IMG/VR virus record: IMGVR_UViG_3300028654_000194
From: an uncultured virus (IMG/VR IMGVR_UViG_3300028654_000194)
Taxonomy: Duplodnaviria > Heunggongvirae > Uroviricota > Caudoviricetes
Direction: 5' to 3' (one strand)
Length of the DNA stretch: 64,000 nt
A program made the position numbers and the translations under genes. The notes under the pieces were generated by a model, which saw only the letters and a program-made list of their open reading frames with translations, ran no database searches and had not been told where the DNA came from. How positions within the stretch are numbered: the stretch's first letter is position 1; each line of letters starts with the position of its first letter. Below, one piece after another: positions 1 to 64,000 of the stretch.

Positions 1-1
1 G

Positions 2-1279
2 ATCCGCAACGTCCCGCTAGGCCCCATGGTGCTGCCGGATTGCGACATGACTGCACGCGGCATCCCGCAACTCTCCCAAGGCGTCAGCGCGGTGCGCGTC
101 GAAACGGTAATGGGACTGATCGGTGCCAAGGCGCGCTACAACGCGATGACCGGCGTGATGGAACTATCGATCACACGCAGCGACATCGGATACAACTCTA
201 TCGAAGATAAATCGAACGCGGGCATCGATACGATCATCCATGCCTGCCTGCGCACGCGCATGAAAGGCGCAGCACACATCATCGAAGCGATCTACAACGT
301 CGCCAAGACCAACGAGTACCACCCGGCAGAAGACTGGATCACGTCCGTGCCGTGGGACGGCACGGATCGCTTCGAAGCCTTGTGTGCCACGCTGGTGCTG
401 CGCGATCCAAAGCACGAACCTTGGAAGCGCGTCGCGCTGCGCAACTGGTGCATCCAAGCTGTGGCCGCGATCCGCAACTACAAGCGCCCGCCGCAGGATG
501 TCGGCTATGTGCTGACGCTTCAGGGCGGGCAGGGCATCGGCAAGTCGCGCTGGGTGTCTTCCCTAATGCCTCAAGGGTTCGTGACCACCGGGTTGTCGCT
601 CAACCTGACCAGCAACGAGCGCGACGCGGTGCGCAGGGCGACACGGACGCCGATAGCCGAACTGGGGGAACTGGACGCGTCCTTCAGGCGGTCGGACCAG
701 TCGGCCCTGAAGAACTTCCTGACCACCCGCGAAGACACCTACCGTGACGCCTACGGACGCACGGAGACGGCCAAACCGCGCTGCACCGTCTATGCGGCCA
801 CGGTCAACCCGGAAGGCTTCCTGCTTGACCAGACGGGCGACCGGCGCTTCTGGCCGCTGGCGGTCGAACAGTGCCTGTACGGCCACAAGATCGACATGCA
901 GCAGCTATGGGCGCAGGCGGCGCACCTAGAGGCAAAGAAGACCCCTTTCTGGCTGTCGGCAGCAGAGGAAAAACTGCACGCCGCAGCCTGTCAGGATCAC
1001 TACGTGGACAGCGATGTCGGCTACATCATGGAAGACATCCGGCACCGGGCGCTGGTGTTCCCAGAAAATACGAAAACATGGGTCCATGCGCGGGCAAAAG
1101 AACTGGTGGCGCACTATGGTTTTCCACCCCGTATGGCGACGTGGACGGACCTCAATTCTGCGCTCAAGAATTGGGGTGCAAAGCGAGCGACCGTAAACGG
1201 CAAACGTGGCTGGTATGTGCCCCCGTATGAAACGATGCTGTCGGAGGCCCAGATGAAGGGCTTCAAGGTGGTGAAGTGA
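2..1279 (+). CDS. VapE-family (SF3-like) helicase domain, C-terminal part of the phage primase-helicase; 5'-truncated by the window edge
   Basis: Walker A GGQGIGKS, ELGELD and DQTGDRRFWP motifs typical of VapE. The frame is open back to position 2. Confidence 0.85.
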   Translation: MRNVPLGPMVLPDCDMTARGIPQLSQGVSAVRVETVMGLIGAKARYNAMTGVMELSITRSDIGYNSIEDKSNAGIDTIIHACLRTRMKGAAHIIEAIYNVAKTNEYHPAEDWITSVPWDGTDRFEALCATLVLRDPKHEPWKRVALRNWCIQAVAAIRNYKRPPQDVGYVLTLQGGQGIGKSRWVSSLMPQGFVTTGLSLNLTSNERDAVRRATRTPIAELGELDASFRRSDQSALKNFLTTREDTYRDAYGRTETAKPRCTVYAATVNPEGFLLDQTGDRRFWPLAVEQCLYGHKIDMQQLWAQAAHLEAKKTPFWLSAAEEKLHAAACQDHYVDSDVGYIMEDIRHRALVFPENTKTWVHARAKELVAHYGFPPRMATWTDLNSALKNWGAKRATVNGKRGWYVPPYETMLSEAQMKGFKVVK

Positions 1280-1280
1280 G

Positions 1281-1507
1281 GGTGCAAAGCTATCCAGCGT
1301 TTCTGCGGTCGGGTGCAAAGGTCGAAAAGCTTTGCACCCGACCTTTGCACCCGAAGAAACCCCTGATTTTACTACTTCAAAGTCTATTTAGGTGCAAAGG
1401 GTGCAAAGGTATTTAGTACATAGAATAGAGAACAACATAGATTGGTGATGTGTATGTCTCTTATTTCTGTCTGTGGAGTATTGGGAAAACCTTTGCACCT
1501 TTGCACC
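1281..1507. repeat. Iteron-like GGTGCAAAG repeats in direct and inverted pairs around an AT-rich stretch; candidate replication origin
   Basis: Forward copies at 1281, 1312, 1391, 1400; reverse copies (CTTTGCACC) at 1330, 1343, 1491, 1499; a further copy at 1175. Confidence 0.7.
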
Positions 1508-1591
1508 CTGACGCGCGTGGTTCAGGGGCGCGCGCGCAGGCAAAACACGCAGGATGAAATGGGTCAGTTCAACGAGGGGAAATAAAATACG

Positions 1592-2128
1592 ATGATCAAG
1601 TGGTATTGCGCTGTGACGAAGCCCGGTCGCGCACACTGGGCGCATGACAATCTGAAGGCTCAAGGGTTCGAAATTTTCCTGCCGGTGATGCTGGGTGGCA
1701 TCCTGCTTTTTCCGGGGTACATTTTCGTTGCGTTCGACAAGCAGCAGAACCCTTATGGCTGGCAGCCGATCAACGGCACGCGCGGCGTGCATCACCTGCT
1801 GCCGAACTATCGCGAGGAACCGTCTGCGCTGCCTGATGATTTCGTCCGCGATCTGAAAAGTTCCCTCGCAGCTATGCGACCCCCCGAAGACCCCAAGCCA
1901 GTCCAATTTGCACTAGGTGATGCGATTGCGGTCACGTCAGGCCCTTTCGCTGGACATAAATTTACGGTAAAGGTGCTTCGCCGGAACGTCCTGTATGTCG
2001 ATGTGAAGCTGTTCAATCAGGAAGTTCTCGCAGCCGTGTTAAGCCATCAGGCGGTGCTGATCGCACGTGCGGTCCCATCGACCCCCGGCACTCCGTGCGA
2101 ACAATCGCGCGGTGCGGTAGCTTCCTGA
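1592..2128 (+). CDS. NusG/RfaH-family transcription antiterminator
   Basis: NGN-domain motifs (WYCAVTKPG, LFPGYIFV, INGTRGV) and KOW motif (GDAIAVTSGPFAG). Confidence 0.85.
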   Translation: MIKWYCAVTKPGRAHWAHDNLKAQGFEIFLPVMLGGILLFPGYIFVAFDKQQNPYGWQPINGTRGVHHLLPNYREEPSALPDDFVRDLKSSLAAMRPPEDPKPVQFALGDAIAVTSGPFAGHKFTVKVLRRNVLYVDVKLFNQEVLAAVLSHQAVLIARAVPSTPGTPCEQSRGAVAS

Positions 2129-2156
2129 TTTCCAAAGGGAACTCTTTAGAAAATAA

Positions 2157-2600
2157 ATGTCCCAAGTTGGCCAAGAAGTCACAGTGCTGCCGCCGTTGAA
2201 GAAGCCGGACGGTCGTGGCAAACACGGCAGGCAGGGACGCAAGAAGGGCGCAGCAGATCGCCCGAACGCTGATGTGCTGAAGATCGCCTACGGCCCCGAC
2301 ACGCCAGTCAAGACTTTGCACAAGCACATGCTGCGCCTCGACAAGATGTCGGATGCGTTCCACGACAAGTTCGACGCCATCGCGAAGAAGATCGTGACAT
2401 CCAAGACTGTGTCGCCTGATGACATCGATGAAATGAAGATGCAGTACCGCATGTTCCTTGAAGCGTCTTCTGCCACGGTCGAAGTTGCGACGCGCCTTTC
2501 AGTTTACATTCACCCCAAGCCTGCACCGCTTCTGCCGACGATGCCGAACGCGAACGTGCGCATGATCCTTCTGGTGTCGCCGGACGATATGGAGTTGTGA
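2157..2600 (+). CDS. Putative terminase small subunit
   Basis: Upstream of TerL; basic GRKKGAADR N-terminal motif and C-terminal YIHPK, as in many small terminases. Confidence 0.55.
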   Translation: MSQVGQEVTVLPPLKKPDGRGKHGRQGRKKGAADRPNADVLKIAYGPDTPVKTLHKHMLRLDKMSDAFHDKFDAIAKKIVTSKTVSPDDIDEMKMQYRMFLEASSATVEVATRLSVYIHPKPAPLLPTMPNANVRMILLVSPDDMEL

Positions 2601-2765
2601 ACATGCTGCTTCACCTGCTGGTCGATGCGTTGATCGTTGCAGGTGCAGTGTCGGTTCTCATCGTTCTGTCGATCATCGGCCTGCACTGTTGGATCACCAG
2701 CGGCGGCAAAGACCCGATGTACTAGCACGAAGGCGCAACAGACGCCGTGCTGAAAGGAAGATGAG

Positions 2766-2999
2766 ATGAGTTTGAAAATCCTGAAGTCGATCCAGAAGTG
2801 GGGCGCATCGCACGCAGTTGTCAGCGATGCCGTGATCATTCTGAACCACAAGCTGAACGTTGCTGTGTGGTCCGCGCGCTGGCTTGCGGCGACCAAGGAA
2901 GCACGTCGCAAGATGCCGGGCGAACCGCGCATGCCGATGTACCTGACGCGCAAGGAAATCATGCGCGAACAACTTGGTGATGCCGGTGTCATCGCCTGA
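2766..2999 (+). CDS. Hypothetical protein
   Basis: 77-aa ORF with AGGAAG upstream, overlapping the TerL start. Confidence 0.5.
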   Translation: MSLKILKSIQKWGASHAVVSDAVIILNHKLNVAVWSARWLAATKEARRKMPGEPRMPMYLTRKEIMREQLGDAGVIA

Positions 3000-4521
3000 C
3001 GCCGAAGTCGTAGACAAATATGTCGGACTGCAAGGCAAGGAACTGACACCGCGCCAGTTGCAGGCGAACAGCACGATCCTTCGCGGCAATGCCACGCACC
3101 AGTTGCTGTATGGCGGATCGCGGTCGGGCAAGTCGTATCTGTTCATGCGCGCGGTTATCGTCCGCGCACTGCGCGCCAAGCATTCGACGCACACCGTTCT
3201 GCGCTATCGTTTCAACCATCTGCGCGAAAGTATCATCGAACAGACGCTGCCAGCGGTGATGCGTGGATCGTTTCCCGATGTCACCTACCGGCTGAAGCAG
3301 GACGATTGGTCTGTCACGTTCAACGGCGAACCTGACAGCGGTAAGGTTCTGTTCGGCGGTCTGGATGAAAAAGAACGCACGGAAAAAATCCTTGGACAGG
3401 AACACAGCACGATCTGGCTGAACGAAGTCAGTCAGATCAGCTACCCGTCGCGCAACAAGGTCATCACACGTCTTGCGCAGAAGTCCGGGTTGAAGCTGCG
3501 TGCCTACTACGACTGCAACCCACCGCCGAAGGGTCACTGGACCCATCGCATATTCGTGGAACTGAAAGAACCGAACACACGCCGCCCGCTTGCTGACCCG
3601 CATGACTACGCGATGATGCAGATGAACCCCGGCGATAATGAAGCGCACATCGCACCGGAATACATGCGGCTGTTGCGTTCGTTGCCTGATCGCGATCAGG
3701 CGCGCTTCCTGCGCGGTGAGTTCACCGATGTGGTCGAAGGCGCGCTGTGGACGCTTGAAACCATCGACGCATGTCACCGCGTGATGGTGGACATCGAACA
3801 GCTTGTGGAAATTGTCGTTGCGGTCGATCCGTCAGGCGCATCGTCCAGCGAAGACAAGTCGTCAGATGAGATTGGCTTGGTCGTGGCTGGCAAGGATGCT
3901 GCCGGTGTCGCCTACGTTCTGGAAGATGCGTCAGGCCGCATGGGTCCATTGGAATGGGCCAAGAAAGCGAACGAACTCTACGTCAAGTGGAAAGCCAGCC
4001 GCATCATTGCCGAACAGAACTTCGGCGGCGCGATGGTCGAAGCGGTTCTGCGCAGCGCCAGCAGCAGTGCGCCGATCAAGATGATCACGGCCAGCCGTGG
4101 CAAGCATGTGCGCGCCGAACCAGTCGCTGCGTTGTATGAGAAGGGCCGCGTCGTGCATTGCGACGATTTCCCTGAACTTGAAGAACAGCTTTGCGGTTTT
4201 AGCACGTCAGGATATTCCGGCGATCACTCGCCTGACCGCGCAGACGCGCTGGTGTGGGCGATTACCGAACTGCTGGTGCCGCCCGACAACAGCCTTGCGA
4301 TACTCGACTACATGCGCATGCAGAACGATGCGATAGTCGATGCGGTCAAGGAAGGTCCAGTCTACGTGCGCATGAAAGCGCCGCCCGGCATCGGCACGGT
4401 CTTTGGCCGATACGGTGCGATGTACAACACAGACAGCGAAGGCTGCATCAACGCGGAAGCAGATGACGTGGACGCTTTCAAGCGCAACGGTTTCAAACCA
4501 ATCATGGAGACCACACAATGA
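2974..4521 (+). CDS. terL: Terminase large subunit
   Basis: Walker A YGGSRSGKS, Walker B-like IWLNE, coupling motif CNP, nuclease motifs VAVDPS and SPDRADALVWA. Confidence 0.95.
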   Translation: MVMPVSSPDAEVVDKYVGLQGKELTPRQLQANSTILRGNATHQLLYGGSRSGKSYLFMRAVIVRALRAKHSTHTVLRYRFNHLRESIIEQTLPAVMRGSFPDVTYRLKQDDWSVTFNGEPDSGKVLFGGLDEKERTEKILGQEHSTIWLNEVSQISYPSRNKVITRLAQKSGLKLRAYYDCNPPPKGHWTHRIFVELKEPNTRRPLADPHDYAMMQMNPGDNEAHIAPEYMRLLRSLPDRDQARFLRGEFTDVVEGALWTLETIDACHRVMVDIEQLVEIVVAVDPSGASSSEDKSSDEIGLVVAGKDAAGVAYVLEDASGRMGPLEWAKKANELYVKWKASRIIAEQNFGGAMVEAVLRSASSSAPIKMITASRGKHVRAEPVAALYEKGRVVHCDDFPELEEQLCGFSTSGYSGDHSPDRADALVWAITELLVPPDNSLAILDYMRMQNDAIVDAVKEGPVYVRMKAPPGIGTVFGRYGAMYNTDSEGCINAEADDVDAFKRNGFKPIMETTQ

Positions 4522-5270
4522 TCGTTCTGTTCAACCCCACCGCACCTGCGATCTACCAGTCGCGTTTCGGCAACAAGTATGTGCCTGATGCGAATGGCGC
4601 GATCACGGTGCAGAATTACGAAGTGCCCGATCTGCTGGCTGCTGGCTGGTACTACTATGCAGAACCGGCCAACGACACTGTGCTGTTCGGCGGTCTGACG
4701 TATCCCGCCGCGACTTTCAGCATCCTGAAGGAAGAAGGAAACATCTTCCGTTCGGTCAACGCTGGCGCTACCGGCTTCGGCGGCAGCGGCACTGGTTCGG
4801 TGGACAACATCCTTGGCGGCATCGTGCTGGACGCGTCTGCGTTCGACATTGCTGGCCGTGGTCTTGCGATCACCGCACAGGGCATGACTGGCGCGACCGG
4901 CAACGCGAAGTTCTGGAAGCTGTGGATCAACCCGACCATGTCCGGTCAGGCAGTTGTCGGCGGCGTGCTGACGAATGCAGGAACAGTTACGGCGGCAGGT
5001 TCCGGCGCGTTGCTGCTTAGTTCAGGCTCGCAGACCACGAACAACGGCGGCTGGCAGTTGTTCGGCAACCTGTTCAAGTACGGCGCTGCCGGTTCGAACA
5101 CGCAATACTTCCAAGGCAACTGGATCGCTGGCGCGACGCATGGCGGTATGGCATCGACGATTGCGCTGACGCAGTCGGAAGCGGCCACGATGACTATTGT
5201 TGTCACCGGCAACGGTGTTGCGGCCAACGATGTCGTGCTGCAATTCCTCGAAATGAACGCGATGAACTAG
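4518..5270 (+). CDS. Hypothetical virion-associated protein
   Basis: G/A/T-rich beta-type composition; lies between TerL and portal, overlapping the TerL stop (ATGA). Confidence 0.6.
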   Translation: MIVLFNPTAPAIYQSRFGNKYVPDANGAITVQNYEVPDLLAAGWYYYAEPANDTVLFGGLTYPAATFSILKEEGNIFRSVNAGATGFGGSGTGSVDNILGGIVLDASAFDIAGRGLAITAQGMTGATGNAKFWKLWINPTMSGQAVVGGVLTNAGTVTAAGSGALLLSSGSQTTNNGGWQLFGNLFKYGAAGSNTQYFQGNWIAGATHGGMASTIALTQSEAATMTIVVTGNGVAANDVVLQFLEMNAMN

Positions 5271-5350
5271 TAATCAGGCAGGTTGGCCATTCGACTTGGC
5301 CATTGTGCGGTTCACAGCCTGCCGCTTTTCTTTCACCTTGCTTCTGGTAA

Positions 5351-6976
5351 TTGATGTCAGGCGAACGCGATAATCCCCCGCCCGGTTCGAACGTGCGCCC
5401 GCTTGCAGGCGGGCATGATGTCCTGCGTGTAAGCGCACGCTTCGACAGCACCGGCACAGCGCAAAGCTTCTTCGGGCCGCTTGACCCGATGATGCCGCTT
5501 GCGCCTGCCGATGTGGCGGGGCGCATTCTGGACTATCCGGTTGGCTACAATCTCAGTCAGTCGCCGCGCGCCTACGAAGCGATCAGCTTCCCGGTGCTGC
5601 GCCAGTTGGCCGATGCGTGGGATTTGCTCCGTCTACTGATTGAAACGCGCAAGGACCAACTCTGCCGCATGCCATGGCAGATCGTTCCCAAGAAGGCGTT
5701 GTACAAAAAGGGCGATCAGGAAGCGCCGACAGCGGTCATGGACAAGGCGTCGGAACTGGAAGCATTCTTCCAGCAACCCGACACGAACATGGGATGGACG
5801 CAGTGGCTGCGCGAACTGCTGGAAGACCTTTTTGTCTTGGACGCACCAACGCTCTATATCCGTCGCACGCGGGGTGGTGGTGTCTTCGCACTGGAACCAA
5901 TCGACGGCGCAACGATCAAGCGCGTGATCGATCCGTGGGGTCGGACGCCGTTGCCTCCATATCCTGCCTACCAGCAAGTGCTGAAGGGTATGCCTGCGGT
6001 CGATTACACGACTGACGATGTCATCTACCGTCCGCGCAACAGCCGCACTGGAAAGATTTACGGTTTCGGGCCGACCGAACAGTTGCTGACCACGGTGAAC
6101 ATCGCGTTGCGCCGCCAGACATGGCAGACGCAATACTACACCGAAGGCAACATCCCCGAAGCTTTGATCGGCGTGCCCGACACGTGGACGCCTGACCAGA
6201 TCAATGCGTTCCAGCGTTACTGGGACAACATGCTTGAAGGCAACACGGCATCGCGCCGTCATGCCAAGTTCGTGCCCGGTGGAATTGCCAAGACCTACAT
6301 TCCCACCAAAGAAGCGGAACTGAAAAATGTGTTCGATGAATGGCTGGCTAGGGTCGCTTGCTATTGTTTCAGCATCAGCCCTGCTCCCTTTGTGTCTAAT
6401 CTTAATCGCGCGACTGCGCAAAGTCTCAAGGATGCTTCTCTCGAAGAAGGCTTGATGCCGATCCAGTTGTGGATCAAGGAACTGTGCGACTACGTCATCC
6501 GCGTCGTCTTCAAGAACAACGATGTCGAATTTAGTTGGCAGGAAGACGAAGACGCCGACGCTGCCACGCAGGCGACGATCACGCTGAACGATGTGAAGGG
6601 TGCGCTGCTGACGATCAACGAAGGCCGCGCAGCCAAGGGTCTTCAGCCGTTCAGCGATCCGCTGGCCGACACGCCGCTGGTGTGGACGACCACCGGCTAC
6701 GTGCCGCTAGAACAACCTGAACCGCCCCCGCCACTGCTGGGTCACAACGGTGGCCCGCCCATGCAGGGTGACGGCAAAGACCCGAAGACGGATGCGAAGG
6801 GCAACCCCATAGTCGGCAACGACAACGAAACGGCGAACGACACCGGCACTGGCGATGGCTCGAAAGCGCCGACCGGCACGGTGAAGTTCCACATTCACGC
6901 GACAGACGCAGAAGCTGTTCGCAAGCTGCTGGCCAAGAACGGCATCGGCATAAAAAAAAAGTTGATGTACACATAG
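5351..6976 (+). CDS. Portal protein
   Basis: Portal-like motifs (IDGATIK, YGFGPTEQ, YYTEGNIP, LTINEGRA); position after TerL. Confidence 0.9.
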   Translation: MMSGERDNPPPGSNVRPLAGGHDVLRVSARFDSTGTAQSFFGPLDPMMPLAPADVAGRILDYPVGYNLSQSPRAYEAISFPVLRQLADAWDLLRLLIETRKDQLCRMPWQIVPKKALYKKGDQEAPTAVMDKASELEAFFQQPDTNMGWTQWLRELLEDLFVLDAPTLYIRRTRGGGVFALEPIDGATIKRVIDPWGRTPLPPYPAYQQVLKGMPAVDYTTDDVIYRPRNSRTGKIYGFGPTEQLLTTVNIALRRQTWQTQYYTEGNIPEALIGVPDTWTPDQINAFQRYWDNMLEGNTASRRHAKFVPGGIAKTYIPTKEAELKNVFDEWLARVACYCFSISPAPFVSNLNRATAQSLKDASLEEGLMPIQLWIKELCDYVIRVVFKNNDVEFSWQEDEDADAATQATITLNDVKGALLTINEGRAAKGLQPFSDPLADTPLVWTTTGYVPLEQPEPPPPLLGHNGGPPMQGDGKDPKTDAKGNPIVGNDNETANDTGTGDGSKAPTGTVKFHIHATDAEAVRKLLAKNGIGIKKKLMYT

Positions 6977-7701
6977 CGCCCACGTCTGGGCCGAAGGGCA
7001 ATTCTGCCAAGACAGCTATCGAGGCTCGATATGCCCGCGCGTTCAAGGAACAAGCCAACGAAGTCATCGCGTACTTCCGCGCCCACTACAAAGCGGAAAA
7101 AGCCACGCGCAAAAACACCATCGCAAACGATGTCCCACTTGGCACAGTTGGCAGTGCAGGAACTAACAGCGCAGCCGACTTTGCCGCCGCCGCCTACGAA
7201 GGCGGAACGCACGCCATCATCGGGCTTGGGTTCGCGAACTCTACGGATGCTCCGCAGCTTTTTGGGGCTGTGAACGACAGGGCTGTCGCTTGGGCGAACA
7301 GCCACGCTGCCGATCTTGTCACGCAGATCGATGAGGCGACGCGCAACGAACTGAACCGCGTGATCACGACCGGCATCGAAAGCGGTCTTGATGTCGGCCA
7401 GATCGCAGACAGCATCCACGCGATGGACGCGTTCAGCGACAAGCGTGCAAGCCTGATCGCGGAAACTGAAATCGCTGGCGCGGAAAGCCAAGGCGCACTG
7501 GAAGGTCTGCGCGAACTCGCGGCCACGACCGATCTGACGATCCAGAAGACGTGGGTCGTGACGGATGAAGCCTGCGATGACTGTCAGGACAACGAAGACG
7601 AAGGTCCAATCGATCTGGACGATGACTTCCCATCAGGCGATGACGCGCCACCTGCGCATCCGAACTGCCGCTGCGCGCTCGGCTACACGACAGAGGAATA
7701 A
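6952..7701 (+). CDS. MuF / SPP1 gp7-like head morphogenesis domain, probably translated as a -1 frameshift fusion to portal
   Basis: RASLIAETE, KTW, CDDC and PPAHPNCRC motifs. Frame open from the A9 run at 6952; first standard start only at 7270. Confidence 0.8.
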   Translation, partial: KKKVDVHIAPTSGPKGNSAKTAIEARYARAFKEQANEVIAYFRAHYKAEKATRKNTIANDVPLGTVGSAGTNSAADFAAAAYEGGTHAIIGLGFANSTDAPQLFGAVNDRAVAWANSHAADLVTQIDEATRNELNRVITTGIESGLDVGQIADSIHAMDAFSDKRASLIAETEIAGAESQGALEGLRELAATTDLTIQKTWVVTDEACDDCQDNEDEGPIDLDDDFPSGDDAPPAHPNCRCALGYTTEE

Positions 7702-7704
7702 GCA

Positions 7705-8739
7705 ATGACCGTTGCTCAGAACGAGTTGTATGTATATGGCAGCGCCAACATGCCGGAAGACGATGTGTCGCTGACAGGCGGCGCAGTGGACTTCACCAAG
7801 CTGGTGTTCTTCAACGACATCACGCCGTCCGGCACAGTCGATTATGTTTCGTCCAGCGCGTCGGACACTGCGACCATCATCACATGCACCGGCCTTGACG
7901 GCACTGGCGTGTCGCAGGCTGAAGCCAAGACGCTGACAGGCACCACACCCGTCACAGGATCGCAGTCGTTTGAACGCTTGATGAAAGGCGTGCAGACCGG
8001 AACCGCGCAGGTTGGCGACATCGCCATCATCGCGCATACCGCGACTATTTCAACGCACACCGCGCAAGGTGGCAGCAATACGGTTGCGCCTGTTGAACCC
8101 TACATCCAGCTTCAGTCTGGCGACGGTGCGTCGGTCGCGGTCGGCCAGATCGTTCGCATCCTGAACAACTCGCCTGCGGGCGTTCAGTTCCAGTTGCGCC
8201 GCATCGTGCGCATCAGCGGCTACTTCGCGTATGTCAACCGCGACTGGGGAACGGTGCCGACATCGGCCACCACCTACAGCGTGTTCCAAGGCATGCTGTT
8301 CGATCTGTCACCTAACAAGATCGCGCAGGTGCGTCGTGCGTTCTACAACATCGCGGCTGACGTGCCCGGTGGATCGTCGCGCACCTACTACGAAAAAGTG
8401 TTCGCAGTGAACAACGACACTGCCACCGCGCTGACGCAGGCTGTGATCACCAAGCAGACCGACCCAACTGGCGGCACGCTGAACTTCGCGCTGTGCAACG
8501 CGCTGAACGACACGCAGACCGTTGCCAATCGTTTGAACAGCACGCCGCCATCGGTCACTGCTTACTCATCCGGCGCAGCACCGCAGGGCATCAACGTTCC
8601 GTCGCCGCAGAACCTGCCGAGTGGCGCAGCGCCCAACAGCGCAGGCGCACAAGGTGTGTGGGCGCAGTACGTGCTGCCAGCAGGCACCGCACCGGCCAAG
8701 ACCAGCGCCACTCTGCGCATCACCGGGAACAGCACCTGA
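7705..8739 (+). CDS. Hypothetical structural protein
   Basis: 344-aa T/G/S-rich ORF with GAGG RBS in the head module. Confidence 0.7.
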   Translation: MTVAQNELYVYGSANMPEDDVSLTGGAVDFTKLVFFNDITPSGTVDYVSSSASDTATIITCTGLDGTGVSQAEAKTLTGTTPVTGSQSFERLMKGVQTGTAQVGDIAIIAHTATISTHTAQGGSNTVAPVEPYIQLQSGDGASVAVGQIVRILNNSPAGVQFQLRRIVRISGYFAYVNRDWGTVPTSATTYSVFQGMLFDLSPNKIAQVRRAFYNIAADVPGGSSRTYYEKVFAVNNDTATALTQAVITKQTDPTGGTLNFALCNALNDTQTVANRLNSTPPSVTAYSSGAAPQGINVPSPQNLPSGAAPNSAGAQGVWAQYVLPAGTAPAKTSATLRITGNST

Positions 8740-9191
8740 TGACGACTTACTACGACAAGCTGATCGCGGTGTGGCCAAGTCTCACTGGTGCCACGACAGA
8801 CGACAAGCTTGCACAACTCAATGCGATGGTCGCGACAGTCAATCGCCCAGTGGACATCGGCGCAGCAGTGAACTACCTGCGCGAATGCCAAGCTTGGTAC
8901 GCGATCAAGATCGCATCCGAACAGTCGCCACCGAACATGGCCGCATATGCCGCTGTCGATCTGGTGATGGACATGCGCCAGACCGTTCTGGACTTCACGC
9001 TGCCTGTCGTTGCCACGATGGGTCAGGCGCTGATCGCTTCCAAGCTTATTACTTCTGACCAGTGGTCAACGCTGCAATCGCTGGGCGATGTCACTGTGTC
9101 GTGGGTCGAAGCCAACGGTTACACGTCGCAGACGATTGGACCCGGAGATCTTGATGCGTGCTTTGAGGCGACAGGGACGCAACTGAAGTGA
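8739..9191 (+). CDS. Hypothetical protein
   Basis: TGATG coupling to the upstream gene; real start probably MTTYYDK. Confidence 0.65.
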   Translation: MTTYYDKLIAVWPSLTGATTDDKLAQLNAMVATVNRPVDIGAAVNYLRECQAWYAIKIASEQSPPNMAAYAAVDLVMDMRQTVLDFTLPVVATMGQALIASKLITSDQWSTLQSLGDVTVSWVEANGYTSQTIGPGDLDACFEATGTQLK

Positions 9192-9685
9192 CCACAGTCA
9201 AGGCGCTCTATTCCGCATCAGGCGCTGGTACGGCGATCACTTGGACGCCCGGCGCGTTGGCTAGCGGTGGTGCTCGTGGATGCGCCGCCATAGACAACAC
9301 GTCGTTCCTCTATGTCGACGCGGCCGTGATGATCCAAGTGGCGGTCGGCGTTGTTGCCGCACCAAAATATATTAACATCTGGGGCTCGCTCTCAGAGGAC
9401 GGGACGAACTGGCTCGGCAATCCGTCCGGCACCGACAACTATGTCGGCACCGATGCGACGTTGACGGCGCTTGGCTCTCCGTCAGTTTTCTTTGGGCCGT
9501 TCACGCATCCGACGAACACGGCGAGCGTCACGACCACAATCGTCATCCCGTCAATCCGCGATCTGTTCGGCGGTCTAGTCCTACCAAAAAAGTGGGGACT
9601 GATTTTTGAAAATCAGACTGGCGTCGCGCTGCCGAATACAACCTTCGCGGCAGAATATACCGGCATTCAATTGAGCAACGTCTAA
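9188..9685 (+). CDS. Hypothetical structural protein
   Basis: GTGA overlap; beta-rich composition. Confidence 0.65.
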   Translation: MTTVKALYSASGAGTAITWTPGALASGGARGCAAIDNTSFLYVDAAVMIQVAVGVVAAPKYINIWGSLSEDGTNWLGNPSGTDNYVGTDATLTALGSPSVFFGPFTHPTNTASVTTTIVIPSIRDLFGGLVLPKKWGLIFENQTGVALPNTTFAAEYTGIQLSNV

Positions 9686-9695
9686 GGGGTAGACA

Positions 9696-11471
9696 ATGCC
9701 CCTTATTCGACGCGGTAATCCTCGCGGTTTCACAATCAATCGTTCGCATCCGGCGGCGAAAAACTGCATGGGGTTGATGGTTCCGAACTCTGGCGGAACT
9801 ACGATCAAATGTCGCGATTTAATCACGAAGCAAAAAGGTGTATCGGTCGGCACCGTCAACGCGGCGATGAAGCGGTCTATCGGTCTGACGGCGAATGTCG
9901 CCAGCGCTACGGCTTGCCTTGAAGTCTCAAATCGTCCGACAACCGTTCCGGCGAATTTCACATTCGCGTGCCTCTGGATACCGAACGGCACGGGTTCGGC
10001 TGGCACACTAATAAGCACGAATACGACTACAGCAACGGGGCTTGAGCTTAATTGCACGCTAACGAATTTTGTCAATCTCGCCTCGGCTGGAACTGCGTTT
10101 CTCACTTCAACGTTGGCGATTGCGTCGGGTGGCGTTTATTTCATCGCCGGATCGTGCCGCACAACGGGTGGCGGTGCGGATACGGCGTTGCTCGTCAAGC
10201 GCCTTGATGCGGCTGGCTATCAGCTTGACATTGGAACGACCGCGCCCGCCGCCGCGACTTTCACTTCGACGTGGCCTCTGATCGGTCATCCGACGAATGC
10301 AAAAGCAGCGTTTTTTGGATTTTCGCTTTTTTCATACGAATATCTAGATCCCGGTCAGCTTGAAAAATGGGCGCGCGATCCGTGGTCGATCTTTCAGCGC
10401 GGAAGTGATGTTCCTTTCTTCTCTTTCGCGTCATCCGGCTTCGCCCTGACAGCAGGCTTCCCGTTCCTCTCAGAACATCTGTCTGCTGAAGTGGCGAATG
10501 AAAATGCGATGATGGGCCACAACAGTGGCAGGGTCGCAAATGGCCTCTTGTACGCCGAACATCTGCAAGCGGAACAGTCCAACGTCATTGTGCTTGCGGA
10601 ACACCTGATCGCTGAACAGGGCAATCAGACCGACCAGATGATGCACCGTGGAACGCTGGCAGCAGACCGCCAGTTCTACGTCGAACATCTTGTCGGTGAA
10701 GTAGCCACTGAAGCGTTCTATGCGGAACACTTGCAGCTTGCGCTGGCAGATCGTCCGTTCATCACGGAGCATCTTGTCTTTGAGCGTGGCGACACGCTGG
10801 TCAACATGATGCACCTTGGTTCCGGCTTCGCGGAAACGACCGATGGATTTATGCCGCTGGCGCATCGTGTAGCTGAACAAGTGGATCGTCCGTTCAACGC
10901 CGAACATCTGGTTGCTGAAGTAGCCAACGAAACTGTCAGCGCGGAACATCTGGTGTTTGAAGATGGCGACCGCGTCATTGGTGTTGAACATCTGGTGTTC
11001 GAAAGCTTCTCTGAACTAGTGGTGTTCTCTCACGCATCGCTGGCCATCTCACCGCAGGCCGACACGTTCATACCCCTCGCACACCGCGTGGCGGAACAGA
11101 GTGACAAGCCCGCCGCGATGATGCACCGCGCGAACTTGGTATCGGACAGTCCGCTGCCGGTCGCGCACCTGCTGAACGTCATATCGCTGATCGCCAGCGA
11201 ACTACTGCCGCTGGCACACAACGTTCGTGAAGCTTCCGATCTGGCGATGTTCATCGCGCATGTCGGCGGCGCTATTGGCGGCAACCCTGATCTGAAGTGG
11301 CTGCTGACCAATTCGAACGTCCGCATCACGACGCTTCAGAACATACCGGGGCGCACGTTGACCCTGACCAATCCAGCCGGGCGCAAGTTCTTCCTTCAGA
11401 ACATCACGGTGCGCCAGCTTTCAATCTTCAACGCGATCAAGCGCAAGCTTGGCCTGCAAAGGATCAACTGA
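9696..11471 (+). CDS. Putative fibre/decoration protein: lectin/LamG-like N-terminal half plus about 19 His-anchored 14-aa repeats
   Basis: Repeats such as FYAEHLQLALADRP and FNAEHLVAEVANET in the C-terminal half. Confidence 0.65.
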   Translation: MPLIRRGNPRGFTINRSHPAAKNCMGLMVPNSGGTTIKCRDLITKQKGVSVGTVNAAMKRSIGLTANVASATACLEVSNRPTTVPANFTFACLWIPNGTGSAGTLISTNTTTATGLELNCTLTNFVNLASAGTAFLTSTLAIASGGVYFIAGSCRTTGGGADTALLVKRLDAAGYQLDIGTTAPAAATFTSTWPLIGHPTNAKAAFFGFSLFSYEYLDPGQLEKWARDPWSIFQRGSDVPFFSFASSGFALTAGFPFLSEHLSAEVANENAMMGHNSGRVANGLLYAEHLQAEQSNVIVLAEHLIAEQGNQTDQMMHRGTLAADRQFYVEHLVGEVATEAFYAEHLQLALADRPFITEHLVFERGDTLVNMMHLGSGFAETTDGFMPLAHRVAEQVDRPFNAEHLVAEVANETVSAEHLVFEDGDRVIGVEHLVFESFSELVVFSHASLAISPQADTFIPLAHRVAEQSDKPAAMMHRANLVSDSPLPVAHLLNVISLIASELLPLAHNVREASDLAMFIAHVGGAIGGNPDLKWLLTNSNVRITTLQNIPGRTLTLTNPAGRKFFLQNITVRQLSIFNAIKRKLGLQRIN

Positions 11472-11786
11472 ATGTATGCCGGGACGGATTTCAGTGAAGT
11501 CAACGCACCTGAAAGCGTTCCGCTGACGTTCGATTTCGTCAAGGACGTGAAGTCTGTTGGCGTCACCATCGTGTCGGCTGTGTGGACGTGCGTTGCTTCG
11601 ACAGGTGCAGATGCCAGCGCGGCGACGCGCCTGACAGGTGCGCCAACCAACAGCGGCACACAATCGACGCAGACATTCGCCAACGGCCTGCCCGGCGTGA
11701 AGTACATCGTGGCCTGCGTGGCGACGATGTCAGACGGATCGAAACTGGAATTGTATTCGCACGTACCTTGCCGTGCGGTCAGCTAA
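11472..11786 (+). CDS. Hypothetical Ig-like structural protein
   Basis: 104-aa beta-rich ORF in operon order. Confidence 0.6.
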   Translation: MYAGTDFSEVNAPESVPLTFDFVKDVKSVGVTIVSAVWTCVASTGADASAATRLTGAPTNSGTQSTQTFANGLPGVKYIVACVATMSDGSKLELYSHVPCRAVS

Positions 11787-11798
11787 GGAGTTTTGAAA

Positions 11799-13670
11799 AT
11801 GGAATTGAATATCTTTGTTCCGATCACCAAGATCGATGTCGCCAAGCGTTTGGTCTACGGCGCGGTCGCCAGTGAGACACCGGACAAGTCCGGCGAAAGC
11901 ATGGACTACAAGACCGCCAAGCCAGAGTTCGCGAAGTGGTCGGCTGACATCGCCAAGGTCACGGAAGGCAAGTCTGTCGGCAACATGCGCGTGATGCACG
12001 GCAATAAGGTCGCCGGGAAGTTCACCGACATCGCTTTCGATGACGACAACAAGCGCATCGAAATGTGCGGCAAGGTCGTGGACGATGTCGAATGGAACAA
12101 CGTGCTTGAAGGTTGCTACACCGGCTTCAGCATGGGCGGTTCCTATCTGAAACGCTGGGTCGATGGCGATGTCACCAAGTACACACCGCGTGTCGCGGAA
12201 GTCAGTCTGGTGGACAACCCCTGCATCCCCGACGCGACGTTCAGTGTCGTCAAGGCCGACGGCAGCATCGAACTGAAGAAGTTCATCCAACACAAGGAGA
12301 CGACAGTGACACAGCCGACCAACGATCAGGTCGCAGCACGCGCACGCGAAATGGCGAAGGCGGCTGGCGATGAAACCAAGTGGGCATCGCACGTCGAAGA
12401 AGCCCGCGCAGAATTTGACCGCGCCGCCGATCCACTGAAGAAAACCGCGCCGGTGACAGAAGTGCCTGTCGTGGTCGGTGAGACTGATAACACCATTGAT
12501 GTCGCGATGGTCACTAAGACTGTCGCTGACGACTTCGGCGTTGAGCAGGTGTGGAAGTCGAAAGACGGCACGACCTTCAAGAAGAAAGCCGACGCGCTGG
12601 CGCACAACGAAAAGCTGGCGACCGATGAAGCCATCGCCAAGGCCGTCGCGCCTGTCACGGAAGTGATCGCGGAAATCAACGCTGCGCTGGGCAAGACCGA
12701 TGTCGTCAAGGATGATGACATGGCGCAGGCCGCGCCGGGCGCAGGCACTGGCGCTGCGGACGGTGAAGACCCGGACACCGCCACCAAGATCGCGGCTGTT
12801 GACGGCAACGCTGGCAACAACGCCGACGTGCCTGCTGCTGGCACCGATGCAGGGCCGAAGGTCGTCACTGGCGGCGACACGGCTGTCGATGCCGACAAGG
12901 ACAAGGAACTGGCGACACGCAGCACGGCAGAAACGACCAAGGCTGCGACACCGCTTGGTCTGAAGAAGGGTCTGTGGATCGTGTCGTGCGCGTCCGACCT
13001 TCTTAGCCAGATCAACAGCATTTGCGACGCGTTCGCGGACGAACAGTTCTGGGAACAGGACATGGACGCTGCGCCGGTCGTTGCGCAGTTCAAGGCATGG
13101 GTGATGGATGGCGCGAAACTGCTTCAGGCTCTTGTGGTCGAAGAAACGCAGGAAATCATCCAAGACGGCGGTGACATCGATGACGGCATCCTTGCGCTCT
13201 ACGCAGCGCCGGGAAAGAAGCGCGATGCGTTGGTCAAATTGTTCGGCGCATCGAAGGTCGGTGTCGCTCTAGAGAAGGCAACGCAGAGTTCCGACACACG
13301 CGTCCAGTCGATGCACGACAACGCGGTCGAACTCGGCGCGACTTGCGAGCATGCCGAAAAGTCTGCCGCCACTGGTGAACTCAAGAAGATGGCAGCGGAA
13401 CGCGATGGCTTGCAGAAGTCGCTTGGCGAACTCGGCAACACGCTGAAGGATGTTCTGGAACGCGTGAAGAAAGTCGAAGCCCAGCCGATGCCGGGCGGCG
13501 CGATCCGCAACAACCTGACTACCTTGGACAAGTCCGTCGATAGCGGCCTGCCCGCAGCGGACCCGACATTCGAAGCACGGCTTGCCAAGATGACGTCGGA
13601 TCAAATCTCGATGCTCTTGATCAAGCTGTCGCAACAGAACGGCCAGAAGTTCGGGCCGCAAGGAACGTAA
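11799..13670 (+). CDS. Prohead protease / scaffold fusion
   Basis: N-terminal HK97/XkdF-like protease motifs (VMH, YTGFSMGG, EVSLVDNPC); long A/D/K-rich helical C-terminus; precedes capsid. Confidence 0.8.
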   Translation: MELNIFVPITKIDVAKRLVYGAVASETPDKSGESMDYKTAKPEFAKWSADIAKVTEGKSVGNMRVMHGNKVAGKFTDIAFDDDNKRIEMCGKVVDDVEWNNVLEGCYTGFSMGGSYLKRWVDGDVTKYTPRVAEVSLVDNPCIPDATFSVVKADGSIELKKFIQHKETTVTQPTNDQVAARAREMAKAAGDETKWASHVEEARAEFDRAADPLKKTAPVTEVPVVVGETDNTIDVAMVTKTVADDFGVEQVWKSKDGTTFKKKADALAHNEKLATDEAIAKAVAPVTEVIAEINAALGKTDVVKDDDMAQAAPGAGTGAADGEDPDTATKIAAVDGNAGNNADVPAAGTDAGPKVVTGGDTAVDADKDKELATRSTAETTKAATPLGLKKGLWIVSCASDLLSQINSICDAFADEQFWEQDMDAAPVVAQFKAWVMDGAKLLQALVVEETQEIIQDGGDIDDGILALYAAPGKKRDALVKLFGASKVGVALEKATQSSDTRVQSMHDNAVELGATCEHAEKSAATGELKKMAAERDGLQKSLGELGNTLKDVLERVKKVEAQPMPGGAIRNNLTTLDKSVDSGLPAADPTFEARLAKMTSDQISMLLIKLSQQNGQKFGPQGT

Positions 13671-13748
13671 TTCGCCGGGGACGGCAAATATGCGCGGGGA
13701 CGCGCAAGCACTGCAACACATCCAACCCTCACAACAGGAACAACGACA

Positions 13749-15266
13749 ATGAACCAAGCGGAACTTCAGCAGACGCTGGAACTGATCCGCAAGGCACAGG
13801 GTTCGCCCATGGGCGACCCGCGTCTTGATGGATTGGCCAAGTCCACGTTTGCGCAGTCAGGATCGGCAGTGTCCGGCCTGACTTTCTACGATCTGGAACT
13901 GGGTGCGAAACTTCTCTACCCGGTTCTGACGCCTTTGCGTAACATCACGCCGCGTGTCAGCGGCAAGGGTGGCATTCAGGCGGCGTGGCGTGCGATCACC
14001 GCCATCAACACGTCCGGCATGCGTGTCGGTGTGTCTGGCGGCAATCGTGGCGGCGTGATGGCCATCGGCACGACCGACTACACCGCTGCCTACAAGGGCA
14101 TCGGAATTGAAAGCAACGTCGATTTCGAAGCACAGTATGCGGGTCAGGGTTTTGACGACATCCGCGCACTGGCTGCGAAGACGGGTCTTGAAGCCCTGAT
14201 GCTTGGCGAAGAAGCCATGCTTCTTGGCGGCAACACCAGCGTTGCACTCGGCACGACCGGCACACCGACCGGCTTCACGCAGGCCACCACTGGTGGCGCG
14301 ATCAGCAATATGACCATCTCGGTCATCTGCGTCGCGCTCTCTCTGGACGGTTTCCTGAACGGTTCGGTGACTGGTGGCATTCAGGCGTCGATCAACCGCA
14401 CGAATGCTGACAGTTCGTCCGACACGTTCGGCGGCGGTTCGGCCCAGAAGTCCACCAACGGCACCCTTGTGGTGAACGGCGGTGGTTCCACGCAGTCCGT
14501 CACCTGCAACGTTCCGGTCAAGTCCGGCGCAGTTGGCTACGCATGGTTCTGGGGAACGGCGGGTAACGAAGCCCTTGGTGCGATCACGACCATCAACAGC
14601 GTTGTCATCACGACCACGACTGGTGCGGGTTCGCAGCTTGCGTCTTCGCTTCCGTCTTCGGATCAGTCCACCAACGCGCTTGCGTTCGATGGTCTGCTTT
14701 ATCAGGCGTTCAAGTCCGGTTCCAATGCCTATATCGCCACGCAGGCGACAGGTACGAACGGCGCTGGCACGCCTCTGACGGCAGACACCTTCGGTGGTGT
14801 GACGGAAATCGAAGTCATGCTGAAAAGCATGTGGGACAACTACCGTCTGTCGCCTGACACGTTCTGGGTCAACTCTCAGGAAGCGCGCAACATCACCAAC
14901 AAGGTGCTGTCCGGTTCTTCGTCCGCTGCCCAGCGTTTCGTGTTCAACAGCGTGCAGGATGCAGTGGCTGGCGGAATGATGATCCGCAACTACTTCAACC
15001 GCTACTCGCTGACGGGTGCGAAGACCATCGACATCAAAATCCATCCGAACCTTCCGGCTGGAACTTTGCTGGCGACGACTTCGATGTTGCCTTACCCCCT
15101 GTCGAATGTGTCGAACGTGTTTCAGGTTCGCACGCGTCAGGACTACTACCAGATCGAATGGCCGCTGCGCTCGCGCAAATACGAGTACGGCATTTATGCT
15201 GACGAAGTTCTTCAGCATTATTTCCCGCCTTCGATGGGCATCATCACCAACATCGGCAACGGTTAA
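13749..15266 (+). CDS. Major capsid protein
   Basis: 505 aa after the scaffold, strong RBS, AFDGLL and IHPNLPAG motifs, followed by a terminator. Confidence 0.8.
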   Translation: MNQAELQQTLELIRKAQGSPMGDPRLDGLAKSTFAQSGSAVSGLTFYDLELGAKLLYPVLTPLRNITPRVSGKGGIQAAWRAITAINTSGMRVGVSGGNRGGVMAIGTTDYTAAYKGIGIESNVDFEAQYAGQGFDDIRALAAKTGLEALMLGEEAMLLGGNTSVALGTTGTPTGFTQATTGGAISNMTISVICVALSLDGFLNGSVTGGIQASINRTNADSSSDTFGGGSAQKSTNGTLVVNGGGSTQSVTCNVPVKSGAVGYAWFWGTAGNEALGAITTINSVVITTTTGAGSQLASSLPSSDQSTNALAFDGLLYQAFKSGSNAYIATQATGTNGAGTPLTADTFGGVTEIEVMLKSMWDNYRLSPDTFWVNSQEARNITNKVLSGSSSAAQRFVFNSVQDAVAGGMMIRNYFNRYSLTGAKTIDIKIHPNLPAGTLLATTSMLPYPLSNVSNVFQVRTRQDYYQIEWPLRSRKYEYGIYADEVLQHYFPPSMGIITNIGNG

Positions 15267-15279
15267 GTGAGTAAAGTTT

Positions 15280-15313
15280 GCGCGCCAGCATCTCTGCTGG
15301 CGCGCATCCTTTT
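15280..15313 (+). terminator. Rho-independent terminator after capsid
   Basis: GCGCGCCAGC-ATCTCT-GCTGGCGCGC followed by ATCCTTTT. Confidence 0.7.
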
Positions 15314-15328
15314 CTATACAGGTGATGA

Positions 15329-16174
15329 ATGAAGGGTGATCTTGTTCTTCTGGATGACGTGAAGGCGTGGGTCTACAAGACCCCCGCTGGCGCTGGCGCA
15401 GGCGCCAATGACGCCCTCCTGAAAAGCATGATCACGCGGTTCTCGCAGCTTTGCGTGACCTACGTGAACCGCGTTCCGTTTTATAAATCAACCGTCACCG
15501 AAACGCGCAACGGTTACGGTTCGCACAAGATGATACTGCGCGAATGGCCGGTGCTGTCTGTCACATCGGTCTACGTGGACAACCAGCCTGTGTCGCCCGG
15601 CAGCAGCGTACCCGGCAGCGGATCGGGTTGGTCTGACGGCTACTATCTTGAAAGCTGGGACGGCACTGTGCCGGGCAATCCGCAAGGCGTGACGCTCTAC
15701 GGGTCGTGCTTCCCGCAAGGCGAGATGCGCACGCAGATCAGCTACGTCACCGGCTACACGGTGCTGAACGAACTTCAGACCATCCCCGCAGCGAACGGTG
15801 TGGTCACGGTCACGACGCAGCCGACATGGGTCTACGATGAAGGTGTTACCTTCGCTGCGACTGGCGTTGCGCTGACATTGGTGAACAGTGAGACACCGGC
15901 CAGCGGCCAGTACGCGCTTGGACCGGCTGGTGGCCAGTACATCTTCTCTGCTGCCGATGTCGGTCTGGGCGTGAAGATCAGCTACGACTTCGTGCCGGTC
16001 GATCTTCAGCAGGCGCTGATCGAATGGATCGCTGACCGCTACGCCTACATGACGCGTGTCGGCGTCAACTCGCAAACGGTCGGCGGGCAGATGACGACAT
16101 CCTATTCGGTCAAGGCGGTGCCTGACTTCGTGAAGATGATACTGCAACAGTACCAGCGCGTGATCATGGTATGA
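15329..16174 (+). CDS. Head-tail adaptor/connector protein
   Basis: LDDVKAW N-terminus, VPVDLQQA and ILQQYQR C-terminus. Confidence 0.75.
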   Translation: MKGDLVLLDDVKAWVYKTPAGAGAGANDALLKSMITRFSQLCVTYVNRVPFYKSTVTETRNGYGSHKMILREWPVLSVTSVYVDNQPVSPGSSVPGSGSGWSDGYYLESWDGTVPGNPQGVTLYGSCFPQGEMRTQISYVTGYTVLNELQTIPAANGVVTVTTQPTWVYDEGVTFAATGVALTLVNSETPASGQYALGPAGGQYIFSAADVGLGVKISYDFVPVDLQQALIEWIADRYAYMTRVGVNSQTVGGQMTTSYSVKAVPDFVKMILQQYQRVIMV

Positions 16175-16680
16175 GCGACACGGAAATCACCGTGATCGTG
16201 GACTACCAGACCGCACTGGACACGATGACGAAGCGCGGCAAAGACCTTTACACCAAGGTTCGCAACGCGGTCATCCAGCAGCAACAGGCGCTGTATACGT
16301 TGATCCAGCAAAAGCTGGATGGTCAGGTGCTGAACGTTCGCACCGGCAAACTTCGCCGCAGCATTCAACGATCCAGTATCCTTGAAGGCTATGGAGTGAT
16401 CGCAGGTTACGTCTATTCGGACAGTTCCGTCCGCTACGGCGCGATCCATGAGTTCGGCGGCACCATCCACCATCCCGGTGGCACCGCGTACTGGATCGAC
16501 GCCAGCGGCATGATGCGCTTCGTCAGCAACGACATGGCGTCGCGCGTTCACTCTGGCGAATTCCCGCGCACACGGCCACACGACATTGTCATGCCGGAAC
16601 GGTCCTTCATGCGATCCGCACTGCGCGAACGCGAAGCCGACATCCGCGCAGCACTCGCAGAAGCGGTGAAACCAGAATGA
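16171..16680 (+). CDS. Neck/tail-completion protein (HK97 gp10 / virion morphogenesis-like)
   Basis: RTGKLRRSI, YGAIHEFGG and MPERSFMRSAL motifs. Confidence 0.75.
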   Translation: MSDTEITVIVDYQTALDTMTKRGKDLYTKVRNAVIQQQQALYTLIQQKLDGQVLNVRTGKLRRSIQRSSILEGYGVIAGYVYSDSSVRYGAIHEFGGTIHHPGGTAYWIDASGMMRFVSNDMASRVHSGEFPRTRPHDIVMPERSFMRSALREREADIRAALAEAVKPE

Positions 16681-17156
16681 GTTTTTACAGCAACCCTGAA
16701 ACAGTGTTCGCCGCCTTGTGGGCGTTGGTGGCAGGCAACCCCGCCTTCGCCTACACATCGCGCCGCTGGCAGATATGGACGGAACTGCGTCCTGATCAGC
16801 AGCCTGCGATCTTTCAGGTGCAGGTGCCGCAACGCACGATCCAATTCGACTACAGCAGCAAGTCGATGCCCATCGTCAGGTACATGGCGGAATGGATCAT
16901 CTACAGCCGCACGGAAGACACGCAGCAGGGCATCCCGTCCACCAACATCAACAACCTTGTCGGTATCGCGACGGCATTGCTGGAACCTGTGAACTTCGCG
17001 ATGCAGGGGCCGGTCCAGAAGCCGCTGTTTGACGCGACTGGAAACCAGATCGCATACAACGTGAAGGTCACAGAGATAAACATAGTTGAAGGCGTGGGTG
17101 GCGATAACGCCCAAAGCCTTGCCTACATCCCGCTTGAAATCACACGTCCAGTCTAA
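16677..17156 (+). CDS. Putative tail terminator protein
   Basis: Position between neck and tail tube genes. Confidence 0.55.
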   Translation: MSFYSNPETVFAALWALVAGNPAFAYTSRRWQIWTELRPDQQPAIFQVQVPQRTIQFDYSSKSMPIVRYMAEWIIYSRTEDTQQGIPSTNINNLVGIATALLEPVNFAMQGPVQKPLFDATGNQIAYNVKVTEINIVEGVGGDNAQSLAYIPLEITRPV

Positions 17157-17168
17157 AAGGAGTTTGAA

Positions 17169-17915
17169 ATGCAACTTAACTTCGGTGTCGGCACTGCTGT
17201 CGCAAAGCGCACGGACGTGGCCAACAACAAGCCGGTCCTGCTGGGTGTCTTGCAGGATTTGGAAATCGACTTCAGCCAGTCGGTGAAAGAACTGATCGGC
17301 CAGTACAAGCTGCCGGTCGATGTGGCACCTGCTGCCTTGAAGATCACAGGCAAGGCGAAGTTCGCCCGCATGCAGATCGACATGTTCAACGCACTGATGT
17401 TCGGAAACACGCTGACCGCTGCATCGGGCACCGATCTGATCGTCAACGAAGCGCACACGATGGCGGCGACGACATATACTGTCGCATTCGGCGCGACGTT
17501 CATTGAAGATCAGGGTGTGTTCTACCAGAACACCGGCATTCAGCTTCAGCCTATCTCTGCTGCGCCGGGTCTTGGTCAGTATATTCCGGGCGCAGTCGGC
17601 GTCGGAACGTACACCGTCAGCGCGGGCGACAACACTGCTGCGTTGTACTTCAACTACACGCGCACCGTCACCACGCTGATCAGCATGGCTGGCGCCAATG
17701 CGCTGATGGGTTCGGGACCGCAGTTCGAACTGCTGGCGTCGAACACCTACACCGTTCAAGGCGTCGTGAAGACGATGTACGTCAAGCTGAACGCTTGCCG
17801 CGCCACCAAGATGAACACGCCTTTCAAGAACACGGACTACACCATCGTGGACTTCGAATTTCAGGCGTTCATGGACGCGTCGCTGAACTGGGGCACACTC
17901 GCGCTGTCTGAATAA
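17169..17915 (+). CDS. Tail tube protein, copy 1
   Basis: 248 aa; position before chaperones and tape measure; paralogous to the next gene. Confidence 0.7.
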   Translation: MQLNFGVGTAVAKRTDVANNKPVLLGVLQDLEIDFSQSVKELIGQYKLPVDVAPAALKITGKAKFARMQIDMFNALMFGNTLTAASGTDLIVNEAHTMAATTYTVAFGATFIEDQGVFYQNTGIQLQPISAAPGLGQYIPGAVGVGTYTVSAGDNTAALYFNYTRTVTTLISMAGANALMGSGPQFELLASNTYTVQGVVKTMYVKLNACRATKMNTPFKNTDYTIVDFEFQAFMDASLNWGTLALSE

Positions 17916-17945
17916 GCTGGCGATCAACTAAACGGAGATAATTCA

Positions 17946-18692
17946 ATGCAACTCAATTTCGGTTCAGGCAACGCAATCGCCAAGCGCACAGACGTTCTGT
18001 ACAATCGTCCTGTCGTCCTTGGCGTCTTGCAGGATATTGAAATCGACTTCAGCCAGTCGATCAAGGAACTGATCGGCCAGTACAAGATGCCGGTGGACAT
18101 CGCACCTGCCGAACTCAAGATCACCGGCAAAGCGAAGTACGCCCGCATTCAGGCTGACGGGTTCAATGCGCTGCTGCTGGGCATGACGGAGACTGTCAAC
18201 GCAGGTTCGACAATCTCAGTGGCCGAAGCGCACACACCTGCGGCGGGCACGGCGACGATGGCCAACACCGCGACGTTCGTTGAAGACCTTGGTGTCTATT
18301 ACGTCAGCACCGGGCTTCAGCTTCAGCCTGCTGCGTCGGCCTCTGGCGCTGGCATCTATGTCGCGCCTGCGGCTGGTTCCGGCGTCTACACCCACAACGC
18401 CGCCGACAACACCATACCGTTGCTCTACACCTACAGCTACACCGTCTCGACGCTGCTGAACGTCGCTGGCACATCGGCGCTGATGGGTACAGGTCCGCAG
18501 TTCCAGTTGATCCTTGAACAGAACTACACCGTTCAGGGAACGACCAAGACGTTGTTCATGAAGTTTAACGCATGTCGCGCGACCAAGATGAACATGCCGA
18601 TGAAGAACACGGACTACACCATCAACGACTTTGAGTTCCAAGCGTTCGCGGACGGTTCGAACAACTGGGGCAGCATCGTGACATCGGAGTAA
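17946..18692 (+). CDS. Tail tube protein, copy 2
   Basis: 248 aa; shares MQLNFG, IDFSQS.KELIGQYK and ACRATKMN.P.KNTDYTI with copy 1. Confidence 0.7.
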   Translation: MQLNFGSGNAIAKRTDVLYNRPVVLGVLQDIEIDFSQSIKELIGQYKMPVDIAPAELKITGKAKYARIQADGFNALLLGMTETVNAGSTISVAEAHTPAAGTATMANTATFVEDLGVYYVSTGLQLQPAASASGAGIYVAPAAGSGVYTHNAADNTIPLLYTYSYTVSTLLNVAGTSALMGTGPQFQLILEQNYTVQGTTKTLFMKFNACRATKMNMPMKNTDYTINDFEFQAFADGSNNWGSIVTSE

Positions 18693-18697
18693 GTTGA

Positions 18698-18886
18698 ATG
18701 AAACGCATGCGGGGCAAGCAAGGCTTCGCCGTTCAAAATTCGGTCTACGCACCGGATGAGAACGGCGAAGTCCTCGTATCTGACCATCACGTCGAAACAG
18801 CGAAGGCACACGGATATGCCGAAGTCGAACCCGCTTCACCCGTTGATGCAGGACCGGCTGAAGCCGAACCGGAAGCTTCTGATTGA
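18698..18886 (+). CDS. Small hypothetical protein (Y-x-PD-x-NG domain)
   Basis: 62 aa with GGAG upstream; similar to the TerL C-terminus and the N-terminus of 4518-5270. Confidence 0.6.
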   Translation: MKRMRGKQGFAVQNSVYAPDENGEVLVSDHHVETAKAHGYAEVEPASPVDAGPAEAEPEASD

Positions 18887-19445
18887 ATACCCATCAATCG
18901 TAGTTGCCGGGCTGGCGTGGCCCATTCCACCGTTTGCGCCGCGCCAGCTTCGCTTCATCCTTCCTGCCATGGACCGCCTGCAAGCCAACAGCTACGACGC
19001 GCTGGTGGACATCGTGTTCATGGCGCTGACGCGCGGACATCCTGACATCGACAAGGATGACTTCGAAGACTGGCCAGTCTCCACCACCGAACTGCGCGAA
19101 GCGGTTCCGGTCATCATGCGCCAGACCGGCCTGCGTGACGACAAGAAGAAACCCGGCCCGCTATCGGTCAAACCTGAGTGGCCGGACTGGGACGCGGTGA
19201 TCGCAGAGTTCTGCAACTTCCTGCCGGGCACCACGCCTGACTACTGGGAAGACGCGCTGACGGTCGCGCGCATGAACGCCCAGTACGCAGCATGGAAGAA
19301 GTACCCGCCGCTGCCAGTCGTGGCTGCTGGCTATCTGAAATATAAACCTGACGCAGAAGTTCAGGACGACATCGAACCGATGGACGCCAGCACCGTTGAC
19401 CGGCTGCTGAACATGTTCCCTGAAGGCGATATAAAAATAAACTGA
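18846..19445 (+). CDS. Tail assembly chaperone, GT-like long form (start uncertain)
   Basis: N-terminal half paralogous to 19457-19840; extra C-terminal helical domain. Confidence 0.6.
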   Translation: MQDRLKPNRKLLIEYPSIVVAGLAWPIPPFAPRQLRFILPAMDRLQANSYDALVDIVFMALTRGHPDIDKDDFEDWPVSTTELREAVPVIMRQTGLRDDKKKPGPLSVKPEWPDWDAVIAEFCNFLPGTTPDYWEDALTVARMNAQYAAWKKYPPLPVVAAGYLKYKPDAEVQDDIEPMDASTVDRLLNMFPEGDIKIN

Positions 19446-19456
19446 AGGAGAAGAAG

Positions 19457-19840
19457 ATGAGCGTTGCGCATTCGAAGCCTGCTGACGCGGGCACGACTAC
19501 GATCACCATTGGCGATCAAGACTGGCCGCTGCCGAAGCTTGGTCCCAAGCAGAACCGCATAATCGTTCCGAAACTGACAGTCATCCTACCCCACATCCTC
19601 GCCAGCGCGAAGGTTGAAGGCGGCAGCATGGACAAGCTCGCGTCGTACCTGTCACAGGACCACTACGACACGATGCTGGAAATCGTCTTCACCGCGCTGA
19701 CACGCGGATCGCCCGATCTTACGCGCGAAGAATTTGACGATCTTCCGCTTGGAACATTGGAGATGATCAACGCGCTGACGCCGATTGCACGTGCGGCTGG
19801 GTTGCTTGATACCCCTGTGATCGTTGCCAAGAAGGACTGA
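19457..19840 (+). CDS. Tail assembly chaperone, G-like short form
   Basis: AAGGAG RBS; immediately upstream of tape measure. Confidence 0.65.
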   Translation: MSVAHSKPADAGTTTITIGDQDWPLPKLGPKQNRIIVPKLTVILPHILASAKVEGGSMDKLASYLSQDHYDTMLEIVFTALTRGSPDLTREEFDDLPLGTLEMINALTPIARAAGLLDTPVIVAKKD

Positions 19841-19845
19841 CGTGA

Positions 19846-22653
19846 ATGGCCGATGGCGACATCAACGTCCAGATCACTGCGACCATCACCGATCTGCTGG
19901 ACAAGATGCAGCAGGCGCAGAATGCTATTCGGCAAGCCGCCGATGGCATGAAAGACGGCATGAGCGATGCCGGGGACGCCGCCAAGGGTCTTGGTGACGA
20001 ACTCAGCAAAGCGTTCATGGTTGCTGAAATCACTATCGCCTACGAAGCGATCAAGCAAGTCACCGAAGCGATCTACGGCTTCGCTTCGGCAATGGCCGAC
20101 CTTGGAGACAAGGCCGGTATTATGTCCAAAGAACTGGGCATGTCCGTCGAAGAAGTCACGGCGTTCGCATACGCCGCTGGCTTGGTGGATGTAAGCGGCG
20201 AAGGTGCCGCGCGCATGCTGGAACGTCTTGAACGCAACATGACGGCTGCCCAGTCAGGCACCGGCATGCAGGCGGCAGCGTTCCGTTCGCTCGGCATCAC
20301 CACGGACGAACTGAAGAACAAGTACACGTCGCTGGACAGCTTGCTGCCTGTGATCGCAGACAAGTTCGCTGCGACCGCAGATGGTCCTGCCAAGACCGCC
20401 ATCGCCATATCACTGTTCGGTCGCGCTGGCGCGGACATGATACCGATACTGGATCAGGGCGCTGCTGGTCTTGATCAGTTGAAACAGCACGCCACCGATC
20501 TGGGCGTGGTACTGGATGGGCCGACCGCCGCCGCGATGACGGAAGTCCACGACAAGCTGTATGACATCGGTCAGGCCATCGAAGGCGGTGCGATCACTGC
20601 CTTTATGAAGATGAAACCAACCATCGTCGCGCTGATCGATGACTTCACGGCGTTCGTGCAGCAGGTGAAGGCGACAGTCACCAGCACCGAAGCTGTCGAA
20701 CAGGTGTGGAACCCGCTGATCGCTATCGGCACCGCGCTGTGGAACGCAGTCACCACCGTGTGGACGGCACTTGAAAAAGTCGCCACATCGCTGGGCGTCA
20801 CATCGACGGCCAGCAGCACGCTGTCCGGGGCGTTCGAACTTCTTCTGGATGTCCTGAAGCTGGTCGCCACTGCCATCGATGCGACCGCTGCATGGATCGG
20901 CATTCTGGGCGATGACATCAAGACGTTCGTAGATGAAAGCGAAATCCTGATCCACGCACTGGGGCAGGCGTTCATCGATGTCGCGTCGCTGGACATGTCG
21001 AAAGCCGCCGCCGACTGGGACGACGCGCTTCAGAAGATCGAAGACAGCGAAAAGACCCACGCTGCAAATGTGCTGGCTATTGAAACCAAGCTGCACAATG
21101 ACGTGAAGGCGATGCGTGACAGCACGGACATCCCGTCTGTGACCATTACGCCGAAGGTGAAAGAACCCGACTTTAAGCCGCAGCTTGACGCACCTGTCAC
21201 GGAGAAGAAGAACAGCGCCGCGCAGAAGGCTGCCGAAGAACTGGCGACCATCGAAGAAAAGGCTGCCGCCGAACGCATCAAGCGCGAACAGCAGACCGAT
21301 GACACGCTGCTGAAGCTGGGTCTTGAAACGTATCAAGACTACGAAAACAACACGATCAAGCATGAAAACGAACTCTACAACATCCAGATGCAGGCCATCG
21401 ACCGCAAGGAAAAAGCGGACGCTGGCGACAAGGCGAAGCTTGCACAGGATGAAGCTGAACGCGAAGTCCTGACACAGCAGCATCTGGCGCGTCTTGAGAA
21501 GATCACCGATGACGCGATGGTTCACGCGCAGAAGGTGCGTGACGAAGATTTGAAATCCTTCATCAACGATCAGGAAGCCGAACTAAGCGCCGCGTTGAAG
21601 GGTATCGATGACGAATACAAGGCGCATGAAATCAGCGCCCAAGATCGTCGCGATATGGAAGTCGCGCTGACGCGCGATATTGAAGCGCAGGTGCTTGCAC
21701 GTTTCGACGCCGACCACGCCAGTCTTGTGAAGGGCACGGACGAATGGCGCAAAGCCATGACGGAACGCGAAGCCCTTGTCCGCAAGTTCAACGCCGATGT
21801 GATCAAGGCCGACACGGAACTGCGTCAGGAAGAACAGGCGCAGTGGACGACGCTGACGAACTCGATTGAAAATTCGTTCAAGTCGGCCATCGACGGCATG
21901 CTGTTCCAAGGCAAGACCTTCGCCCAAGGGATGCAGCAGATCGCCAGCGGCATCCTTCAGTCCTTTGTCGATCTTGGCATGAAGATGCTGACGGACTGGA
22001 TCAAGACGCTTGCGCTGGAACTGTTGCACCACAACACGACGCAGGCTGCCAAGACCGCTTCGACCGTCGCTGCCAACACCGCCCAGACAACTGCCGTCAC
22101 TGCTGGGCAGGTCGCACAGACGACAGCCGTGGGCGCAGCGCAGGCCGCGCAGACCACGGCTGTCGCCACGGCACAGGTGGCGCAGGCCGCAGCGTTGATC
22201 GCTAGTTCGACGCTGGCCATGCAGGCCGCTGTCGCCTTGGCCGGTGCGAACGGCGTGGCGTCCTTTGCGCTGGCACCGTGGCCCATCGATGTCGGTGCGC
22301 CAGAATTCGGCGCGTCCATGGCAGCCGCAGCGGGTGCGTTCGCCTTCGCTGGCGGCGCAGGCTTCGCGCAAGGTGCATGGGACATTCCCGGCGACATGAA
22401 CGCTCGCATCCACCAAGGCGAGATGATCCTGCCCAAACCGTTCGCTGAAGACTTCCGCAACAAGGCTTCGGCCAATGGCGGGGGCGGGTCGCTGGGCGGC
22501 GGCGGTGACACCGTCCACGTTCACATCACGGCGATGGACGCCCAGTCTGTGCAGCGCCTGTTCGACAATAACAGCAGCGCGCTGGTGACGGCGTTCGCGA
22601 AAGCCAAGCGCAACAACCATGGTGCCTTCACCAAGATGGCGAACCCGACATGA
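19846..22653 (+). CDS. Tape measure protein
   Basis: 935-aa Ala-rich helical protein; LFGRAG and HQGEMILP motifs. Confidence 0.9.
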   Translation: MADGDINVQITATITDLLDKMQQAQNAIRQAADGMKDGMSDAGDAAKGLGDELSKAFMVAEITIAYEAIKQVTEAIYGFASAMADLGDKAGIMSKELGMSVEEVTAFAYAAGLVDVSGEGAARMLERLERNMTAAQSGTGMQAAAFRSLGITTDELKNKYTSLDSLLPVIADKFAATADGPAKTAIAISLFGRAGADMIPILDQGAAGLDQLKQHATDLGVVLDGPTAAAMTEVHDKLYDIGQAIEGGAITAFMKMKPTIVALIDDFTAFVQQVKATVTSTEAVEQVWNPLIAIGTALWNAVTTVWTALEKVATSLGVTSTASSTLSGAFELLLDVLKLVATAIDATAAWIGILGDDIKTFVDESEILIHALGQAFIDVASLDMSKAAADWDDALQKIEDSEKTHAANVLAIETKLHNDVKAMRDSTDIPSVTITPKVKEPDFKPQLDAPVTEKKNSAAQKAAEELATIEEKAAAERIKREQQTDDTLLKLGLETYQDYENNTIKHENELYNIQMQAIDRKEKADAGDKAKLAQDEAEREVLTQQHLARLEKITDDAMVHAQKVRDEDLKSFINDQEAELSAALKGIDDEYKAHEISAQDRRDMEVALTRDIEAQVLARFDADHASLVKGTDEWRKAMTEREALVRKFNADVIKADTELRQEEQAQWTTLTNSIENSFKSAIDGMLFQGKTFAQGMQQIASGILQSFVDLGMKMLTDWIKTLALELLHHNTTQAAKTASTVAANTAQTTAVTAGQVAQTTAVGAAQAAQTTAVATAQVAQAAALIASSTLAMQAAVALAGANGVASFALAPWPIDVGAPEFGASMAAAAGAFAFAGGAGFAQGAWDIPGDMNARIHQGEMILPKPFAEDFRNKASANGGGGSLGGGGDTVHVHITAMDAQSVQRLFDNNSSALVTAFAKAKRNNHGAFTKMANPT

Positions 22654-23276
22654 GCGTATCCGTTCTTCCAGCGATGCCGATCTTGGCGTGGCCAGCTATT
22701 CGTTCACCGATCTGGAAGACGCGCGTGCAGACTTCTGTCAGCGGCAAGGAAGTGCGCATTGCTGACTGGTCGTATCCACGGTACAAATGGCAGCTTGCAT
22801 TCAACGGTCTTCGTCAAGGTGGCATCGGCGCGTCCACGGAGTTCCAGCAGATGCTGGCGTTCTTCAACACGTTGCAAGGTGGCTGGGACAGCTTCTTGTA
22901 CACGGACGTGGATGACAACAACGTCGCGAACCAGTTAATCGGAACAGGTGCCGGTGTCGTCACCACGTTCCAGTTGGTCAAGCTTTTCGGCGGGTACGCG
23001 GAACCCGTCACTGCGCCGAACCTGATCGGCGGCGGCACGAATTTCATCCTGAAGGTTGCTGGCGTCACAAAGGTGTACGGCACCGACTACACGGTCAGCG
23101 ACTGGTCATCATCGACACCGGGTGTCGTGACATTCACCGCAGCGCCGACCGGCGCGATCACGGTGACGTTCAACTACTACTATCCGTGCCGCTTCGATGA
23201 CGACACAATCGACTTCAGCAAATTCCTTTCTTACGTCTACGAACTCAAGAAGCTTTCCTTCACGAGTATAAAGTGA
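22650..23276 (+). CDS. DUF2460-like distal tail protein (GTA-type)
   Basis: SGKEVR..WSYPR, FQLVK and CRFDDD motifs. Confidence 0.8.
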   Translation: MSVSVLPAMPILAWPAIRSPIWKTRVQTSVSGKEVRIADWSYPRYKWQLAFNGLRQGGIGASTEFQQMLAFFNTLQGGWDSFLYTDVDDNNVANQLIGTGAGVVTTFQLVKLFGGYAEPVTAPNLIGGGTNFILKVAGVTKVYGTDYTVSDWSSSTPGVVTFTAAPTGAITVTFNYYYPCRFDDDTIDFSKFLSYVYELKKLSFTSIK

Positions 23277-23518
23277 AACTCTGGCTGTTCATCTTCACCC
23301 AACCTGATCGCAAATTTGTCTCCGCACGTGTCGCTGCCGACACGCGCGATGAAGCTTGTTCGATCATGGGGGAAGCCTTGCAGCGCATACTGGTCGCACA
23401 GGAAAACGTGCATCCTGAACCCGGCACGATCCTGACGATGATAGGCAACGAACCTGCTGATCATGCCGGTCTTGTCCACCTGCGCGATCTGAACAACGAA
23501 CTGTGGGTGCCAGCGTGA
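23273..23518 (+). CDS. Hypothetical protein
   Basis: GTGA overlaps at both ends. Confidence 0.55.
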   Translation: MKLWLFIFTQPDRKFVSARVAADTRDEACSIMGEALQRILVAQENVHPEPGTILTMIGNEPADHAGLVHLRDLNNELWVPA

Positions 23519-24423
23519 GCAAGCCAGTCTCCGCGCAGTTCCAGACCCTGATGGGTACGCGCCAGTTCTACGCAGCCGATCTGTGGACGGTGAACTTGGC
23601 GAACGGCGCGGGTACGCTGTACTATTGCAGCGGCGATCAGAACATCAACGCGAACGGCAACACCTATCTGTGTGGTGGCACGACAGGTCCATACTGGGAC
23701 CGCACCGGCAGCAAGGCGAAGTTCCACTGGTCAACCGGCACCAGCGTCGATGAATTACAGGTCGATGTCATACCCGGTTCATCGACCGTACTTGGTCTGG
23801 CGTTCCTGAACGCCGTGCGTCGCGGCGTGTTCGATGGCGCAGAAGTTATTCTGGAACGCGCGCTGATGCCGACCTACGGCGACACGTCGCGGGGTCTTGT
23901 CCGCGTCTTCATTGGCCGCATGGCACCTGTTGTCGCCGGTCGTTCGCTGATCACGTTCAGCATCAACAGTCATCTCGAACTTCTGAACCTTCAGTTCCCC
24001 CGCAATCTTGCGCAGTCCACCTGCATGAACAACTGGGGCGACACCCAGTGCGGCATCGTCCAGTCCAGCTATCGCGGCAGCGGAACGCTGACAGGCACCC
24101 CAACGGTCGCGCAGTTCACGACAAGCACGCTGGGCGGGACGTTCGCAACGGGCACGTTCGACCATGGCAAGATCGTCTTCACCAGCGGCGTGCTGAACGG
24201 TTATCAGGCTACGATCAAGCAAGCGACGCTTTCCGGTTCGCCGTCTTCAGCGACAGTTTTCCTTGCGGGGTATCTCCCGGTCGCACCTTCAGCCGGTGAC
24301 AGTTTCTTCATCTACTACGGCTGCAACAAGAGTTACACCGACGCGAACGGCTGCCCGAAGTTCAGCAACACCGCACGCTTCCGTGGAATGCCTTTCACAC
24401 CGCAACCCGCGACGGCAGTTTGA
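23515..24423 (+). CDS. DUF2163/BR0599-like tail hub protein
   Basis: GVFDGA, C...WGD..C and GCNKS....C.KFSN..RFRGMPF cysteine motifs. Confidence 0.85.
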   Translation: MSKPVSAQFQTLMGTRQFYAADLWTVNLANGAGTLYYCSGDQNINANGNTYLCGGTTGPYWDRTGSKAKFHWSTGTSVDELQVDVIPGSSTVLGLAFLNAVRRGVFDGAEVILERALMPTYGDTSRGLVRVFIGRMAPVVAGRSLITFSINSHLELLNLQFPRNLAQSTCMNNWGDTQCGIVQSSYRGSGTLTGTPTVAQFTTSTLGGTFATGTFDHGKIVFTSGVLNGYQATIKQATLSGSPSSATVFLAGYLPVAPSAGDSFFIYYGCNKSYTDANGCPKFSNTARFRGMPFTPQPATAV

Positions 24424-24917
24424 TGGACAATGAAAAGCGCAGGCAGGATGTCATCGATGAAGCGTTGACGTGGGTGGGGACACCTTACGTGTCGAACGCG
24501 CGCGTCAAGGGGCGCAACGGCGGTGTCGATTGCCTGACGTTTGTCGCTGGCGTGTACGAACATGCAGGCGTCATCGACCGTCTGGACATTCCGCACTATC
24601 CGCCAGACTGGCATCTTAATCAGGAAGCCGAACTGTATTTGATCGGCAAGGACACGACGCCGGGCATGCTGCACTTCTGCCGGGAAATCTTCACCCCGCC
24701 GCAGAAGGCTGACATCGTCCTGTGGAGGTTCGGACACTGCTACGCGCACGCTGCCATCGTTGTCGAATGGCCTACTGTCATTCATGCGTGGGCAGAACGT
24801 GCCGTCGCCATGGAAGACGCCACTGGCTACTACACACTGAACAAGATCGTTGAAGAAGCCGGTCGTCACCGCGAAGATCGCCCGCGCAAGACCTTCGAAG
24901 TGAAGGACTGGCGCTGA
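24420..24917 (+). CDS. NlpC/P60 tail-associated peptidase
   Basis: WVGTPY, GVDC, HAAI and IHAW motifs. Confidence 0.9.
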   Translation: MMDNEKRRQDVIDEALTWVGTPYVSNARVKGRNGGVDCLTFVAGVYEHAGVIDRLDIPHYPPDWHLNQEAELYLIGKDTTPGMLHFCREIFTPPQKADIVLWRFGHCYAHAAIVVEWPTVIHAWAERAVAMEDATGYYTLNKIVEEAGRHREDRPRKTFEVKDWR

Positions 24918-27900
24918 TGGCTTTCTTCTTCGGTGGTGGTGGAAAGACCAACGCAGCCAGCACGCCGAACTACACCGGCATGCAGTTGCAATCATCTGCC
25001 TACGGTCTGGTCGTTCCAGTCGTCTATGGAACGACGCGCATCGGCTGGAACCTGCTGGACTACGTGAACTTCAAGACGGTCACGACACCGTCCAGCAGCG
25101 GCGGTAAGGGCGGCATCGTCGGCGGTGGTGGTGGCAAAGGTTCGTCATCCAGCACGACTAGTTACACCGCCACGGTCGCTGGTGTTCTGTGCGAAGGCCC
25201 GATCCATGGCGTCTACAGTTCATGGTCAAGCCAGACACCGCTTGCGGGTTATCCGAACTTCACGGTGTTCACAGGCGCGCTGGCACAAACAGTGTGGTCG
25301 TGGTGGGCGGCGAACGGTTTTGGTTCACACGCTGTCAACTACAGCGGCTTCGCCTACGCGGCGGCTGCAAACTACAATCTTGGATCGTCGGCCAACTTCC
25401 CGAACATGAACTGGGAAGTGCAAGCGTTGTTGTGGAACACTGCCCCCGGAACCTACGGCGGCAACGGCTGCGCCACAGGCGGCGACGCCGATCCAAGTCA
25501 GATCATTCCCGACATCCTAACAAATACCAAGTATGGCGTGGGCTTTCCTTCTGCACGTGTCGGTCAAGTCAACTTCTGGAACGAAGCGCACAGCGGCGCG
25601 ACATCTATCACTGTCACGCACGCTTCGACGTTCAACTACAACGTCAGCGTTTACGACGCGAACCTTAGCATCAGCCTGACATGTGTCGCAGGAACGCCTG
25701 CGGCCAACCAGTACAGCTTCACGACTGCTGGCGCGTACACCTTCAACGCCGCGCAGAATGGCCACGCGTTGACGATCAACTACGTCACCGTCGATGCGAT
25801 GACGAACTACCAGAACTTCACGATGGCCTCCGGCCTGTGGATGTCACCTGCCTACACATCGCAGTCGCAGGCATCCTCCGTTCTGGACGACATCGCCAAG
25901 GCAACCTATTCGGAAGTGCTGTGGTCAAGCGGTGTTCTTCAGATGGTGCCGCGCGGAACGCAGAACATCACCGCGAATGGCTTCACCTTCACGGCCAACA
26001 TCACGCCAGTGTACGCGCTTGGCCCTGACGACTTCCTTGACGGAACGACCGGCAATGCGTCGGACCCGGTCACGATCACGCGCAACCGCAAGGCTGATCA
26101 GCTTAACGTCATCAAGATCGAAGCACTGGATCGCGCCAACCAGTATGCGCCCGCTGTCATAGAGATGACCGACCAAGCGCAGATCGACCAGTACGGTCGC
26201 CGCGCTGCGGCCAGCCAGTCGCTGCATCACTTCTGCGATCTACAAGCGGCCAAGACGTGCGCCGCGCTTCAGCTTCAGGACACATACATTCTGAACCAGT
26301 ACGCGTTCAACGTCGATGAACGCTACATCGTGCTTGATCCGATGGACATCGTCACGCTGACTGACCCATCGTATCCGGGTCTGACAAATATCGGCGTGCG
26401 CATCATCGACATGACGGAGAACGATGATGGTACGATCAGCATCATCGCTGAAGAATTTCCCGGCACCATCGGAACGGTGCCGACCTATCACATCGACCCC
26501 GGCAGCGGCACGATCCAGAACTTCAACGCGGACCCCGGCAACGCTGCCGCGCCTGCGGTGTTCGACGTTCCTGTGCAGCTTGCGAATGCGACAAACCTTG
26601 AAACGTGGCTGGCGACGTGTTCCGCCACCGGCAACGCCAACTGGGGCGGCTGCGATGTCTATCTGAGCGCGGACAACACCACCTTCGTCAAGAAGGGCAC
26701 GCTGTTCGCACCGTCGCGCATGGGCGTCACGACAGCGACCTTCGCCATCGGTAGCGACCCCGACACGGTCAACACCCTGAGTGTCGATCTAACCAATTCC
26801 TTTGGCGCGCTGCTGGGCGGCACGCAGGCCGACGCCGATCAGGACAACACACTTTGCTTCGTCTGCAACACGGACGGCACGAACGGCGAATATGTTTCGT
26901 ACCAGCAGGCCACGCTGACAGCGACCTACAAGTACGATCTGGGTAAGTCCGGCGCATCGCCCGGCTACCTGCGTCGCGGCCAGTGGGGTACGTCGCCTGT
27001 CGCGCATCCGTCCGGCTCATTGTTCGTGCGTCTGGACGACAACATCTTCACGATGCCGTACACGCCTGCCGATGTCGGCAAGACCCTCTACATCAAGCTG
27101 GTCAGCTTCAACATCTGGGGCGCGGGCTATCAGTCACTGGGCAGCGTCACGTCTTACGCGCACACCATTGCTGGTCCGCCTATTCCGCCACTGGTGCAGA
27201 ACTTCACTGCCGCGCAGAACGGCAATGCTATCGCGCTGGCGTGGACCGATCTGACGACCGCAGGTATCAAGGGTTACGACATTCTGTTTGGTCCTGTTGG
27301 CGGAACGGTCGCGACCGCGACGTTGCTGTCTGAAGCTTCGCGCCAGACTGCTGAAACAACGGTTGGTGTGCCGCCCGGCACATGGGTGATGTATATCCGT
27401 GGGCGCAACATTGCGAACCAGTATGGTCCTGCAAGCAGTTCAACGGTAACAGTTTCGAACACGAACATCACCATCGGTTCGTTCAAGCAGGAACCGGATT
27501 GGCTCGGCACATTGAGCGGCTATGTGCTGCACTACACAGGCGTGCTGGTGCCGGTCAGCCAGACACTTGCGAGCGCATGCACCTATGCGCAGTTAGCTTG
27601 CGGGTTCAATCCTGTCGCGAACCCGACATACACCGCGCCGACATACGATGAAGGGTTCAATTCTTCATCGCGCATCTTCTATACTATCTCTGGCCGTGCG
27701 GCTGGCGCGTCAGGTCTTGCACCATCGCTGGCGTCGTATCTGGATTACTGGCTGTCAGGATTTAGCGATCCGAACACCTACATTCCGTGGACTGTCGGTT
27801 CAGTTCTTTCGCGTTACAATAATTTCCGCGTCATCGATCAGGCACCAGCGCCGCAAGTGCTGACACAGTTCGACATCACAGTCGATGCGCCGCTTCAGGA

Positions 27901-28129
27901 TTACGTGATCAATGGTTTCGCAGTTTCTAGCCTTGGCACTGTGCTGAACTTCGCAGCCAACAATATCGGGCCGTTCCATAATACGCCGAACGTCCAAGTG
28001 ACACCTGTTGATGGTGTCGGAACCGGCGGCGGTGCGTCACCGATCAGCGCAACACAAGCAACCATCACAGAATACCAAGGTGTGGCTGCCATCAACGGCA
28101 CCGTCAACCTTCGCATCTCAGGAAACTAA
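24917..28129 (+). CDS. Tail tip / host specificity protein
   Basis: VPVVYGTTRI, LCEGPI, LDPMDIV, YLRRGQWGT motifs; 1070 aa. Confidence 0.85.
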   Translation: MAFFFGGGGKTNAASTPNYTGMQLQSSAYGLVVPVVYGTTRIGWNLLDYVNFKTVTTPSSSGGKGGIVGGGGGKGSSSSTTSYTATVAGVLCEGPIHGVYSSWSSQTPLAGYPNFTVFTGALAQTVWSWWAANGFGSHAVNYSGFAYAAAANYNLGSSANFPNMNWEVQALLWNTAPGTYGGNGCATGGDADPSQIIPDILTNTKYGVGFPSARVGQVNFWNEAHSGATSITVTHASTFNYNVSVYDANLSISLTCVAGTPAANQYSFTTAGAYTFNAAQNGHALTINYVTVDAMTNYQNFTMASGLWMSPAYTSQSQASSVLDDIAKATYSEVLWSSGVLQMVPRGTQNITANGFTFTANITPVYALGPDDFLDGTTGNASDPVTITRNRKADQLNVIKIEALDRANQYAPAVIEMTDQAQIDQYGRRAAASQSLHHFCDLQAAKTCAALQLQDTYILNQYAFNVDERYIVLDPMDIVTLTDPSYPGLTNIGVRIIDMTENDDGTISIIAEEFPGTIGTVPTYHIDPGSGTIQNFNADPGNAAAPAVFDVPVQLANATNLETWLATCSATGNANWGGCDVYLSADNTTFVKKGTLFAPSRMGVTTATFAIGSDPDTVNTLSVDLTNSFGALLGGTQADADQDNTLCFVCNTDGTNGEYVSYQQATLTATYKYDLGKSGASPGYLRRGQWGTSPVAHPSGSLFVRLDDNIFTMPYTPADVGKTLYIKLVSFNIWGAGYQSLGSVTSYAHTIAGPPIPPLVQNFTAAQNGNAIALAWTDLTTAGIKGYDILFGPVGGTVATATLLSEASRQTAETTVGVPPGTWVMYIRGRNIANQYGPASSSTVTVSNTNITIGSFKQEPDWLGTLSGYVLHYTGVLVPVSQTLASACTYAQLACGFNPVANPTYTAPTYDEGFNSSSRIFYTISGRAAGASGLAPSLASYLDYWLSGFSDPNTYIPWTVGSVLSRYNNFRVIDQAPAPQVLTQFDITVDAPLQDYVINGFAVSSLGTVLNFAANNIGPFHNTPNVQVTPVDGVGTGGGASPISATQATITEYQGVAAINGTVNLRISGN

Positions 28130-28131
28130 GC

Positions 28132-29676
28132 ATGTCAATTTTCCCGTCCGCACTGATCGTCCCGACCAACAACACTGCCGACAACGTTGGTGCGTGGCTG
28201 AACCGCGTCGATGCCGACTTCGCTGCGTTCCTGCGTGCTGCCGGGCAATGGGCACCGCGTTCCGCGCCAGTCACGCCGAACATGACGATGTGGATCGACC
28301 CCGGCACGAACATTCTGGGCACGACCGAAACGGAACTGGGCAACTGGTGTACTGGCAACAGCCACACCACCACGACCATCGACGGTGTGAGCATCACGGA
28401 AGGCATCACCCAAGGCGCGCCAGTTCAAGGCTGGTACTACAACGCTGGTACGCTTACTGCGCTGTTCCCTGCGAACACCTACATCGCGACCGTCACTGCT
28501 GGCGCGCTGAACGCTGGTTCATTCACCACGAACAACGCCGCTGTCACAACAACGACCGGCGCGATCATCTTGGTTGGCCAAGGCTTGGGCGGCATCGTCA
28601 ACGCCAACACGCACAGCAATACGACCATCGATGGTTTCCCGGCTGGCTGGTTGACCGCGAACAACATCCAAGCTGGAATGAATATCGTCGCGTCCGGTCT
28701 GGTGCTGACCACTGTGGCGTCAACGCCTGCGTCCGGCGCAACATCACTGACCACGACCGGCAGCGCAACAACGACACTGACCGGCACGCCAATCACTATC
28801 ACCATCGGCGCACCGGCTTCCAATCCGCGCATCGACCGCATCACGCGCAGCGCAACCAACGGCACCATCACATGGACAAAGGGCACAGAAGCAGCAGTTC
28901 CGGCTGCTCCTGCGCTGCCCGGCAACCAAATTCCAATCGCCAATCTTTATCTGGCGACCAGCACAACCGCGATCACCAACACCAGCGTGATCGCTGACAA
29001 GCGTTTCGTTGGCGGTGGCGGTGGTGGCGGTGCAGGGCAGGTGGCGAACCTTGCCATCGCAGCGAACACTGCGGACCTTGGAACGATCACGTCCAACAAC
29101 GTGAACATCAACAGCGGTTCAGGCCCGATCAATTCGTTCGGATCATCCGCACAAGTCACCAATCCGTTCTTCATGGTGCAGATGGGCGTTGCTGTCGTCC
29201 TGACGTACAATGCGACATCGATGATTTTGCCCGGTGGCAAGAACATCACGACCGCTGTTGGCGACTTTCTGACTGCCCAGTATCTTGGATCGGGCAACTG
29301 GCAGGTTGTTGACTATCAACCTGTCGGCTGGCGCGCAGGCCCAGACATCGTTCCGCCGATTGGTGGCGCAGCGATGACAACCAGCCATTCTCTGGTGATG
29401 GCTGACATCGGATACAACGCACTGTTCAACGCCACGACGCTGACGTTGACTATCCCTGCGAACTCATCTGTTCCATTCCCGATTGGCACAGTCATTCCGT
29501 TCGACAATATCTTCGCGGGCAACCTGACGGTCGCGATCACGACCGACAGCATGTTCATCGCGGGCAGCACGACTGGCGGCGCTGGTGTATCGCGCACAGT
29601 CGGGCAGAACGGCAGCGGTACAATCAAGAAGGTCGCCGCGACTATGTGGCTGATCCAAGGCGCGGGTGTCTCGTGA
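28132..29676 (+). CDS. Tail fibre-like protein
   Basis: T/G/A-rich; NPRIDRI, INSFG and VPFPIGT tail-fibre-type segments. Confidence 0.7.
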   Translation: MSIFPSALIVPTNNTADNVGAWLNRVDADFAAFLRAAGQWAPRSAPVTPNMTMWIDPGTNILGTTETELGNWCTGNSHTTTTIDGVSITEGITQGAPVQGWYYNAGTLTALFPANTYIATVTAGALNAGSFTTNNAAVTTTTGAIILVGQGLGGIVNANTHSNTTIDGFPAGWLTANNIQAGMNIVASGLVLTTVASTPASGATSLTTTGSATTTLTGTPITITIGAPASNPRIDRITRSATNGTITWTKGTEAAVPAAPALPGNQIPIANLYLATSTTAITNTSVIADKRFVGGGGGGGAGQVANLAIAANTADLGTITSNNVNINSGSGPINSFGSSAQVTNPFFMVQMGVAVVLTYNATSMILPGGKNITTAVGDFLTAQYLGSGNWQVVDYQPVGWRAGPDIVPPIGGAAMTTSHSLVMADIGYNALFNATTLTLTIPANSSVPFPIGTVIPFDNIFAGNLTVAITTDSMFIAGSTTGGAGVSRTVGQNGSGTIKKVAATMWLIQGAGVS

Positions 29677-30449
29677 TCGTCAAGCCCAAGTTGATCCTGC
29701 CGAAGCGTTACGCGCCCGCGATCATTCAGCGCGCAGGCGATCCTGAGTGGCGCAAGATCGACGCCACAGAGTTTCAAGACTGGTTGAAAGCGCAACCGGA
29801 TCGCATCATGGCGATGGCCGGTGTCACCGCTGCGCTGCTGGGTGACGGGTTCACCCCGCAATCGTCGGGCATGCAAACGTCTGGCACGTCATGGGCTATT
29901 CCCATCGGCGCGGCCAACATGCGCATCCGTCTCTATGGCGGTGGTGCTGCGGGCGGCTGCGCGACTGCGTGCCCCGGCGCTGGTGGTGGTGGCAGCGGAT
30001 CATTGAGCGATTGGACGAAAGCCCTGACTGGCACAAACTGGGGCCAGACAGTTGGATATGCGCTCGCCGCATCAGTGGCTGGACGTTCAACAGCAGGCAC
30101 TGGGGCTGCGGGCAACTCATCGACATGCGGTGCAACAGGCACCTTCAGCATGTCCACTGCTACATGTCCCGGTGGCAGTGGTGGCGTATCGGGTCCGGTG
30201 CAAGGCGCTGGCGGAACAACGCCGACAAATGCAAACAGCGGCGCAACGAACACAGTAGGCAATGGTGGCACCGCGAGTGCCAGCGGCGCAAATGCACCCG
30301 GCACGCTCGGCGGTACGGGTGGCGCATCTGGTGGCAGCACAAGCAGCGGCGGTCCCGGCAATCCCCCCGGTGCTGGCGGCGGTGCAAGCGTACCCGGACA
30401 TACATCAGGCAATGGCGGCGCGGGCGGCGTTCAGTTGGACTTCACATGA
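29673..30449 (+). CDS. Glycine-rich tail-associated protein
   Basis: GGGAAGG / GAGGGGSG glycine-rich domain. Confidence 0.7.
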   Translation: MIVKPKLILPKRYAPAIIQRAGDPEWRKIDATEFQDWLKAQPDRIMAMAGVTAALLGDGFTPQSSGMQTSGTSWAIPIGAANMRIRLYGGGAAGGCATACPGAGGGGSGSLSDWTKALTGTNWGQTVGYALAASVAGRSTAGTGAAGNSSTCGATGTFSMSTATCPGGSGGVSGPVQGAGGTTPTNANSGATNTVGNGGTASASGANAPGTLGGTGGASGGSTSSGGPGNPPGAGGGASVPGHTSGNGGAGGVQLDFT

Positions 30450-30769
30450 CCACATACAGACGCATCGAACAATATGGACCCGTCATTGCAATCCGCTTTC
30501 GCTTTGAGAAGGCTGCGGGTCGTTTACCGATGCACACGCATGAAGCTGACCAGCAGCACATCACAATCGTGACGCGCGGGTCTGCGCATTTGTTCGGTGA
30601 TGGTTGGTCAAAGACCGCGACTATCGGTGAGACAGTGGAATTTCATGGAGAAGAAAACACCCATGAAATAGTCGCGCTGGAAGACGACACGGAAATTCTG
30701 AACATCTGCAAGTACACGGCACCAACCAGTGCTGATCAAAAGAGTGAATGGGAAAGGATACTGACATGA
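30446..30769 (+). CDS. Cupin-like protein
   Basis: PMHTH....H motif and THEIVALED; ATGA coupling. Confidence 0.65.
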   Translation: MTTYRRIEQYGPVIAIRFRFEKAAGRLPMHTHEADQQHITIVTRGSAHLFGDGWSKTATIGETVEFHGEENTHEIVALEDDTEILNICKYTAPTSADQKSEWERILT

Positions 30770-30897
30770 CTGGCTTGATCGTTGGCGGCGTCGTGATCGC
30801 TGCAATCGTTGTGTTCCTGATTGTCCGCAGTAAGGCATCGTCTGGCAGCGCAAGCTCTGGCGGTGGCAGCAACAGTCCCAAGAAGCCTGTGGCATGA
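30766..30897 (+). CDS. Small membrane protein
   Basis: MTGLIVGGVVIAAIVVFLIVRSK...; ATGA overlaps at both ends; not in the ORF track. Confidence 0.55.
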   Translation: MTGLIVGGVVIAAIVVFLIVRSKASSGSASSGGGSNSPKKPVA

Positions 30898-31499
30898 TCA
30901 CTGCTGATCAGCTTGTCCGGCTTGCCGGGCAGCATGCGCCTCTGGCGGAACAGCTTGCGCCGGAATTAGCTTCGCAACTCAACAACTGGGCGCCGTTGCG
31001 CGTGGCGCACTTCCTTGCGCAATGCTGCTATGAGTCCGCGTTCTATTCAAAGCTGCAAGAGAATTTGAACTACAGCGCAGGGCGCATCGAGCAAGTATGG
31101 CCACGCCTCGTCGGGCGCGGAGAAGAACTTCAGCACAACCCACAGGCGCTGGCGAACGCAGTCTATGCCAACAAGTATGGCAATGGCGATGAAGCATCTG
31201 GCGATGGCTGGAAGTATCGCGGCCAAGGCTTAATCCAGATCACGTTCAAGTGGAACTACACAGCAGTGATGGCGCATCTCGATCCGCTTCATCCGCTGGA
31301 CATTGTGACTAATCCAACGCTGGCCACCACGCCTGCTGGCGCTGTCGCATCCGCCATTGCCTTTTGGAAGATGCGCGGATGCGACAGCATAGCAGACAAT
31401 GACAATGTTGTTGGCGTAACGAAACTGATCAATCCTGCGCTGGAAGGTTTGACAGATCGTAAAATTCTCACTGTAAGAGCGAAAGGAATTTTCACATGA
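30894..31499 (+). CDS. Endolysin, glycoside hydrolase family 19
   Basis: AHFLAQ..ES, ENLNYS, GDGWKYRGQGLIQIT motifs. Confidence 0.92.
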   Translation: MITADQLVRLAGQHAPLAEQLAPELASQLNNWAPLRVAHFLAQCCYESAFYSKLQENLNYSAGRIEQVWPRLVGRGEELQHNPQALANAVYANKYGNGDEASGDGWKYRGQGLIQITFKWNYTAVMAHLDPLHPLDIVTNPTLATTPAGAVASAIAFWKMRGCDSIADNDNVVGVTKLINPALEGLTDRKILTVRAKGIFT

Positions 31500-31648
31500 C
31501 AAACAATACATGGATGACGATTGAAGCGCAGATCAAGCAGGAATGGAATTGGTTCTATGCATCGGTCGCATTGCACCCGCATCTCTGGCTAGTCGCAGCA
31601 CTGTTTGTCAGCAGCTTGACCACGCACTTCATCGACAAGGTGCTGTGA
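31496..31648 (+). CDS. Small hypothetical membrane protein
   Basis: 50-aa ORF (MTNNTWMTIE...) coupled to both neighbours. Confidence 0.5.
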   Translation: MTNNTWMTIEAQIKQEWNWFYASVALHPHLWLVAALFVSSLTTHFIDKVL

Positions 31649-31971
31649 TGGTTGGTGAGGGTATCAACCCTGCCAATCCTGCCGGTCGCGTTCCGATAAC
31701 CGCAGCGGCACATGCCGCTGCCAGCGATGCGCATCGTCTCAAGTTCGAACAGCGCGCCACCGCGCTGATTGTCGGTGTGTTGGCGATTGCACTGCTGCTT
31801 TGCTTCATTGCGATCATCATTGAACGCGACTGGGCCGAACATATCGGCAAGCAGATCACTGCCATGCGCGACAACATCACCTATTTCGTTGGCATGATCG
31901 GCGCGACGCTCGGTCTGTCATGGGGCCGTGGCGCGCTCAACCAGCGCAAAGACAATGATGGAGAACACTGA
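31648..31971 (+). CDS. Putative holin
   Basis: Two hydrophobic helices and a charged C-terminus, in the lysis cassette. Confidence 0.55.
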   Translation: MVGEGINPANPAGRVPITAAAHAAASDAHRLKFEQRATALIVGVLAIALLLCFIAIIIERDWAEHIGKQITAMRDNITYFVGMIGATLGLSWGRGALNQRKDNDGEH

Positions 31972-32540
31972 TGCCCACACAACTGATCGCCTATCTTGCC
32001 GGTGCGCTGATGCTGCTGGGTATCGGCGGCTATGGCGGATACCAAGTCACCGCATGGGCGAAAGACGAAACGATCAACACGATCAAGCTGGCCGACGCCA
32101 CGGCGCAGAAGCAGGCTGCCGATCTGTCCGCAGCGAACCAGCGCAACGCCGATCTGCTGGACAAGGACAGGGCAGTGAAAGATGCCGCCGCGCAGCAGCA
32201 TCTGCAAGATTTGGCAAACCTAATACCAACTCAGGTGACGCATTATGTCTCGAATAAAGTTCCTTGCATTAGCGTTGGCTTTGTCCGCGTGCTCGACGCC
32301 GCCGTCATCGGCACCGACCCCGCCAACCTACCCCTTGCCAGCGGGCAGTCTAATGACACCTGCGCGGCCATTGACAACACTACTCTGGCCGCGTCCATCG
32401 CCCGCAACTACATCACCAGCGGACAAAACGCACAGCAACTGAACGATCTGATCGACAACGTCACGGCCATCCATGACCAAGTCGTGGGGGGACAGGCGCA
32501 AGCGAAGCCTTCTTGGTGGGGGCGCAACTTTGGAAAATGA
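31971..32540 (+). CDS. Inner-membrane spanin (Rz-like)
   Basis: N-terminal TM segment, coiled coil and Cys-containing C-terminus. Confidence 0.7.
   Translation: MPTQLIAYLAGALMLLGIGGYGGYQVTAWAKDETINTIKLADATAQKQAADLSAANQRNADLLDKDRAVKDAAAQQHLQDLANLIPTQVTHYVSNKVPCISVGFVRVLDAAVIGTDPANLPLASGQSNDTCAAIDNTTLAASIARNYITSGQNAQQLNDLIDNVTAIHDQVVGGQAQAKPSWWGRNFGK
32245..32442 (+). CDS. Outer-membrane spanin lipoprotein (Rz1-like), embedded in the Rz-like gene
   Basis: Signal peptide with lipobox LSAC followed by a Pro-rich mature part; +1 frame inside 31971-32540. Confidence 0.75.
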   Translation: MSRIKFLALALALSACSTPPSSAPTPPTYPLPAGSLMTPARPLTTLLWPRPSPATTSPADKTHSN

Positions 32541-32814
32541 TCGCAAGTTCGAAGACGAACGCTGGATGCTGCACGCGAAGGTTCACGAAGTCGCGGAAAA
32601 GAACGTGGACCGTCGCCTGCATGAGATGAACGAGTTCCGTGCGCAGATCAACACGGAACGCGGGCAATACGTCACGCGCACCAACTACGACCTCCAGCAC
32701 GAAACCCTGCGCACGGCCATCGATGATCTTCGCAAGACCGTCTGGATGGCGACAGGCGGTGTGCTGGTCATCAGTTTTGTTGTGACACTTCTCATTCATT
32801 TTGGGGGCAAATGA
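32530..32814 (+). CDS. Coiled-coil protein with C-terminal TM helix
   Basis: Hydrophobic C-terminus; start uncertain. Confidence 0.55.
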   Translation: MENDRKFEDERWMLHAKVHEVAEKNVDRRLHEMNEFRAQINTERGQYVTRTNYDLQHETLRTAIDDLRKTVWMATGGVLVISFVVTLLIHFGGK

Positions 32815-32817
32815 AAA

Positions 32818-33306
32818 ATGGTCTTCGATCCTTTGAAAGAAACCGGGCAACGTCTGGCGGCAAATCTAGTCCCACCGGGCACGCCATCCAACCAGAGGTG
32901 GAAATATGACGCGACCGTGTCAGTTCTGTTGGTGGTTCTCTTGACGCACATGGCGTGGGCGTGCGGGCTGTTCATCTATGTCGGGCTGCATGGCTTCGTC
33001 ACCACGGACGTTGCCTATGCCCAAGCGCAGGCGCTTCAGAACCAGATCAACACGACCGCGCAGCGCGCCGACAGCGCGCGGCGTTCGCTGGAAATAAACC
33101 AGAACCAGATACAACTTCTCATCGTGAAAGCCAGTCTTAAAAATACGATGAAGGATTTGTGTAACGCCCAGCGCAGCGGAAATCAGGCCGCGCTGGACGC
33201 CGCGAACGGGGACATTGACAGCCTTGAAGATCAGTATCACACCTTGACCGGCTGGACCTTCCAACGCCCACCTTGTGACGTGGTTCTGGTAGGCCCTGCA
33301 AAATAA
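32818..33306 (+). CDS. Membrane-anchored coiled-coil protein
   Basis: Hydrophobic N-terminal segment followed by a Q-rich helix. Confidence 0.6.
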   Translation: MVFDPLKETGQRLAANLVPPGTPSNQRWKYDATVSVLLVVLLTHMAWACGLFIYVGLHGFVTTDVAYAQAQALQNQINTTAQRADSARRSLEINQNQIQLLIVKASLKNTMKDLCNAQRSGNQAALDAANGDIDSLEDQYHTLTGWTFQRPPCDVVLVGPAK

Positions 33307-33317
33307 AGGAACCCGCC

Positions 33318-33764
33318 GTGATCGACTTGCACTTCAAGACGCTGCACGAATTCGCAGAGTTCCTTCATCTCTTTGGCCGCTGCCGCAAGCCCCACCGACA
33401 GAAGCCGCTTATCATTGTGGGGCAAGGAAAGGTTGAAATCGACATGTTTAACATCTCTGCTGGCCAGACCAAGACCATCACTTCAGTCTTCAAGGATACG
33501 AACAGCGTAGAACATGCGTTGGCCGCTATCCCGACAGCGGTCGATGATCAGAACGTTCTGGTCTTTACGCCCTTCACACAGTCTGCCGATCCGGCGCATC
33601 CGGGCACATACACGTGTTCGGTCACGCTGCCTGCTGGCGCAACGGCTACTGGCGGCAACGTCACGGTCGATGGCGTCAACGCGGACGGCACGCACGACAC
33701 TGGTGTCGATCCGTACACCGTGGTCGCGCTGGACGACACTCTCGTTGACATTACTGTCACGTAA
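33318..33764 (+). CDS. Hypothetical Ig-like protein
   Basis: T/V/D-rich beta composition; AAGGA RBS. Confidence 0.55.
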   Translation: MIDLHFKTLHEFAEFLHLFGRCRKPHRQKPLIIVGQGKVEIDMFNISAGQTKTITSVFKDTNSVEHALAAIPTAVDDQNVLVFTPFTQSADPAHPGTYTCSVTLPAGATATGGNVTVDGVNADGTHDTGVDPYTVVALDDTLVDITVT

Positions 33765-33836
33765 GGTCGTCTTGGCAAGCATAGTGATGGCGGTGCTGGT
33801 GATCAGCGCCGCCATTGCCTTATCTGGGAGGAAGTC

Positions 33837-35117
33837 ATGTCTGACGTGATCCATCAACTCGGCAGGAACAAGACCCCGCACGATCCGCGCAACCTGCGCT
33901 TCGCCAAGTATGTCGGCGCGGCCATCGCTGCCGGTGCGCTGCCTGCACCGCCTGATGCTCTCAACTGGAACAAGGGCAGCATCCCATGGGGGATGATGAA
34001 GAACGATAGCCTTGGCGACTGCTGCATCGCAGGTGTAGGCCACATCGTTCTGGAAGACTTGTTCACCACGACCGGCACGGCGACGCGCCCGAACGACAAC
34101 CAGATCGTGGACATGTATTGCCGCGCCTGCGCGTATGTTCGCGGCAACGCCAAGACCGATCAAGGCTGCGGCCTTCAGCCGGTGCTGAACTACTGGCGCA
34201 ACTTCGGTATCGCTATCGGCAACGATCCTGTCGTCTACAAGGGCACGCTGATCAGCGGCGCGTTCAAGGCAGGTGAAAACCTGATCTGCCAGACTGCCGA
34301 TCCGCACACGGCCAAGCTTCTGGTTCTGGATCAGAACGGCCAGCCGATGAACCCCACGCAAATTCCGGCATGGTCGTTCAGCGGCACCGCGCCGACCTTC
34401 AAGAACATCTTATCTGCCGACAAGCAAAGCGCGCAGGTGAACGGCCCTGAAGGGTCGAACGAACAAGTCACCGTCAAGGACGGTGCCTTGTCCACATCGA
34501 CGGTCATCAGCTTCGTCAAGGACACCGGCATTCTCGTTTCCCAGAGCGGTGGCGTACTGACGCTGACTTCAGAACTCTATCCGTTCCAGCCGGGCGATGT
34601 CATCGTCGGCGTCAGCAGTGGCGCGCAGTTCAAGGTCGCCGCCGACAACGTGTCGGTTTTCCCGACCATGCACAAAATTCATTCCTACGTTCAGCTAGGG
34701 ACCGCCTTCGGTTTCAATCCTAATGTTGTGCCCGCTGCGCAGGCGCATCTGGAACTGAAGCTGGCGATCCAGTTGTTCGGCGCGGCGTACTGCGCGGTCG
34801 AGTTGCCGAAGTATTCGCAGTCAGGATGGGCGTCGAAAGTTTGGGACGTTCCGCCGACCGGCCTGACGGGAAACGGCGCGCGCGATAGCTGGGGCGGTCA
34901 TTGCGTTCCGATCATCGGCTACGATGCGGTCGGCCCGTACTTCGTCACGTGGAGCAAGGTCTGCCACATGACATGGGCGTACTACGACACCTATTTCGAT
35001 GAAGCCTATGCGCCGCTATCGACAGACTGGATCAACAACGCGACCAAGCTGTCGGCGTCCGGCTTCGACTTCGCGACCCTGCTGTCCGATCTGGGGCAAC
35101 TCCCCAAGGCAGCCTGA
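33837..35117 (+). CDS. Papain-like cysteine peptidase family protein with internal insertion
   Basis: NDSLGDCCIAG (catalytic Cys region) and GGHCVPIIGYD...VTW (His region). Confidence 0.7.
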   Translation: MSDVIHQLGRNKTPHDPRNLRFAKYVGAAIAAGALPAPPDALNWNKGSIPWGMMKNDSLGDCCIAGVGHIVLEDLFTTTGTATRPNDNQIVDMYCRACAYVRGNAKTDQGCGLQPVLNYWRNFGIAIGNDPVVYKGTLISGAFKAGENLICQTADPHTAKLLVLDQNGQPMNPTQIPAWSFSGTAPTFKNILSADKQSAQVNGPEGSNEQVTVKDGALSTSTVISFVKDTGILVSQSGGVLTLTSELYPFQPGDVIVGVSSGAQFKVAADNVSVFPTMHKIHSYVQLGTAFGFNPNVVPAAQAHLELKLAIQLFGAAYCAVELPKYSQSGWASKVWDVPPTGLTGNGARDSWGGHCVPIIGYDAVGPYFVTWSKVCHMTWAYYDTYFDEAYAPLSTDWINNATKLSASGFDFATLLSDLGQLPKAA

Positions 35118-35306
35118 CCGGATCGCAGGCGCTTTCTTCTTCCCGCCCTGCGCACCTTGGCCCCCGCCCGTTCGGTGGCCCGCCCGGTCATGGCCGGACG
35201 GGGGTCTTTTTACTGCCCGCTGGCGGGCGATCCTGCCGGGCGGTCCTGACAGACGCTGACCGGGCAGATCGCCGCCCAGCGAAGCCCTACGGCCCGCCCA
35301 GACAAC

Positions 35307-35341
35307 AAAAAACCCCCGCTGGCGGTCACTGCCAGCGGGGG
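35307..35341 (-). terminator. Rho-independent terminator of the leftward early operon
   Basis: CCCCCGCTGGC ... GCCAGCGGGGG stem with an A6 run on + (U6 on -). Confidence 0.75.
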
Positions 35342-35351
35342 TGCGGTAGCG

Positions 35352-38300
35352 TCAGGTTAAGATCGCGACGATCAGGCCGACCGTCAGGACCGCCCCACAG
35401 GCGACAGCCAAGACCGTGTCCAGCGACAGGGGCCGGATCGGCGGGCGGCTGGGCACCAGCGGCACCCATGGGGTGGCTGTCTGCCGGGGTGCGAAATAGT
35501 CTTCCCGGCAGTAGTCGCGCTTCGAACAGATGATCATCTCAGTCTCCTTTTCAGCCAGTACAACAAACGCAGGCGCGCGATCGTATGCAGCGGTCGCGTG
35601 CGGTAGACATCCAGTTCCGCTTCGGCCAGCGCCAGCGCGCTGTTCAGTGTCTTGATGTGGCTGGCTGTCAGGCGCAGGTGCTGCATCAGCACGATGGTGG
35701 CCGTCTCATCCAGCTTGATGCGATTGGAGTGCAGACCCATCGACTGCATCAGCCGCATCTTCTCTGCCATCGCTTCCGCAAGCTTCTCGCTGTGATGCGC
35801 GACAAAGTCTTCTACGGCCATGGGTCGCCTCCGTGATCGCGTCGCGTTTCGGCGTCGCGCCGTATCCGATCCATGGCACTGCGTGACATCTCGCGGCTGA
35901 TGCGCGCCAGATCGTAGGCAGTCTTCAGTTCGCGGCCAAGCTGCTTGACCGCCGCGATCAGTTCTTCCTTCGTCATATCTTCCAGCCGCAGCGGCCCGCG
36001 TCCCGGCGTGACGTAGATGCTGATCATCGGGATTTCGTCAGGCATGTTTTTTCACCTTCTGCTTGTCGCGCAATTTGCTCATCTTGGCGTACAGATCGAA
36101 CGCCAACATATTCACACGCGTCTCCACGCTTTCGTATTCCCCAACGATGCTGATCAGCAAATCCAGTTCCGCTGGTTTCAGGAACAGCACGATGTTGCGT
36201 TTCATGACTTATAGTCCGGCTGGCATGCAATGTCGTGAACGCCAAAGCGCCAGCTATCCCATATCACATAGGTCAGGTGATACTTCTTGCATTCATTGAT
36301 TGCTGCGCGCTGCTGCTGCGGTGTCATCTCTGAACACCCGCACAGCACCAGCAATCCAATCAGCAGAATGTATCTCATGTCGCTTTCCTTTCTGCGCGCA
36401 GGATGTCCGCACGCGCGTTCTTGATGGCTCGCTGGTTGCGCGGCGTGGCGCTGAAGTAGATCGTCTGGCAGCCGGGCTTCACCGCCTTCCAGTGACTATT
36501 CTTGCAGCGTGCGCACGCCCAGCCTCGTTCCTCGATTTCATCGATGAACTGGGAGACAGCTTTGATGTTGCTCACAACACGTGCGCCACATGCAGAATAA
36601 ACAGAAGGAAGGAGAACGCACAAAGCGCCAGACCACATCGCGCTACCCACACTGTGCCGTCATCCTTGCCAACGATTGGATCGCTCGGCGGCAATTCTGG
36701 TGCCGGTCCCGGTCGTGGCGGGATGTCGCGCGGATCATTTGTCTCACGAAAAAATTCATACTCTTTGGTCTGGTTAAACGGACTGTCAACTAGAAAAGTA
36801 TGGCGGATGGTTGTGACGCTCCATCCCATCGCGCGCATTTTTTCTAGGGTATCGTCACTGGGGTCAATCATCACTCCAAACTCCACAGTCATACCGCCAC
36901 CCCCAACGCACCCAGCTTATTGATGATGTCGCTCAACTCACGCTCCAACAGCTTGCGCAATGCTGTGTTCACTTCGCGATTAAAAATTGCGACTGCTTCC
37001 TTATTGCCCAAATTCGCAGGAATGAGTTGCCAGACATCAAAGTTGAAATAAATCTGCGGGTCTTTTTCCAGCACCGCGAGTTGTTTCTGAATGTTGTTTT
37101 TCTTTAGATCAAGTTCCATAACATCTTTCAGATTTTCCAGTTTCACATCACCCTCCTTAGCTAAGTGCCTGCAAGATGCGTTGAAGGTCGCGCGTCGAAA
37201 GCTTTTCCAGATCGTTGATCACTTCACCGCCGACGCGCTGAATGACGATGGTGTCGATGTCGGTGATCAACCTGTGCTTCACACCGATGGCAAACTTGGG
37301 CGCGATCTGCGCACGTTGAACGCTCATTTTACACCTATGCGTTGCTGTATGTAGTGGACGATCTGTGTCGGCGTCGGCAGTGTCATTGGCCGTGTGATGT
37401 AGAACATCACTTCGTTCATGGCTTCCGCGAAGCCCTGCTTCTTGCCTTTGATATATGCTTCCGTTTCGACTTCCTTCTTCACCGCAGCGCCAGCTTCCAT
37501 AGCGGCTGTCTCCATTGCGTCAATGATGCAACGCATCGACCATGGACCGCCTTCTGCCTCCCCCTTGTGCGCAGCGAGCAGGATGCGCGCGTGGTCATCT
37601 CTCCTGCTGGTCATGGTTCCACTCCGTAGTCGCGCAGTTGCTTGGCGATGTCGGACATCTGTTTTGTTAGCAGGCTGCGCAGGGTTTCACGAATGACGCG
37701 GCAGCACTCGCCAATATCGGAAGGCGCTGGGTAGTCTTGCAGATCAATGCCATTGGGCGCGGCATTGATGCCCAGTTTGGTGCCTTGTTCCAGATCGCGC
37801 TTGAACTGTTGCAGTTTTTCATACCGGATGATCAGCGGCGTGACGGTACTCATGTCAGATATTTTCATTTTACGTGCTCCTTCACTTGCCCATCACACCA
37901 TGCGGGCTGTCTTCTGTTATGATGGTGCCTTGGTCGATGATTGTTGGTTGGTCGATGAGTGAGCGGATGCGGGCTGCGCCATGCAACAGGTTCAACGTAT
38001 CGCATTCAGAAAATGCTTGTTCTAATTCGTTCGCCGCTTCCTCCAACATCTCACGGCGATAGTTGAGAATGTGCTTTACTGCGAACATTGCTGACGTGAC
38101 GCCGGACTTTTCATTCGCGCCTTCGACCGCGCGCGCTAACGAGTACGCACCGGCTTCATCCAGAATTGCTGCCGCCAACTTCTTGGCACGTTCGTATGCT
38201 GTCATCCCTTCTTTGCCGAACATCACTTCACCAACGGCAACAAGCCGCCCTTGCGCTGCCACTCACCGCACCAGTCGCCGCTGCCGACTTCCGGCCAGAA

Positions 38301-38783
38301 GGCGTTCAGCGCCATTGCATTCGGCCCGGCTGGCACCAGCAGGCACTGCGGCACGGTGCGCTTGCAGACGCGCACTTGCAGGTTGATCTGCCGATCCGGC
38401 GTCATGCCCGGCCTGCTGAACTTGCAGGTCGCGCAGGTTTCCAGTTCTCCACTCATTGCTTCTTCTCCTTGAGTTTATGCGCTTCGGCGCGGCACTGTGC
38501 TGCGCGCTCCAAGGCCCACTGCACGGTCATGCCTTCACACGGGTGACGCGCAAGGTGTTCCCACGCATGTGCGCGATCCAGCCACACAAGGGCATCAGCG
38601 ACGTTTCTTTCCATCGAAGATGCTTCCTGCGTGAAAGGACACCAGACCGAAGACGATCAGGCCGACAGCGTTGATGTGTGTCTGTGTGAAGGCGCAGGCG
38701 GCGTTGGTCGCGACCGCGCCGATGACGACAGCGAAGACGCCGTAGATCACTCTACGGCGGCATCCACCTGCTGACGCACCCAT
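35352..38783 (-). other. Cluster of small, tightly coupled hypothetical early genes (e.g. 35534-35821, 35812-36045, 36572-36892, 36889-37146, 37324-37614, 37611-37868, 38223-38456)
   Basis: Chain of - strand ORFs with overlapping stop/start codons and RBSs. Confidence 0.65.
36375..36575 (-). CDS. HicA-like (dsRBD-fold) small protein
   Basis: IEERGW....KNSHWK......FSATP pattern resembles HicA-type proteins. Confidence 0.45.
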   Translation of the reverse strand: MSNIKAVSQFIDEIEERGWACARCKNSHWKAVKPGCQTIYFSATPRNQRAIKNARADILRAERKAT

Positions 38784-39031
38784 GAGATGTCCCCGTCAAG
38801 TTGGTACGTCGCGGCGTGGCCGCGACCAAGTCCGGTCAGGCGCACGATGCGCGCGAAAGGTTCAAGCTTGTCGGATGTGCTGCGCGCCAGCGACGCGACG
38901 CACTTGTTCGCGGACTTGGGCTTGCGCTTGCCAGCGGTGCGATAGACGCCTTCGATCTGATCGCGGCGCACAGGCTTCTTCGCCTTCAGCAGCAGCGCCA
39001 GCAGCGCCAGTTGCAGTGATGTGTATCTCAT
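38747..39031 (-). CDS. Basic winged-helix-like protein
   Basis: Helical basic sequence ending in a GLGRG...Y wing-like hairpin. Confidence 0.4.
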   Translation of the reverse strand: MRYTSLQLALLALLLKAKKPVRRDQIEGVYRTAGKRKPKSANKCVASLARSTSDKLEPFARIVRLTGLGRGHAATYQLDGDISWVRQQVDAAVE

Positions 39032-39063
39032 AATTCGACCCGTAAAATAAAAGACGACAGGCG

Positions 39064-39213
39064 TCAAGGTATGATGCGCCGGATGACACGCGCCGCGATC
39101 CGCCACAACGCCTTGCGCCCGGCGCGGCGGATCATAGCGTCCGGCCCGCGCACAAAGGCGTTGACGTTGCCGATGGCGCGCGCCGTCTTGTACAGCCTGC
39201 TGCGCAGTTTCAT
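39064..39213 (-). CDS. Small Arg-rich protein
   Basis: CAGGAG RBS; MKLRSRLYKTAR..., 49 aa. Confidence 0.6.
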   Translation of the reverse strand: MKLRSRLYKTARAIGNVNAFVRGPDAMIRRAGRKALWRIAARVIRRIIP

Positions 39214-39232
39214 GTTGTTCTCCTGTGGTGAA

Positions 39233-39335
39233 GATGCCAGTCGCTTGCGCGACTGGCACCGTTCCTTGCCTCGCTCAACCATGGAGTGCCTTGACACACC
39301 GAAGGCCACCCCAACTTAGCAAACCGTATCTTGCC
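39233..39335 (-). ncRNA. GGY-NN pentamer array C with 3' hairpin (candidate guide RNA)
   Basis: 15 in-register pentamers at 39335-39261 (7 exact GGY), then GGTGCCAGTCGC-GCAA-GCGACTGGCATC. Confidence 0.7.
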
Positions 39336-39341
39336 ATGTGA

Positions 39342-39502
39342 TGCGCAAGCGCACCGGATGCCAGTCGCTTGCGCGACTGGACACCGCTATGCTTGCCATA
39401 CCAATCCCGAACGCACCTAGCCATACGATGCCGCAGCGAACCAAGCCCAGCGATACCTCACCAAACCGTGCCTGACCGATGCAAACAATGTCACGCCTCA
39501 CC
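39342..39502 (-). ncRNA. GGY-NN pentamer array B with 3' hairpin (candidate guide RNA)
   Basis: 23 in-register pentamers at 39502-39388 (14 exact GGY), starting 4 nt after the RAMP-like gene stop. Confidence 0.75.
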
Positions 39503-39506
39503 GGAA

Positions 39507-40109
39507 CTATTTGAAGCTGACGATGCCGAAGCGTCCGTACTTCGGGCGGAAGTCACCAACGCCGATCAGGCGACCGGCAGCTTCGATGGTTTCACGCAGC
39601 GCATGCCGGTCGATATATTCCGGCAGGATCACCATGATGTCGAAGCTTGCCTTCCAGCCGATACGAAAGGCCGGACGCGTGCGCGTGATCGCGTTGCGCT
39701 GGATCAGCACGCGACGGCGATCTTCGAAGTCCCACTTCTTGGTGCCCAGTGACGCCAGATCGGTCAGCACCACCACGCCCGCGTTGAACAAGTCCTTGGA
39801 CGATTTGCGCGGCGAACGCGGATCGGCGCGGAACTTGGCCGCTTCGCAGATCGACCGGCGCAGATATTCGCCGGGCAGTGCGATGTTGCCGTCAGTCATA
39901 CGGTAGACGTAGCTTTCAAGATCGTCCGTCTTCTTCGCCTTGGAGTTCTTCGCCGCAGCCGACTTCACATCGACGGCGTCGCTATCCCAGCGATGGAACA
40001 GCATGTCGCAAGAACCTTCTACGCTGACGCGCACCGTATATGGTTCCGAAAAACCAATCGCGACGGCACCATCGTTGTCCGGTTCCGAAATTTCCCTTGC
40101 CTTGTCCAT
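39507..40109 (-). CDS. Stand-alone Cas7/RAMP-like RNA-binding protein
   Basis: RAMP-like layout: first strand YTVRVSVEG, LPGEYLRRSI helix, RTRP, and G-rich loop AGRLIGVGDFRPKYGRF at the C-terminus; 200 aa; AAGGA RBS. Confidence 0.7.
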   Translation of the reverse strand: MDKAREISEPDNDGAVAIGFSEPYTVRVSVEGSCDMLFHRWDSDAVDVKSAAAKNSKAKKTDDLESYVYRMTDGNIALPGEYLRRSICEAAKFRADPRSPRKSSKDLFNAGVVVLTDLASLGTKKWDFEDRRRVLIQRNAITRTRPAFRIGWKASFDIMVILPEYIDRHALRETIEAAGRLIGVGDFRPKYGRFGIVSFK

Positions 40110-40140
40110 GATATTTCCTTCTTCCAAAACGTGCGTCAGT

Positions 40141-40300
40141 TGCTGATCGCACTGGATGCCGCGTGCATCGCTGCACGCGGGCACCACTACGTTCCACACC
40201 TTGGCGCACCAAGCCCGACCGCACCAAACCGCGCGCAGGCAGACATGGCCACGCCCCACAATTCCACGCCCGGCCTAGTCACGCCGTGGCGGTCCTAGCC
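40141..40300 (-). ncRNA. GGY-NN pentamer array A with 3' hairpin (candidate guide RNA)
   Basis: 24 in-register pentamers at 40300-40181 (13 exact GGY) running into the conserved GGTGCCC...GGCATCCAGTGCGATC hairpin. Confidence 0.75.
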
Positions 40301-40493
40301 TTTCGACAACCAAGATCACGAAGACGACAAGGGCGGCGAACACCAATGCGATCTTCAACAGTTCGTTCATTGCAGCACCGCTGCAAGGAACCAAGCGCAG
40401 CCAACCGCCCACGCCAGTGTGACAATCACACCAGCGACGATGATCAACCACTGAACAGGGGTGAACATAGGGGGGCGGGGTCGGGCTAACAGG

Positions 40494-40979
40494 TCACGCA
40501 TCGCTTTCCTCCTTGATCGGACGCTGGCGCAGCGCGGGCACGTCCGGGTTGTCATTGGTTGTGATCACGTCACGCTCCTGAAAGCCGAAAGGGAAGCGGA
40601 AGGTCGGATCAAGCACACCGAACAGGTGGTACTTGTTCGTGCTGTCCACCAGCCTGCTTTCAGCCGGGTACAGTTCCATTGCTTCGCATTCCGGCCCGAT
40701 CAGTTCGTTCTTGATCTTCTGGAAGTGACGCCAGTCGCGGAAGATCACGTCGCCATCGCGGCGGCGTATGTTCAGCGACACCAGACCGTCACCGAACTCC
40801 CTTCGCTGCACCTGATAGATGTCGTTGATCCAGTAGGTGCAACCGGCGTCGTAGTCGTCCAGCAGCTTGTTGGCTGCTGCACGGTCGATCTTGTACTGCT
40901 GCATCGTGACGGTGATCAGTTCTTCACGCCGGATGCCGGTGGTCGCCTGCACCAGCTTCTGCCAAGGCTTGCGCGCCAT
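40494..40979 (-). CDS. Conserved phage hypothetical protein
   Basis: DWRHFQKIKNELIG...ELYPAESRLVD..N.YHL motif seen in a widespread phage family. Confidence 0.7.
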   Translation of the reverse strand: MARKPWQKLVQATTGIRREELITVTMQQYKIDRAAANKLLDDYDAGCTYWINDIYQVQRREFGDGLVSLNIRRRDGDVIFRDWRHFQKIKNELIGPECEAMELYPAESRLVDSTNKYHLFGVLDPTFRFPFGFQERDVITTNDNPDVPALRQRPIKEESDA

Positions 40980-41176
40980 TAGTCCTTCTCCTTCGTTTCG
41001 ATGCCGAGTTCGTTCAGCTTGCGGATCAGCTTGCCGTGATCGCGCAGCAGTCGGCGCATCGCTTCGATGTCGGTGCGCACCGTTTCCGAACCCTTCTTGG
41101 TCTTGTCCACGTCGCTGGTCAGCTTGTGGAACTGGGTGTGCGTGCATTCCAGATGCACGATGTCACGGTTGGTCAT
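40979..41176 (-). CDS. Hypothetical protein
   Basis: Coupled ORF in the early operon. Confidence 0.6.
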   Translation of the reverse strand: MTNRDIVHLECTHTQFHKLTSDVDKTKKGSETVRTDIEAMRRLLRDHGKLIRKLNELGIETKEKD

Positions 41177-41439
41177 GCCGCCCTCTGCTTACGTAGATCG
41201 CGTTGCGCCAAGTAGTAAGCGTTGCGGCCATCAAAACGTGCCCAGCGATTGGAACGCGGCAGCTTGATGCGCCAGATGCGCCCGAACAACTGACCGAACA
41301 GTGTAGCGCGACCACAATCACCGGGGTCGAAGCCCAAGGTGATGATCAGCTTGTCACCTGCGCGCTTTCCTTCAGGATCGCGCAAGTAGATGTAGACCGC
41401 GCGCCATGCGCATTGGTCTGCAAATGTAAGGCGTAACAT
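41173..41439 (-). CDS. Hypothetical protein
   Basis: AGGAGG RBS downstream of a hairpin cassette. Confidence 0.6.
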   Translation of the reverse strand: MLRLTFADQCAWRAVYIYLRDPEGKRAGDKLIITLGFDPGDCGRATLFGQLFGRIWRIKLPRSNRWARFDGRNAYYLAQRDLRKQRAA

Positions 41440-41532
41440 ATCAATCCTCCTTGCTGCCCACCGGCAGCGTTGTCGTGCGGTCGGTTGATCGCACTGGATG
41501 CCTGTCACTTGCGCAACAGGACACCAGCATGG

Positions 41533-42042
41533 TCAGACGCTAGGTTCGCAGTCAGCGACACGGTCGATGAACTCTGACGTGTCGAAGTCTTCGCGTTCTT
41601 CTCCTTCATCCAGTTCTTCTTCCTCGTGATCGGTTTCGGCCTGATCCATCTCGTCGGCCAGACTGTCCAGTTCGTCGGCGCTGCTTTCGCAGGCGTCGAT
41701 GCGTTCCTGAAGCATCTCCCCGGTCGCACCCTGCTGAAGACCTTCCGGCATGTTGTCCAGCTTCGACTGTTCTTCCTGACCGATTTCGCGCACCTGTTCA
41801 GCCAGTGACCGGATGTCGTCCGATGAACTCAGTGACGTGTCATCGAAGGCACCGTAGATCGCGCTGTAGAACGCGCTGCTGGTCAGTTGCGACCGTGTCG
41901 GCATCGTCTTCGACCGATGGATCGTTGATCGGTAGGACTTGCCGACCGTCATGCGTGTTGACCATTTGTAATAGGTGTCGCCCTTCTCGACACCGATGTC
42001 CGGGTACGCCTTGCGGGCTTTCAATGTGTGGACGCGGGGCAT
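41533..42042 (-). CDS. Conserved acidic hypothetical protein
   Basis: EEQSKLDNMPEGLQQG motif; acidic C-terminus. Confidence 0.7.
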   Translation of the reverse strand: MPRVHTLKARKAYPDIGVEKGDTYYKWSTRMTVGKSYRSTIHRSKTMPTRSQLTSSAFYSAIYGAFDDTSLSSSDDIRSLAEQVREIGQEEQSKLDNMPEGLQQGATGEMLQERIDACESSADELDSLADEMDQAETDHEEEELDEGEEREDFDTSEFIDRVADCEPSV

Positions 42043-42048
42043 GTTCCT

Positions 42049-42321
42049 TCACTCCTTGCTATCTAAAATTGTTTGCAGTTCGTCCATCCACATGTTGATG
42101 GATGGGTAGTCGCTGATCCGGTAGACGTACACCGATGTGGACTTGGCAAAGTCCACATCGTCACCGATGAAGTAGAAGTAGCCACGCCCCTTCACCAGTT
42201 CTGCCTTGATGCCCAGCGCGGCGATCATCGCGTTGACGTTCTTGATCGTCAGGCGGCGAGGGATGCGATGCAGGCTGTGTACTGCATTGATGTTCGCAGT
42301 CGTCAGGTTCAGCTTGGTCAT
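42049..42321 (-). CDS. Hypothetical protein
   Basis: AAGGAG RBS; ELVKGRGYFYF motif. Confidence 0.65.
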   Translation of the reverse strand: MTKLNLTTANINAVHSLHRIPRRLTIKNVNAMIAALGIKAELVKGRGYFYFIGDDVDFAKSTSVYVYRISDYPSINMWMDELQTILDSKE

Positions 42322-42355
42322 TGTCGTCTCCTTGTGCCCAGCCATCGCCGGACGG

Positions 42356-43102
42356 TTAGTCAGTGAGTTCGGTAAGCGACTTGCGCGATGCGTGCATCGT
42401 GTAGCCGGTCTTCTTTTCCAGTTCGACGTACTTGGCGAACAGGTCAGGATTGTACTGCCTGCCCAGCTTCAGGTCGTTCTTCGACGCCATGATGCAGAAC
42501 ACGCACGACAGGCGTTCGCTGCCCAGCGCGTATGCCGGATGCGGCTTCTGACCGGCAGCGGCAATCGTGGCCCACACTTCAGCGATCTGCATCGTGTGGA
42601 TCGGCAGCCAGTCGTACCACTCGCGACCGGCAACGCTGTTCTTCGTGTTCAGGGTCAGCACTTCGCGCTTCGCGCGATCACGACTTTCCTGCGCGCGCAG
42701 ACCCATGCAGTTGACGACCAGCGTCTTGCCGTTCGCCTTCAGCCAGCGACGCACTTCGCGTTCGATGGGGTTGCGCTTCAAGTCTGACGTGCATTGGCGG
42801 TGCGACGTGGACGGCCAAGACGGAACGGACGGGCGGCTTTCGAAGCGGCGTTCGACCATATCCGGCAAACTCTTTTCGGCACGTGCCACGATGAAGTCCA
42901 GACCGGCAGCGCGTGTCTGTTCTTCGGCGTGTTCCAGTGCGCCCTTCCACTCAACATCGCCCAGCGATGCGTGGACGACCACGATCTGCGATGCGGGCAC
43001 GACTTCCAGCAGCTTGATCAGCATCGCTTGGCTGTCCTTGCCGCCGCTGTGGTTGCAGATGAACGTTGCACCGGCAGCAATCAATTCGTTGATGTCACGC
43101 AT
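42356..43102 (-). CDS. PAPS-reductase-family (PP-loop, Fe-S) protein
   Basis: SGGKDS PP-loop, CTSDLK, GLRAQES..R and RLSCVFC motifs. Confidence 0.85.
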   Translation of the reverse strand: MRDINELIAAGATFICNHSGGKDSQAMLIKLLEVVPASQIVVVHASLGDVEWKGALEHAEEQTRAAGLDFIVARAEKSLPDMVERRFESRPSVPSWPSTSHRQCTSDLKRNPIEREVRRWLKANGKTLVVNCMGLRAQESRDRAKREVLTLNTKNSVAGREWYDWLPIHTMQIAEVWATIAAAGQKPHPAYALGSERLSCVFCIMASKNDLKLGRQYNPDLFAKYVELEKKTGYTMHASRKSLTELTD

Positions 43103-43188
43103 GTCAGTCTCCTTGTGCCGCACCACCGTGCAGCGTTGGTTATGATCGCACTGGATGCCAGCCGCGTTGCGGCTGGACACCAGCATGG

Positions 43189-43401
43189 TCAAGTACGCGC
43201 GTGCAGCAGCGCGTTGCGGATGTCTTCGTAGTGCTTGACCGTTGCGGTGTAGAGTTCATCGCACTGCGCCATCTTGTCTTTGGCGTTATGCTTTTCGAAC
43301 GCGACATAGGTGTCATGGATTTCGCGCAACTTGGCGTCGCGTTCGCGCACCAGCGCGTTGTAGATGACGTTCAGTTGCTGCTTGTTGATTTCGATCTGCA
43401 T
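43189..43401 (-). CDS. Hypothetical protein
   Basis: GGAG RBS directly after hammerhead copy 1. Confidence 0.6.
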   Translation of the reverse strand: MQIEINKQQLNVIYNALVRERDAKLREIHDTYVAFEKHNAKDKMAQCDELYTATVKHYEDIRNALLHART

Positions 43402-43430
43402 GTTCGTCTCCGTCTGCACCACCGTGCAGC

Positions 43431-43491
43431 GTTAGCGTTTCGGTTCGTACTGGAACCATCATCAGCACGACTGCTTGTCGTGGACGCTAAC
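43431..43491 (-). ncRNA. Type III hammerhead ribozyme, copy 1
   Basis: GTTAGCGTC^CACGAC-AAGCA-GTCGTG-CTGATGA-T-GGTTC-CAGTAC-GAACC-GAAAC-GCTAAC: complete core, three stems, GUC cleavage triplet. Confidence 0.9.
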
Positions 43492-43972
43492 TTCGACCCG
43501 GTCCCGGCATACGGTTCCCGCGCTACTGACCCTCATCGCGTGCCGTGAACATCAGCGCCTCTGCCAACGTCCGCGTCCCAACTTGGGCGGGTCCGATTTT
43601 CCCGCCACCGTCACTTGACCGGGGGAACCACCGGGGACCACCCGGTACAAGGGAATAATGGCCTAAGCCGGGGGTGAAGTAAATACGAGAAACCAACAAT
43701 CTTCTGGCTGGAAAAGGCGGAAAACCGGGCTTTTTAAGGCCATATAAAAGAAAAGGGGATGGGCCACCGGCCCGCCCCCTATTGTCCGTGTACAGATCAC
43801 CACTCGCGATCTATTTCATTTTGCAGCAGATGCCTCACTGCTTCTGCGATTGCACCATCATCAACGATGGCGTCACGCAGACGTTGCAGTTCTTCGATCC
43901 GCCGCAATCTATCCGCGCATGGCCCACACCAGCTACTGTTCCAGCTTGCACTGTTGTTGCATGTTGCGCACT

Positions 43973-44455
43973 TCATGCTGCTGTCCTAGATTTGCGCCAA
44001 GGAATATCGCGGCGATAACGTTCCTTGATTTCCTTATCCACTTTTTCGTGGCGTTCGTCTTCGCCATATTCAGCTTCGATGATTGCCTTCCACACTGTGT
44101 CTGCGCCGGGCACGTCTTCGATCAATCGTCCCGGTGTGTGGCTGTCACCGAACTGATCGATGAAATCGTCACCGTGCCACTTGTTCGTTTTGGTGGTGAC
44201 GATCTTGACGCGGATCAGCGAACGCCTGTGCTTGCCGCTTACGACAGTGCAGATCACTTCACCCTTCGGTGCGCCATAGCCCTGTTCGATCAAGGCTGTG
44301 AACACCGGGAAGGATTGCAGCTTGTCGATCTTGCGCTTGACGCCATCGACAGATGGTGCGCGCACTGTCTCACTGTTCAGCGTGGCTTCGAACTTCGCTG
44401 TCTTCGCGTTGAACGTGATCGCGACATCGCGGTACGTCTGTTTGAACTCATCCAT
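43973..44455 (-). CDS. Hypothetical protein
   Basis: CAGGAG RBS after a cassette. Confidence 0.65.
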   Translation of the reverse strand: MDEFKQTYRDVAITFNAKTAKFEATLNSETVRAPSVDGVKRKIDKLQSFPVFTALIEQGYGAPKGEVICTVVSGKHRRSLIRVKIVTTKTNKWHGDDFIDQFGDSHTPGRLIEDVPGADTVWKAIIEAEYGEDERHEKVDKEIKERYRRDIPWRKSRTAA

Positions 44456-44560
44456 TGCAGTTCTCCTGTGCTGCGCCATCGCGCAGCGTTGTCGTGCAAT
44501 CTTCTGATCGCACTGGATGCCAGCTTCCCATCAGGAAGCTGGACACCACTGCGTTCCTTT

Positions 44561-45664
44561 CTACGACGCCATGTCCAAGATTTTGCCAGCCTTGCGTTCC
44601 AGTTCGACACGCTTGTCCTGAAACTGGATGCCACGTGCGAAGGCCGTGATGCCGGTGGCGATGTCCCACAGGTTCGACACACCGTCCTTCGTGCCCAGCG
44701 GACGACCTTCGTCCGTCTGGAAGGCCGACACGATGTTCTGTGCTTCGCGCTTGGTGAAACGCTTGGCCAAGAACTCATCGATGTTGTCCACGCGCTTGGC
44801 ACGCGCGTCCGTCACCGCCTTGACCACGCCAGCCGAAGATGAGTTGGCGTAGGCTTGGATCGCAGGTGTGACTTCCTCGATCCACTTGTCAGGCGCAGAC
44901 ACCGTGTGGCGCACGGTGATCTGTTCGAAGTTGCATGCACCCCACACGATGCGGTTCATGCAGGCGTAGTCGAACAGGAACGACGCCATGCCCAGCGTGC
45001 GATCACCGACTTCGCTGTTCCACACGAAGAACCCGCGTGCCAGCGCGCCGGACTGTCCGTCGCGGCGGTTCGGGATTTCGATGCGGTTTTCCTCATCCGC
45101 AAGGAAGATGAACATGTCGCGATCACCGGCATACAGCGTGGTGTTCTGTTCGGTGATCGGCACCTTCTTGCCGAACTCACCGGGGACCGTGAAGTCGCCA
45201 GTGATGCCATCGCCGTAGTGTTCAAGGATCGCCTTGGCCACGTCGCTGTTCCAGATGCGCCCGTAGTTCGGACCCGTCGCGGCAGCCAAGACCGGGCTGC
45301 CGTTCTGGCGAAGCAGCAGACCCACGTCCTGAATGTCGCGGTCGTAGCGCAGGCCGAAGTTCAGGGCGTCGGCTGCAATCGGCGCGGGCAACCCGCGCAG
45401 ATAGCCCGCAGGTGCGTTTACAAGACGCGCCAACTGGCCGAACGCATGGTGCGTGGGGAAGAACCCGTTGCCTACCGGGCCGACCACCTGAAGGCCCTTG
45501 GCGTCGTTTTCAGTCGGCTGGATTTCAATCGACCGTGACGACACGACTGCGCCGCGCGACTGCTTGCGCATCTTCAGCGTGGCTTCATGCAAAGCCGTGA
45601 CTGAAAGGAAGCGTTCATCAGCCGGACGCGAAGCCCACTGATGTGATGCTTGATAAAGCTGCAT
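44561..45664 (-). CDS. DUF932/DUF945-like protein
   Basis: WNSEVG, CMNRIVW and LWDIATGIT motifs. Confidence 0.65.
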   Translation of the reverse strand: MQLYQASHQWASRPADERFLSVTALHEATLKMRKQSRGAVVSSRSIEIQPTENDAKGLQVVGPVGNGFFPTHHAFGQLARLVNAPAGYLRGLPAPIAADALNFGLRYDRDIQDVGLLLRQNGSPVLAAATGPNYGRIWNSDVAKAILEHYGDGITGDFTVPGEFGKKVPITEQNTTLYAGDRDMFIFLADEENRIEIPNRRDGQSGALARGFFVWNSEVGDRTLGMASFLFDYACMNRIVWGACNFEQITVRHTVSAPDKWIEEVTPAIQAYANSSSAGVVKAVTDARAKRVDNIDEFLAKRFTKREAQNIVSAFQTDEGRPLGTKDGVSNLWDIATGITAFARGIQFQDKRVELERKAGKILDMAS

Positions 45665-45765
45665 TGTCATTCTCCTTGTACCCAGCCATCGCTGGGCGGT
45701 TGCGTGCAATCTTGTGATCGCACTGGACGCCTGTCGCTTGCGCGACAGGACACCAGCAGGGTCAC

Positions 45766-46005
45766 TCACCAGTGCTTGAACGCCGGGCACCAGTGTGCGT
45801 GCCCGGATAAGCCACCGTTGCAGTCGCAGCGCGTGATGCGCATGTACTGCGGGTTGAACGTGGGCCATGTGGTGAAGAAACGTTCCATCGCATCGGCGCT
45901 GCTGTCGAAGCGCAGTTCACCGATGAAGGGAAGTTCCAGCGGCACCCAACGTGTCACCGGATAGCCGCCATAGGTGCCGAACTTTTTCCACTGGATGACG
46001 ACCAT
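45766..46005 (-). CDS. Hypothetical protein
   Basis: GGAGG RBS. Confidence 0.55.
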   Translation of the reverse strand: MVVIQWKKFGTYGGYPVTRWVPLELPFIGELRFDSSADAMERFFTTWPTFNPQYMRITRCDCNGGLSGHAHWCPAFKHW

Positions 46006-46006
46006 A

Positions 46007-46228
46007 TCAGCGGCCTCCGCTTACGTAGTGGCTGCACAGGTCGAACAGTTGGTCGCGTTCCAGCGTTGCTACAACGCGGCGCACGCTTTCACCATCTTCG
46101 TACCACCCCTTCGCGTGCTTGAAGCCGGGGTCAGGGATGTGGCGTTCGGCGCAAGCGTGCGCCAGAAACCCCCACCACACCAAGAACTCGGTCGTGGCGC
46201 ATGTCGCGTTCAGTTGTGAATTTGGCAT
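46007..46228 (-). CDS. Hypothetical protein
   Basis: AAGGAG RBS after a cassette. Confidence 0.6.
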   Translation of the reverse strand: MPNSQLNATCATTEFLVWWGFLAHACAERHIPDPGFKHAKGWYEDGESVRRVVATLERDQLFDLCSHYVSGGR

Positions 46229-46325
46229 TGTCAGTCTCCTTGTGCGCCACCACCGTGGCGCGTTGTCGTGCGGTCTTGTGATCGCACTGGATGCCGGTCG
46301 TCTTCACGACCGGACACCAGCAGGG

Positions 46326-46718
46326 TCAAAGGGAATTTTCAGCAACGCCGTGCTGTTCGACGTAGTCCACGAAGTCGCCGGGGTACATCTTCTTCATCAT
46401 CGCTTCGTTCAGGCCACCGATCTTCTTGAAACCGAACTGGGCGACAACGTGGAAACCGCGTGCGTCCTGCACGACATCGCCAACGGACAGCGAAGACATG
46501 CGGTCAACCAGCTTGCGAACCAGACTGCCACCGTTCCACAGGTTCAACATCTCGAAGGCGTGTTCCATGTCGTGGGCGTCCACGATGGCGACAGCGCGAT
46601 ACATGCCCGCCGTCAAAGCAAGCGCCACATCTTCCATCTTGCCGAAGCAGCGGATGTCGCGCGCGGTGTTAGACATAAGATGCACAGGCTTCATCTGCCA
46701 GATTGTGTAGTTCGTCAT
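46326..46718 (-). CDS. YodL-like protein
   Basis: YTIWQ, FEMLN, SLSVGDVV and V..FGF motifs. Confidence 0.65.
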   Translation of the reverse strand: MTNYTIWQMKPVHLMSNTARDIRCFGKMEDVALALTAGMYRAVAIVDAHDMEHAFEMLNLWNGGSLVRKLVDRMSSLSVGDVVQDARGFHVVAQFGFKKIGGLNEAMMKKMYPGDFVDYVEQHGVAENSL

Positions 46719-46814
46719 GTCAGTCTCCTTGTGCGCCACCACCGTGGCGCGTTGTCGTGCGGTCTTGTGATCGCACTGGATGCCAGCCGCTTGCGCGGCT
46801 GGACACCAGCATGG

Positions 46815-47153
46815 TCAGGCTGTGACCGTGAACTTCTTGTTGCGACGTGCGCGCTTCTCTGCGGCAGCGAAGTATTTTTCCATCGCGGCATGCGCGGCTT
46901 CGACTGTCTTGTGTTCGGTGCGGTTGAACGCGGGGCCGTACTTCTTGCCAGCGCGCAGCGCCCGCACCCACAACCAGATTGCATCGTCCGCGTTGTCGCG
47001 GTTCCAGTAGGCATGCTGTGCGTTTGTTTCTTCATGGTATTGCGTGCGAACGATCATCGCATGCGCGCCAACCGCGCGACCGAAGTTGTCCTTCACCGCG
47101 AAGGTGCGATCTTCAGTGTGCAGCGTTTCGGATTTCGTTTCGTTGACCTTCAT
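46815..47153 (-). CDS. Hypothetical protein, first gene of the leftward early operon
   Basis: GGAG RBS directly after hammerhead copy 2. Confidence 0.6.
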   Translation of the reverse strand: MKVNETKSETLHTEDRTFAVKDNFGRAVGAHAMIVRTQYHEETNAQHAYWNRDNADDAIWLWVRALRAGKKYGPAFNRTEHKTVEAAHAAMEKYFAAAEKRARRNKKFTVTA

Positions 47154-47183
47154 TGTCTTCTCCATACTGCACCACCGTGCAGC

Positions 47184-47245
47184 GTTCAGCGTTTCGATCA
47201 ATACTGTGATCATCATCAGCACGACTGTTTGTCGTGGACGCTAAC
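47184..47245 (-). ncRNA. Type III hammerhead ribozyme, copy 2
   Basis: GTTAGCGTC^CACGAC-AAACA-GTCGTG-CTGATGA-T-GATCA-CAGTAT-TGATC-GAAAC-GCTGAAC; stem II covaries with copy 1. Confidence 0.9.
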
Positions 47246-47404
47246 TTCGACCCCATGCAGGCTTCCTGCTCTGGCGCTACTGACCCTCATCGCGTGCTAC
47301 GAACATCCGCCTTCACATCTGGCTAACGTCCGCATCCCGACTTGGGCGGGTCCGATTTTCCCGCCACCGTCACTTGACCGGGGGAACCACCGGGGACCAC
47401 CCGG

Positions 47405-47540
47405 CACAACGCAAATAGATCAAAAAACAGGGGCGCTGTAAATACGAGAAACAGGGGGTTTCGTATTTATTTTTGGGAGATTTTTGGCGGGAAAGCTGGG
47501 TTTTTACAGGGGGGTTCAAATACGAGGGTTTCCGATACCT
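47405..47540. promoter_or_regulatory. Divergent promoter region with AAATACGA operator-like repeats
   Basis: TAAATACGAGAAAC-AGGGG-GTTTCGTATTTA inverted repeat at 47438-47469; further AAATACGAG at 47518 and at 43681 in the second leftward promoter; TTTACA/TTTACT -35-like hexamers on -. Confidence 0.6.
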
Positions 47541-47574
47541 TGTCGCCAGCGCAAATCACCGCTTTTCTTCGCAC

Positions 47575-47772
47575 ATGAAATGGCACCCGGAAGACCGCGC
47601 GCTGGCGCTGCATCTCTACGCGCAAGGCATGTCTGCATCGCGCATCAGCGCGCGCACCGGCAAGTCGCGCAACGCGATCATCGGTCTTGCGCATCGCGCT
47701 GGTATCAAACACGGCAACGCAATGGTCGCGAAGCTTGAAGAACGCGTTGCTGCGTTACGTATCGCGCCATGA
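47575..47772 (+). CDS. gcrA: GcrA-like helix-turn-helix protein (N-terminal domain only)
   Basis: W......L..LY.QGMSAS.I....G.SRNAIIGLAHR.G matches the GcrA N-terminus. Confidence 0.8.
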   Translation: MKWHPEDRALALHLYAQGMSASRISARTGKSRNAIIGLAHRAGIKHGNAMVAKLEERVAALRIAP

Positions 47773-47916
47773 ACATGTTCGCTGCTGCGCGCGATGCGGT
47801 GATTGCAGCAGCACGCGTTGTCGATCAGGTTTTTCCTGTCGCGCAGTATCACTGCATCGATGATCTGAGTGCAGCACTGCGCGAATACGATGCTGCGAAG
47901 AAAGCGAAGAAGTGGA

Positions 47917-48297
47917 ATGACTGAGTGCGACATCCCCGATGTCGATCCGCCCGGTCGTATCTACTGCGATCACACGCTGGTCATCTACGCCGTGGTCGAT
48001 CCGCAGGATACATTCTTCACGAAGTGGAAGTGGCACATCAACGTTCCGCACAACAAGCGCAACGGAAAGAAAAAGTATTTCAGGCGTTCGCGCAGTCGTG
48101 GGGGCGTTTACAAGTCGCCGCTATATCTTCACGTGGAGATTATGAAGCGCACCGGCATCGAACCGCCGACCAAGAAGCACAAGCTGGTCGATCACATCGA
48201 CGGCAACGAATGGAACTGCCGCCGCAGCAATCTGCGCTGGGCGACGCATAGAGAGAACCGGCACAACATCAACCACGGAGGCGCTTACCTTGTTTGA
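47917..48297 (+). CDS. HNH endonuclease
   Basis: YLH..I and VDHIDGN..NCRRSNLRWAT..EN motifs. Confidence 0.85.
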   Translation: MTECDIPDVDPPGRIYCDHTLVIYAVVDPQDTFFTKWKWHINVPHNKRNGKKKYFRRSRSRGGVYKSPLYLHVEIMKRTGIEPPTKKHKLVDHIDGNEWNCRRSNLRWATHRENRHNINHGGAYLV

Positions 48298-48520
48298 CAT
48301 ATCGAAGCTTGGACAGCCGACCGGAACCAGCGGGTTTCGTTTCGGCATGACGCAGGATGGTGCCGTCGCCATGCTTGAAGAATTTTTGGCACAGGTGAAG
48401 GGCGGCAAGATCGCACTTCAGGGTGTCGAACAATCGACAACGGCGACGCCCGATGATTTCATGTTGCGCAGCCTGACATTAAAATATGCGGAAAAAGATG
48501 ACACGCAAACGACTGCCTAA
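48290..48520 (+). CDS. Hypothetical protein
   Basis: GGAGG RBS and TTG start. Confidence 0.55.
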   Translation: MFDISKLGQPTGTSGFRFGMTQDGAVAMLEEFLAQVKGGKIALQGVEQSTTATPDDFMLRSLTLKYAEKDDTQTTA

Positions 48521-48815
48521 CCGCCGCGACAACGACACGGTCGTGTTCGAACATGACGGCATCCGCTACCACGCGACCGCCAGCTTCATCGACGGTCAAC
48601 TGGCGGAAGTGTTCTTGGATGGCCCGAAGGCCGGATCGCTGGCCAGCATGGTCGCGCGCGAAAGCGCCGTGCTGCTATCGCTGGCGCTTCAGCACGGCAC
48701 GCCGGTCAGCGTGCTGCGCGAAGCGTTGCCGAAGCTGCCGAATGGTGCGCCTGCCGGGCCGATGGGGGCAGCACTATTTGCCATAGACCACATCATTGCC
48801 AATGTCCGCGCCTAG
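48498..48815 (+). CDS. Stand-alone class II ribonucleotide reductase C-terminal-like (TSCPD-type) domain
   Basis: RLPNRR, AEVFLD..KAGS and SLALQHG motifs. Confidence 0.65.
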   Translation: MTRKRLPNRRDNDTVVFEHDGIRYHATASFIDGQLAEVFLDGPKAGSLASMVARESAVLLSLALQHGTPVSVLREALPKLPNGAPAGPMGAALFAIDHIIANVRA

Positions 48816-51662
48816 CGGCAGACCGGCTGCCCAGTCAGGGCCGGTGGTCATTACGGACTGAAGCACCTGACGCGCGTCTGCGACTTCATCATCCGGCACT
48901 TCCATGATCGCTTCGTCATGCGTGTGCCCGATCAGGCAGTCGTTCCAGTCCAGATCGCACAGGCGGCGCAGCGTCCAGCGCAGCAGCGATGCTGCTTCGC
49001 CCTGCGTGCAGTTCGATACGATGAACGGCATACCATCCTGTCCGCGCACAACGAACCTGTGACGCGGGCCTGCGTTCAGAAGATCGTAGACCGGCGATAA
49101 CCGTTGCCCAGATCGACCGGAAGGAATAGATCGGCCACTGGCCACTGACGCGCCAGACGATACGCCAGCGTGGTCGCGCCAATCCCTGTTAGTTCTGACG
49201 CCTCGCACAGAAGCATCCTGCCTTTGGGCGTATCGATCACGCGGCTGTTGCGACGGTTGCGCGATTGCTGTGACCACGTGCGCCATGCGCAGTTCTTCGG
49301 GGTATATCCTTTGTTGTTGTTCAATCGATCCAAGGTAAGGCCGGGCGCGTAAGTCGGCCCCATGTCGTCCCAGAAATTTTGGAACTTGCGCCAGCGCTTG
49401 CACACTACGATGCCGCGCCTGCCATAATTGCCCCACGCCTGATGCGATGGCAGACGGCACCGATCCAGCATAGACCGCCATACGGCAAAAACCGGGTGCG
49501 CTGACATTCCATGTGTCGTCAAACGCTGCGCCGCCCTTTCGCGGCGTAGACACCCGCAACTGTGGACGCGTCCTTTCGTAATCTCCACGCCTATACGTTT
49601 GATCGTCTTGCCGCAGTCGCATCGCGCCCACCACAGCATTTTTTGACCGTTGCTGCCTGCGCTGCGCAAGATCGTCAGCCGTCCAAACTTCTGCCCGCGC
49701 AAATCCCTGCGTCGCCAGTCCATGGTGTGTGTCCTTTGCAGCTTTCCAAACCCCGGACACTAGCACCTTGTGGTCTTCCGTCAATAATACCCCGCCGAAG
49801 GACATGACAGGCTGCACACCTTGATACGTCAGACCATCGTGGCGAACAAATTCAACGCCATCGTGGACACGATCCGCGATACTGACATCCACAATATGCT
49901 TCCAGCCACTGTCTGTCAGAACTTCCGTGTTCGGGCCAAGACAGTTCTCCGCTTGGATGCCGCCGTACAGCTTCATGCGCGGCCAGTAGTTCGATCCATG
50001 CTTCGGGTGCCACGCACCCTTGATCGCGGTGATCGCCTGCTGCGGCCCGAAGCGGCTGCTGACCGTTTCGATCTTGGCGAACGGGTACGCCAGCATGCGA
50101 CCGCTGGGCAGCATGCACCACAAGACGCTGCTGGCGAACATGTACCGGACGCGCCCGGCAGTGAAGACGCATTCGGGGTTGCGCACGGCGCTGAACGCAG
50201 CGTCTTCCAGCGCGCGCCAGAAGCGCGGTGCCCATGGGTTGGCGTTGCGCCAGCGGCGCTTGTACTCATCCGCCGTGCTGTCGCTGACGTGCAGGTCGTA
50301 GTTGTGCGCCATGACTTGGAACGCGCCGACGCCGCCACCGAAGCCGAACGCCAGCACGGCCACCTTGCCGCCCTGCCGCAAGTTCTTGTCCACGTCTTCG
50401 GGCGCGACGCCGAACATGCCTGCCGCCTGCTGCACATAGATGTCTTCGCCGCGCGCGAAGGTGTCCAGCACGGCGCTGGCGCTGTTCTCCTTGGACAACC
50501 ATGGCAGCACGCGGGCTTCGATGGCCTTCCAGTCGCCCCACACGAACTGCTTGCCTTCCTCTGCCACGATGGAAGGACGCAGCGTGCGCGACAGCGTGGT
50601 CAGCACGTTGTAGCCGGACAGCTTGATCAGTTCGGACTTGGGCGTGCGCCGCAGGATCGCTTCGACCACGTCTTCGATGTTGTCCAGCTTGGCGCGGACG
50701 AAGTTGTGAAGCTGGGCACCAGTGGATGAGAAGCGTCCGGTCTGCCCGGCACCGCTGAAGACGTAGGCACCGCGCACACGGCCATCCGGCCCGGCGCGCA
50801 TCTCCATGGCGCGGAACTTGGCGGTGCTGGCGCGGCCACCGTCATCGATCAGGCCGACCACTTCGCGCTGGATGACGTTCAGATCGTCGCGTTCCAGAAG
50901 TTCGGCGCGCGCGTCGGCGTCGAACTTGATCTTGCCGTGCGCGTTCTCCTGCAACACCGGGCCGAACCAGTCCTTGATGCGCTGGAACTGCTTGGGGCTG
51001 GTGATGCTGCCGCACGTCAGTTCGTCCAGCCGGACGCAGATGTCGGTCAGTTCATCACGTGCGTAGTGCTGCGCGGCACGGATCAGGTCTAAGTCAACCG
51101 GCAGACCCTTGTCGTTGATCATCTCCGTGATGACCCAGTCGCGCTGTTCGTCCGGCGACAGTTCGCGAACCGTGCGTCCTAGTCCCATCTCCGTGTGAAC
51201 ATCGACGTCACAGTAAGCGCACAGTGCATGAAACTCCTGCGGATCGTCTGCCCAGCCGCCGTTCTTCAGCGGCTTGCACCACTTCAACATCACGCTGTTG
51301 TCCGACTTCTGCACCGGCATGCGCAACGCCTTGGCGCACATCTCCAACTTGCCGGGCAGCGCCATCGACCGGGCGCGCGCCATGGTGCAGCGGAAGCGTT
51401 CGGCTGGGATGTCCATCTTCAACACGAACTTCAGGATCAGCCGTTCGAAGGCTGCGTTCCACGCGTGGATCGTTTCGCTGGCCAAGGCTGCCTTCAGATC
51501 GTCCGGCATGGCTTCGCCTTCCCACGCGCGCCACTGCTTCACCGTCAGGCCATCAAGGCTGTACGATGCGCACAGCACGCTGGTAGACGGATGCTGCGCA
51601 TAGATGTAGCTGCCGACCAGCTTCAGATCGACGGTGCTTCGGGTTTCGAAATCAAGGTTCAA
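48774..51662 (-). CDS. Family A DNA polymerase with intein
   Basis: Exonuclease LDFET, AWNAAFER, YCDVD; polymerase TGRFS, DWKAIEARV, RQGGKV..LAFGFG, HTHDE motifs. Confidence 0.92.
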   Translation of the reverse strand: MNLDFETRSTVDLKLVGSYIYAQHPSTSVLCASYSLDGLTVKQWRAWEGEAMPDDLKAALASETIHAWNAAFERLILKFVLKMDIPAERFRCTMARARSMALPGKLEMCAKALRMPVQKSDNSVMLKWCKPLKNGGWADDPQEFHALCAYCDVDVHTEMGLGRTVRELSPDEQRDWVITEMINDKGLPVDLDLIRAAQHYARDELTDICVRLDELTCGSITSPKQFQRIKDWFGPVLQENAHGKIKFDADARAELLERDDLNVIQREVVGLIDDGGRASTAKFRAMEMRAGPDGRVRGAYVFSGAGQTGRFSSTGAQLHNFVRAKLDNIEDVVEAILRRTPKSELIKLSGYNVLTTLSRTLRPSIVAEEGKQFVWGDWKAIEARVLPWLSKENSASAVLDTFARGEDIYVQQAAGMFGVAPEDVDKNLRQGGKVAVLAFGFGGGVGAFQVMAHNYDLHVSDSTADEYKRRWRNANPWAPRFWRALEDAAFSAVRNPECVFTAGRVRYMFASSVLWCMLPSGRMLAYPFAKIETVSSRFGPQQAITAIKGAWHPKHGSNYWPRMKLYGGIQAENCLGPNTEVLTDSGWKHIVDVSIADRVHDGVEFVRHDGLTYQGVQPVMSFGGVLLTEDHKVLVSGVWKAAKDTHHGLATQGFARAEVWTADDLAQRRQQRSKNAVVGAMRLRQDDQTYRRGDYERTRPQLRVSTPRKGGAAFDDTWNVSAPGFCRMAVYAGSVPSAIASGVGQLWQARHRSVQALAQVPKFLGRHGADLRARPYLGSIEQQQRIYPEELRMAHVVTAIAQPSQQPRDRYAQRQDASVRGVRTNRDWRDHAGVSSGASVASGRSIPSGRSGQRLSPVYDLLNAGPRHRFVVRGQDGMPFIVSNCTQGEAASLLRWTLRRLCDLDWNDCLIGHTHDEAIMEVPDDEVADARQVLQSVMTTGPDWAAGLPLGADIGNDVVYGK
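49011..49943 (-). mobile_element. Intein (311 aa) in the DNA polymerase
   Basis: Begins CLGPNTEV after YGGIQAEN; block B LTEDH; block F VYDL; ends IVSN followed by Cys (CTQG). Confidence 0.9.
49076..49723 (-). CDS. HNH-type homing endonuclease encoded out of frame inside the intein
   Basis: GQKFGRLT, CDCG, SCGC, WRSMLDRC, YGRRGI.VC.RW, LDRLNNNKGY.P.NC.W motifs; own AAAGGA RBS 8 nt upstream of ATG. Confidence 0.9.
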   Translation of the reverse strand: MDWRRRDLRGQKFGRLTILRSAGSNGQKMLWWARCDCGKTIKRIGVEITKGRVHSCGCLRRERAAQRLTTHGMSAHPVFAVWRSMLDRCRLPSHQAWGNYGRRGIVVCKRWRKFQNFWDDMGPTYAPGLTLDRLNNNKGYTPKNCAWRTWSQQSRNRRNSRVIDTPKGRMLLCEASELTGIGATTLAYRLARQWPVADLFLPVDLGNGYRRSTIF

Positions 51663-51948
51663 TGGTAGTGACCTTCGGCGGCAGTTCTTCCGACTTTATG
51701 ATCAGCAGCACACCTTCCGGCGACATCCAATCAACGCAGCGAATGAAAGCAATGAACTCATCTTCCAGCAAGTAGTTCACCGTGGTCGCGAAGCAGCGCA
51801 TCGATGGGCACTTGTAGCCGCCGAAGCCATCTGTCACATCGTTGAACATCGTCCCCGGATACTTGGAATGCAGCCAGTCGTTGACCGGGGCGATGGTGTC
51901 TTCATCGATGATTTCCGTGATCAGGACGATGCCATACGCGCGGGTCAT
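51652..51948 (-). CDS. Hypothetical protein
   Basis: ORF overlapping the polymerase start; start uncertain. Confidence 0.55.
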   Translation of the reverse strand: MTRAYGIVLITEIIDEDTIAPVNDWLHSKYPGTMFNDVTDGFGGYKCPSMRCFATTVNYLLEDEFIAFIRCVDWMSPEGVLLIIKSEELPPKVTTIEP

Positions 51949-52037
51949 GGATGCGTCTGGCCGTGCGGCAATGGGTGGGCGACCTTCGCCCACCCAGTAC
52001 CGTTGCAGTCAGGACAGCGACGTGTCCCGATTACCAT

Positions 52038-52820
52038 TTACGCCTTCGTCGCAGCGCGACGGCGACGCGGCGCTTCAGCAGCGGCAGCAGCAGCCGGGGC
52101 TTCAGCAACAGCGGCGGCGGGCTTCTCACTGGCGTCACCATTCGTGGCACCGGCAGCCGGGGCGCGGCGCTGGCGCGTCACGGGCTTGGCCGGTTCGGCT
52201 GCGGCCTGCGCAGCAGGTGCAGGCTCATCGACCACAGGCGCAGCATCGGACAGTTCGATCCACTTCGTGATGGTGAAGATCGGATTGTAGATCGTCCCAT
52301 ACTGTTTGTGTTCGTAGCTGTCGGAAGTCATCGTCACGACCGGCACGATCTTCGCCGGGTCCGTCCCGATCTGCGCCTGCAACGATTGCAGCAGTTCCTT
52401 GTACGCCTTCATCGCGCCGTAGCTGGTCTGTTCGTATTCAACAGACACGCCAGTGTCTTCACCGTTCAGGCACAGCAGCGTGAACGCGATGCAGTCCACC
52501 CACGGAAAGCCGGTCTGACTGAGTTCGGCCTGCGTGACTGGGGGCTTCATTATGCTGCGCATAAGCTTGCCAGCAACTTCGCCCTTACCCCATGAGATGA
52601 AACCCTTGCGAAGCGATCCGGGGTTGATGGCCCAGAGCGATCCGTCCTGCACATCGACTTCGTCAGCGCCGTAGCGCCACACGCCGTCACGCTTGTCCAG
52701 CTTCAGGAAGGGAACACCATTCGCAGTCTGGATGCTGCTTTGTGCAGTCTCCAAGGCTTGCGAGAACTGCGCAAGATCGACAGGCAATCCTGCGGCTTTG
52801 AATGCGGCTAGTTCGTTCAT
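52038..52820 (-). CDS. Putative ssDNA-binding / replication accessory protein
   Basis: FLKL, GFISW, Y.HKQYG.IY.P.F.I..W motifs; located between nuclease and polymerase. Confidence 0.6.
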   Translation of the reverse strand: MNELAAFKAAGLPVDLAQFSQALETAQSSIQTANGVPFLKLDKRDGVWRYGADEVDVQDGSLWAINPGSLRKGFISWGKGEVAGKLMRSIMKPPVTQAELSQTGFPWVDCIAFTLLCLNGEDTGVSVEYEQTSYGAMKAYKELLQSLQAQIGTDPAKIVPVVTMTSDSYEHKQYGTIYNPIFTITKWIELSDAAPVVDEPAPAAQAAAEPAKPVTRQRRAPAAGATNGDASEKPAAAVAEAPAAAAAAEAPRRRRAATKA

Positions 52821-52823
52821 TGT

Positions 52824-53918
52824 CTAGGCTCCTAGTTGTTTGAGTGCTTGTCCTATGGCGGCTGCCGGTAGGACTTCGGGTCGTTTGTCGTCTTGTGTTG
52901 CGATGGTCGTGCCTGAAGACACAGGCGAAGCAAGACCGTCTATTTTCAGTTTCTTTTTTTCTGCTTGTGCTGGTGTGATGAGTTGTTTCTTGATGTACGT
53001 GTCTTCGCTGATACCTTGATCGGCAAACGTTTTGGCTGTCAAGGCTTCGTCATTCCACTGGCGCACGGCCCGCTTGTTCACCAGCTTCCACCCCGGAACA
53101 GCAACGCCGTGTTCCAGTTCGTGGTGGATGCGGTCTTCCGCTTCTTCACGCCAGTCATCCCATGATCTTATCTTCGCAAGGCGGTCGCCCAGTTCGGCCA
53201 GATCAAGGATGTGGTTCGGCGCGGTGAGAGTTGCCAGCCGCTGTGTCTTCAGCGGGCAGACAAGCTTCGCATCGCACCACTTGCACCATTTGCCTTCCGC
53301 GAAGGTCGGCATCGGTGATCGCGCTGCTTTCAATGCCGCGTACAGGGACATCTCGAAAGCAGTCAAGTCTTCCGCCGTGACCGTGTGACTGTCGATGGCG
53401 GGGTCCATCGTCGGCTGGATGATCACCAGTTCGATAGTCTTGGGTTTCAGTCCCAGCGTCTTGCGCGCAGCGGCAGCGTAGAACATCGCCTGTGCGTTCG
53501 CTTCCGCCTCCACCACGATCTGGCCGAACTTGAAGTCGGCCACGACCAGATGGTCGTTGTGATGGAACAGGATGTCGGACGTGCCCCACGCTTCGGGTTC
53601 CAGTTCGACCCGCTGTTCCGCCCAGATGCCGCCGGGGTGCTTCGCCGCCAGCATGTCGAACGCTTCCAGTGCGACCTTGATCGCGCCGATTTCGTCTTCC
53701 CCCAGCCGGATGCCTTCGACAGTCGCGCCAAGGAACGCATCAGGATGCTTGTCGGCATCGTTGATCAGCAGTTCCATCACGGTATGCTGCGCGGTGCCGA
53801 CTTGCGCAGCCATACCAGCCGGGCGCTTCGGCACCTGTTCCAGCAGGCTGGTGCTGCCTGCACAATTCATCCAGCGCGCGGCACTGCTGCCGCCGAATTT
53901 CGCATGGTTCATTTTCAT
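52824..53918 (-). CDS. Cas4-like PD-(D/E)XK exonuclease (DUF2800-like)
   Basis: SSAARWMNC, GT..H, GTSD, DFKFG, Q...YA and WCKWC.....C motifs. Confidence 0.85.
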   Translation of the reverse strand: MKMNHAKFGGSSAARWMNCAGSTSLLEQVPKRPAGMAAQVGTAQHTVMELLINDADKHPDAFLGATVEGIRLGEDEIGAIKVALEAFDMLAAKHPGGIWAEQRVELEPEAWGTSDILFHHNDHLVVADFKFGQIVVEAEANAQAMFYAAAARKTLGLKPKTIELVIIQPTMDPAIDSHTVTAEDLTAFEMSLYAALKAARSPMPTFAEGKWCKWCDAKLVCPLKTQRLATLTAPNHILDLAELGDRLAKIRSWDDWREEAEDRIHHELEHGVAVPGWKLVNKRAVRQWNDEALTAKTFADQGISEDTYIKKQLITPAQAEKKKLKIDGLASPVSSGTTIATQDDKRPEVLPAAAIGQALKQLGA

Positions 53919-53996
53919 CCTCCTCGTTGTTGTTCAGCGATGGCACTTTGCTTTCCGCGTGCACGGTGAACGTGCCATCCAGATTGTAGTGGTCAT

Positions 53997-54212
53997 CTAA
54001 TCCCACTCCGGTGCAGCAATCTGTGAGATGATGCGAAGTTCACAACGCTTGCAGACGAATGCGCCGATGCAGCATGCCCATGGCCGTCCGCACAACTGGT
54101 GTTCTTTCACTTCGGTATCGGTGGCTTCGACCTTGCGCGCGTAGCCTCCGCAGGCGGGACACTCACACGCATTCGCATTGCGCGGCAACGTTTCAGTCAG
54201 GATGACGGGCAT
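53997..54212 (-). CDS. Small Cys-rich zinc-binding protein
   Basis: CPAC, CG...CC and CKRC motifs. Confidence 0.6.
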   Translation of the reverse strand: MPVILTETLPRNANACECPACGGYARKVEATDTEVKEHQLCGRPWACCIGAFVCKRCELRIISQIAAPEWD

Positions 54213-54286
54213 GTGTCTGGTCCTAGTTCGAACGACCCCTTTACCACGATATTGTAATGCACCGCAATACCTGATAAAGAGGCCGG

Positions 54287-54466
54287 ATGCGTAAAGTCAC
54301 CAGTTTCCAGTTGCCTTCTCCCCTGCTGCACCAGCTTCACGCTGCTGCGGCCAACAATCCATACGGCATGACGGCGTCGCAGATCATCCGGCGCGGCATC
54401 GAACTGGCGCTGGCAGAGATTGCGAAGGACATGCGCAAACAGAAACTGAGGAAGGCACGGTCATGA
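54287..54466 (+). CDS. Ribbon-helix-helix-like regulator
   Basis: MRKVTSFQLP..L..L...A ... SQIIRRGIELAL; GAGG RBS; at a divergent promoter; not in the ORF track. Confidence 0.6.
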   Translation: MRKVTSFQLPSPLLHQLHAAAANNPYGMTASQIIRRGIELALAEIAKDMRKQKLRKARS

Positions 54467-54663
54467 CAGGTAAGCTTCACGCAGGACAGCGTCAGCGGCA
54501 TGAACATCTTACGCAACAGGAAATCGTTGCGCTGAAGTCTGAAATTCGTTCTGACTACTTCGGCGCGATACGCAAGACCCTCGTGATGGATCGTCTGTGC
54601 GCGAAGTACCGCATCAGCAGCCGCGTGTTTCAGAAGTACGTCAGCTATGTGAGGCAAGGATGA
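54463..54663 (+). CDS. Small HTH-like hypothetical protein
   Basis: LTQQEI...LCAKYRIS pattern; ATGA coupling. Confidence 0.5.
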   Translation: MTGKLHAGQRQRHEHLTQQEIVALKSEIRSDYFGAIRKTLVMDRLCAKYRISSRVFQKYVSYVRQG

Positions 54664-55187
54664 CGCCGATAGAACAAGTGGCCCGCGCGATCTGCGCAGC
54701 ATTCAGCGACAAGAACGATTATGATCCTGATGAACTGGTCTATCGCGACAGTCTGAACAAAGACTACACGCTTGTGCCGCGCTGGCGCTTCTGGATGAAG
54801 GAAGCAGAAGCTGCTTTGTCTGCGATGCCGTCGCTGACACCGTTGAACGCGCTGGCAGCGCAGTGCCATGCAGCGAACGCCACATGGTGGCGCGATCCTG
54901 CGACCGGCGAACGTCTTCAGCGCAACAAGGGCGAACTGCTAATGCTGATCGTCAGCGAAGTGGTCGAAGCCATGGAGGGCGAACGCAAGAACCTGATGGA
55001 CGATCACCTGCCGCATCGCAAGATGGCGGAAGTGGAACTGGCTGACGTTCTCATTCGCCTGTTCGATTACGCTGGCGCGTTCGGATACGATCTGGATGGC
55101 GCACTGGCAGAGAAGCGCGCGTACAATGCGCAGCGTGCAGATCACAAGCCTGAAGCACGGCTGGCCGCTGACGGCAAGAAGTGGTGA
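54660..55187 (+). CDS. MazG-like nucleotide pyrophosphohydrolase
   Basis: SEVVEAMEG, EVELADVLIR and EKRAYNAQR motifs. Confidence 0.8.
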   Translation: MTPIEQVARAICAAFSDKNDYDPDELVYRDSLNKDYTLVPRWRFWMKEAEAALSAMPSLTPLNALAAQCHAANATWWRDPATGERLQRNKGELLMLIVSEVVEAMEGERKNLMDDHLPHRKMAEVELADVLIRLFDYAGAFGYDLDGALAEKRAYNAQRADHKPEARLAADGKKW

Positions 55188-55289
55188 AAGAGTATGCGGG
55201 ACGATCTTGAAACCCTTCTCAAGCAAGCGAAGGAGACGGTCGAAAAGATGACGCCAGAAGAACGGACACTGATGTCTCTCCGCCAGAAG

Positions 55290-56548
55290 CGCGCCCCGTC
55301 CCATTGCTCAATTCTGACTGAGGTCGCACCAAACGGCACAATGAAGATTTGGTCTTCGTAGCCGTCCCGCGTCAGCACGATCTTTTCCCCACCACTAACT
55401 TTGAGTGTCATATCGGTTTTCATCAGCCCGGCCTTAATCTGACGGTTCAAGTTCAGCAACGTGGTCGTCCGGCTCAAAGGCGTTTGCAGCCTCAAGAAGC
55501 CACATAGCGTCCTCACGAACGCGGGCCGCATCTCGGCTTGCCGCGAAGGGGAATACGTCCGCAACAGGTTCGCCCCTTCGGAAGATGCGAAGGAAACCTT
55601 GCGTCTTTTTCGTGTAGTCCTCGATGGTCCAGATCATCTGGGCGGCCTTTCCTGTCTCAAATTCTTTGCCCCGGTTTATTCCGCCGTCCGGGGCCACGCG
55701 GTATCAGACGAGTCGCGAGCCGGAAGCGTCGGCATTAGTCGCGCTCTCGACAGGAATTTCATGCCCTCTTATTCCAAGTAGATGCCGAAAGGCTTCCCGG
55801 ATATCGAAGCCCGCACACTTCATTCTCCACACAAACATGCTGCTGCGGAACTTCCACGTACGCTCATATTCTCGGTCGGTCATCGTTCGGTCCTTTCCCG
55901 TCTCTAAGCGCCAACGCCAAATTGGCCGTCAGCTTCGGTTAAGTCGCGGTGCAGAACGTTCTCATGGATTGCGACCTCACTATCGTTTTCGCAAAGGTAA
56001 ATTTGCCTGCCCGTTCTAGATAGGACAATCACATGAACGAAGAACTCACCCGGATCATTGGGCGGCGCTAGCGCGACTACCGTGGCGTCCTGATACGGTT
56101 TAAGCGCCTCGATTAGTTGTCTTACTCTCATTGTCGGGCCTTTTATAGGCGTTTCAGGATTTCGTTAATTTCGAGGACTTTGTTCGCTGCCGTCCGGTTC
56201 TTCCGCAGCGCGGTTTTGATGGCAGAAATGATGTTCTGGTATTCGCGCAGCTTGTCAGTCGCTGTTGCCATCATACTTTCGTACTGGTTCATCGACATCT
56301 TGATCTGTCCCTTACGCATGGCGGGCCTTTCGTGTCTATTCTGGAATTTCGGCGTAATGGGTCAAATCCCAAAGCCGAGTGTAGTTGTCAATGAACGCCG
56401 TGAAGCCTGCATCGTTGTCCTTCTCGTGGACCATACTGACGATCCAAACATGTGAGCGGTTGCCGTGAGCATCGCGCGCCTTGATGTTGTTCGTCACAAG
56501 CACCTTGCGCTTAATCTCGCCCTTGATTGGTTTCCACGCTCGCGTCAT
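55290..56548 (-). other. Leftward arm of a small-gene island: about 6 short ORFs, each preceded by AAGG(C/A)C
   Basis: ORFs near 56336-56548, 56144-56319, 55904-56131, 55704-55883, 55434-55637 and from 55423. Confidence 0.6.
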
Positions 56549-56685
56549 TGGGGGCCTTTCAAAAATCTGGTGCCAGAAGTCAGCTATCCCGCCTCGCGGC
56601 AACGCCTCAATCCTACCGGCACGCCGATATAGGCCGCATTTGCCAAATTGTCAAAACCTGATAGATACATTCCCAGAACAGGGTT

Positions 56686-57261
56686 TTGAAAATGGCAAAA
56701 CGAGGCTTTTACCGCAAATCGGCGCGACACCCGGAAGGGTCGCAAAAGGAAATGCTGATCGCGGCTGGTTACGCGACGCTCTACACGGAAGGCAAAGACG
56801 AGACCGTGATGCACTTCGCATCCAGCGCGCGCGCGAAGGAAGTCATCGGCGTGCCGACACTCGGCAGGCTGGCGTCATCGCGGGATGCGATCCGCGCCGC
56901 CGTCGAAAAGATTTTCGAAAAGGGCGCGATCATTCACGAGGTCGCGACAGGCAGGCGATCCGACAAAGCGCATGATATGGCGCTGATGATGGCCGACGCC
57001 GCTGATGAGATTGGCGCGGACAAGAAGGTCCACGGTCACGCCGCCTCTGTGCGGAACGGCAGCAAGGGCGGAAGGCCAGAGCTTCCTGATCGCATGGACG
57101 ACGACGACGCCAAGCCGATCTGGTACAACGTCAAGCGTTATCCGAAGCCGGAGGACGCGGTGCCACACATGCACGGCTTTAGCGTTTCGACGGCATACAA
57201 GCGACTTGGTGCGCGCGGTTCGCCAGCGGGTCGAAAGTCAAAACGTAAGAGACACCACTAA
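56686..57261 (+). CDS. Small serine recombinase (resolvase/invertase)-like protein
   Basis: FYRKS (Y-x-R-x-S-like catalytic motif), Q...L, LGRLA (DRL-like), GGRP and C-terminal HTH SVSTAYK. Confidence 0.65.
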   Translation: MKMAKRGFYRKSARHPEGSQKEMLIAAGYATLYTEGKDETVMHFASSARAKEVIGVPTLGRLASSRDAIRAAVEKIFEKGAIIHEVATGRRSDKAHDMALMMADAADEIGADKKVHGHAASVRNGSKGGRPELPDRMDDDDAKPIWYNVKRYPKPEDAVPHMHGFSVSTAYKRLGARGSPAGRKSKRKRHH

Positions 57262-57271
57262 GGAGCCGGAG

Positions 57272-59861
57272 ATGAAGTGCGATTACCATCTTTGCGTCGG
57301 CGGCGGGTACGCCAAGGGCGACCGTTCGGACTGCTGCGTATGCTATCGGCCCCGGCCTCTGTCGCGTGACATGCCATCACTTGAAACAACAAGGTTCGCC
57401 GCCTCAGTGGGGCGGGGGTCATCTAACGATAACGAAAGATAATGGAGCCGAGGATGCTGTCGCGGACGGACGAGATGTTGGCAACTGCGGAATGGATGAT
57501 CGAAGACCTCAATGTCGCCAGCGGGTCTCTGCGAGACTACGCGCATCGCCTCCTTGAGCAGAGATTGTCTGTAATGACCATCGGGCAGTTCTCGGCGCTT
57601 GAAGACGCTGCCAGAAAGTTACAGGGCGAAGCATGGGAACGAACCTACGGCAATCGCCGCAGGACACGTTTATAAAAGGAGCGGCTATGACTTGGACACG
57701 GCCAGAGAACATAGACAAGCACCCGCTTCGGTACTCGCCACTCCGCGATCAGATCGAGGGCATCCTGTTGCGTCGGCATTTTGATAAGCGGCTTGACGGG
57801 TATTTTCTTGAAACGTCACTTGAGATTGCTGAAACATTGTCGCCACCCCCAGAGTTAAAGTAGGAGCGACGGATGACAGTTGGCGATGTCCCGGTGTGCC
57901 TGACATGCGGTCAGTACATTTACAGCGTTCCACATCGCTGCGGGGAGCGCCCCGGCTTCGTGTCAAACGCGATGGGCTGCATCTGCCCGCCCGGTTCCGA
58001 GCGCACATGCCAAGGCGCATTGTGCCCACGCCGATCTTTCTCCCTACCGATCACGTAAAGCTAGGAGGCCCTGTGGACGCGATAGAGAAAATCCGCGCAC
58101 GTCGCGAAGCGATCAACGGCGCACCTTGGCGCTATGAAAAGCGCGGGCAGATGGTCTTCGGGTTTTCGGTCGGAGGCTGCAACAAGGAACTGTCAGACTA
58201 TCGCGTTGCCGACATCCGCGGCTGGGGCCACCTTCAGTACATGGGCGAGACACGAGGCGACGGGAAGGCGCAGGCAATGCAGGATGCCAACGGCGAGTTT
58301 ATTGCTCATGCCCCGCAGGACATCGATGTGTTGCTGGCTGAAATTGATCTGCTTCGCGCATCATTGTCGTCACCCCTTGAGAGCAGATAGGAGCCGGACG
58401 TGACCACAACTCGCATTCAACTTCTCGGGTGGCTTGAACATTGCGAGCGCGAGCATCCGGGCAAAGGCACACCCATCCCGACATGGCTCTGCTCGATGGA
58501 CGCGCTCTATGATGAAGTCGGGCGCGGCACCGTCGAGGAGATTGGTATCCAGCCGATTGTTCCGCGCATGGGAATGGTATCGACCATCTACGGACTCACC
58601 GACAAAGGCCGTCAGGAATTTTATTCATCTCTGCCGACACCGGCAGACGTTTAAGAGGAGCGGATCGTGGAAAACCGATGGGCATTCGAGGACTACAGTT
58701 ACCCGCGAACTGGTTGTGCATGTTGTGAGCAGAATATCGGATGCCCGCCGGATGAGAAAAACATCCATCACTGGACTGGTAGTGTGGCTGGGCGGTTATG
58801 GAAAAAGTGTACCCGCCGCGAAATAAGACAATCATTGCCGACACCGGCAAGCGTTTAAGAGGAGCATCTAGTGCCGTCGCATCGCCGCGTTGCCAAACCA
58901 ATCGACCCGCGCAAGGCACTCAACAGCGCCATTGCGATGGATGTTGGCAAGGAGATGGTCGCCTATCTTGAGGTAATGTACCCGGACGTATTCGACAAGA
59001 TGAATGGCGGGTGCAAACTCTCGATCCGCAACCACATTCACAATGACATCATCGCGGCGATGGAAATAGTCGGCGCGGCGAACCATGTAGAGCGTCTCAA
59101 GGAACAGGCAGACTTTCGTCGCCAGTGGGTTGCTGCCTATCGTGGCATGAGACGCAAGAAGCTTGTCGCTACCGGCGACGGAAAGTAGGGAGCGATTGAC
59201 GTGGCGAAGGACTGGCCCTGCAAACTGAAAGACGGAAGCGTCAAGCCGTGTCACGCACTCGCTGCGGTGGTGGATGGCAACTGGATGGAGAAGCGCAAGG
59301 GCATCTTCGTCGCGACGATCATCAACCGAGGCGACGACACTCAGCGTTATCTCTATGGCGTCCGAAGCGGCGACCATACCAAGAAAGGCGTTATGTTTAA
59401 TCACTGCCCGTTCTGCGGCGAGTCGATCCTGCCGGACGCAGCGGCTAAACTTGGCGCTAAGGCAGCGTAAGAAAGAGGAGGCCCGCGTGGAGCGAGAATG
59501 GAAGTGCGGTGAATGTGGGGAATGGGTCTCCACTAAATTCATGCGCCATCACCACCTCTCGCAACCCGCCCCAAGAGTGTCGTTCGATGAGCCAGAGAAC
59601 ACCATGACGTTCGAGGCCACCAGCAATATGACTGTCTACACTCGAAAGCACGAAGATCCGGTTCGCAATGTTGTCATTACCGGCGACGGAAAGTAGGGAG
59701 CGCTTGGAATGACCCGCGAAGACCATCTGAAAGAACTGATCGCCCGATGCGTCGAGCGTCACCAGCGTCAGTGCGAGCAAGAGACGAAAGAGTGGGTCAA
59801 CGAATTGATTGAGATCGAGATGCACAAACCAATCTCTTTCGCCACACTTCTGGAAAAGTAG
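57272..59861 (+). other. Rightward arm of the island: 11 short ORFs joined by a conserved junction motif
   Basis: Starts at 57272, 57454, 57687, 57873, 58073, 58400, 58667, 58871, 59201, 59487, 59709; each follows GGAG. Confidence 0.7.
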
Positions 59862-59872
59862 GGAGACTTTAA

Positions 59873-60133
59873 TTGGCCCAAGACATCAGTGAAACGTTGA
59901 AGCAGCGCGGTGCGCAGTACGGTGTCTTTACGGACAACGCGCAGAACATTCAGAACATCAAGCGCGTGATGCATCAGATGGAAAACTGGAAGAAGCTTGC
60001 GGACGACCAGAAGGAAGCCTTGGAGATGATCGCCGTGAAGATCGGGCGCATCCTGTCAGGCAACCCCGATCTGTATGATCACTGGCACGACATCGCTGGT
60101 TACGCCAAGCTGGTTGCGGATCGGCTGACATGA
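59873..60133 (+). CDS. DUF6378-like protein
   Basis: RGAQYG, KIGRI and DHWHDIAGYA motifs. Confidence 0.75.
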   Translation: MAQDISETLKQRGAQYGVFTDNAQNIQNIKRVMHQMENWKKLADDQKEALEMIAVKIGRILSGNPDLYDHWHDIAGYAKLVADRLT

Positions 60134-60522
60134 CTGAGTTCGCAAGGCACACTGATCCTTCTACTAGCCACCGTGCTGCGCCGGAGGATGACGCACTGAC
60201 ACGGTTGCAGATGCTTGTCGTGGAGTGCCTTGAACAACATCCAAGCGGGCTAACAGTGCCAGAGATTGCAACGATCCTGAGCCTGCCACGCGATACGGTG
60301 TCGCCGCGCATGAAGACCTTGGTGGCGCAGGGTCGCGCACACGACACCGGGTTCGAAAAAATCCCGCCGCGCCACAGGCGGCACTGCATCATCTGGTGCG
60401 CCGGTCTTGGCAACGCGCCACCACCACTGTCACGTCACGCGCGCATGAAACGCGCACTACAAACCATAGCTGCGAACGGCGATGACGTGTCGCGCGAGGT
60501 CGCAAAGGCGGCACTGACATGA
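60130..60522 (+). CDS. Winged-helix DNA-binding protein
   Basis: RHTDPSTS and GLTVPEIA......TVSPR...L motifs. Confidence 0.65.
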   Translation: MTEFARHTDPSTSHRAAPEDDALTRLQMLVVECLEQHPSGLTVPEIATILSLPRDTVSPRMKTLVAQGRAHDTGFEKIPPRHRRHCIIWCAGLGNAPPPLSRHARMKRALQTIAANGDDVSREVAKAALT

Positions 60523-60809
60523 GAGAAAGTCAACTGGAAGCGGTGTGCCGCAAGCGCGCCACGCAACATGGCGGCTATCTGCTGAAGTGGCAGGGAGAAC
60601 GCGGCGTGCCGGATCGCATCCTGACGATGCCGTTCTACGTCGCCTTCATTGAGTTCAAGACGCCGGTCGGCGTGATGAGCGAGATACAGCTTGTGTGGAA
60701 GGTGCGCCTTCAGACGATGGGCTTGAACCACTTCATCGTGCGCAGCGTCGATGACTTCCAAGCGATCTTGGAACAGGCAGAGATAATCAAATCGAGGATG
60801 TCACGCTGA
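60519..60809 (+). CDS. VRR-NUC domain nuclease
   Basis: ESQLE, GVPDRI, FIEFKT and Q motifs. Confidence 0.85.
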   Translation: MRESQLEAVCRKRATQHGGYLLKWQGERGVPDRILTMPFYVAFIEFKTPVGVMSEIQLVWKVRLQTMGLNHFIVRSVDDFQAILEQAEIIKSRMSR

Positions 60810-61021
60810 TGGTAGAGAAAATATTTGTGTGGTCGATGGTCAATCTGGTCGTCGCAGTGATGATCATGGTCGTGGCGGGGGTGTCGTGTATGTATGGCGG
60901 TAGCCCGTCTATCTTCGCTTGCCACGCGTACCTACCGCCAGTGTGGATCGTCACGTGGATAGCCGGAAGCGTTGTGACATTCGTACTGTCTTTCGTTGCC
61001 ACGGTGTGGAGGATGATGTGA
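60809..61021 (+). CDS. Small membrane protein
   Basis: Two hydrophobic segments; TGATG coupling. Confidence 0.55.
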   Translation: MVEKIFVWSMVNLVVAVMIMVVAGVSCMYGGSPSIFACHAYLPPVWIVTWIAGSVVTFVLSFVATVWRMM

Positions 61022-61431
61022 TGAACCAGAACACATCATTGAAGAAGATGCAGGCGATCATCGGGGGCGTGAACGATATGCGCACCGCATATGAAAAGCT
61101 GGAAGGCGAACTGCGCAAGGGTCCGGCGTCCTACTACTTCAGCAAGCTGGAAGTGATGCTGACCGGCCTGTTCAGCTTCGCCAAGTTCCAGATCGGTGAT
61201 CGCGTGAAGCTGGCCGCGGACATCGACGCCAAGGGCGGCTGGTATCACTGCGCGCACTTCCTGAAGAAGGGCGAGATGGCGACCGTTGTTGACATGGACT
61301 ATGACGAACGCGGCTTTTCATACAATGTCGTCTTCGACAACGAAACGTGGATCGACCGCGATGGCGTCAAGCAGCCGGTCGCTAACAAGCATTCGTTCGG
61401 CCTATATGAACGGCATCTGGAAACAGCGTGA
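61021..61431 (+). CDS. Hypothetical protein with SH3-like KFQIGDRV motif
   Basis: GGAGG RBS and coupling to neighbours. Confidence 0.6.
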   Translation: MNQNTSLKKMQAIIGGVNDMRTAYEKLEGELRKGPASYYFSKLEVMLTGLFSFAKFQIGDRVKLAADIDAKGGWYHCAHFLKKGEMATVVDMDYDERGFSYNVVFDNETWIDRDGVKQPVANKHSFGLYERHLETA

Positions 61432-61676
61432 TGAACGACGCAGAGTGGTTTGAGAAAAATCCACACAGGCTTTTCCGTCTGCGCCCCTATGTACCCGGAG
61501 AGTTTGGCAAGCCCATCCCGGTGGGACGGCTTCCTGATGAAGCGATGTTCTTCATCATATCGGCCCGACTGTATGAGGAAATCGCGCGGCGGCTTGTCAT
61601 AACGGACCGCGTGATTGACGACAACGATCACGACTTGGGGTTCGTGTACATCGTCGCAGGGAACGTAGTGACATGA
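61428..61676 (+). CDS. Hypothetical protein
   Basis: WFEKNPHR..R.RP..PGE motif; coupled ORF. Confidence 0.6.
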   Translation: MMNDAEWFEKNPHRLFRLRPYVPGEFGKPIPVGRLPDEAMFFIISARLYEEIARRLVITDRVIDDNDHDLGFVYIVAGNVVT

Positions 61677-62974
61677 AGCCCGCCAGCTACCAGATCGACG
61701 CATCCGGCTTCGTGTACGAACGCGACAGCAGCATGATTTTCGCGCGGATGGGCACAGGCAAGACGCTGTGCAACATGATGGCAATGAACGACTGGCTGAC
61801 GGATGATGCGGCCAAGCGCATCATGGTCGCTGCGCCGTTGCGCGTTGTTGAGAACGTCTGGCGGCAGGAAGCGATGAAGTGGGGCATGCCGTTCAGCTTC
61901 GGCATCTACACTGGCAAGTGCAAGCAGATCGAAGGCCACAACGATGTGATCTTAGTCAATTATGAGAACTTATCGGCGCTGCTGGACACCAACCATGGCT
62001 GCGACGCCATCGTGTTCGATGAACTGAGCAAGCTGCGCAACCCGACAGGCAAGCGCCAGAAGGCAACGCGGCGCGCGGACTGCTTCAAGATCAGGACAGG
62101 CAGCACAGGCACGCCGACGCCGAACGGATTGATGTCGGTCTACGGCATGTGTCAGGCGGTGGGTCTTGGCCATCTTGTCGGAAAGAGTTTCGACAAGTGG
62201 AAGCGCCAGTTCTTCTACCCGACCGACTTCAAGGGTCACGACTGGGTTGCGTTCAAGCACACCGAACTGGAACTGGCGAAGCTACTCAAGCCCTACACCT
62301 ACATCCTTGAGGATGACGCGGTGGAGTTGCCGCCCATCGTGCGCCCGCCGATCCATCTGACGCTGCCGACTGAACTGCGCGAAGTCTACGACCGCATGCG
62401 CGCGCAGTCCGTGTTGTCCGATCTGGACATCGTCGCTGGCAGTGCTGGCGTGCTGCGCAACAAGCTGCGCCAGATCGCGTCGGGCTTCATCTACGACAAC
62501 GCTGGAGCGCCTGTGAAGCTGACCGACTGGCGACTTCGTGTGTTGCAGGACATCGTGGATGAGCAACAGGGTCAGCCGCTGATCATCGCATACGAGTATC
62601 GCGAACAGCTTGCGATGCTGCGGCAGCGGTGGCCGGACGCACCGTTTCTTGGTGGAGGATCGAAGGACAACGACAAGACCATCGAACGCTGGAACAGGCG
62701 CGAACTGCCGCTGCTGTTCCTGCATCCTGCATCAGCCGGTCACGGCCTGAACATTCAGGAAGGCGGCAACGCGATTGCATGGTGGACGCTGCCGGATGAT
62801 CGCGAACTGTACGACCAGACGATTGGCCGTCTGGTGCGCCGGGGGCAGGCCAACAGCCACGTTTTTTCCTATGAACCAGTAGCACAGGACACGGTCGAAA
62901 CCGCCGTCCAGTACGTGCTGGGACAGAAGGACACCGAACAAAAAAACTTTTGGAACGCATTGAAGTCTGCCTGA
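61673..62974 (+). CDS. SNF2-type superfamily 2 helicase
   Basis: MGTGKT, FDELS, TGTP, GHGLNIQ and QTIGRLVRRGQ motifs. Confidence 0.92.
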   Translation: MKPASYQIDASGFVYERDSSMIFARMGTGKTLCNMMAMNDWLTDDAAKRIMVAAPLRVVENVWRQEAMKWGMPFSFGIYTGKCKQIEGHNDVILVNYENLSALLDTNHGCDAIVFDELSKLRNPTGKRQKATRRADCFKIRTGSTGTPTPNGLMSVYGMCQAVGLGHLVGKSFDKWKRQFFYPTDFKGHDWVAFKHTELELAKLLKPYTYILEDDAVELPPIVRPPIHLTLPTELREVYDRMRAQSVLSDLDIVAGSAGVLRNKLRQIASGFIYDNAGAPVKLTDWRLRVLQDIVDEQQGQPLIIAYEYREQLAMLRQRWPDAPFLGGGSKDNDKTIERWNRRELPLLFLHPASAGHGLNIQEGGNAIAWWTLPDDRELYDQTIGRLVRRGQANSHVFSYEPVAQDTVETAVQYVLGQKDTEQKNFWNALKSA

Positions 62975-62986
62975 CAACGGCAGATA

Positions 62987-63023
62987 AAAACAGACCGCGC
63001 TGGTTGACGCCAGCGCGGTCTTT
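62987..63023. terminator. Hairpin terminator after the helicase
   Basis: AGACCGCGCTGG-TTGACG-CCAGCGCGGTCT with flanking A and T runs. Confidence 0.65.
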
Positions 63024-63060
63024 GATGGGGTTCCCCCCATAAGTGATCAAAGGGCAAGCA

Positions 63061-64000
63061 ATGACCACGAAGATCAACGCCTTTCTGGCGAACTTGTTCC
63101 CTAGTGTCAATAAAGATCAAGGCGTAGTAGCTGTTTCCTATCCCACCCCCAAGGGGTGGCCACGCGAACGCTGGGTTCCGCAGGGGCCGTCACCTTCTTC
63201 ATCGCTGTACTATTTCCCCACCACACTTCATGCCGACAACCCGCGTGCCCGGCGCTTGCGCGCACGCGCGACCGACTTCCGCTTCACGTTCGTGATCGTC
63301 TTGGACGATGTCGGCACCAAGGTGGGCAAGATGCGCTTGATAGGAAAGCGCCCGACGCCCACCTACACACTTGAGACATCACCCGGCAACGAACAGTGGG
63401 GCTACCGCCTCAAGGAACCAGTGCCTGTCGATGTAGCGAACGCGTTCATCGCATCGCTGGTTGCTGCCGGATTGACGGACAGCGGTCGCCCAAATGGTGC
63501 AGGACAGGTGATGCGCGTGCCGGGTTCGCTCAACACCAAGTACGATCCGCCGTTCCCTGCCCAGTTGATCGAATGGAACGATGTCGCCTACACGCTGGAC
63601 GAACTGCGTCACGGTCTTGGCTTCGATCTTGTCGAACACAAGCCTGCTGCATCGCAGGCAGCGCCTTCACTGGCCGATGGCGAAGTCGATCCGGTGTTCG
63701 ACTGGCTACGCGACAACGGCATGGTTGAAGGCGAAGCAGACGCGCGCGGCTGGGTGCCGATCCAGTGCCCGTGGGGTGACGAACACACCAGTGAAGGCGG
63801 CGGAACAGATTACTTCCCCGGATCACCCGGTGCGTTCAAGTGTCTCCATGCGCACTGCAAGGACCGCACGACCGCGACGCTGAAGGAGTGGATCGCATCG
63901 CAAGACCCACAGGTTGATCTGTCCGTGCTGCCTGCAACGCTGGTGGACAGCGTCGGCGCATCGCTGGACGCGATCATGCACCCGGTTGAAGACATGACGC
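63061..64000 (+). CDS. RepB-type DNA primase, N-terminal part of the primase-helicase; 3'-truncated by the window edge
   Basis: VIVLDDVGTK, TLETSPGNEQWGY, MRVPGS.N.K and CPW...H...C.H.HC motifs; absent from the ORF track because it has no stop in the window. Confidence 0.85.
   Translation, partial: MTTKINAFLANLFPSVNKDQGVVAVSYPTPKGWPRERWVPQGPSPSSSLYYFPTTLHADNPRARRLRARATDFRFTFVIVLDDVGTKVGKMRLIGKRPTPTYTLETSPGNEQWGYRLKEPVPVDVANAFIASLVAAGLTDSGRPNGAGQVMRVPGSLNTKYDPPFPAQLIEWNDVAYTLDELRHGLGFDLVEHKPAASQAAPSLADGEVDPVFDWLRDNGMVEGEADARGWVPIQCPWGDEHTSEGGGTDYFPGSPGAFKCLHAHCKDRTTATLKEWIASQDPQVDLSVLPATLVDSVGASLDAIMHPVEDMT

What the first reader, a model, noticed from the sequence alone, without database searches (positions are those of the whole stretch)
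49011..49943. Intein whose homing endonuclease is overprinted in a different reading frame
SEEN: the polymerase frame holds a 311-aa intein with proper splice blocks (CLGPNTEV...LTEDH...VYDL...IVSN/C), but its central ~200 residues look like alternative-frame sequence. The same DNA in the +1 frame (49723-49076) encodes an intact 215-aa HNH-type endonuclease with its own AAAGGA-N8-ATG start. Both frames are stop-free for over 200 codons. KNOWN: intein homing endonucleases are normally in frame within the spliced-out polypeptide. INFERENCE: a free-standing endonuclease gene entered a mini-intein out of frame, and stops were purged so the polymerase still reads through. This uncouples endonuclease expression from splicing. 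The penultimate intein residue is Ser rather than the usual His.
Basis: partly seen in the sequence, partly recalled or inferred. Interest (0 to 1): 0.88.

Follow-up and report, generated by a model that had tools for sequence, protein, structure and literature searches.

The report
Phage intein hiding an off-frame nuclease
A self-removing protein insert in a phage DNA polymerase gene carries its DNA-cutting enzyme as a second gene in a shifted reading frame; this layout has been described before as rare, but here it is the rule across a large phage family that includes laboratory-grown phages where it can be tested.

Summary
Confirmed. The family-A polymerase of this phage holds a 311-aa intein whose middle ~215 residues are the shadow of a 215-aa nuclease gene in the +1 frame, with its own ribosome-binding site and ATG. 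It is no assembly error: contigs of other runs show no indels, and 138 of 141 divergent relatives, including cultured APSE, SFCi1 and Caulobacter phages, have both frames open; none has the nuclease in frame. Selection acts on the +1 frame (dN/dS 0.14 versus 1.7), about 8 host-frame stops per gene are avoided, and start codon plus SD are kept in two alternative arrangements. The nuclease lacks the catalytic His (D/E-R..Y..N, PacI-like). Most likely a homing intein whose endonuclease is translated separately. The layout is already published (cyanobacterial dnaX; actinophage EndoVII inteins), with the same origin model, so it is not categorically new. New here: nuclease class, host gene, scale, sister +2 inteins in Jerseyvirus/Dhillonvirus, and split, mini and free-standing forms at the same site. 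Splicing, expression and cleavage are inferred, not shown.

The parts
48774..51662 (-). Family-A DNA polymerase gene (962-aa precursor; 651 aa after splicing) of a tailed phage
   Evidence: phage context (terminase, portal, tape measure, helicase)
49011..49943 (-). Class 1 intein, 311 aa: C1, block B T55-x-x-H58, block F D287, block G S310-N311, Cys+1 at 49010-49008; inserted in YGGIQAEN|CTQG about 33 residues before motif C (HTHDE)
   Evidence: (C1, T55, H58, D287, N311 invariant in 91 sequences)
49076..49723 (-). Nested +1-frame gene, 215 aa: N-terminal SH3-like/Cys-containing domain, His-less HNH (beta-beta-alpha-metal) core D132-R133...Y140...N156, C-terminal HTH-like part; its stop lies inside the codons of intein block F (68 nt before the intein end)
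49721..49737 (-). Ribosome-binding site AAAGGA, 8-nt spacer and ATG of the nested gene, written in intein codons A69-K70-D71-T72-H73-H74
   Evidence: (duplex energy -5.3 kcal/mol)
49079..49723 (-). Host-frame shadow of the nuclease gene (intein residues about 74-289): stop-free, predicted disordered loop in the Hint domain

Best explanation
A homing intein with two genes in one stretch of DNA. Ribosomes that start at the polymerase read through 311 intein codons; the two ends fold into a Hint domain around a ~215-residue disordered loop and splice out by the class 1 route (C1, T/H, D, N, Cys+1), giving active polymerase (inferred). Ribosomes that start at an internal SD+ATG on the same mRNA make a free-standing, PacI-like His-less HNH nuclease (Tyr as base/nucleophile, inferred) that nicks or cuts intein-less polA alleles at or near the YGGKLxENxxQ motif during mixed infection; repair copies the intein, its Cys+1 codon and flanking markers (inferred). 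The +1 overlap is cheap: a host-frame stop needs a T at a nuclease third position before an AA-, AG- or GA-starting codon, and every NNT codon has an NNC synonym, so the nuclease sequence is unconstrained (follows from the code). Shown: anatomy, conservation, selection signatures. Inferred: splicing, translation, cleavage, homing.
For: 138 of 141 distinct (<90% nt) relatives have both frames open, 140 of 141 have the nuclease in +1, none in frame; present in cultured phages. dN/dS 0.14 in the nuclease frame vs 1.7 in the host frame, 50 computable of 98 pairs. 8.4 host-frame stops expected per gene; third frame has 11 on average, 8 of 8 free-standing relatives have 6-21. All 138 have ATG/GTG/TTG upstream; best SD median -7.3 kcal/mol vs -3.4 (out-of-frame starts in extein) and -1.8 (synonymous resampling of the intein codons); two alternative start/SD layouts, GAGG upstream of position -14 in 26 of 41 that lack a near start vs 8 of 97 that have one. 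R133 137/138, Y140 and N156 138/138, D/E132 135/138; best structural match PacI, Z 6.5. APSE: 9 filled and 4 empty alleles; intein diversity 0.34% vs 1-4% in flanks, 13 markers fixed between -154 and +3, Ile replaced by Cys+1. Splicing-domain identity barely tracks extein identity (rho 0.12, 116 loci).
Against: No RNA, protein, splicing or cleavage data. PacI match is modest (Z 6.5, under the tool's caution level of 8) and Foldseek found nothing at E<=0.001. Pairs and SD counts are not phylogenetically independent. Low intein diversity in APSE may also reflect double coding, and the fixed tract may reflect one insertion with local recombination suppression. No empty allele of this phage's own polA was found. 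The window itself is not in the dN/dS pairs (nearest relative 64%).
Confidence: 0.82

Rival explanations
1. Assembly or sequencing artefact: two compensating indels hide an ordinary in-frame HNH intein.
For: None found; one short contig (L341) shows an in-frame fusion, but with an N at the shift and a broken intein end.
Against: No indels in contigs of 4 runs; same phase in 140 of 141 divergent relatives and in finished phage genomes.
Confidence: 0.01
2. The nuclease is reached by programmed +1 ribosomal frameshifting from the polymerase frame, making an extein-intein-nuclease fusion, rather than by its own start.
For: The +1 frame is open only from about 160-200 nt into the intein in most members, so a shift window exists; 35 of 138 have GTG or TTG as their best class of start.
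Against: Start plus SD kept in 95% vs 39% by synonymous resampling; two compensating start layouts; split relatives use the same start region; no common slippery motif seen in the 138 contexts (by eye).
Confidence: 0.05
3. The nested gene is expressed but is not a homing nuclease for polA: a non-cutting DNA-binding protein or a competition/exclusion nuclease that rides in the intein.
For: The canonical His base is replaced by Arg; the family also occurs free-standing in hundreds of phage records (989 matches); mini-inteins without it persist.
Against: Invariant Tyr and Asn as in PacI, an active enzyme with Tyr in place of His; tight link to one polA motif, even when free-standing beside an intein-less polA whose motif reads FTAE-LVQA (L022); filled/empty alleles with a conversion-like tract.
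Confidence: 0.1
4. The insert is removed at RNA level (group I intron), as the GenBank note for the sister element in Sodalis phage SO-1 says, and the open host frame is incidental.
For: GQ502199 annotates gp39 as 'type I self-splicing intron'.
Against: Complete intein catalytic set, Hint fold, length a multiple of 3, stop avoidance, no Rfam match at E<=0.5.
Confidence: 0.02

Closest known systems
Cyanobacterial dnaX intein with out-of-frame LAGLIDADG endonuclease (Phillips, DeSimone, Gogarten, bioRxiv 10.64898/2026.09.14.751524; citing Gorbalenya 1998)
   Same: Contiguous intein, disordered in-frame middle, same-strand shifted ORF with SD, purifying selection on the shifted frame, mini and empty alleles, secondary-invasion model
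   Different: LAGLIDADG in a '+2 ORF' in a chromosomal clamp-loader gene; here a His-less HNH in +1 in phage PolA, several insertion sites, split and free forms
Non-canonical actinobacteriophage inteins: endonuclease VII-like HEN in frame 3, antisense LAGLIDADG/Vsr HENs (Gosselin, Arsenault, Gogarten, bioRxiv 10.1101/2025.01.02.630785)
   Same: HEN in a frame other than the intein's; proposed origin by invasion of a free-standing HEN; predicted decay to mini or split inteins
   Different: Their HNH inteins are in frame; their DNA polymerase host is Pol III alpha; they call the layout extremely rare, here it is 46 of 46 contiguous full-length inteins in an intein-driven sample
APSE-1 P45 intein with nested P46; Jerseyvirus and Dhillonvirus 'intein-containing DNA polymerase'
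   Same: Same intein family and, for APSE, same nuclease clade (50% identity, +1 frame); P46 is annotated inside P45, truncated to 140 aa; RefSeq names it HNH endonuclease; SO-1 gp39 nested in gp38
   Different: The intein is annotated and its loss noted, but no paper found links the nested ORF to the intein; most records omit it; Jersey/SO-1 carry a sister nuclease clade in +2 at another site
ShiLan domain (Arsenault et al., PMC11855218)
   Same: Out-of-frame HNH under a stop-free host frame; the Pacc40 example was modelled on PacI
   Different: No splicing domain and no SD; here a full intein and a conserved SD
Fractured genes: split inteins flanking a free-standing HEN (Dassa et al. 2009, PMC2677866)
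   Same: L044, L053, L072 have N-intein, nuclease gene, then a C-intein whose ATG overlaps the nuclease stop
   Different: Same site, intein family and nuclease clade also exist as contiguous overprinted, mini and free forms; HNH rather than GIY-YIG or Vsr
PacI restriction endonuclease and I-HmuI homing endonuclease
   Same: Core residues 70-160 match PacI (Z 6.5, rmsd 2.6, 77 aligned); weak sequence match to the I-HmuI HNH motif (E 0.015)
   Different: 14% identity to PacI; Arg in place of I-HmuI H75; own N-terminal domain and C-terminal HTH

Membership tests
Class 1 intein | In-frame insertion in a conserved host motif, absent from homologous alleles | tested here: met
   933 nt, in frame; precise empty alleles in APSE (918 nt absent)
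Class 1 intein | Cys/Ser1, block B T-x-x-H, block F Asp, terminal Asn, Cys/Ser/Thr+1 | tested here: met
   C1, T55, H58, D287, N311 invariant in 91; Cys+1 in 141 of 141
Class 1 intein | Penultimate His (usual, not obligatory) | tested here: not met
   Ser310; 131 His, 10 Ser among 141. That spliced inteins such as Npu DnaE end in Ser-Asn is recalled, from no call
Class 1 intein | Hint fold | tested here: met
   All listed Foldseek rows are Hint-domain proteins, best E 1.6e-3, probability 1.0; ends pLDDT 93-98. Pfam and NCBIfam intein models do not hit it
Class 1 intein | Protein splicing activity | not testable with these tools
   needs an assay
Canonical full intein (in-frame endonuclease domain) | Endonuclease in the intein's own polypeptide | tested here: not met
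   0 of 141 and 0 of 46 in frame
Non-canonical intein with out-of-frame HEN | Intact endonuclease ORF in another frame between the splicing blocks, host frame open and disordered | tested here: met
Non-canonical intein with out-of-frame HEN | Purifying selection on the shifted frame and own initiation signals | tested here: met
   (family level; the window has no pair at >=70%)
Non-canonical intein with out-of-frame HEN | Patchy distribution and incongruence with the host gene | tested here: inconclusive
   filled/empty APSE alleles and weak extein correlation; no formal topology test
HNH homing endonuclease, I-HmuI type | Catalytic His general base (D-H...N...N/H) | tested here: not met
   Arg at the H75 position in 137 of 138
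PacI-like His-Me finger (Tyr replaces His) | Metal ligands Asp and Asn, invariant Tyr in the loop, no His | tested here: met
   D/E132, Y140, N156; PacI description; residue-level superposition on PacI not seen
PacI-like His-Me finger (Tyr replaces His) | Structural match to PacI | tested here: inconclusive
   top row of 48,161 chains, Z 6.5, below the caution level of 8; no Foldseek match
Homing endonuclease | Cleaves the empty cognate allele and drives gene conversion | not testable with these tools
   needs an assay
Group I intron | Rfam group I core; RNA-level excision | tested here: not met
   no Rfam match at E<=0.5 in 48500-51800

The most novel reading that the evidence does not exclude
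This is a whole intein lineage whose ground state is the separately translated nuclease: three clades of PacI-like HNH genes overprinted it in +1 or +2, none was seen in frame, and because the nuclease keeps its own start and stop, the element switches repeatedly between contiguous, split (stop plus ATGA-coupled C-intein), mini and free-standing states at one site and slides by 1-4 codons within the target motif. That would be a living, reversible route between contiguous and natural split inteins, and a new source of split inteins.
Probability: 0.45. Interest if true: 0.72.

Novelty: new variant of a known kind. Interest (0 to 1): 0.55.

Why it matters
Out-of-frame intein endonucleases are described as rare, and the papers read here support them by computation only. 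This family shows the layout is common in phage replication genes and hidden from annotation: such inteins pass as having a decayed endonuclease. It offers tractable tests, since Caulobacter phages carry the +1 form and E. coli Dhillonviruses carry the +2 form next to 90-95% identical empty alleles. It bears on how inteins gained endonucleases and how split inteins arise, and it would give a homing role to the large uncharacterised His-less (PacI-like) HNH family.

Tried and rejected
Own genome not held; nearest record G001 had no match. No RNA holder listed; no evidence either way on expression. No joint marking an empty allele in contigs of 4 runs, and no close polA relative by single-sequence scan. 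Pfam and NCBIfam miss both the intein and the nuclease. Foldseek gave no significant match for the nuclease. SD-sequestering hairpin: folds in the window in one frame of view (z -2.3) but not in another (z -0.7) and is not a family trait (5 of 138 below z -2): rejected. Internal sigma-70 promoter: one site at 49919-49891; family excess 28 vs 15.4+-3.5 but at scattered positions: not established. In-frame nuclease in L341: has an N at the shift, set aside. Direction of change between split and contiguous forms: the two trees disagree and support is weak. Paper searches for this family's nested nuclease found none; the library lacks most subscription papers, so van der Wilk 1999, Degnan and Moran 2008, Gorbalenya 1998 and InBase notes were not seen, and bioRxiv supplements are closed.
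Full report
Observation. The window is a tailed phage genome (terminase, portal, tape measure, helicases), held in rhizosphere metagenome runs. Its family-A DNA polymerase gene (51662-48774, 962 aa) carries a 311-aa insert, AEN|CLGP...IVSN|CTQG. The +1 frame holds a 215-aa ORF (49723-49076) behind AAAGGA-N8-ATG, matching phrog_374 HNH endonuclease at 8e-60. AlphaFold folds the two ends of the insert at pLDDT 93-98 with a low-confidence middle; Foldseek lists only Hint-domain proteins, best E 1.6e-3. The +1 product folds at pLDDT 92. Contigs of 4 runs show no indel; X1, which may be the source, spans the stretch, and X4 covers the intein in three overlapping gap-free pieces.

Family. Scans returned 8 of 8, 80 of 94, 80 of 251, 80 of 123 and 10 of 10 loci, plus 4 annotated phage regions. 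From these 257 loci and the window, 163 distinct inteins with a close nuclease were called, 141 clusters at 90% nucleotide identity; 3 inteins without a callable end and loci cut at the intein start were left out. The nuclease is in +1 in 140 of 141, in frame in none; the host frame is open in 138; Cys+1 in all; His-Asn in 131, Ser-Asn in 10. Finished phage genomes have the same layout: APSE-1 to -7, Shewanella SFCi1, Caulobacter GB2A/RW/RLK/KcrB were the 17 best rows of 989 matching records (frames checked for APSE-1, APSE-2, SFCi1, GB2A). In APSE-1 the nested ORF is the annotated P46, cut to 140 aa, inside P45. An artefact is excluded.

Selection. In the 138 open members, 8.4 host-frame stops are expected per nuclease gene from codon usage at other junctions (window 7.7, P(0)=1.4e-4); the zero observed is by selection of the 138, the unconditional figure is 138 of 141. 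The third frame has 11 stops on average, and 8 of 8 free-standing relatives have 6-21 in the equivalent frame. Of 98 pairs at 70% or more identity, 50 gave finite values: median dN/dS 0.14 in the nuclease frame and 1.7 in the host frame, divergence highest at nuclease third positions; pairs are not independent and none includes the window. The +1 phase is cheap because each host-frame stop needs a third-position T in the nuclease, and every NNT codon has an NNC synonym (follows from the genetic code).

Own translation start. All 138 have ATG, GTG or TTG upstream of the first conserved motif. The best SD pairing has median -7.3 kcal/mol, against -3.4 for 1393 out-of-frame control windows and -1.8 after synonymous resampling that keeps the intein protein (95% vs 39% at -3.5 or better; the anti-SD sequence is recalled). 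Two layouts alternate: a start 5-12 codons before the anchor, typically behind the intein's E/K-G-W codons (92 only this), or an ATG 13-17 codons before it (35 only this; 5 both, 6 neither), with GAGG from the H-E-V codons in 26 of 41 lacking the near start against 8 of 97 having it (not corrected for kinship). A hairpin over the SD and an internal promoter were tested and not established.

Nuclease. The motif aligns with I-HmuI, but Arg133 stands where I-HmuI has H75. R133 is kept in 137 of 138, Y140 and N156 in all, position 132 is D or E in 135. The best of 48,161 chains is PacI (Z 6.5, rmsd 2.6, 77 residues; modest); Foldseek found nothing significant. PacI is an active HNH enzyme with Tyr in place of the His base and Asp/Asn as metal ligands (passages of PMC5714182, PMC3384342, PMC4081073). 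Activity is inferred.

Mobility. Of 17 APSE records, 11 have the intein (two of them RefSeq copies), 4 lack exactly 918 nt, 2 are partial. Among 9 filled and 4 empty alleles the intein differs by 0.34% on average, flanks by 1-4%; 13 markers from -154 to +3 separate filled from empty, and the empty site reads GGKI|IENI against GGK(S/L)|CENI (one search had dropped 3 filled alleles through a motif slip). This fits homing with co-conversion, but double coding and one old insertion could also give it. Over 116 loci, splicing-domain identity correlates weakly with extein identity (rho 0.12; nuclease-extein 0.36), and 6 of 55 pairs with nucleases at 70% or more have exteins under 45%. Insertion points differ by 1-4 codons: EN|C 79, GGKx|CEN 46, GGK|CxEN 8, ENx|C 4, other 1, mixed across the tree.

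Other states. The three members with a closed host frame (L044, L053, L072) are split inteins at the same site: the N-half stops just after the nuclease start and the C-half begins at an ATG overlapping the nuclease stop; all end Ser-Asn like the window. L022 is a free-standing member right behind an intein-less polA with an altered motif. Mini-inteins and internally deleted remnants occur at the same site. In the nuclease tree the split and free forms fall at three places inside the contiguous clade; in the 99-column splicing tree the window, L013, L220 and the three split forms group at 87. Direction is unresolved. An intein-driven scan, blind to the nuclease (80 of at least 446 loci, overlapping earlier sets), gave 46 contiguous full-length inteins, 37 with a long +1 ORF and 9 with +2, none with an in-frame motif, plus 33 short and 4 split or shifted ones. 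The +2 clade includes Sodalis SO-1 and a Jerseyvirus; 194 phage records match the mini-intein, 145 of them Salmonella phages (frames checked in 5). The family also sits in SNF2 and Helicase_C helicases.

What is known. Phillips et al. (bioRxiv 10.64898/2026.09.14.751524; first quarter and passages) show a LAGLIDADG in a +2 ORF of the dnaX intein with SD motifs and frame-dependent dN/dS, and credit Gorbalenya 1998 (not seen). Arsenault et al. (PMC11855218; abstract, introduction, passages) describe out-of-frame HNH inserts without an intein. Dassa et al. (PMC2677866; passages, section 16) describe the split layout. Rouil et al. (PMC7313666; passages) note differential loss of the APSE intein and do not mention P46. 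Also seen in passages, adding little: PMC549080, PMC3185647, PMC8425127, PMC7765530. Eight searches found no paper on the nested nuclease of this family; subscription papers and preprint supplements were out of reach. That InBase lists the APSE and SETP polymerase inteins is recalled.

Verdict. [quoted passage not shown] It is a new variant by nuclease class, phase, host gene and scale, and by the coexistence of contiguous, split, mini and free forms. Splicing, expression, cleavage and homing remain untested. Interest 0.55.

Noticed in passing
L044:2742-3704, L053:2757-3701, L072:2735-3716: Natural split inteins at the same polA site with the same nuclease clade between the halves; the C-half starts MKVYD at an ATG overlapping the nuclease stop; candidate new split inteins.
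   Followed up: partly
L066:136-1154, L087/L089/L090:946-1967, L150:1352-2361, L043:740-1937: Split inteins at an upstream polA site (GRxSG|SD region) with a free HNH of another clade, or in L043 an unrelated 298-aa ORF without a Pfam match that looks GIY-YIG-like by eye; L167 has a mini-intein at the same site.
   Followed up: partly
L346:1801-2697 (Sodalis phage SO-1), L347:1801-2697 (Jerseyvirus EnJE6), L349, L350: Annotated 'intein-containing DNA polymerase' genes hide a ~250-aa HNH in the +2 frame; SO-1's record calls it a type I intron; many Dhillonviruses at 90-95% identity lack the intein.
   Followed up: partly
L022:3001-3636 (also L173): Free-standing member of the window's nuclease clade directly after an intein-less polA whose target motif reads GGKFTAELVQA, possibly a self-immune site.
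   Followed up: partly
L306, L321, L330 (2501 on), L290, L332, L340, L294: The same intein family in SNF2 and Helicase_C helicase genes, with +1 or +2 nucleases or as a mini-intein.
   Followed up: partly
L016, L030, L046, L077, L083, L114, L220, L232, L247, L254: polA genes with two inteins of this family, each with its own out-of-frame nuclease, often one in +1 and one in +2.
   Followed up: partly
L258-L268, L009, L010: In APSE the residue after the insertion point is Ile in empty alleles and Cys in filled ones, so the splicing nucleophile travels with the intein.
   Followed up: yes
L289:1583-2167, L337:2501-3061, L159:2903-3409: Inteins whose nested nuclease has an internal deletion that keeps both frames open: intermediates toward mini-inteins.
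   Followed up: no
window 47869-48297 (+): A second, conventional free-standing HNH gene (Pfam HNH_3) about 500 nt beyond the end of the polymerase, on the opposite strand.
   Followed up: no
window 42356-43192 (-), 52824-53918 (-), 54597-55187 (+): PAPS-reductase-like gene (phrog_424), DUF2800/PD-(D/E)XK nuclease, and MazG-like pyrophosphatase (phrog_5658) near the replication module.
   Followed up: no
window about 42300-47300 (-): A repeated sequence containing CTGGATGCCAGCAGGAAC-like text recurs before several early genes (seen as similar translated stretches such as LLVRHHRGALSCGLVIALDA in ORF lists); possibly repeated promoters.
   Followed up: no

Follow-up and report, generated by a model that had tools for sequence, protein, structure and literature searches.

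A degenerate resolvase homologue at the hub of a two-armed island of exchangeable mini-genes in a root-soil phage

The DNA of an uncultured root-soil phage, analysed here as one stretch of 64,000 nucleotides (the window), contains a foreign block of tiny genes that run in two arms from a hub with predicted back-to-back promoters and a gene for a small serine-recombinase homologue (Table 1). The reading preferred here, with a probability of roughly 0.6, is that a resolvase has turned regulator and that the arms are shuffled by short-homology exchange at the linkers between genes, much as in the PeSL cassettes of T4-type phages. A first-pass annotation had proposed recombinase-driven capture or shuffling of cassettes; its view of the array as a shuffling hotspot is borne out by sample contigs and by the contexts of the ORF 58871 family, in which gene order differs at the junctions. 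The evidence does not support the other part of that proposal, in which this recombinase carries out the capture or shuffling at the motif.

Codon adaptation sets the island apart (0.36-0.60 for its ORFs versus 0.63-0.76 for 12 backbone reference genes), and low values also occur in some small backbone ORFs. The left end probably lies near 55290, judging from how backbone ORF 55194 and left-arm ORF 55423 run head-on into each other. The left-arm ORF is recognised by its translation and an upstream AAGGCC ribosome site; on the right, the backbone DUF6378 gene is the next gene. The leftward arm comprises six mini-genes in total (about 55290-56548), of which the five at 55434..56548 have no match at the cut-off in Pfam or PHROG and no 15-mer of the kind described below upstream of them. 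This arm and the divergent promoters were absent from the first-pass annotation. The right-arm genes show no kinship to one another; ORFs 58073 and 59201 have PHROG matches of unknown function, and homologues number nine for ORF 58073 and 71 for ORF 58871 (both including this phage's own copies), the latter having no usable match in the Atlas. An integrase family match was found for none of the 23 island and flanking ORFs in Pfam and PHROG. Annotated phages include no close backbone relative (the best reaches 31.6%, for a DUF2800 protein), and consequently no empty-site genome is available for comparison.

Table 1. Coordinates of the island and its features in the window
Feature	Coordinates	Strand	Remarks
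Two-armed mini-gene island	55290..59870		4.6 kb of the ~64-kb phage genome; left end approximate
Last left-arm ORF	55142..55423	-	Apparently cut near 55290; continues into backbone antisense strand
Five further left-arm mini-genes (55637, 55883, 56131, 56319, 56548)	55434..56548	-	AAAGG(C/A)C ribosome site before each
Predicted leftward sigma-70 promoter	56626..56654	-	TTGACA-N17-TATATC; 10/12 consensus
Predicted rightward promoter	56640..56667	+	TTGCCA-N16-TAGATA; 8/12 consensus; overlaps leftward promoter
Inverted pair TTGTCAAAACC / GGTTTTGAAAA	56648..56692		Candidate operator boxes over promoters and start of resolvase-like gene
Small serine-recombinase homologue	56692..57261	+	189 aa; degenerate active site (profile, fold, residue counts)
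Right arm	57272..59861	+	11 mini-genes, about 50-105 aa
Junction module 1	57833..57866	+	15-mer, 15-nt spacer holding stop codon, GGAG; tail class A
Junction module 2	58034..58067	+	15-mer and GGAG layout
Junction module 3	58360..58393	+	Tail class A
Junction module 4	58627..58660	+	Tail class B; local 6-bp hairpin
Junction module 5	58831..58864	+	Tail class B; 28/30 identical to module 4
Junction module 6	59159..59192	+	Tail class C; grafted onto ORF 58871; exchange point 59189
Junction module 7	59447..59480	+	Weakest copy
Junction module 8	59667..59700	+	Tail class C; 33/36 identical to module 6
Junction module 9	59832..59865	+	Links island to backbone DUF6378 gene

The claim that the gene at the head of the right arm is serine-recombinase-like holds by profile, Foldseek, and structure model alike. 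Family profile matches were obtained to Gin (E 6.7e-12) and gamma-delta resolvase (E 5.9e-9), and also to Tn3 and Sin; the homology was likewise seen in an Atlas search, and 42 of 49 aligned family members, but not the 189-aa protein itself, match PF00239 at E<=0.05. The structure model (pLDDT 92, three C-terminal helices) gave Foldseek alignments over about 176-187 columns (E 1e-6) and points to the fold of a resolvase catalytic domain, then helix E and a C-terminal HTH, the same fold and domain order as in Tn3/gamma-delta TnpR and the Hin/Gin/Cin invertases (PF00239; PDB 1gdt, 2gm4, 4m6f). The C-terminal three-helix domain carries GGRP and GRK arms.

Unlike in these systems, the active site of the family is not conserved. 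Six residues are crucial in Tn3 resolvase (Y6, R8, S10, D36, R68, and R71; PMC2794168); here R8, S10, and R68 are kept and the other three are changed (Y6F, D36E, and R71S, with the D36 column adjoining a gapped loop and less surely assigned), along with D67G and a shortened 36-45 loop. Among 124 full-length family members, none retains all six and seven retain five; S10 is present in 63, Y6 in 50, D36 in 17, R71 in 11, the trio of R8, S10, and R68 in 54, and this trio together with R71 in seven. An arginine two residues past the R71 column is conserved (87/124) and might compensate for the lost R71. At the C-terminus, W144 (0.97), G162 (0.92), G173 (0.90), and G180 (0.88) are conserved, and the recognition-helix positions vary within the family. 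In Tn3 resolvase itself, Y6F and R71A lower cleavage to 0.0002 and 0.0007 of the control, respectively, and catalytic mutations leave site binding intact, none of them abolishing synapsis (PMC2794168). Given the loss of key cutting residues, the protein is more likely a gene switch than a cutter. TnpR, like the hub protein with its predicted promoter pair, adjoins divergent promoters, and it represses both of them in res (PMC7157771); in contrast to TnpR and the invertases, the protein here heads phage mini-gene arrays, and the analysis turned up no transposase, no res with three subsites, and no invertible segment. The family comprises at least 446 divergent clusters, and a literature search that took in few subscription papers and no supplements found no description of it or of this layout.

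In the crossover site of a small serine recombinase, two inverted half-sites flank a 2-bp core. The first-pass annotation had likened the motifs to such hix/gix-type half-sites, a comparison that fails in that the junctions have no inverted partner and the hub spacer is 23 nt. The "hix-like" TTGTCAAAACC contains the -35 box of the predicted leftward promoter. This promoter is missing from a stricter scan because it has no T at the last -10 position. Three distant phage loci (L020, L022, and L023) share the same hub and two arms and have equivalent predicted back-to-back promoter pairs; TTG-N16/18-TA pairs on both strands occur in all four hubs, a pattern that arises in 7-12.5% of shuffles per hub. 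The inverted pair reported at 56648 and 56682 is present (10/11 inverted match), but 7% of 200 hub shuffles equal it (p 0.07), which makes it marginal here, and the repeat is not significant in the hubs of L020, L022, and L023. Its supposed kinship to the junction motif proves only modest, the two boxes scoring 6.9 and 2.4 bits and ranking 125 and 637 among 127,972 positions. The pattern TTDTCAAAACC, derived from the pair, has these two as its only exact matches in the window. A one-mismatch copy occurs in the alternative sequence behind 56554 in the sample contigs.

The junction motif is real and lies far beyond chance. As first reported, and at the coordinates given, NRGGAG comes 13 nt after each of the nine 11-mers, and GGAG has offset +26 in 9/9; the conserved stretch is nonetheless longer, a 15-mer beginning at an invariant A at -4, and the "most ORFs" said to carry it are 9/12 right-arm junctions, the first three (GGAG at 57262, 57444, and 57678) being without it. 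At these nine, and in two reading frames, the 15-mer precedes the GGAG ribosome site by a constant 30 nt. Its invariant columns are A-4, T+1, C+4, and A+8; the 9-nt stretch that separates it from the ribosome site (+12 to +20) stays close to background across tail classes. On a 35-nt matrix the nine sites score 23-39 bits, compared with 9.5 bits for the best other position in the window, and eight of them pass a leave-one-out test, the site at 59451 being weak (0.6-0.8 bits). Over the 15-mer, the sites average 0.63 in pairwise identity, against a maximum of 0.41 in 5000 random draws from the 77 other GGAG-anchored window sites, with the best window and the 9-of-12 choice allowed for. Because stop codons fall at varying offsets (17, 18, 21, 21, 23, 23, 23, 24, and 24) and the motif lies in two codon phases (five and four sites), conservation acts on nucleotides, as had been claimed, and a protein-level cause is ruled out by the two phases. 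The common ends noted for unrelated ORFs (SLPTPADV/SLPTPASV, and TGDGK twice) are confirmed. The 5' boundary of the 15-mer is also the sharp starting point of all three tail classes. In L001, one assembly of this phage, one junction is 1 nt shorter, possibly through an error or a tolerated change.

For the 15-mer, a role as promoter or regulator box is favoured over one as crossover site. Each junction has a single conserved 15-mer and no inverted second half-site, and the predicted folds of the nine (top strand, RNA parameters only) differ, with none in common. The sigma-70 fit is poor: TTG plus TA at 17-18 nt is found in only four of the nine, the TA doubles as the stop codon, and a T at -7 occurs in none; the linkers also show no promoter or terminator excess over shuffles. 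As to form, the -35-like element that had been offered as an alternative is certain at the hub, where the copy holds the leftward TTGACA; for the junction motif it is the leading candidate reading. Translational coupling through the 11-mer as an anti-Shine-Dalgarno arm was rejected (native -5.7 versus swapped -5.6 kcal/mol, permutation p 0.41; p 0.86 against shuffled arms and 0.17 against random island 11-mers).

Contigs from the same samples join alternative neighbours at stop/ribosome-site junctions in both arms. Breaks at 55425, 56323-56337, 56554, and 59189 all fall within such junctions: in the left arm, alternative neighbours begin at 56323/56324, 56337, and 56554, and contigs of X2 and X4 carry a different gene behind the junction at the loose end 55425; two further left-arm joints, single-contig and short-sided, were left out of the evidence. 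These left-arm exchanges occur without any 15-mer. The sole right-arm exchange observed, at 59189 in three of four runs, falls on the ribosome site, its distance from the start of the 11-mer being 26 nt, and the spacing from 15-mer to ribosome site is also kept in this independent variant. Contigs of the four runs, which drop rare forms, contain no excised circles. ORF 58871 belongs to a family found in unrelated phage backbones; its native KKLEAK-like end gives way to another at the point where the 15-mer starts, and none of the 70 other homologues ends in VAT or GDGK.

Beyond this phage, the layout is more widely kept than the motif. R8 is lost in L020 and L022, and S10 in L022 and L023. In L020 and L023, the two loci with scorable arms, the 15-mer is absent, as is an upstream motif of any sequence (identity 0.27 and 0.25, compared with 0.63 here). 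Among 95 loci the motif is confined to this phage lineage, single matches elsewhere being isolated; a scan of viral contigs gave 18 loci, of which only two, both records of this phage, hold more than one copy, and the best other site (L017), located between structural-type genes, was treated as chance. An exact 16-nt junction search found this phage only, the left-arm ribosome-site pattern gave 62 loci, none with a family member, and a genome-collection scan gave one match, weak and uninformative. Locus searches returned no locus (A5, viral; A8, metagenome) or this phage only (A1), and for this reason only three independent family loci could be compared.

The region would thus be the right half of a mobile, two-armed phage early-gene module in which back-to-back promoters drive leftward and rightward strings of tiny genes. 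Heading the right string, the hub gene would encode a descendant of resolvases that keeps its DNA-binding end but no longer catalyses efficiently; this protein most likely binds the boxes over both promoters and controls the two arms, much as Tn3 resolvase represses the promoter pair within res. Genes would be gained and swapped by ordinary short-homology recombination between stop-plus-ribosome-site linkers, to which the right arm of this lineage adds the 15-mer, most likely an expression signal (-35-like or a regulator box) for the downstream gene that would also extend the homology usable for exchange. The regulator part is suggested by an active site that decays while C-terminal positions stay conserved, by a hub and arms shared by all three other loci despite the loss of R8 or S10, and by promoter-like pairs in every hub together with the repression of the res promoters documented in PMC7157771. 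Exchange by homology is suggested by the use of ribosome-site junctions in both arms, with no 15-mer in the left, and both parts are consistent with the lack of a comparable upstream motif in L020 and L023. Against them, R8, S10, and R68 persist here and in many relatives; the sharp tail-class edge and the replaced end of ORF 58871 are what site-specific capture would give; the junctions fit sigma-70 promoters poorly; and the hub repeat is marginal.

Among the closest counterparts are the PeSL cassettes of phages RB49 and phi1, small unknown genes in a hyperplastic region that are swapped at conserved intergenic expression signals, with homologous recombination proposed to act without a dedicated integrase (Arbiol et al. 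2010, PMC2839356). The island resembles these, and the linker-mediated modular exchange of Botstein and Campbell, in its swaps at intergenic expression signals. PeSLs combine a strong promoter with terminator stem-loops, and mini-circles arise from them (PMC2839356); the linkers here differ in measuring about 34 nt, overlapping the last codons and stop of the upstream gene, lacking a consistent hairpin or a strong sigma-70 promoter and terminator, and being associated with a resolvase-derived gene at a predicted bidirectional promoter.

The island is not an integron, despite a recombinase-like gene and promoter that head a variable array of co-oriented, unrelated single-gene units split by a repeated element. 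An integron has the tyrosine recombinase IntI and attI/attC sites, with attC folding as a single-strand hairpin; the integron-like description fails here for want of an IntI-type tyrosine recombinase and of attC-type folding at the junctions, and the island further differs in its two divergent arms, a recombinase-like gene co-oriented with one of them, and exchanges at the ribosome site. In serine-invertase shufflons such as p15B Min/mix, a small serine recombinase acts on repeated sites in coding sequence to change C-termini. The island shares with them a small serine-recombinase gene beside repeated sites within coding sequence, but its direct repeats lie between whole unrelated genes, it has no inverted cassettes, and its catalytic residues are degenerate. 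That an active, non-canonical serine recombinase nevertheless uses the 15-mer to take up genes and shuffles them as single-gene cassettes is quite unlikely: the retained trio, the sharp 5' edge and fixed spacing of the 15-mer, the grafted tail of ORF 58871, the clustering of similar tails along the array, and the outer bases TTGTC...ACC common to junction motif and hub box would all suit it, yet it must contend with the substitutions and shortened loop of the active site, junctions lacking an inverted half-site, motif-free exchange in the left arm and ribosome-site exchange in the right, arrays kept in relatives without R8 or S10, and, with all but 28 of the loose ends of the four runs covered, right-arm junctions at which no joint closes a circle or skips a cassette in the contigs, from which rare forms are dropped. 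A broader version is likewise unlikely: a phage serine-recombinase counterpart of the integron, in which a resolvase either rewired (S10, R8, and R68 with the shifted arginine) or non-cutting and site-pairing would recognise the 15-mer, graft captured genes onto the stop-and-ribosome-site tail, and build two expressed accessory arrays circulating among co-occurring soil phages.

About as unlikely is an architectural role, in which a catalytically weak protein would bind 15-mers and hub, activating transcription or pairing junctions to steer host or phage recombination. The conserved DNA-binding end, recognition-helix variability that would allow lineage-specific sites, and the binding and synapsis of Tn3 catalytic mutants (PMC2794168) accord with it; the 6.9-bit score of the hub box equals those of some true sites in the leave-one-out test, but such a site is expected about one time in five in a 100-nt hub, its AAA core is GCY at the junctions, and L020 and L023 own the protein with no upstream junction motif. 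Equally hard to credit is a functionless 15-mer, the decayed 5' remnant of a single ancestral gene tail that recombination has spread along the junctions. Three near-identical tail classes and the restriction of the motif to one lineage among the 95 loci fit such copying, whereas four invariant columns beside near-background spacer, and a spacing kept in 9/9 junctions, in two reading frames, and in the 59189 variant (if not in the shorter L001 junction), speak against it.

It has long been asked how phages gain their many tiny genes of unknown function and reshuffle them, and here the joints are seen in use, several versions of the module, differing at gene junctions, occurring within the same rhizosphere samples. 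The 4.6-kb island, with one protein, two promoters, and nine motif copies, offers a compact test system. If the hub protein is a regulator, it would represent the conversion of a recombinase into a transcription factor in the cI/cro position of a phage early region.

Most likely, at a probability of about 0.6, the two-armed island of mini-genes is headed by a resolvase-derived regulator and its arrays are shuffled through linkers. The right-arm junction motif of the first-pass annotation was confirmed, its nine 11-mers, 13-nt gap and NRGGAG all being exactly as described. Column analysis extended it to a 15-mer with invariant A at -4 (counted from the 11-mer start), T+1, C+4 and A+8, column identity being at background upstream of -4 and near background from +12 to +20, with GGAG at +26. 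A 35-nt matrix scored the nine sites at 23-39 bits and all else in the window at 9.5 or below, and eight of the nine survived leave-one-out; the 15-mer alone had a mean identity of 0.63 vs a null maximum of 0.41 (5000 draws of other GGAG-anchored sites). As the 15-mer occurs in two codon phases and stop codons fall at five offsets, it is not a peptide artefact, and the conservation at nucleotide level previously argued from differing stop offsets is upheld. It is missing at three of the 12 right-arm junctions. The class-B junctions, one near-identical group, form hairpins whose outer pair shows a compensatory change (C-G vs T-A), a fold not shared by the remaining right-arm motif junctions. 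Separately, the 11-mer as the anti-Shine-Dalgarno arm of a hairpin failed its controls and was rejected.

Exchange at the junctions was observed within samples. The stretch was found in 19 runs, every one a 2019 rhizosphere metagenome and together perhaps one campaign, and contigs from four were compared over 53500-62000. In X2, which may be the source sample, contig ends within the island coincide with junctions. At 59189, in the ribosome site preceding ORF 59201, the sequence upstream differs in runs X2 and X4; 292 nt of the ORF 59201 gene are matched by an X5 contig, which then continues with 209 other bases. The alternative tail at 59189 has its own motif copy (TTGCCGTCACC), with A at -4 and the same spacing, making it a tenth example, independent of the nine. 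Left-arm junction 56323/56324 leads into two different genes, another gene lies upstream of 56337, and alternatives occur at 55425 and 56554, the sequence behind 56554 including a copy of the hub box with a single mismatch. The proposal that gene order changes at junctions is thus borne out by alternative neighbours in both arms. Excised circles had also been envisaged; among the loose ends listed for the four runs, whose contigs lose rare forms, no joint closes a circle or bypasses a right-arm gene. Another assembly, L001, has one G fewer at the junction preceding ORF 59201; this could be an error, or could stem from a crossover between two tail classes.

Among 70 other homologues of ORF 58871, 34 terminate in KK[LI] followed by a short, mostly EAK-like tail, and none ends in VAT or GDGK. 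Two copies (~80% identity) lie in unrelated phage backbones, with neither a 15-mer nor a family gene in the DNA examined around each, and their DNA likeness begins at the ribosome site and stops at or before the motif. These tails and limits, together with the exchanges in both arms, place the entry of genes into the array between a ribosome site and the 15-mer's 5' edge, and the swapping of units already present at the ribosome site itself.

Features of the island, the phage backbone and related loci (window positions unless another record is named)
Feature	Position	Strand	Description
Predicted leftward promoter		-	TTGACA-17-TATATC; between arms, overlaps rightward promoter
Predicted rightward promoter		+	TTGCCA-16-TAGATA; between arms, overlaps leftward promoter
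Class-B junction hairpins	58631-58646; 58835-58850		Perfect, 6 bp, around ACAC
L001 junction with one G fewer	59187-59189 (L001 2759-2765)		
Intergenic repeat family; duplicated ~250-nt block	39226-46818, also 43434-43693 and 47188-47452		Repeats up to ~115 nt, at least 7 copies; block copies 3.76 kb apart
DNA polymerase A gene	48774-51662	-	Intein-like insert, spotted by eye
Nested HNH-like ORF	49076-49723	-	215 aa; within polymerase gene, other frame
Tandem paralogues	17169-17915; 17946-18692		248 aa each; DNA ~75% alike; probably tail-tube-like
Left arm facing integrase; ERF-family gene	L020 38681-39841 and 34891-35679		
Second fused family member	L023 7090-7785		In right arm; N-terminus broken

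The hub protein alone matched nothing in Pfam or PHROG; an Atlas search and Foldseek on its model (pLDDT 92) assign it to the small serine recombinases, as do the PDB matches of the family profile to Gin (6.7e-12) and gamma-delta (5.9e-9) and the PF00239 matches of 42 of 49 family members in Pfam. The family numbers 446 representatives (50% clustering); 152 sequences were aligned (the initial three matches and 149 out of 150 listed ones, with P0004 omitted as closely related to the query set), and residues were counted over the 124 with residues at five filter columns. Six residues are described as crucial in Tn3 resolvase in the accessible part of PMC2794168; the family retains Y6 in 50/124, R8 in 109/124, S10 in 63/124 (T in 19), D36 in 17/124, R68 in 83/124 and R71 in 11/124, with five of the six in 7/124 and all six in none. 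The hub protein keeps R8, S10 and R68, with F at Y6, E at D36 and S at R71. In Tn3, cleavage fell to 0.0002 with Y6F and 0.0007 with R71A; the substitutions in that part of the source do not include D36E or R71S, the hub protein's own changes (PMC2794168). Counting against the regulator reading are the R8/S10/R68 trio (54/124) and an arginine conserved two positions beyond the R71 column (87/124). The C-terminal helical domain and GR arms are well conserved, and seven of the 49 aligned members (P0008, P0013, P0014, P0020, P0047, P0050 and P0059) carry a C-terminal T5orf172/MUG113 fusion.

Left of the hub gene, six leftward mini-ORFs have their own AAAGGCC-type ribosome site and lack the 15-mer. 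The inverted pair earlier noted at the hub is present; its member TTGTCAAAACC is the -35 region of the predicted leftward promoter, seen from the opposite strand. Codon adaptation is 0.36-0.60 for island ORFs vs 0.63-0.76 for the 12 backbone genes taken as reference, on which the table was also trained. Around 55290 the final left-arm ORF and one from the backbone apparently truncate each other; we infer acquisition of the ~4.6-kb block as a whole.

Three independent family loci are podovirus MW202785 (L020; 33% identity), L022 and L023 (28-38% to the alignment's first sequence). In each, the family gene heads a run of rightward genes, a single gene or an arm served by an AAAGG(G)CC ribosome site points leftward, and promoter forms stand back to back, as they also do in 7-12.5% of shuffles per hub. 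Since R8 and/or S10 are replaced in all three (L at R8 in L020; C at R8 and F at S10 in L022; W at S10 in L023), the layout appears independent of catalysis. Right-arm joints are stereotyped stop/ribosome-site joints in L020 (n=8) and L023 (n=11), and the upstream motif is absent from these two right arms (identity 0.27 and 0.25), that of L022 being too short to compare; judged from this small set of loci, the 15-mer is thus lineage-specific. Across the origin of the MW202785 record, its left arm faces a gene annotated as an integrase; with the integrase and an ERF-family gene in that genome, the module is also found in a phage that is probably temperate and has a strand-annealing protein.

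Integron-like capture by the recombinase at the motif, as first proposed, would explain the sharp 5' edge of the 15-mer as a site-specific crossover; it is rendered improbable by the degenerate protein and by left-arm exchanges and relatives' arms without the motif, and of the original proposal the shuffling at junctions stands. The same edge would also follow without a recombinase if the downstream gene's expression signal were made up of 15-mer, spacer and ribosome site, since a new upstream neighbour would have to join above that signal, reading into it. Such exchange fits all three observations and matches the linker-mediated modular exchange proposed for PeSLs (PMC2839356, accessible part), and repression of divergent promoters in res by TnpR (PMC7157771, accessible part) offers the hub protein a possible precedent as regulator. 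The 15-mer itself is tentatively a -35-like or activator box, at slightly under even odds; a recombination site and a relic are equally doubtful, and a weak operator of the hub protein is less probable again.

The window covers nearly the whole of a ~64-kb phage genome, the hub protein being encoded on a 64,219-nt contig. Backbone family matches include DNA polymerase A, DUF2800, an SNF2-type helicase, a VapE-like protein and NusG, and translations were the sole basis for naming terminase, portal, capsid and tail genes. The reading frame of the polymerase remains open across the nested ORF, which has no Pfam match. Intergenic repeats among minus-strand genes, a distinct family with hairpin-like parts and a minus-strand AAGGAG ribosome site, look like PeSLs, and a ~250-nt block is present twice, 3.76 kb apart. 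Alphaproteobacterial promoters usually combine TTG with a spacer of 17 bp and a -10 element that lacks the -7 T (PMC8407463, accessible part); from AAAGG/GGAG ribosome sites and promoters lacking that T, an alphaproteobacterial host is our guess.

A search of mainly open-access literature on inactive resolvase-like phage regulators, integron-like phage serine-recombinase arrays and small genes bounded by linkers returned no description of the hub family, and the accessible part of a review of recruited mobile-element genes does not mention it (PMC8987985). This case contributes a 15-mer at fixed spacing, a grafted tail and junction exchanges observed within samples.
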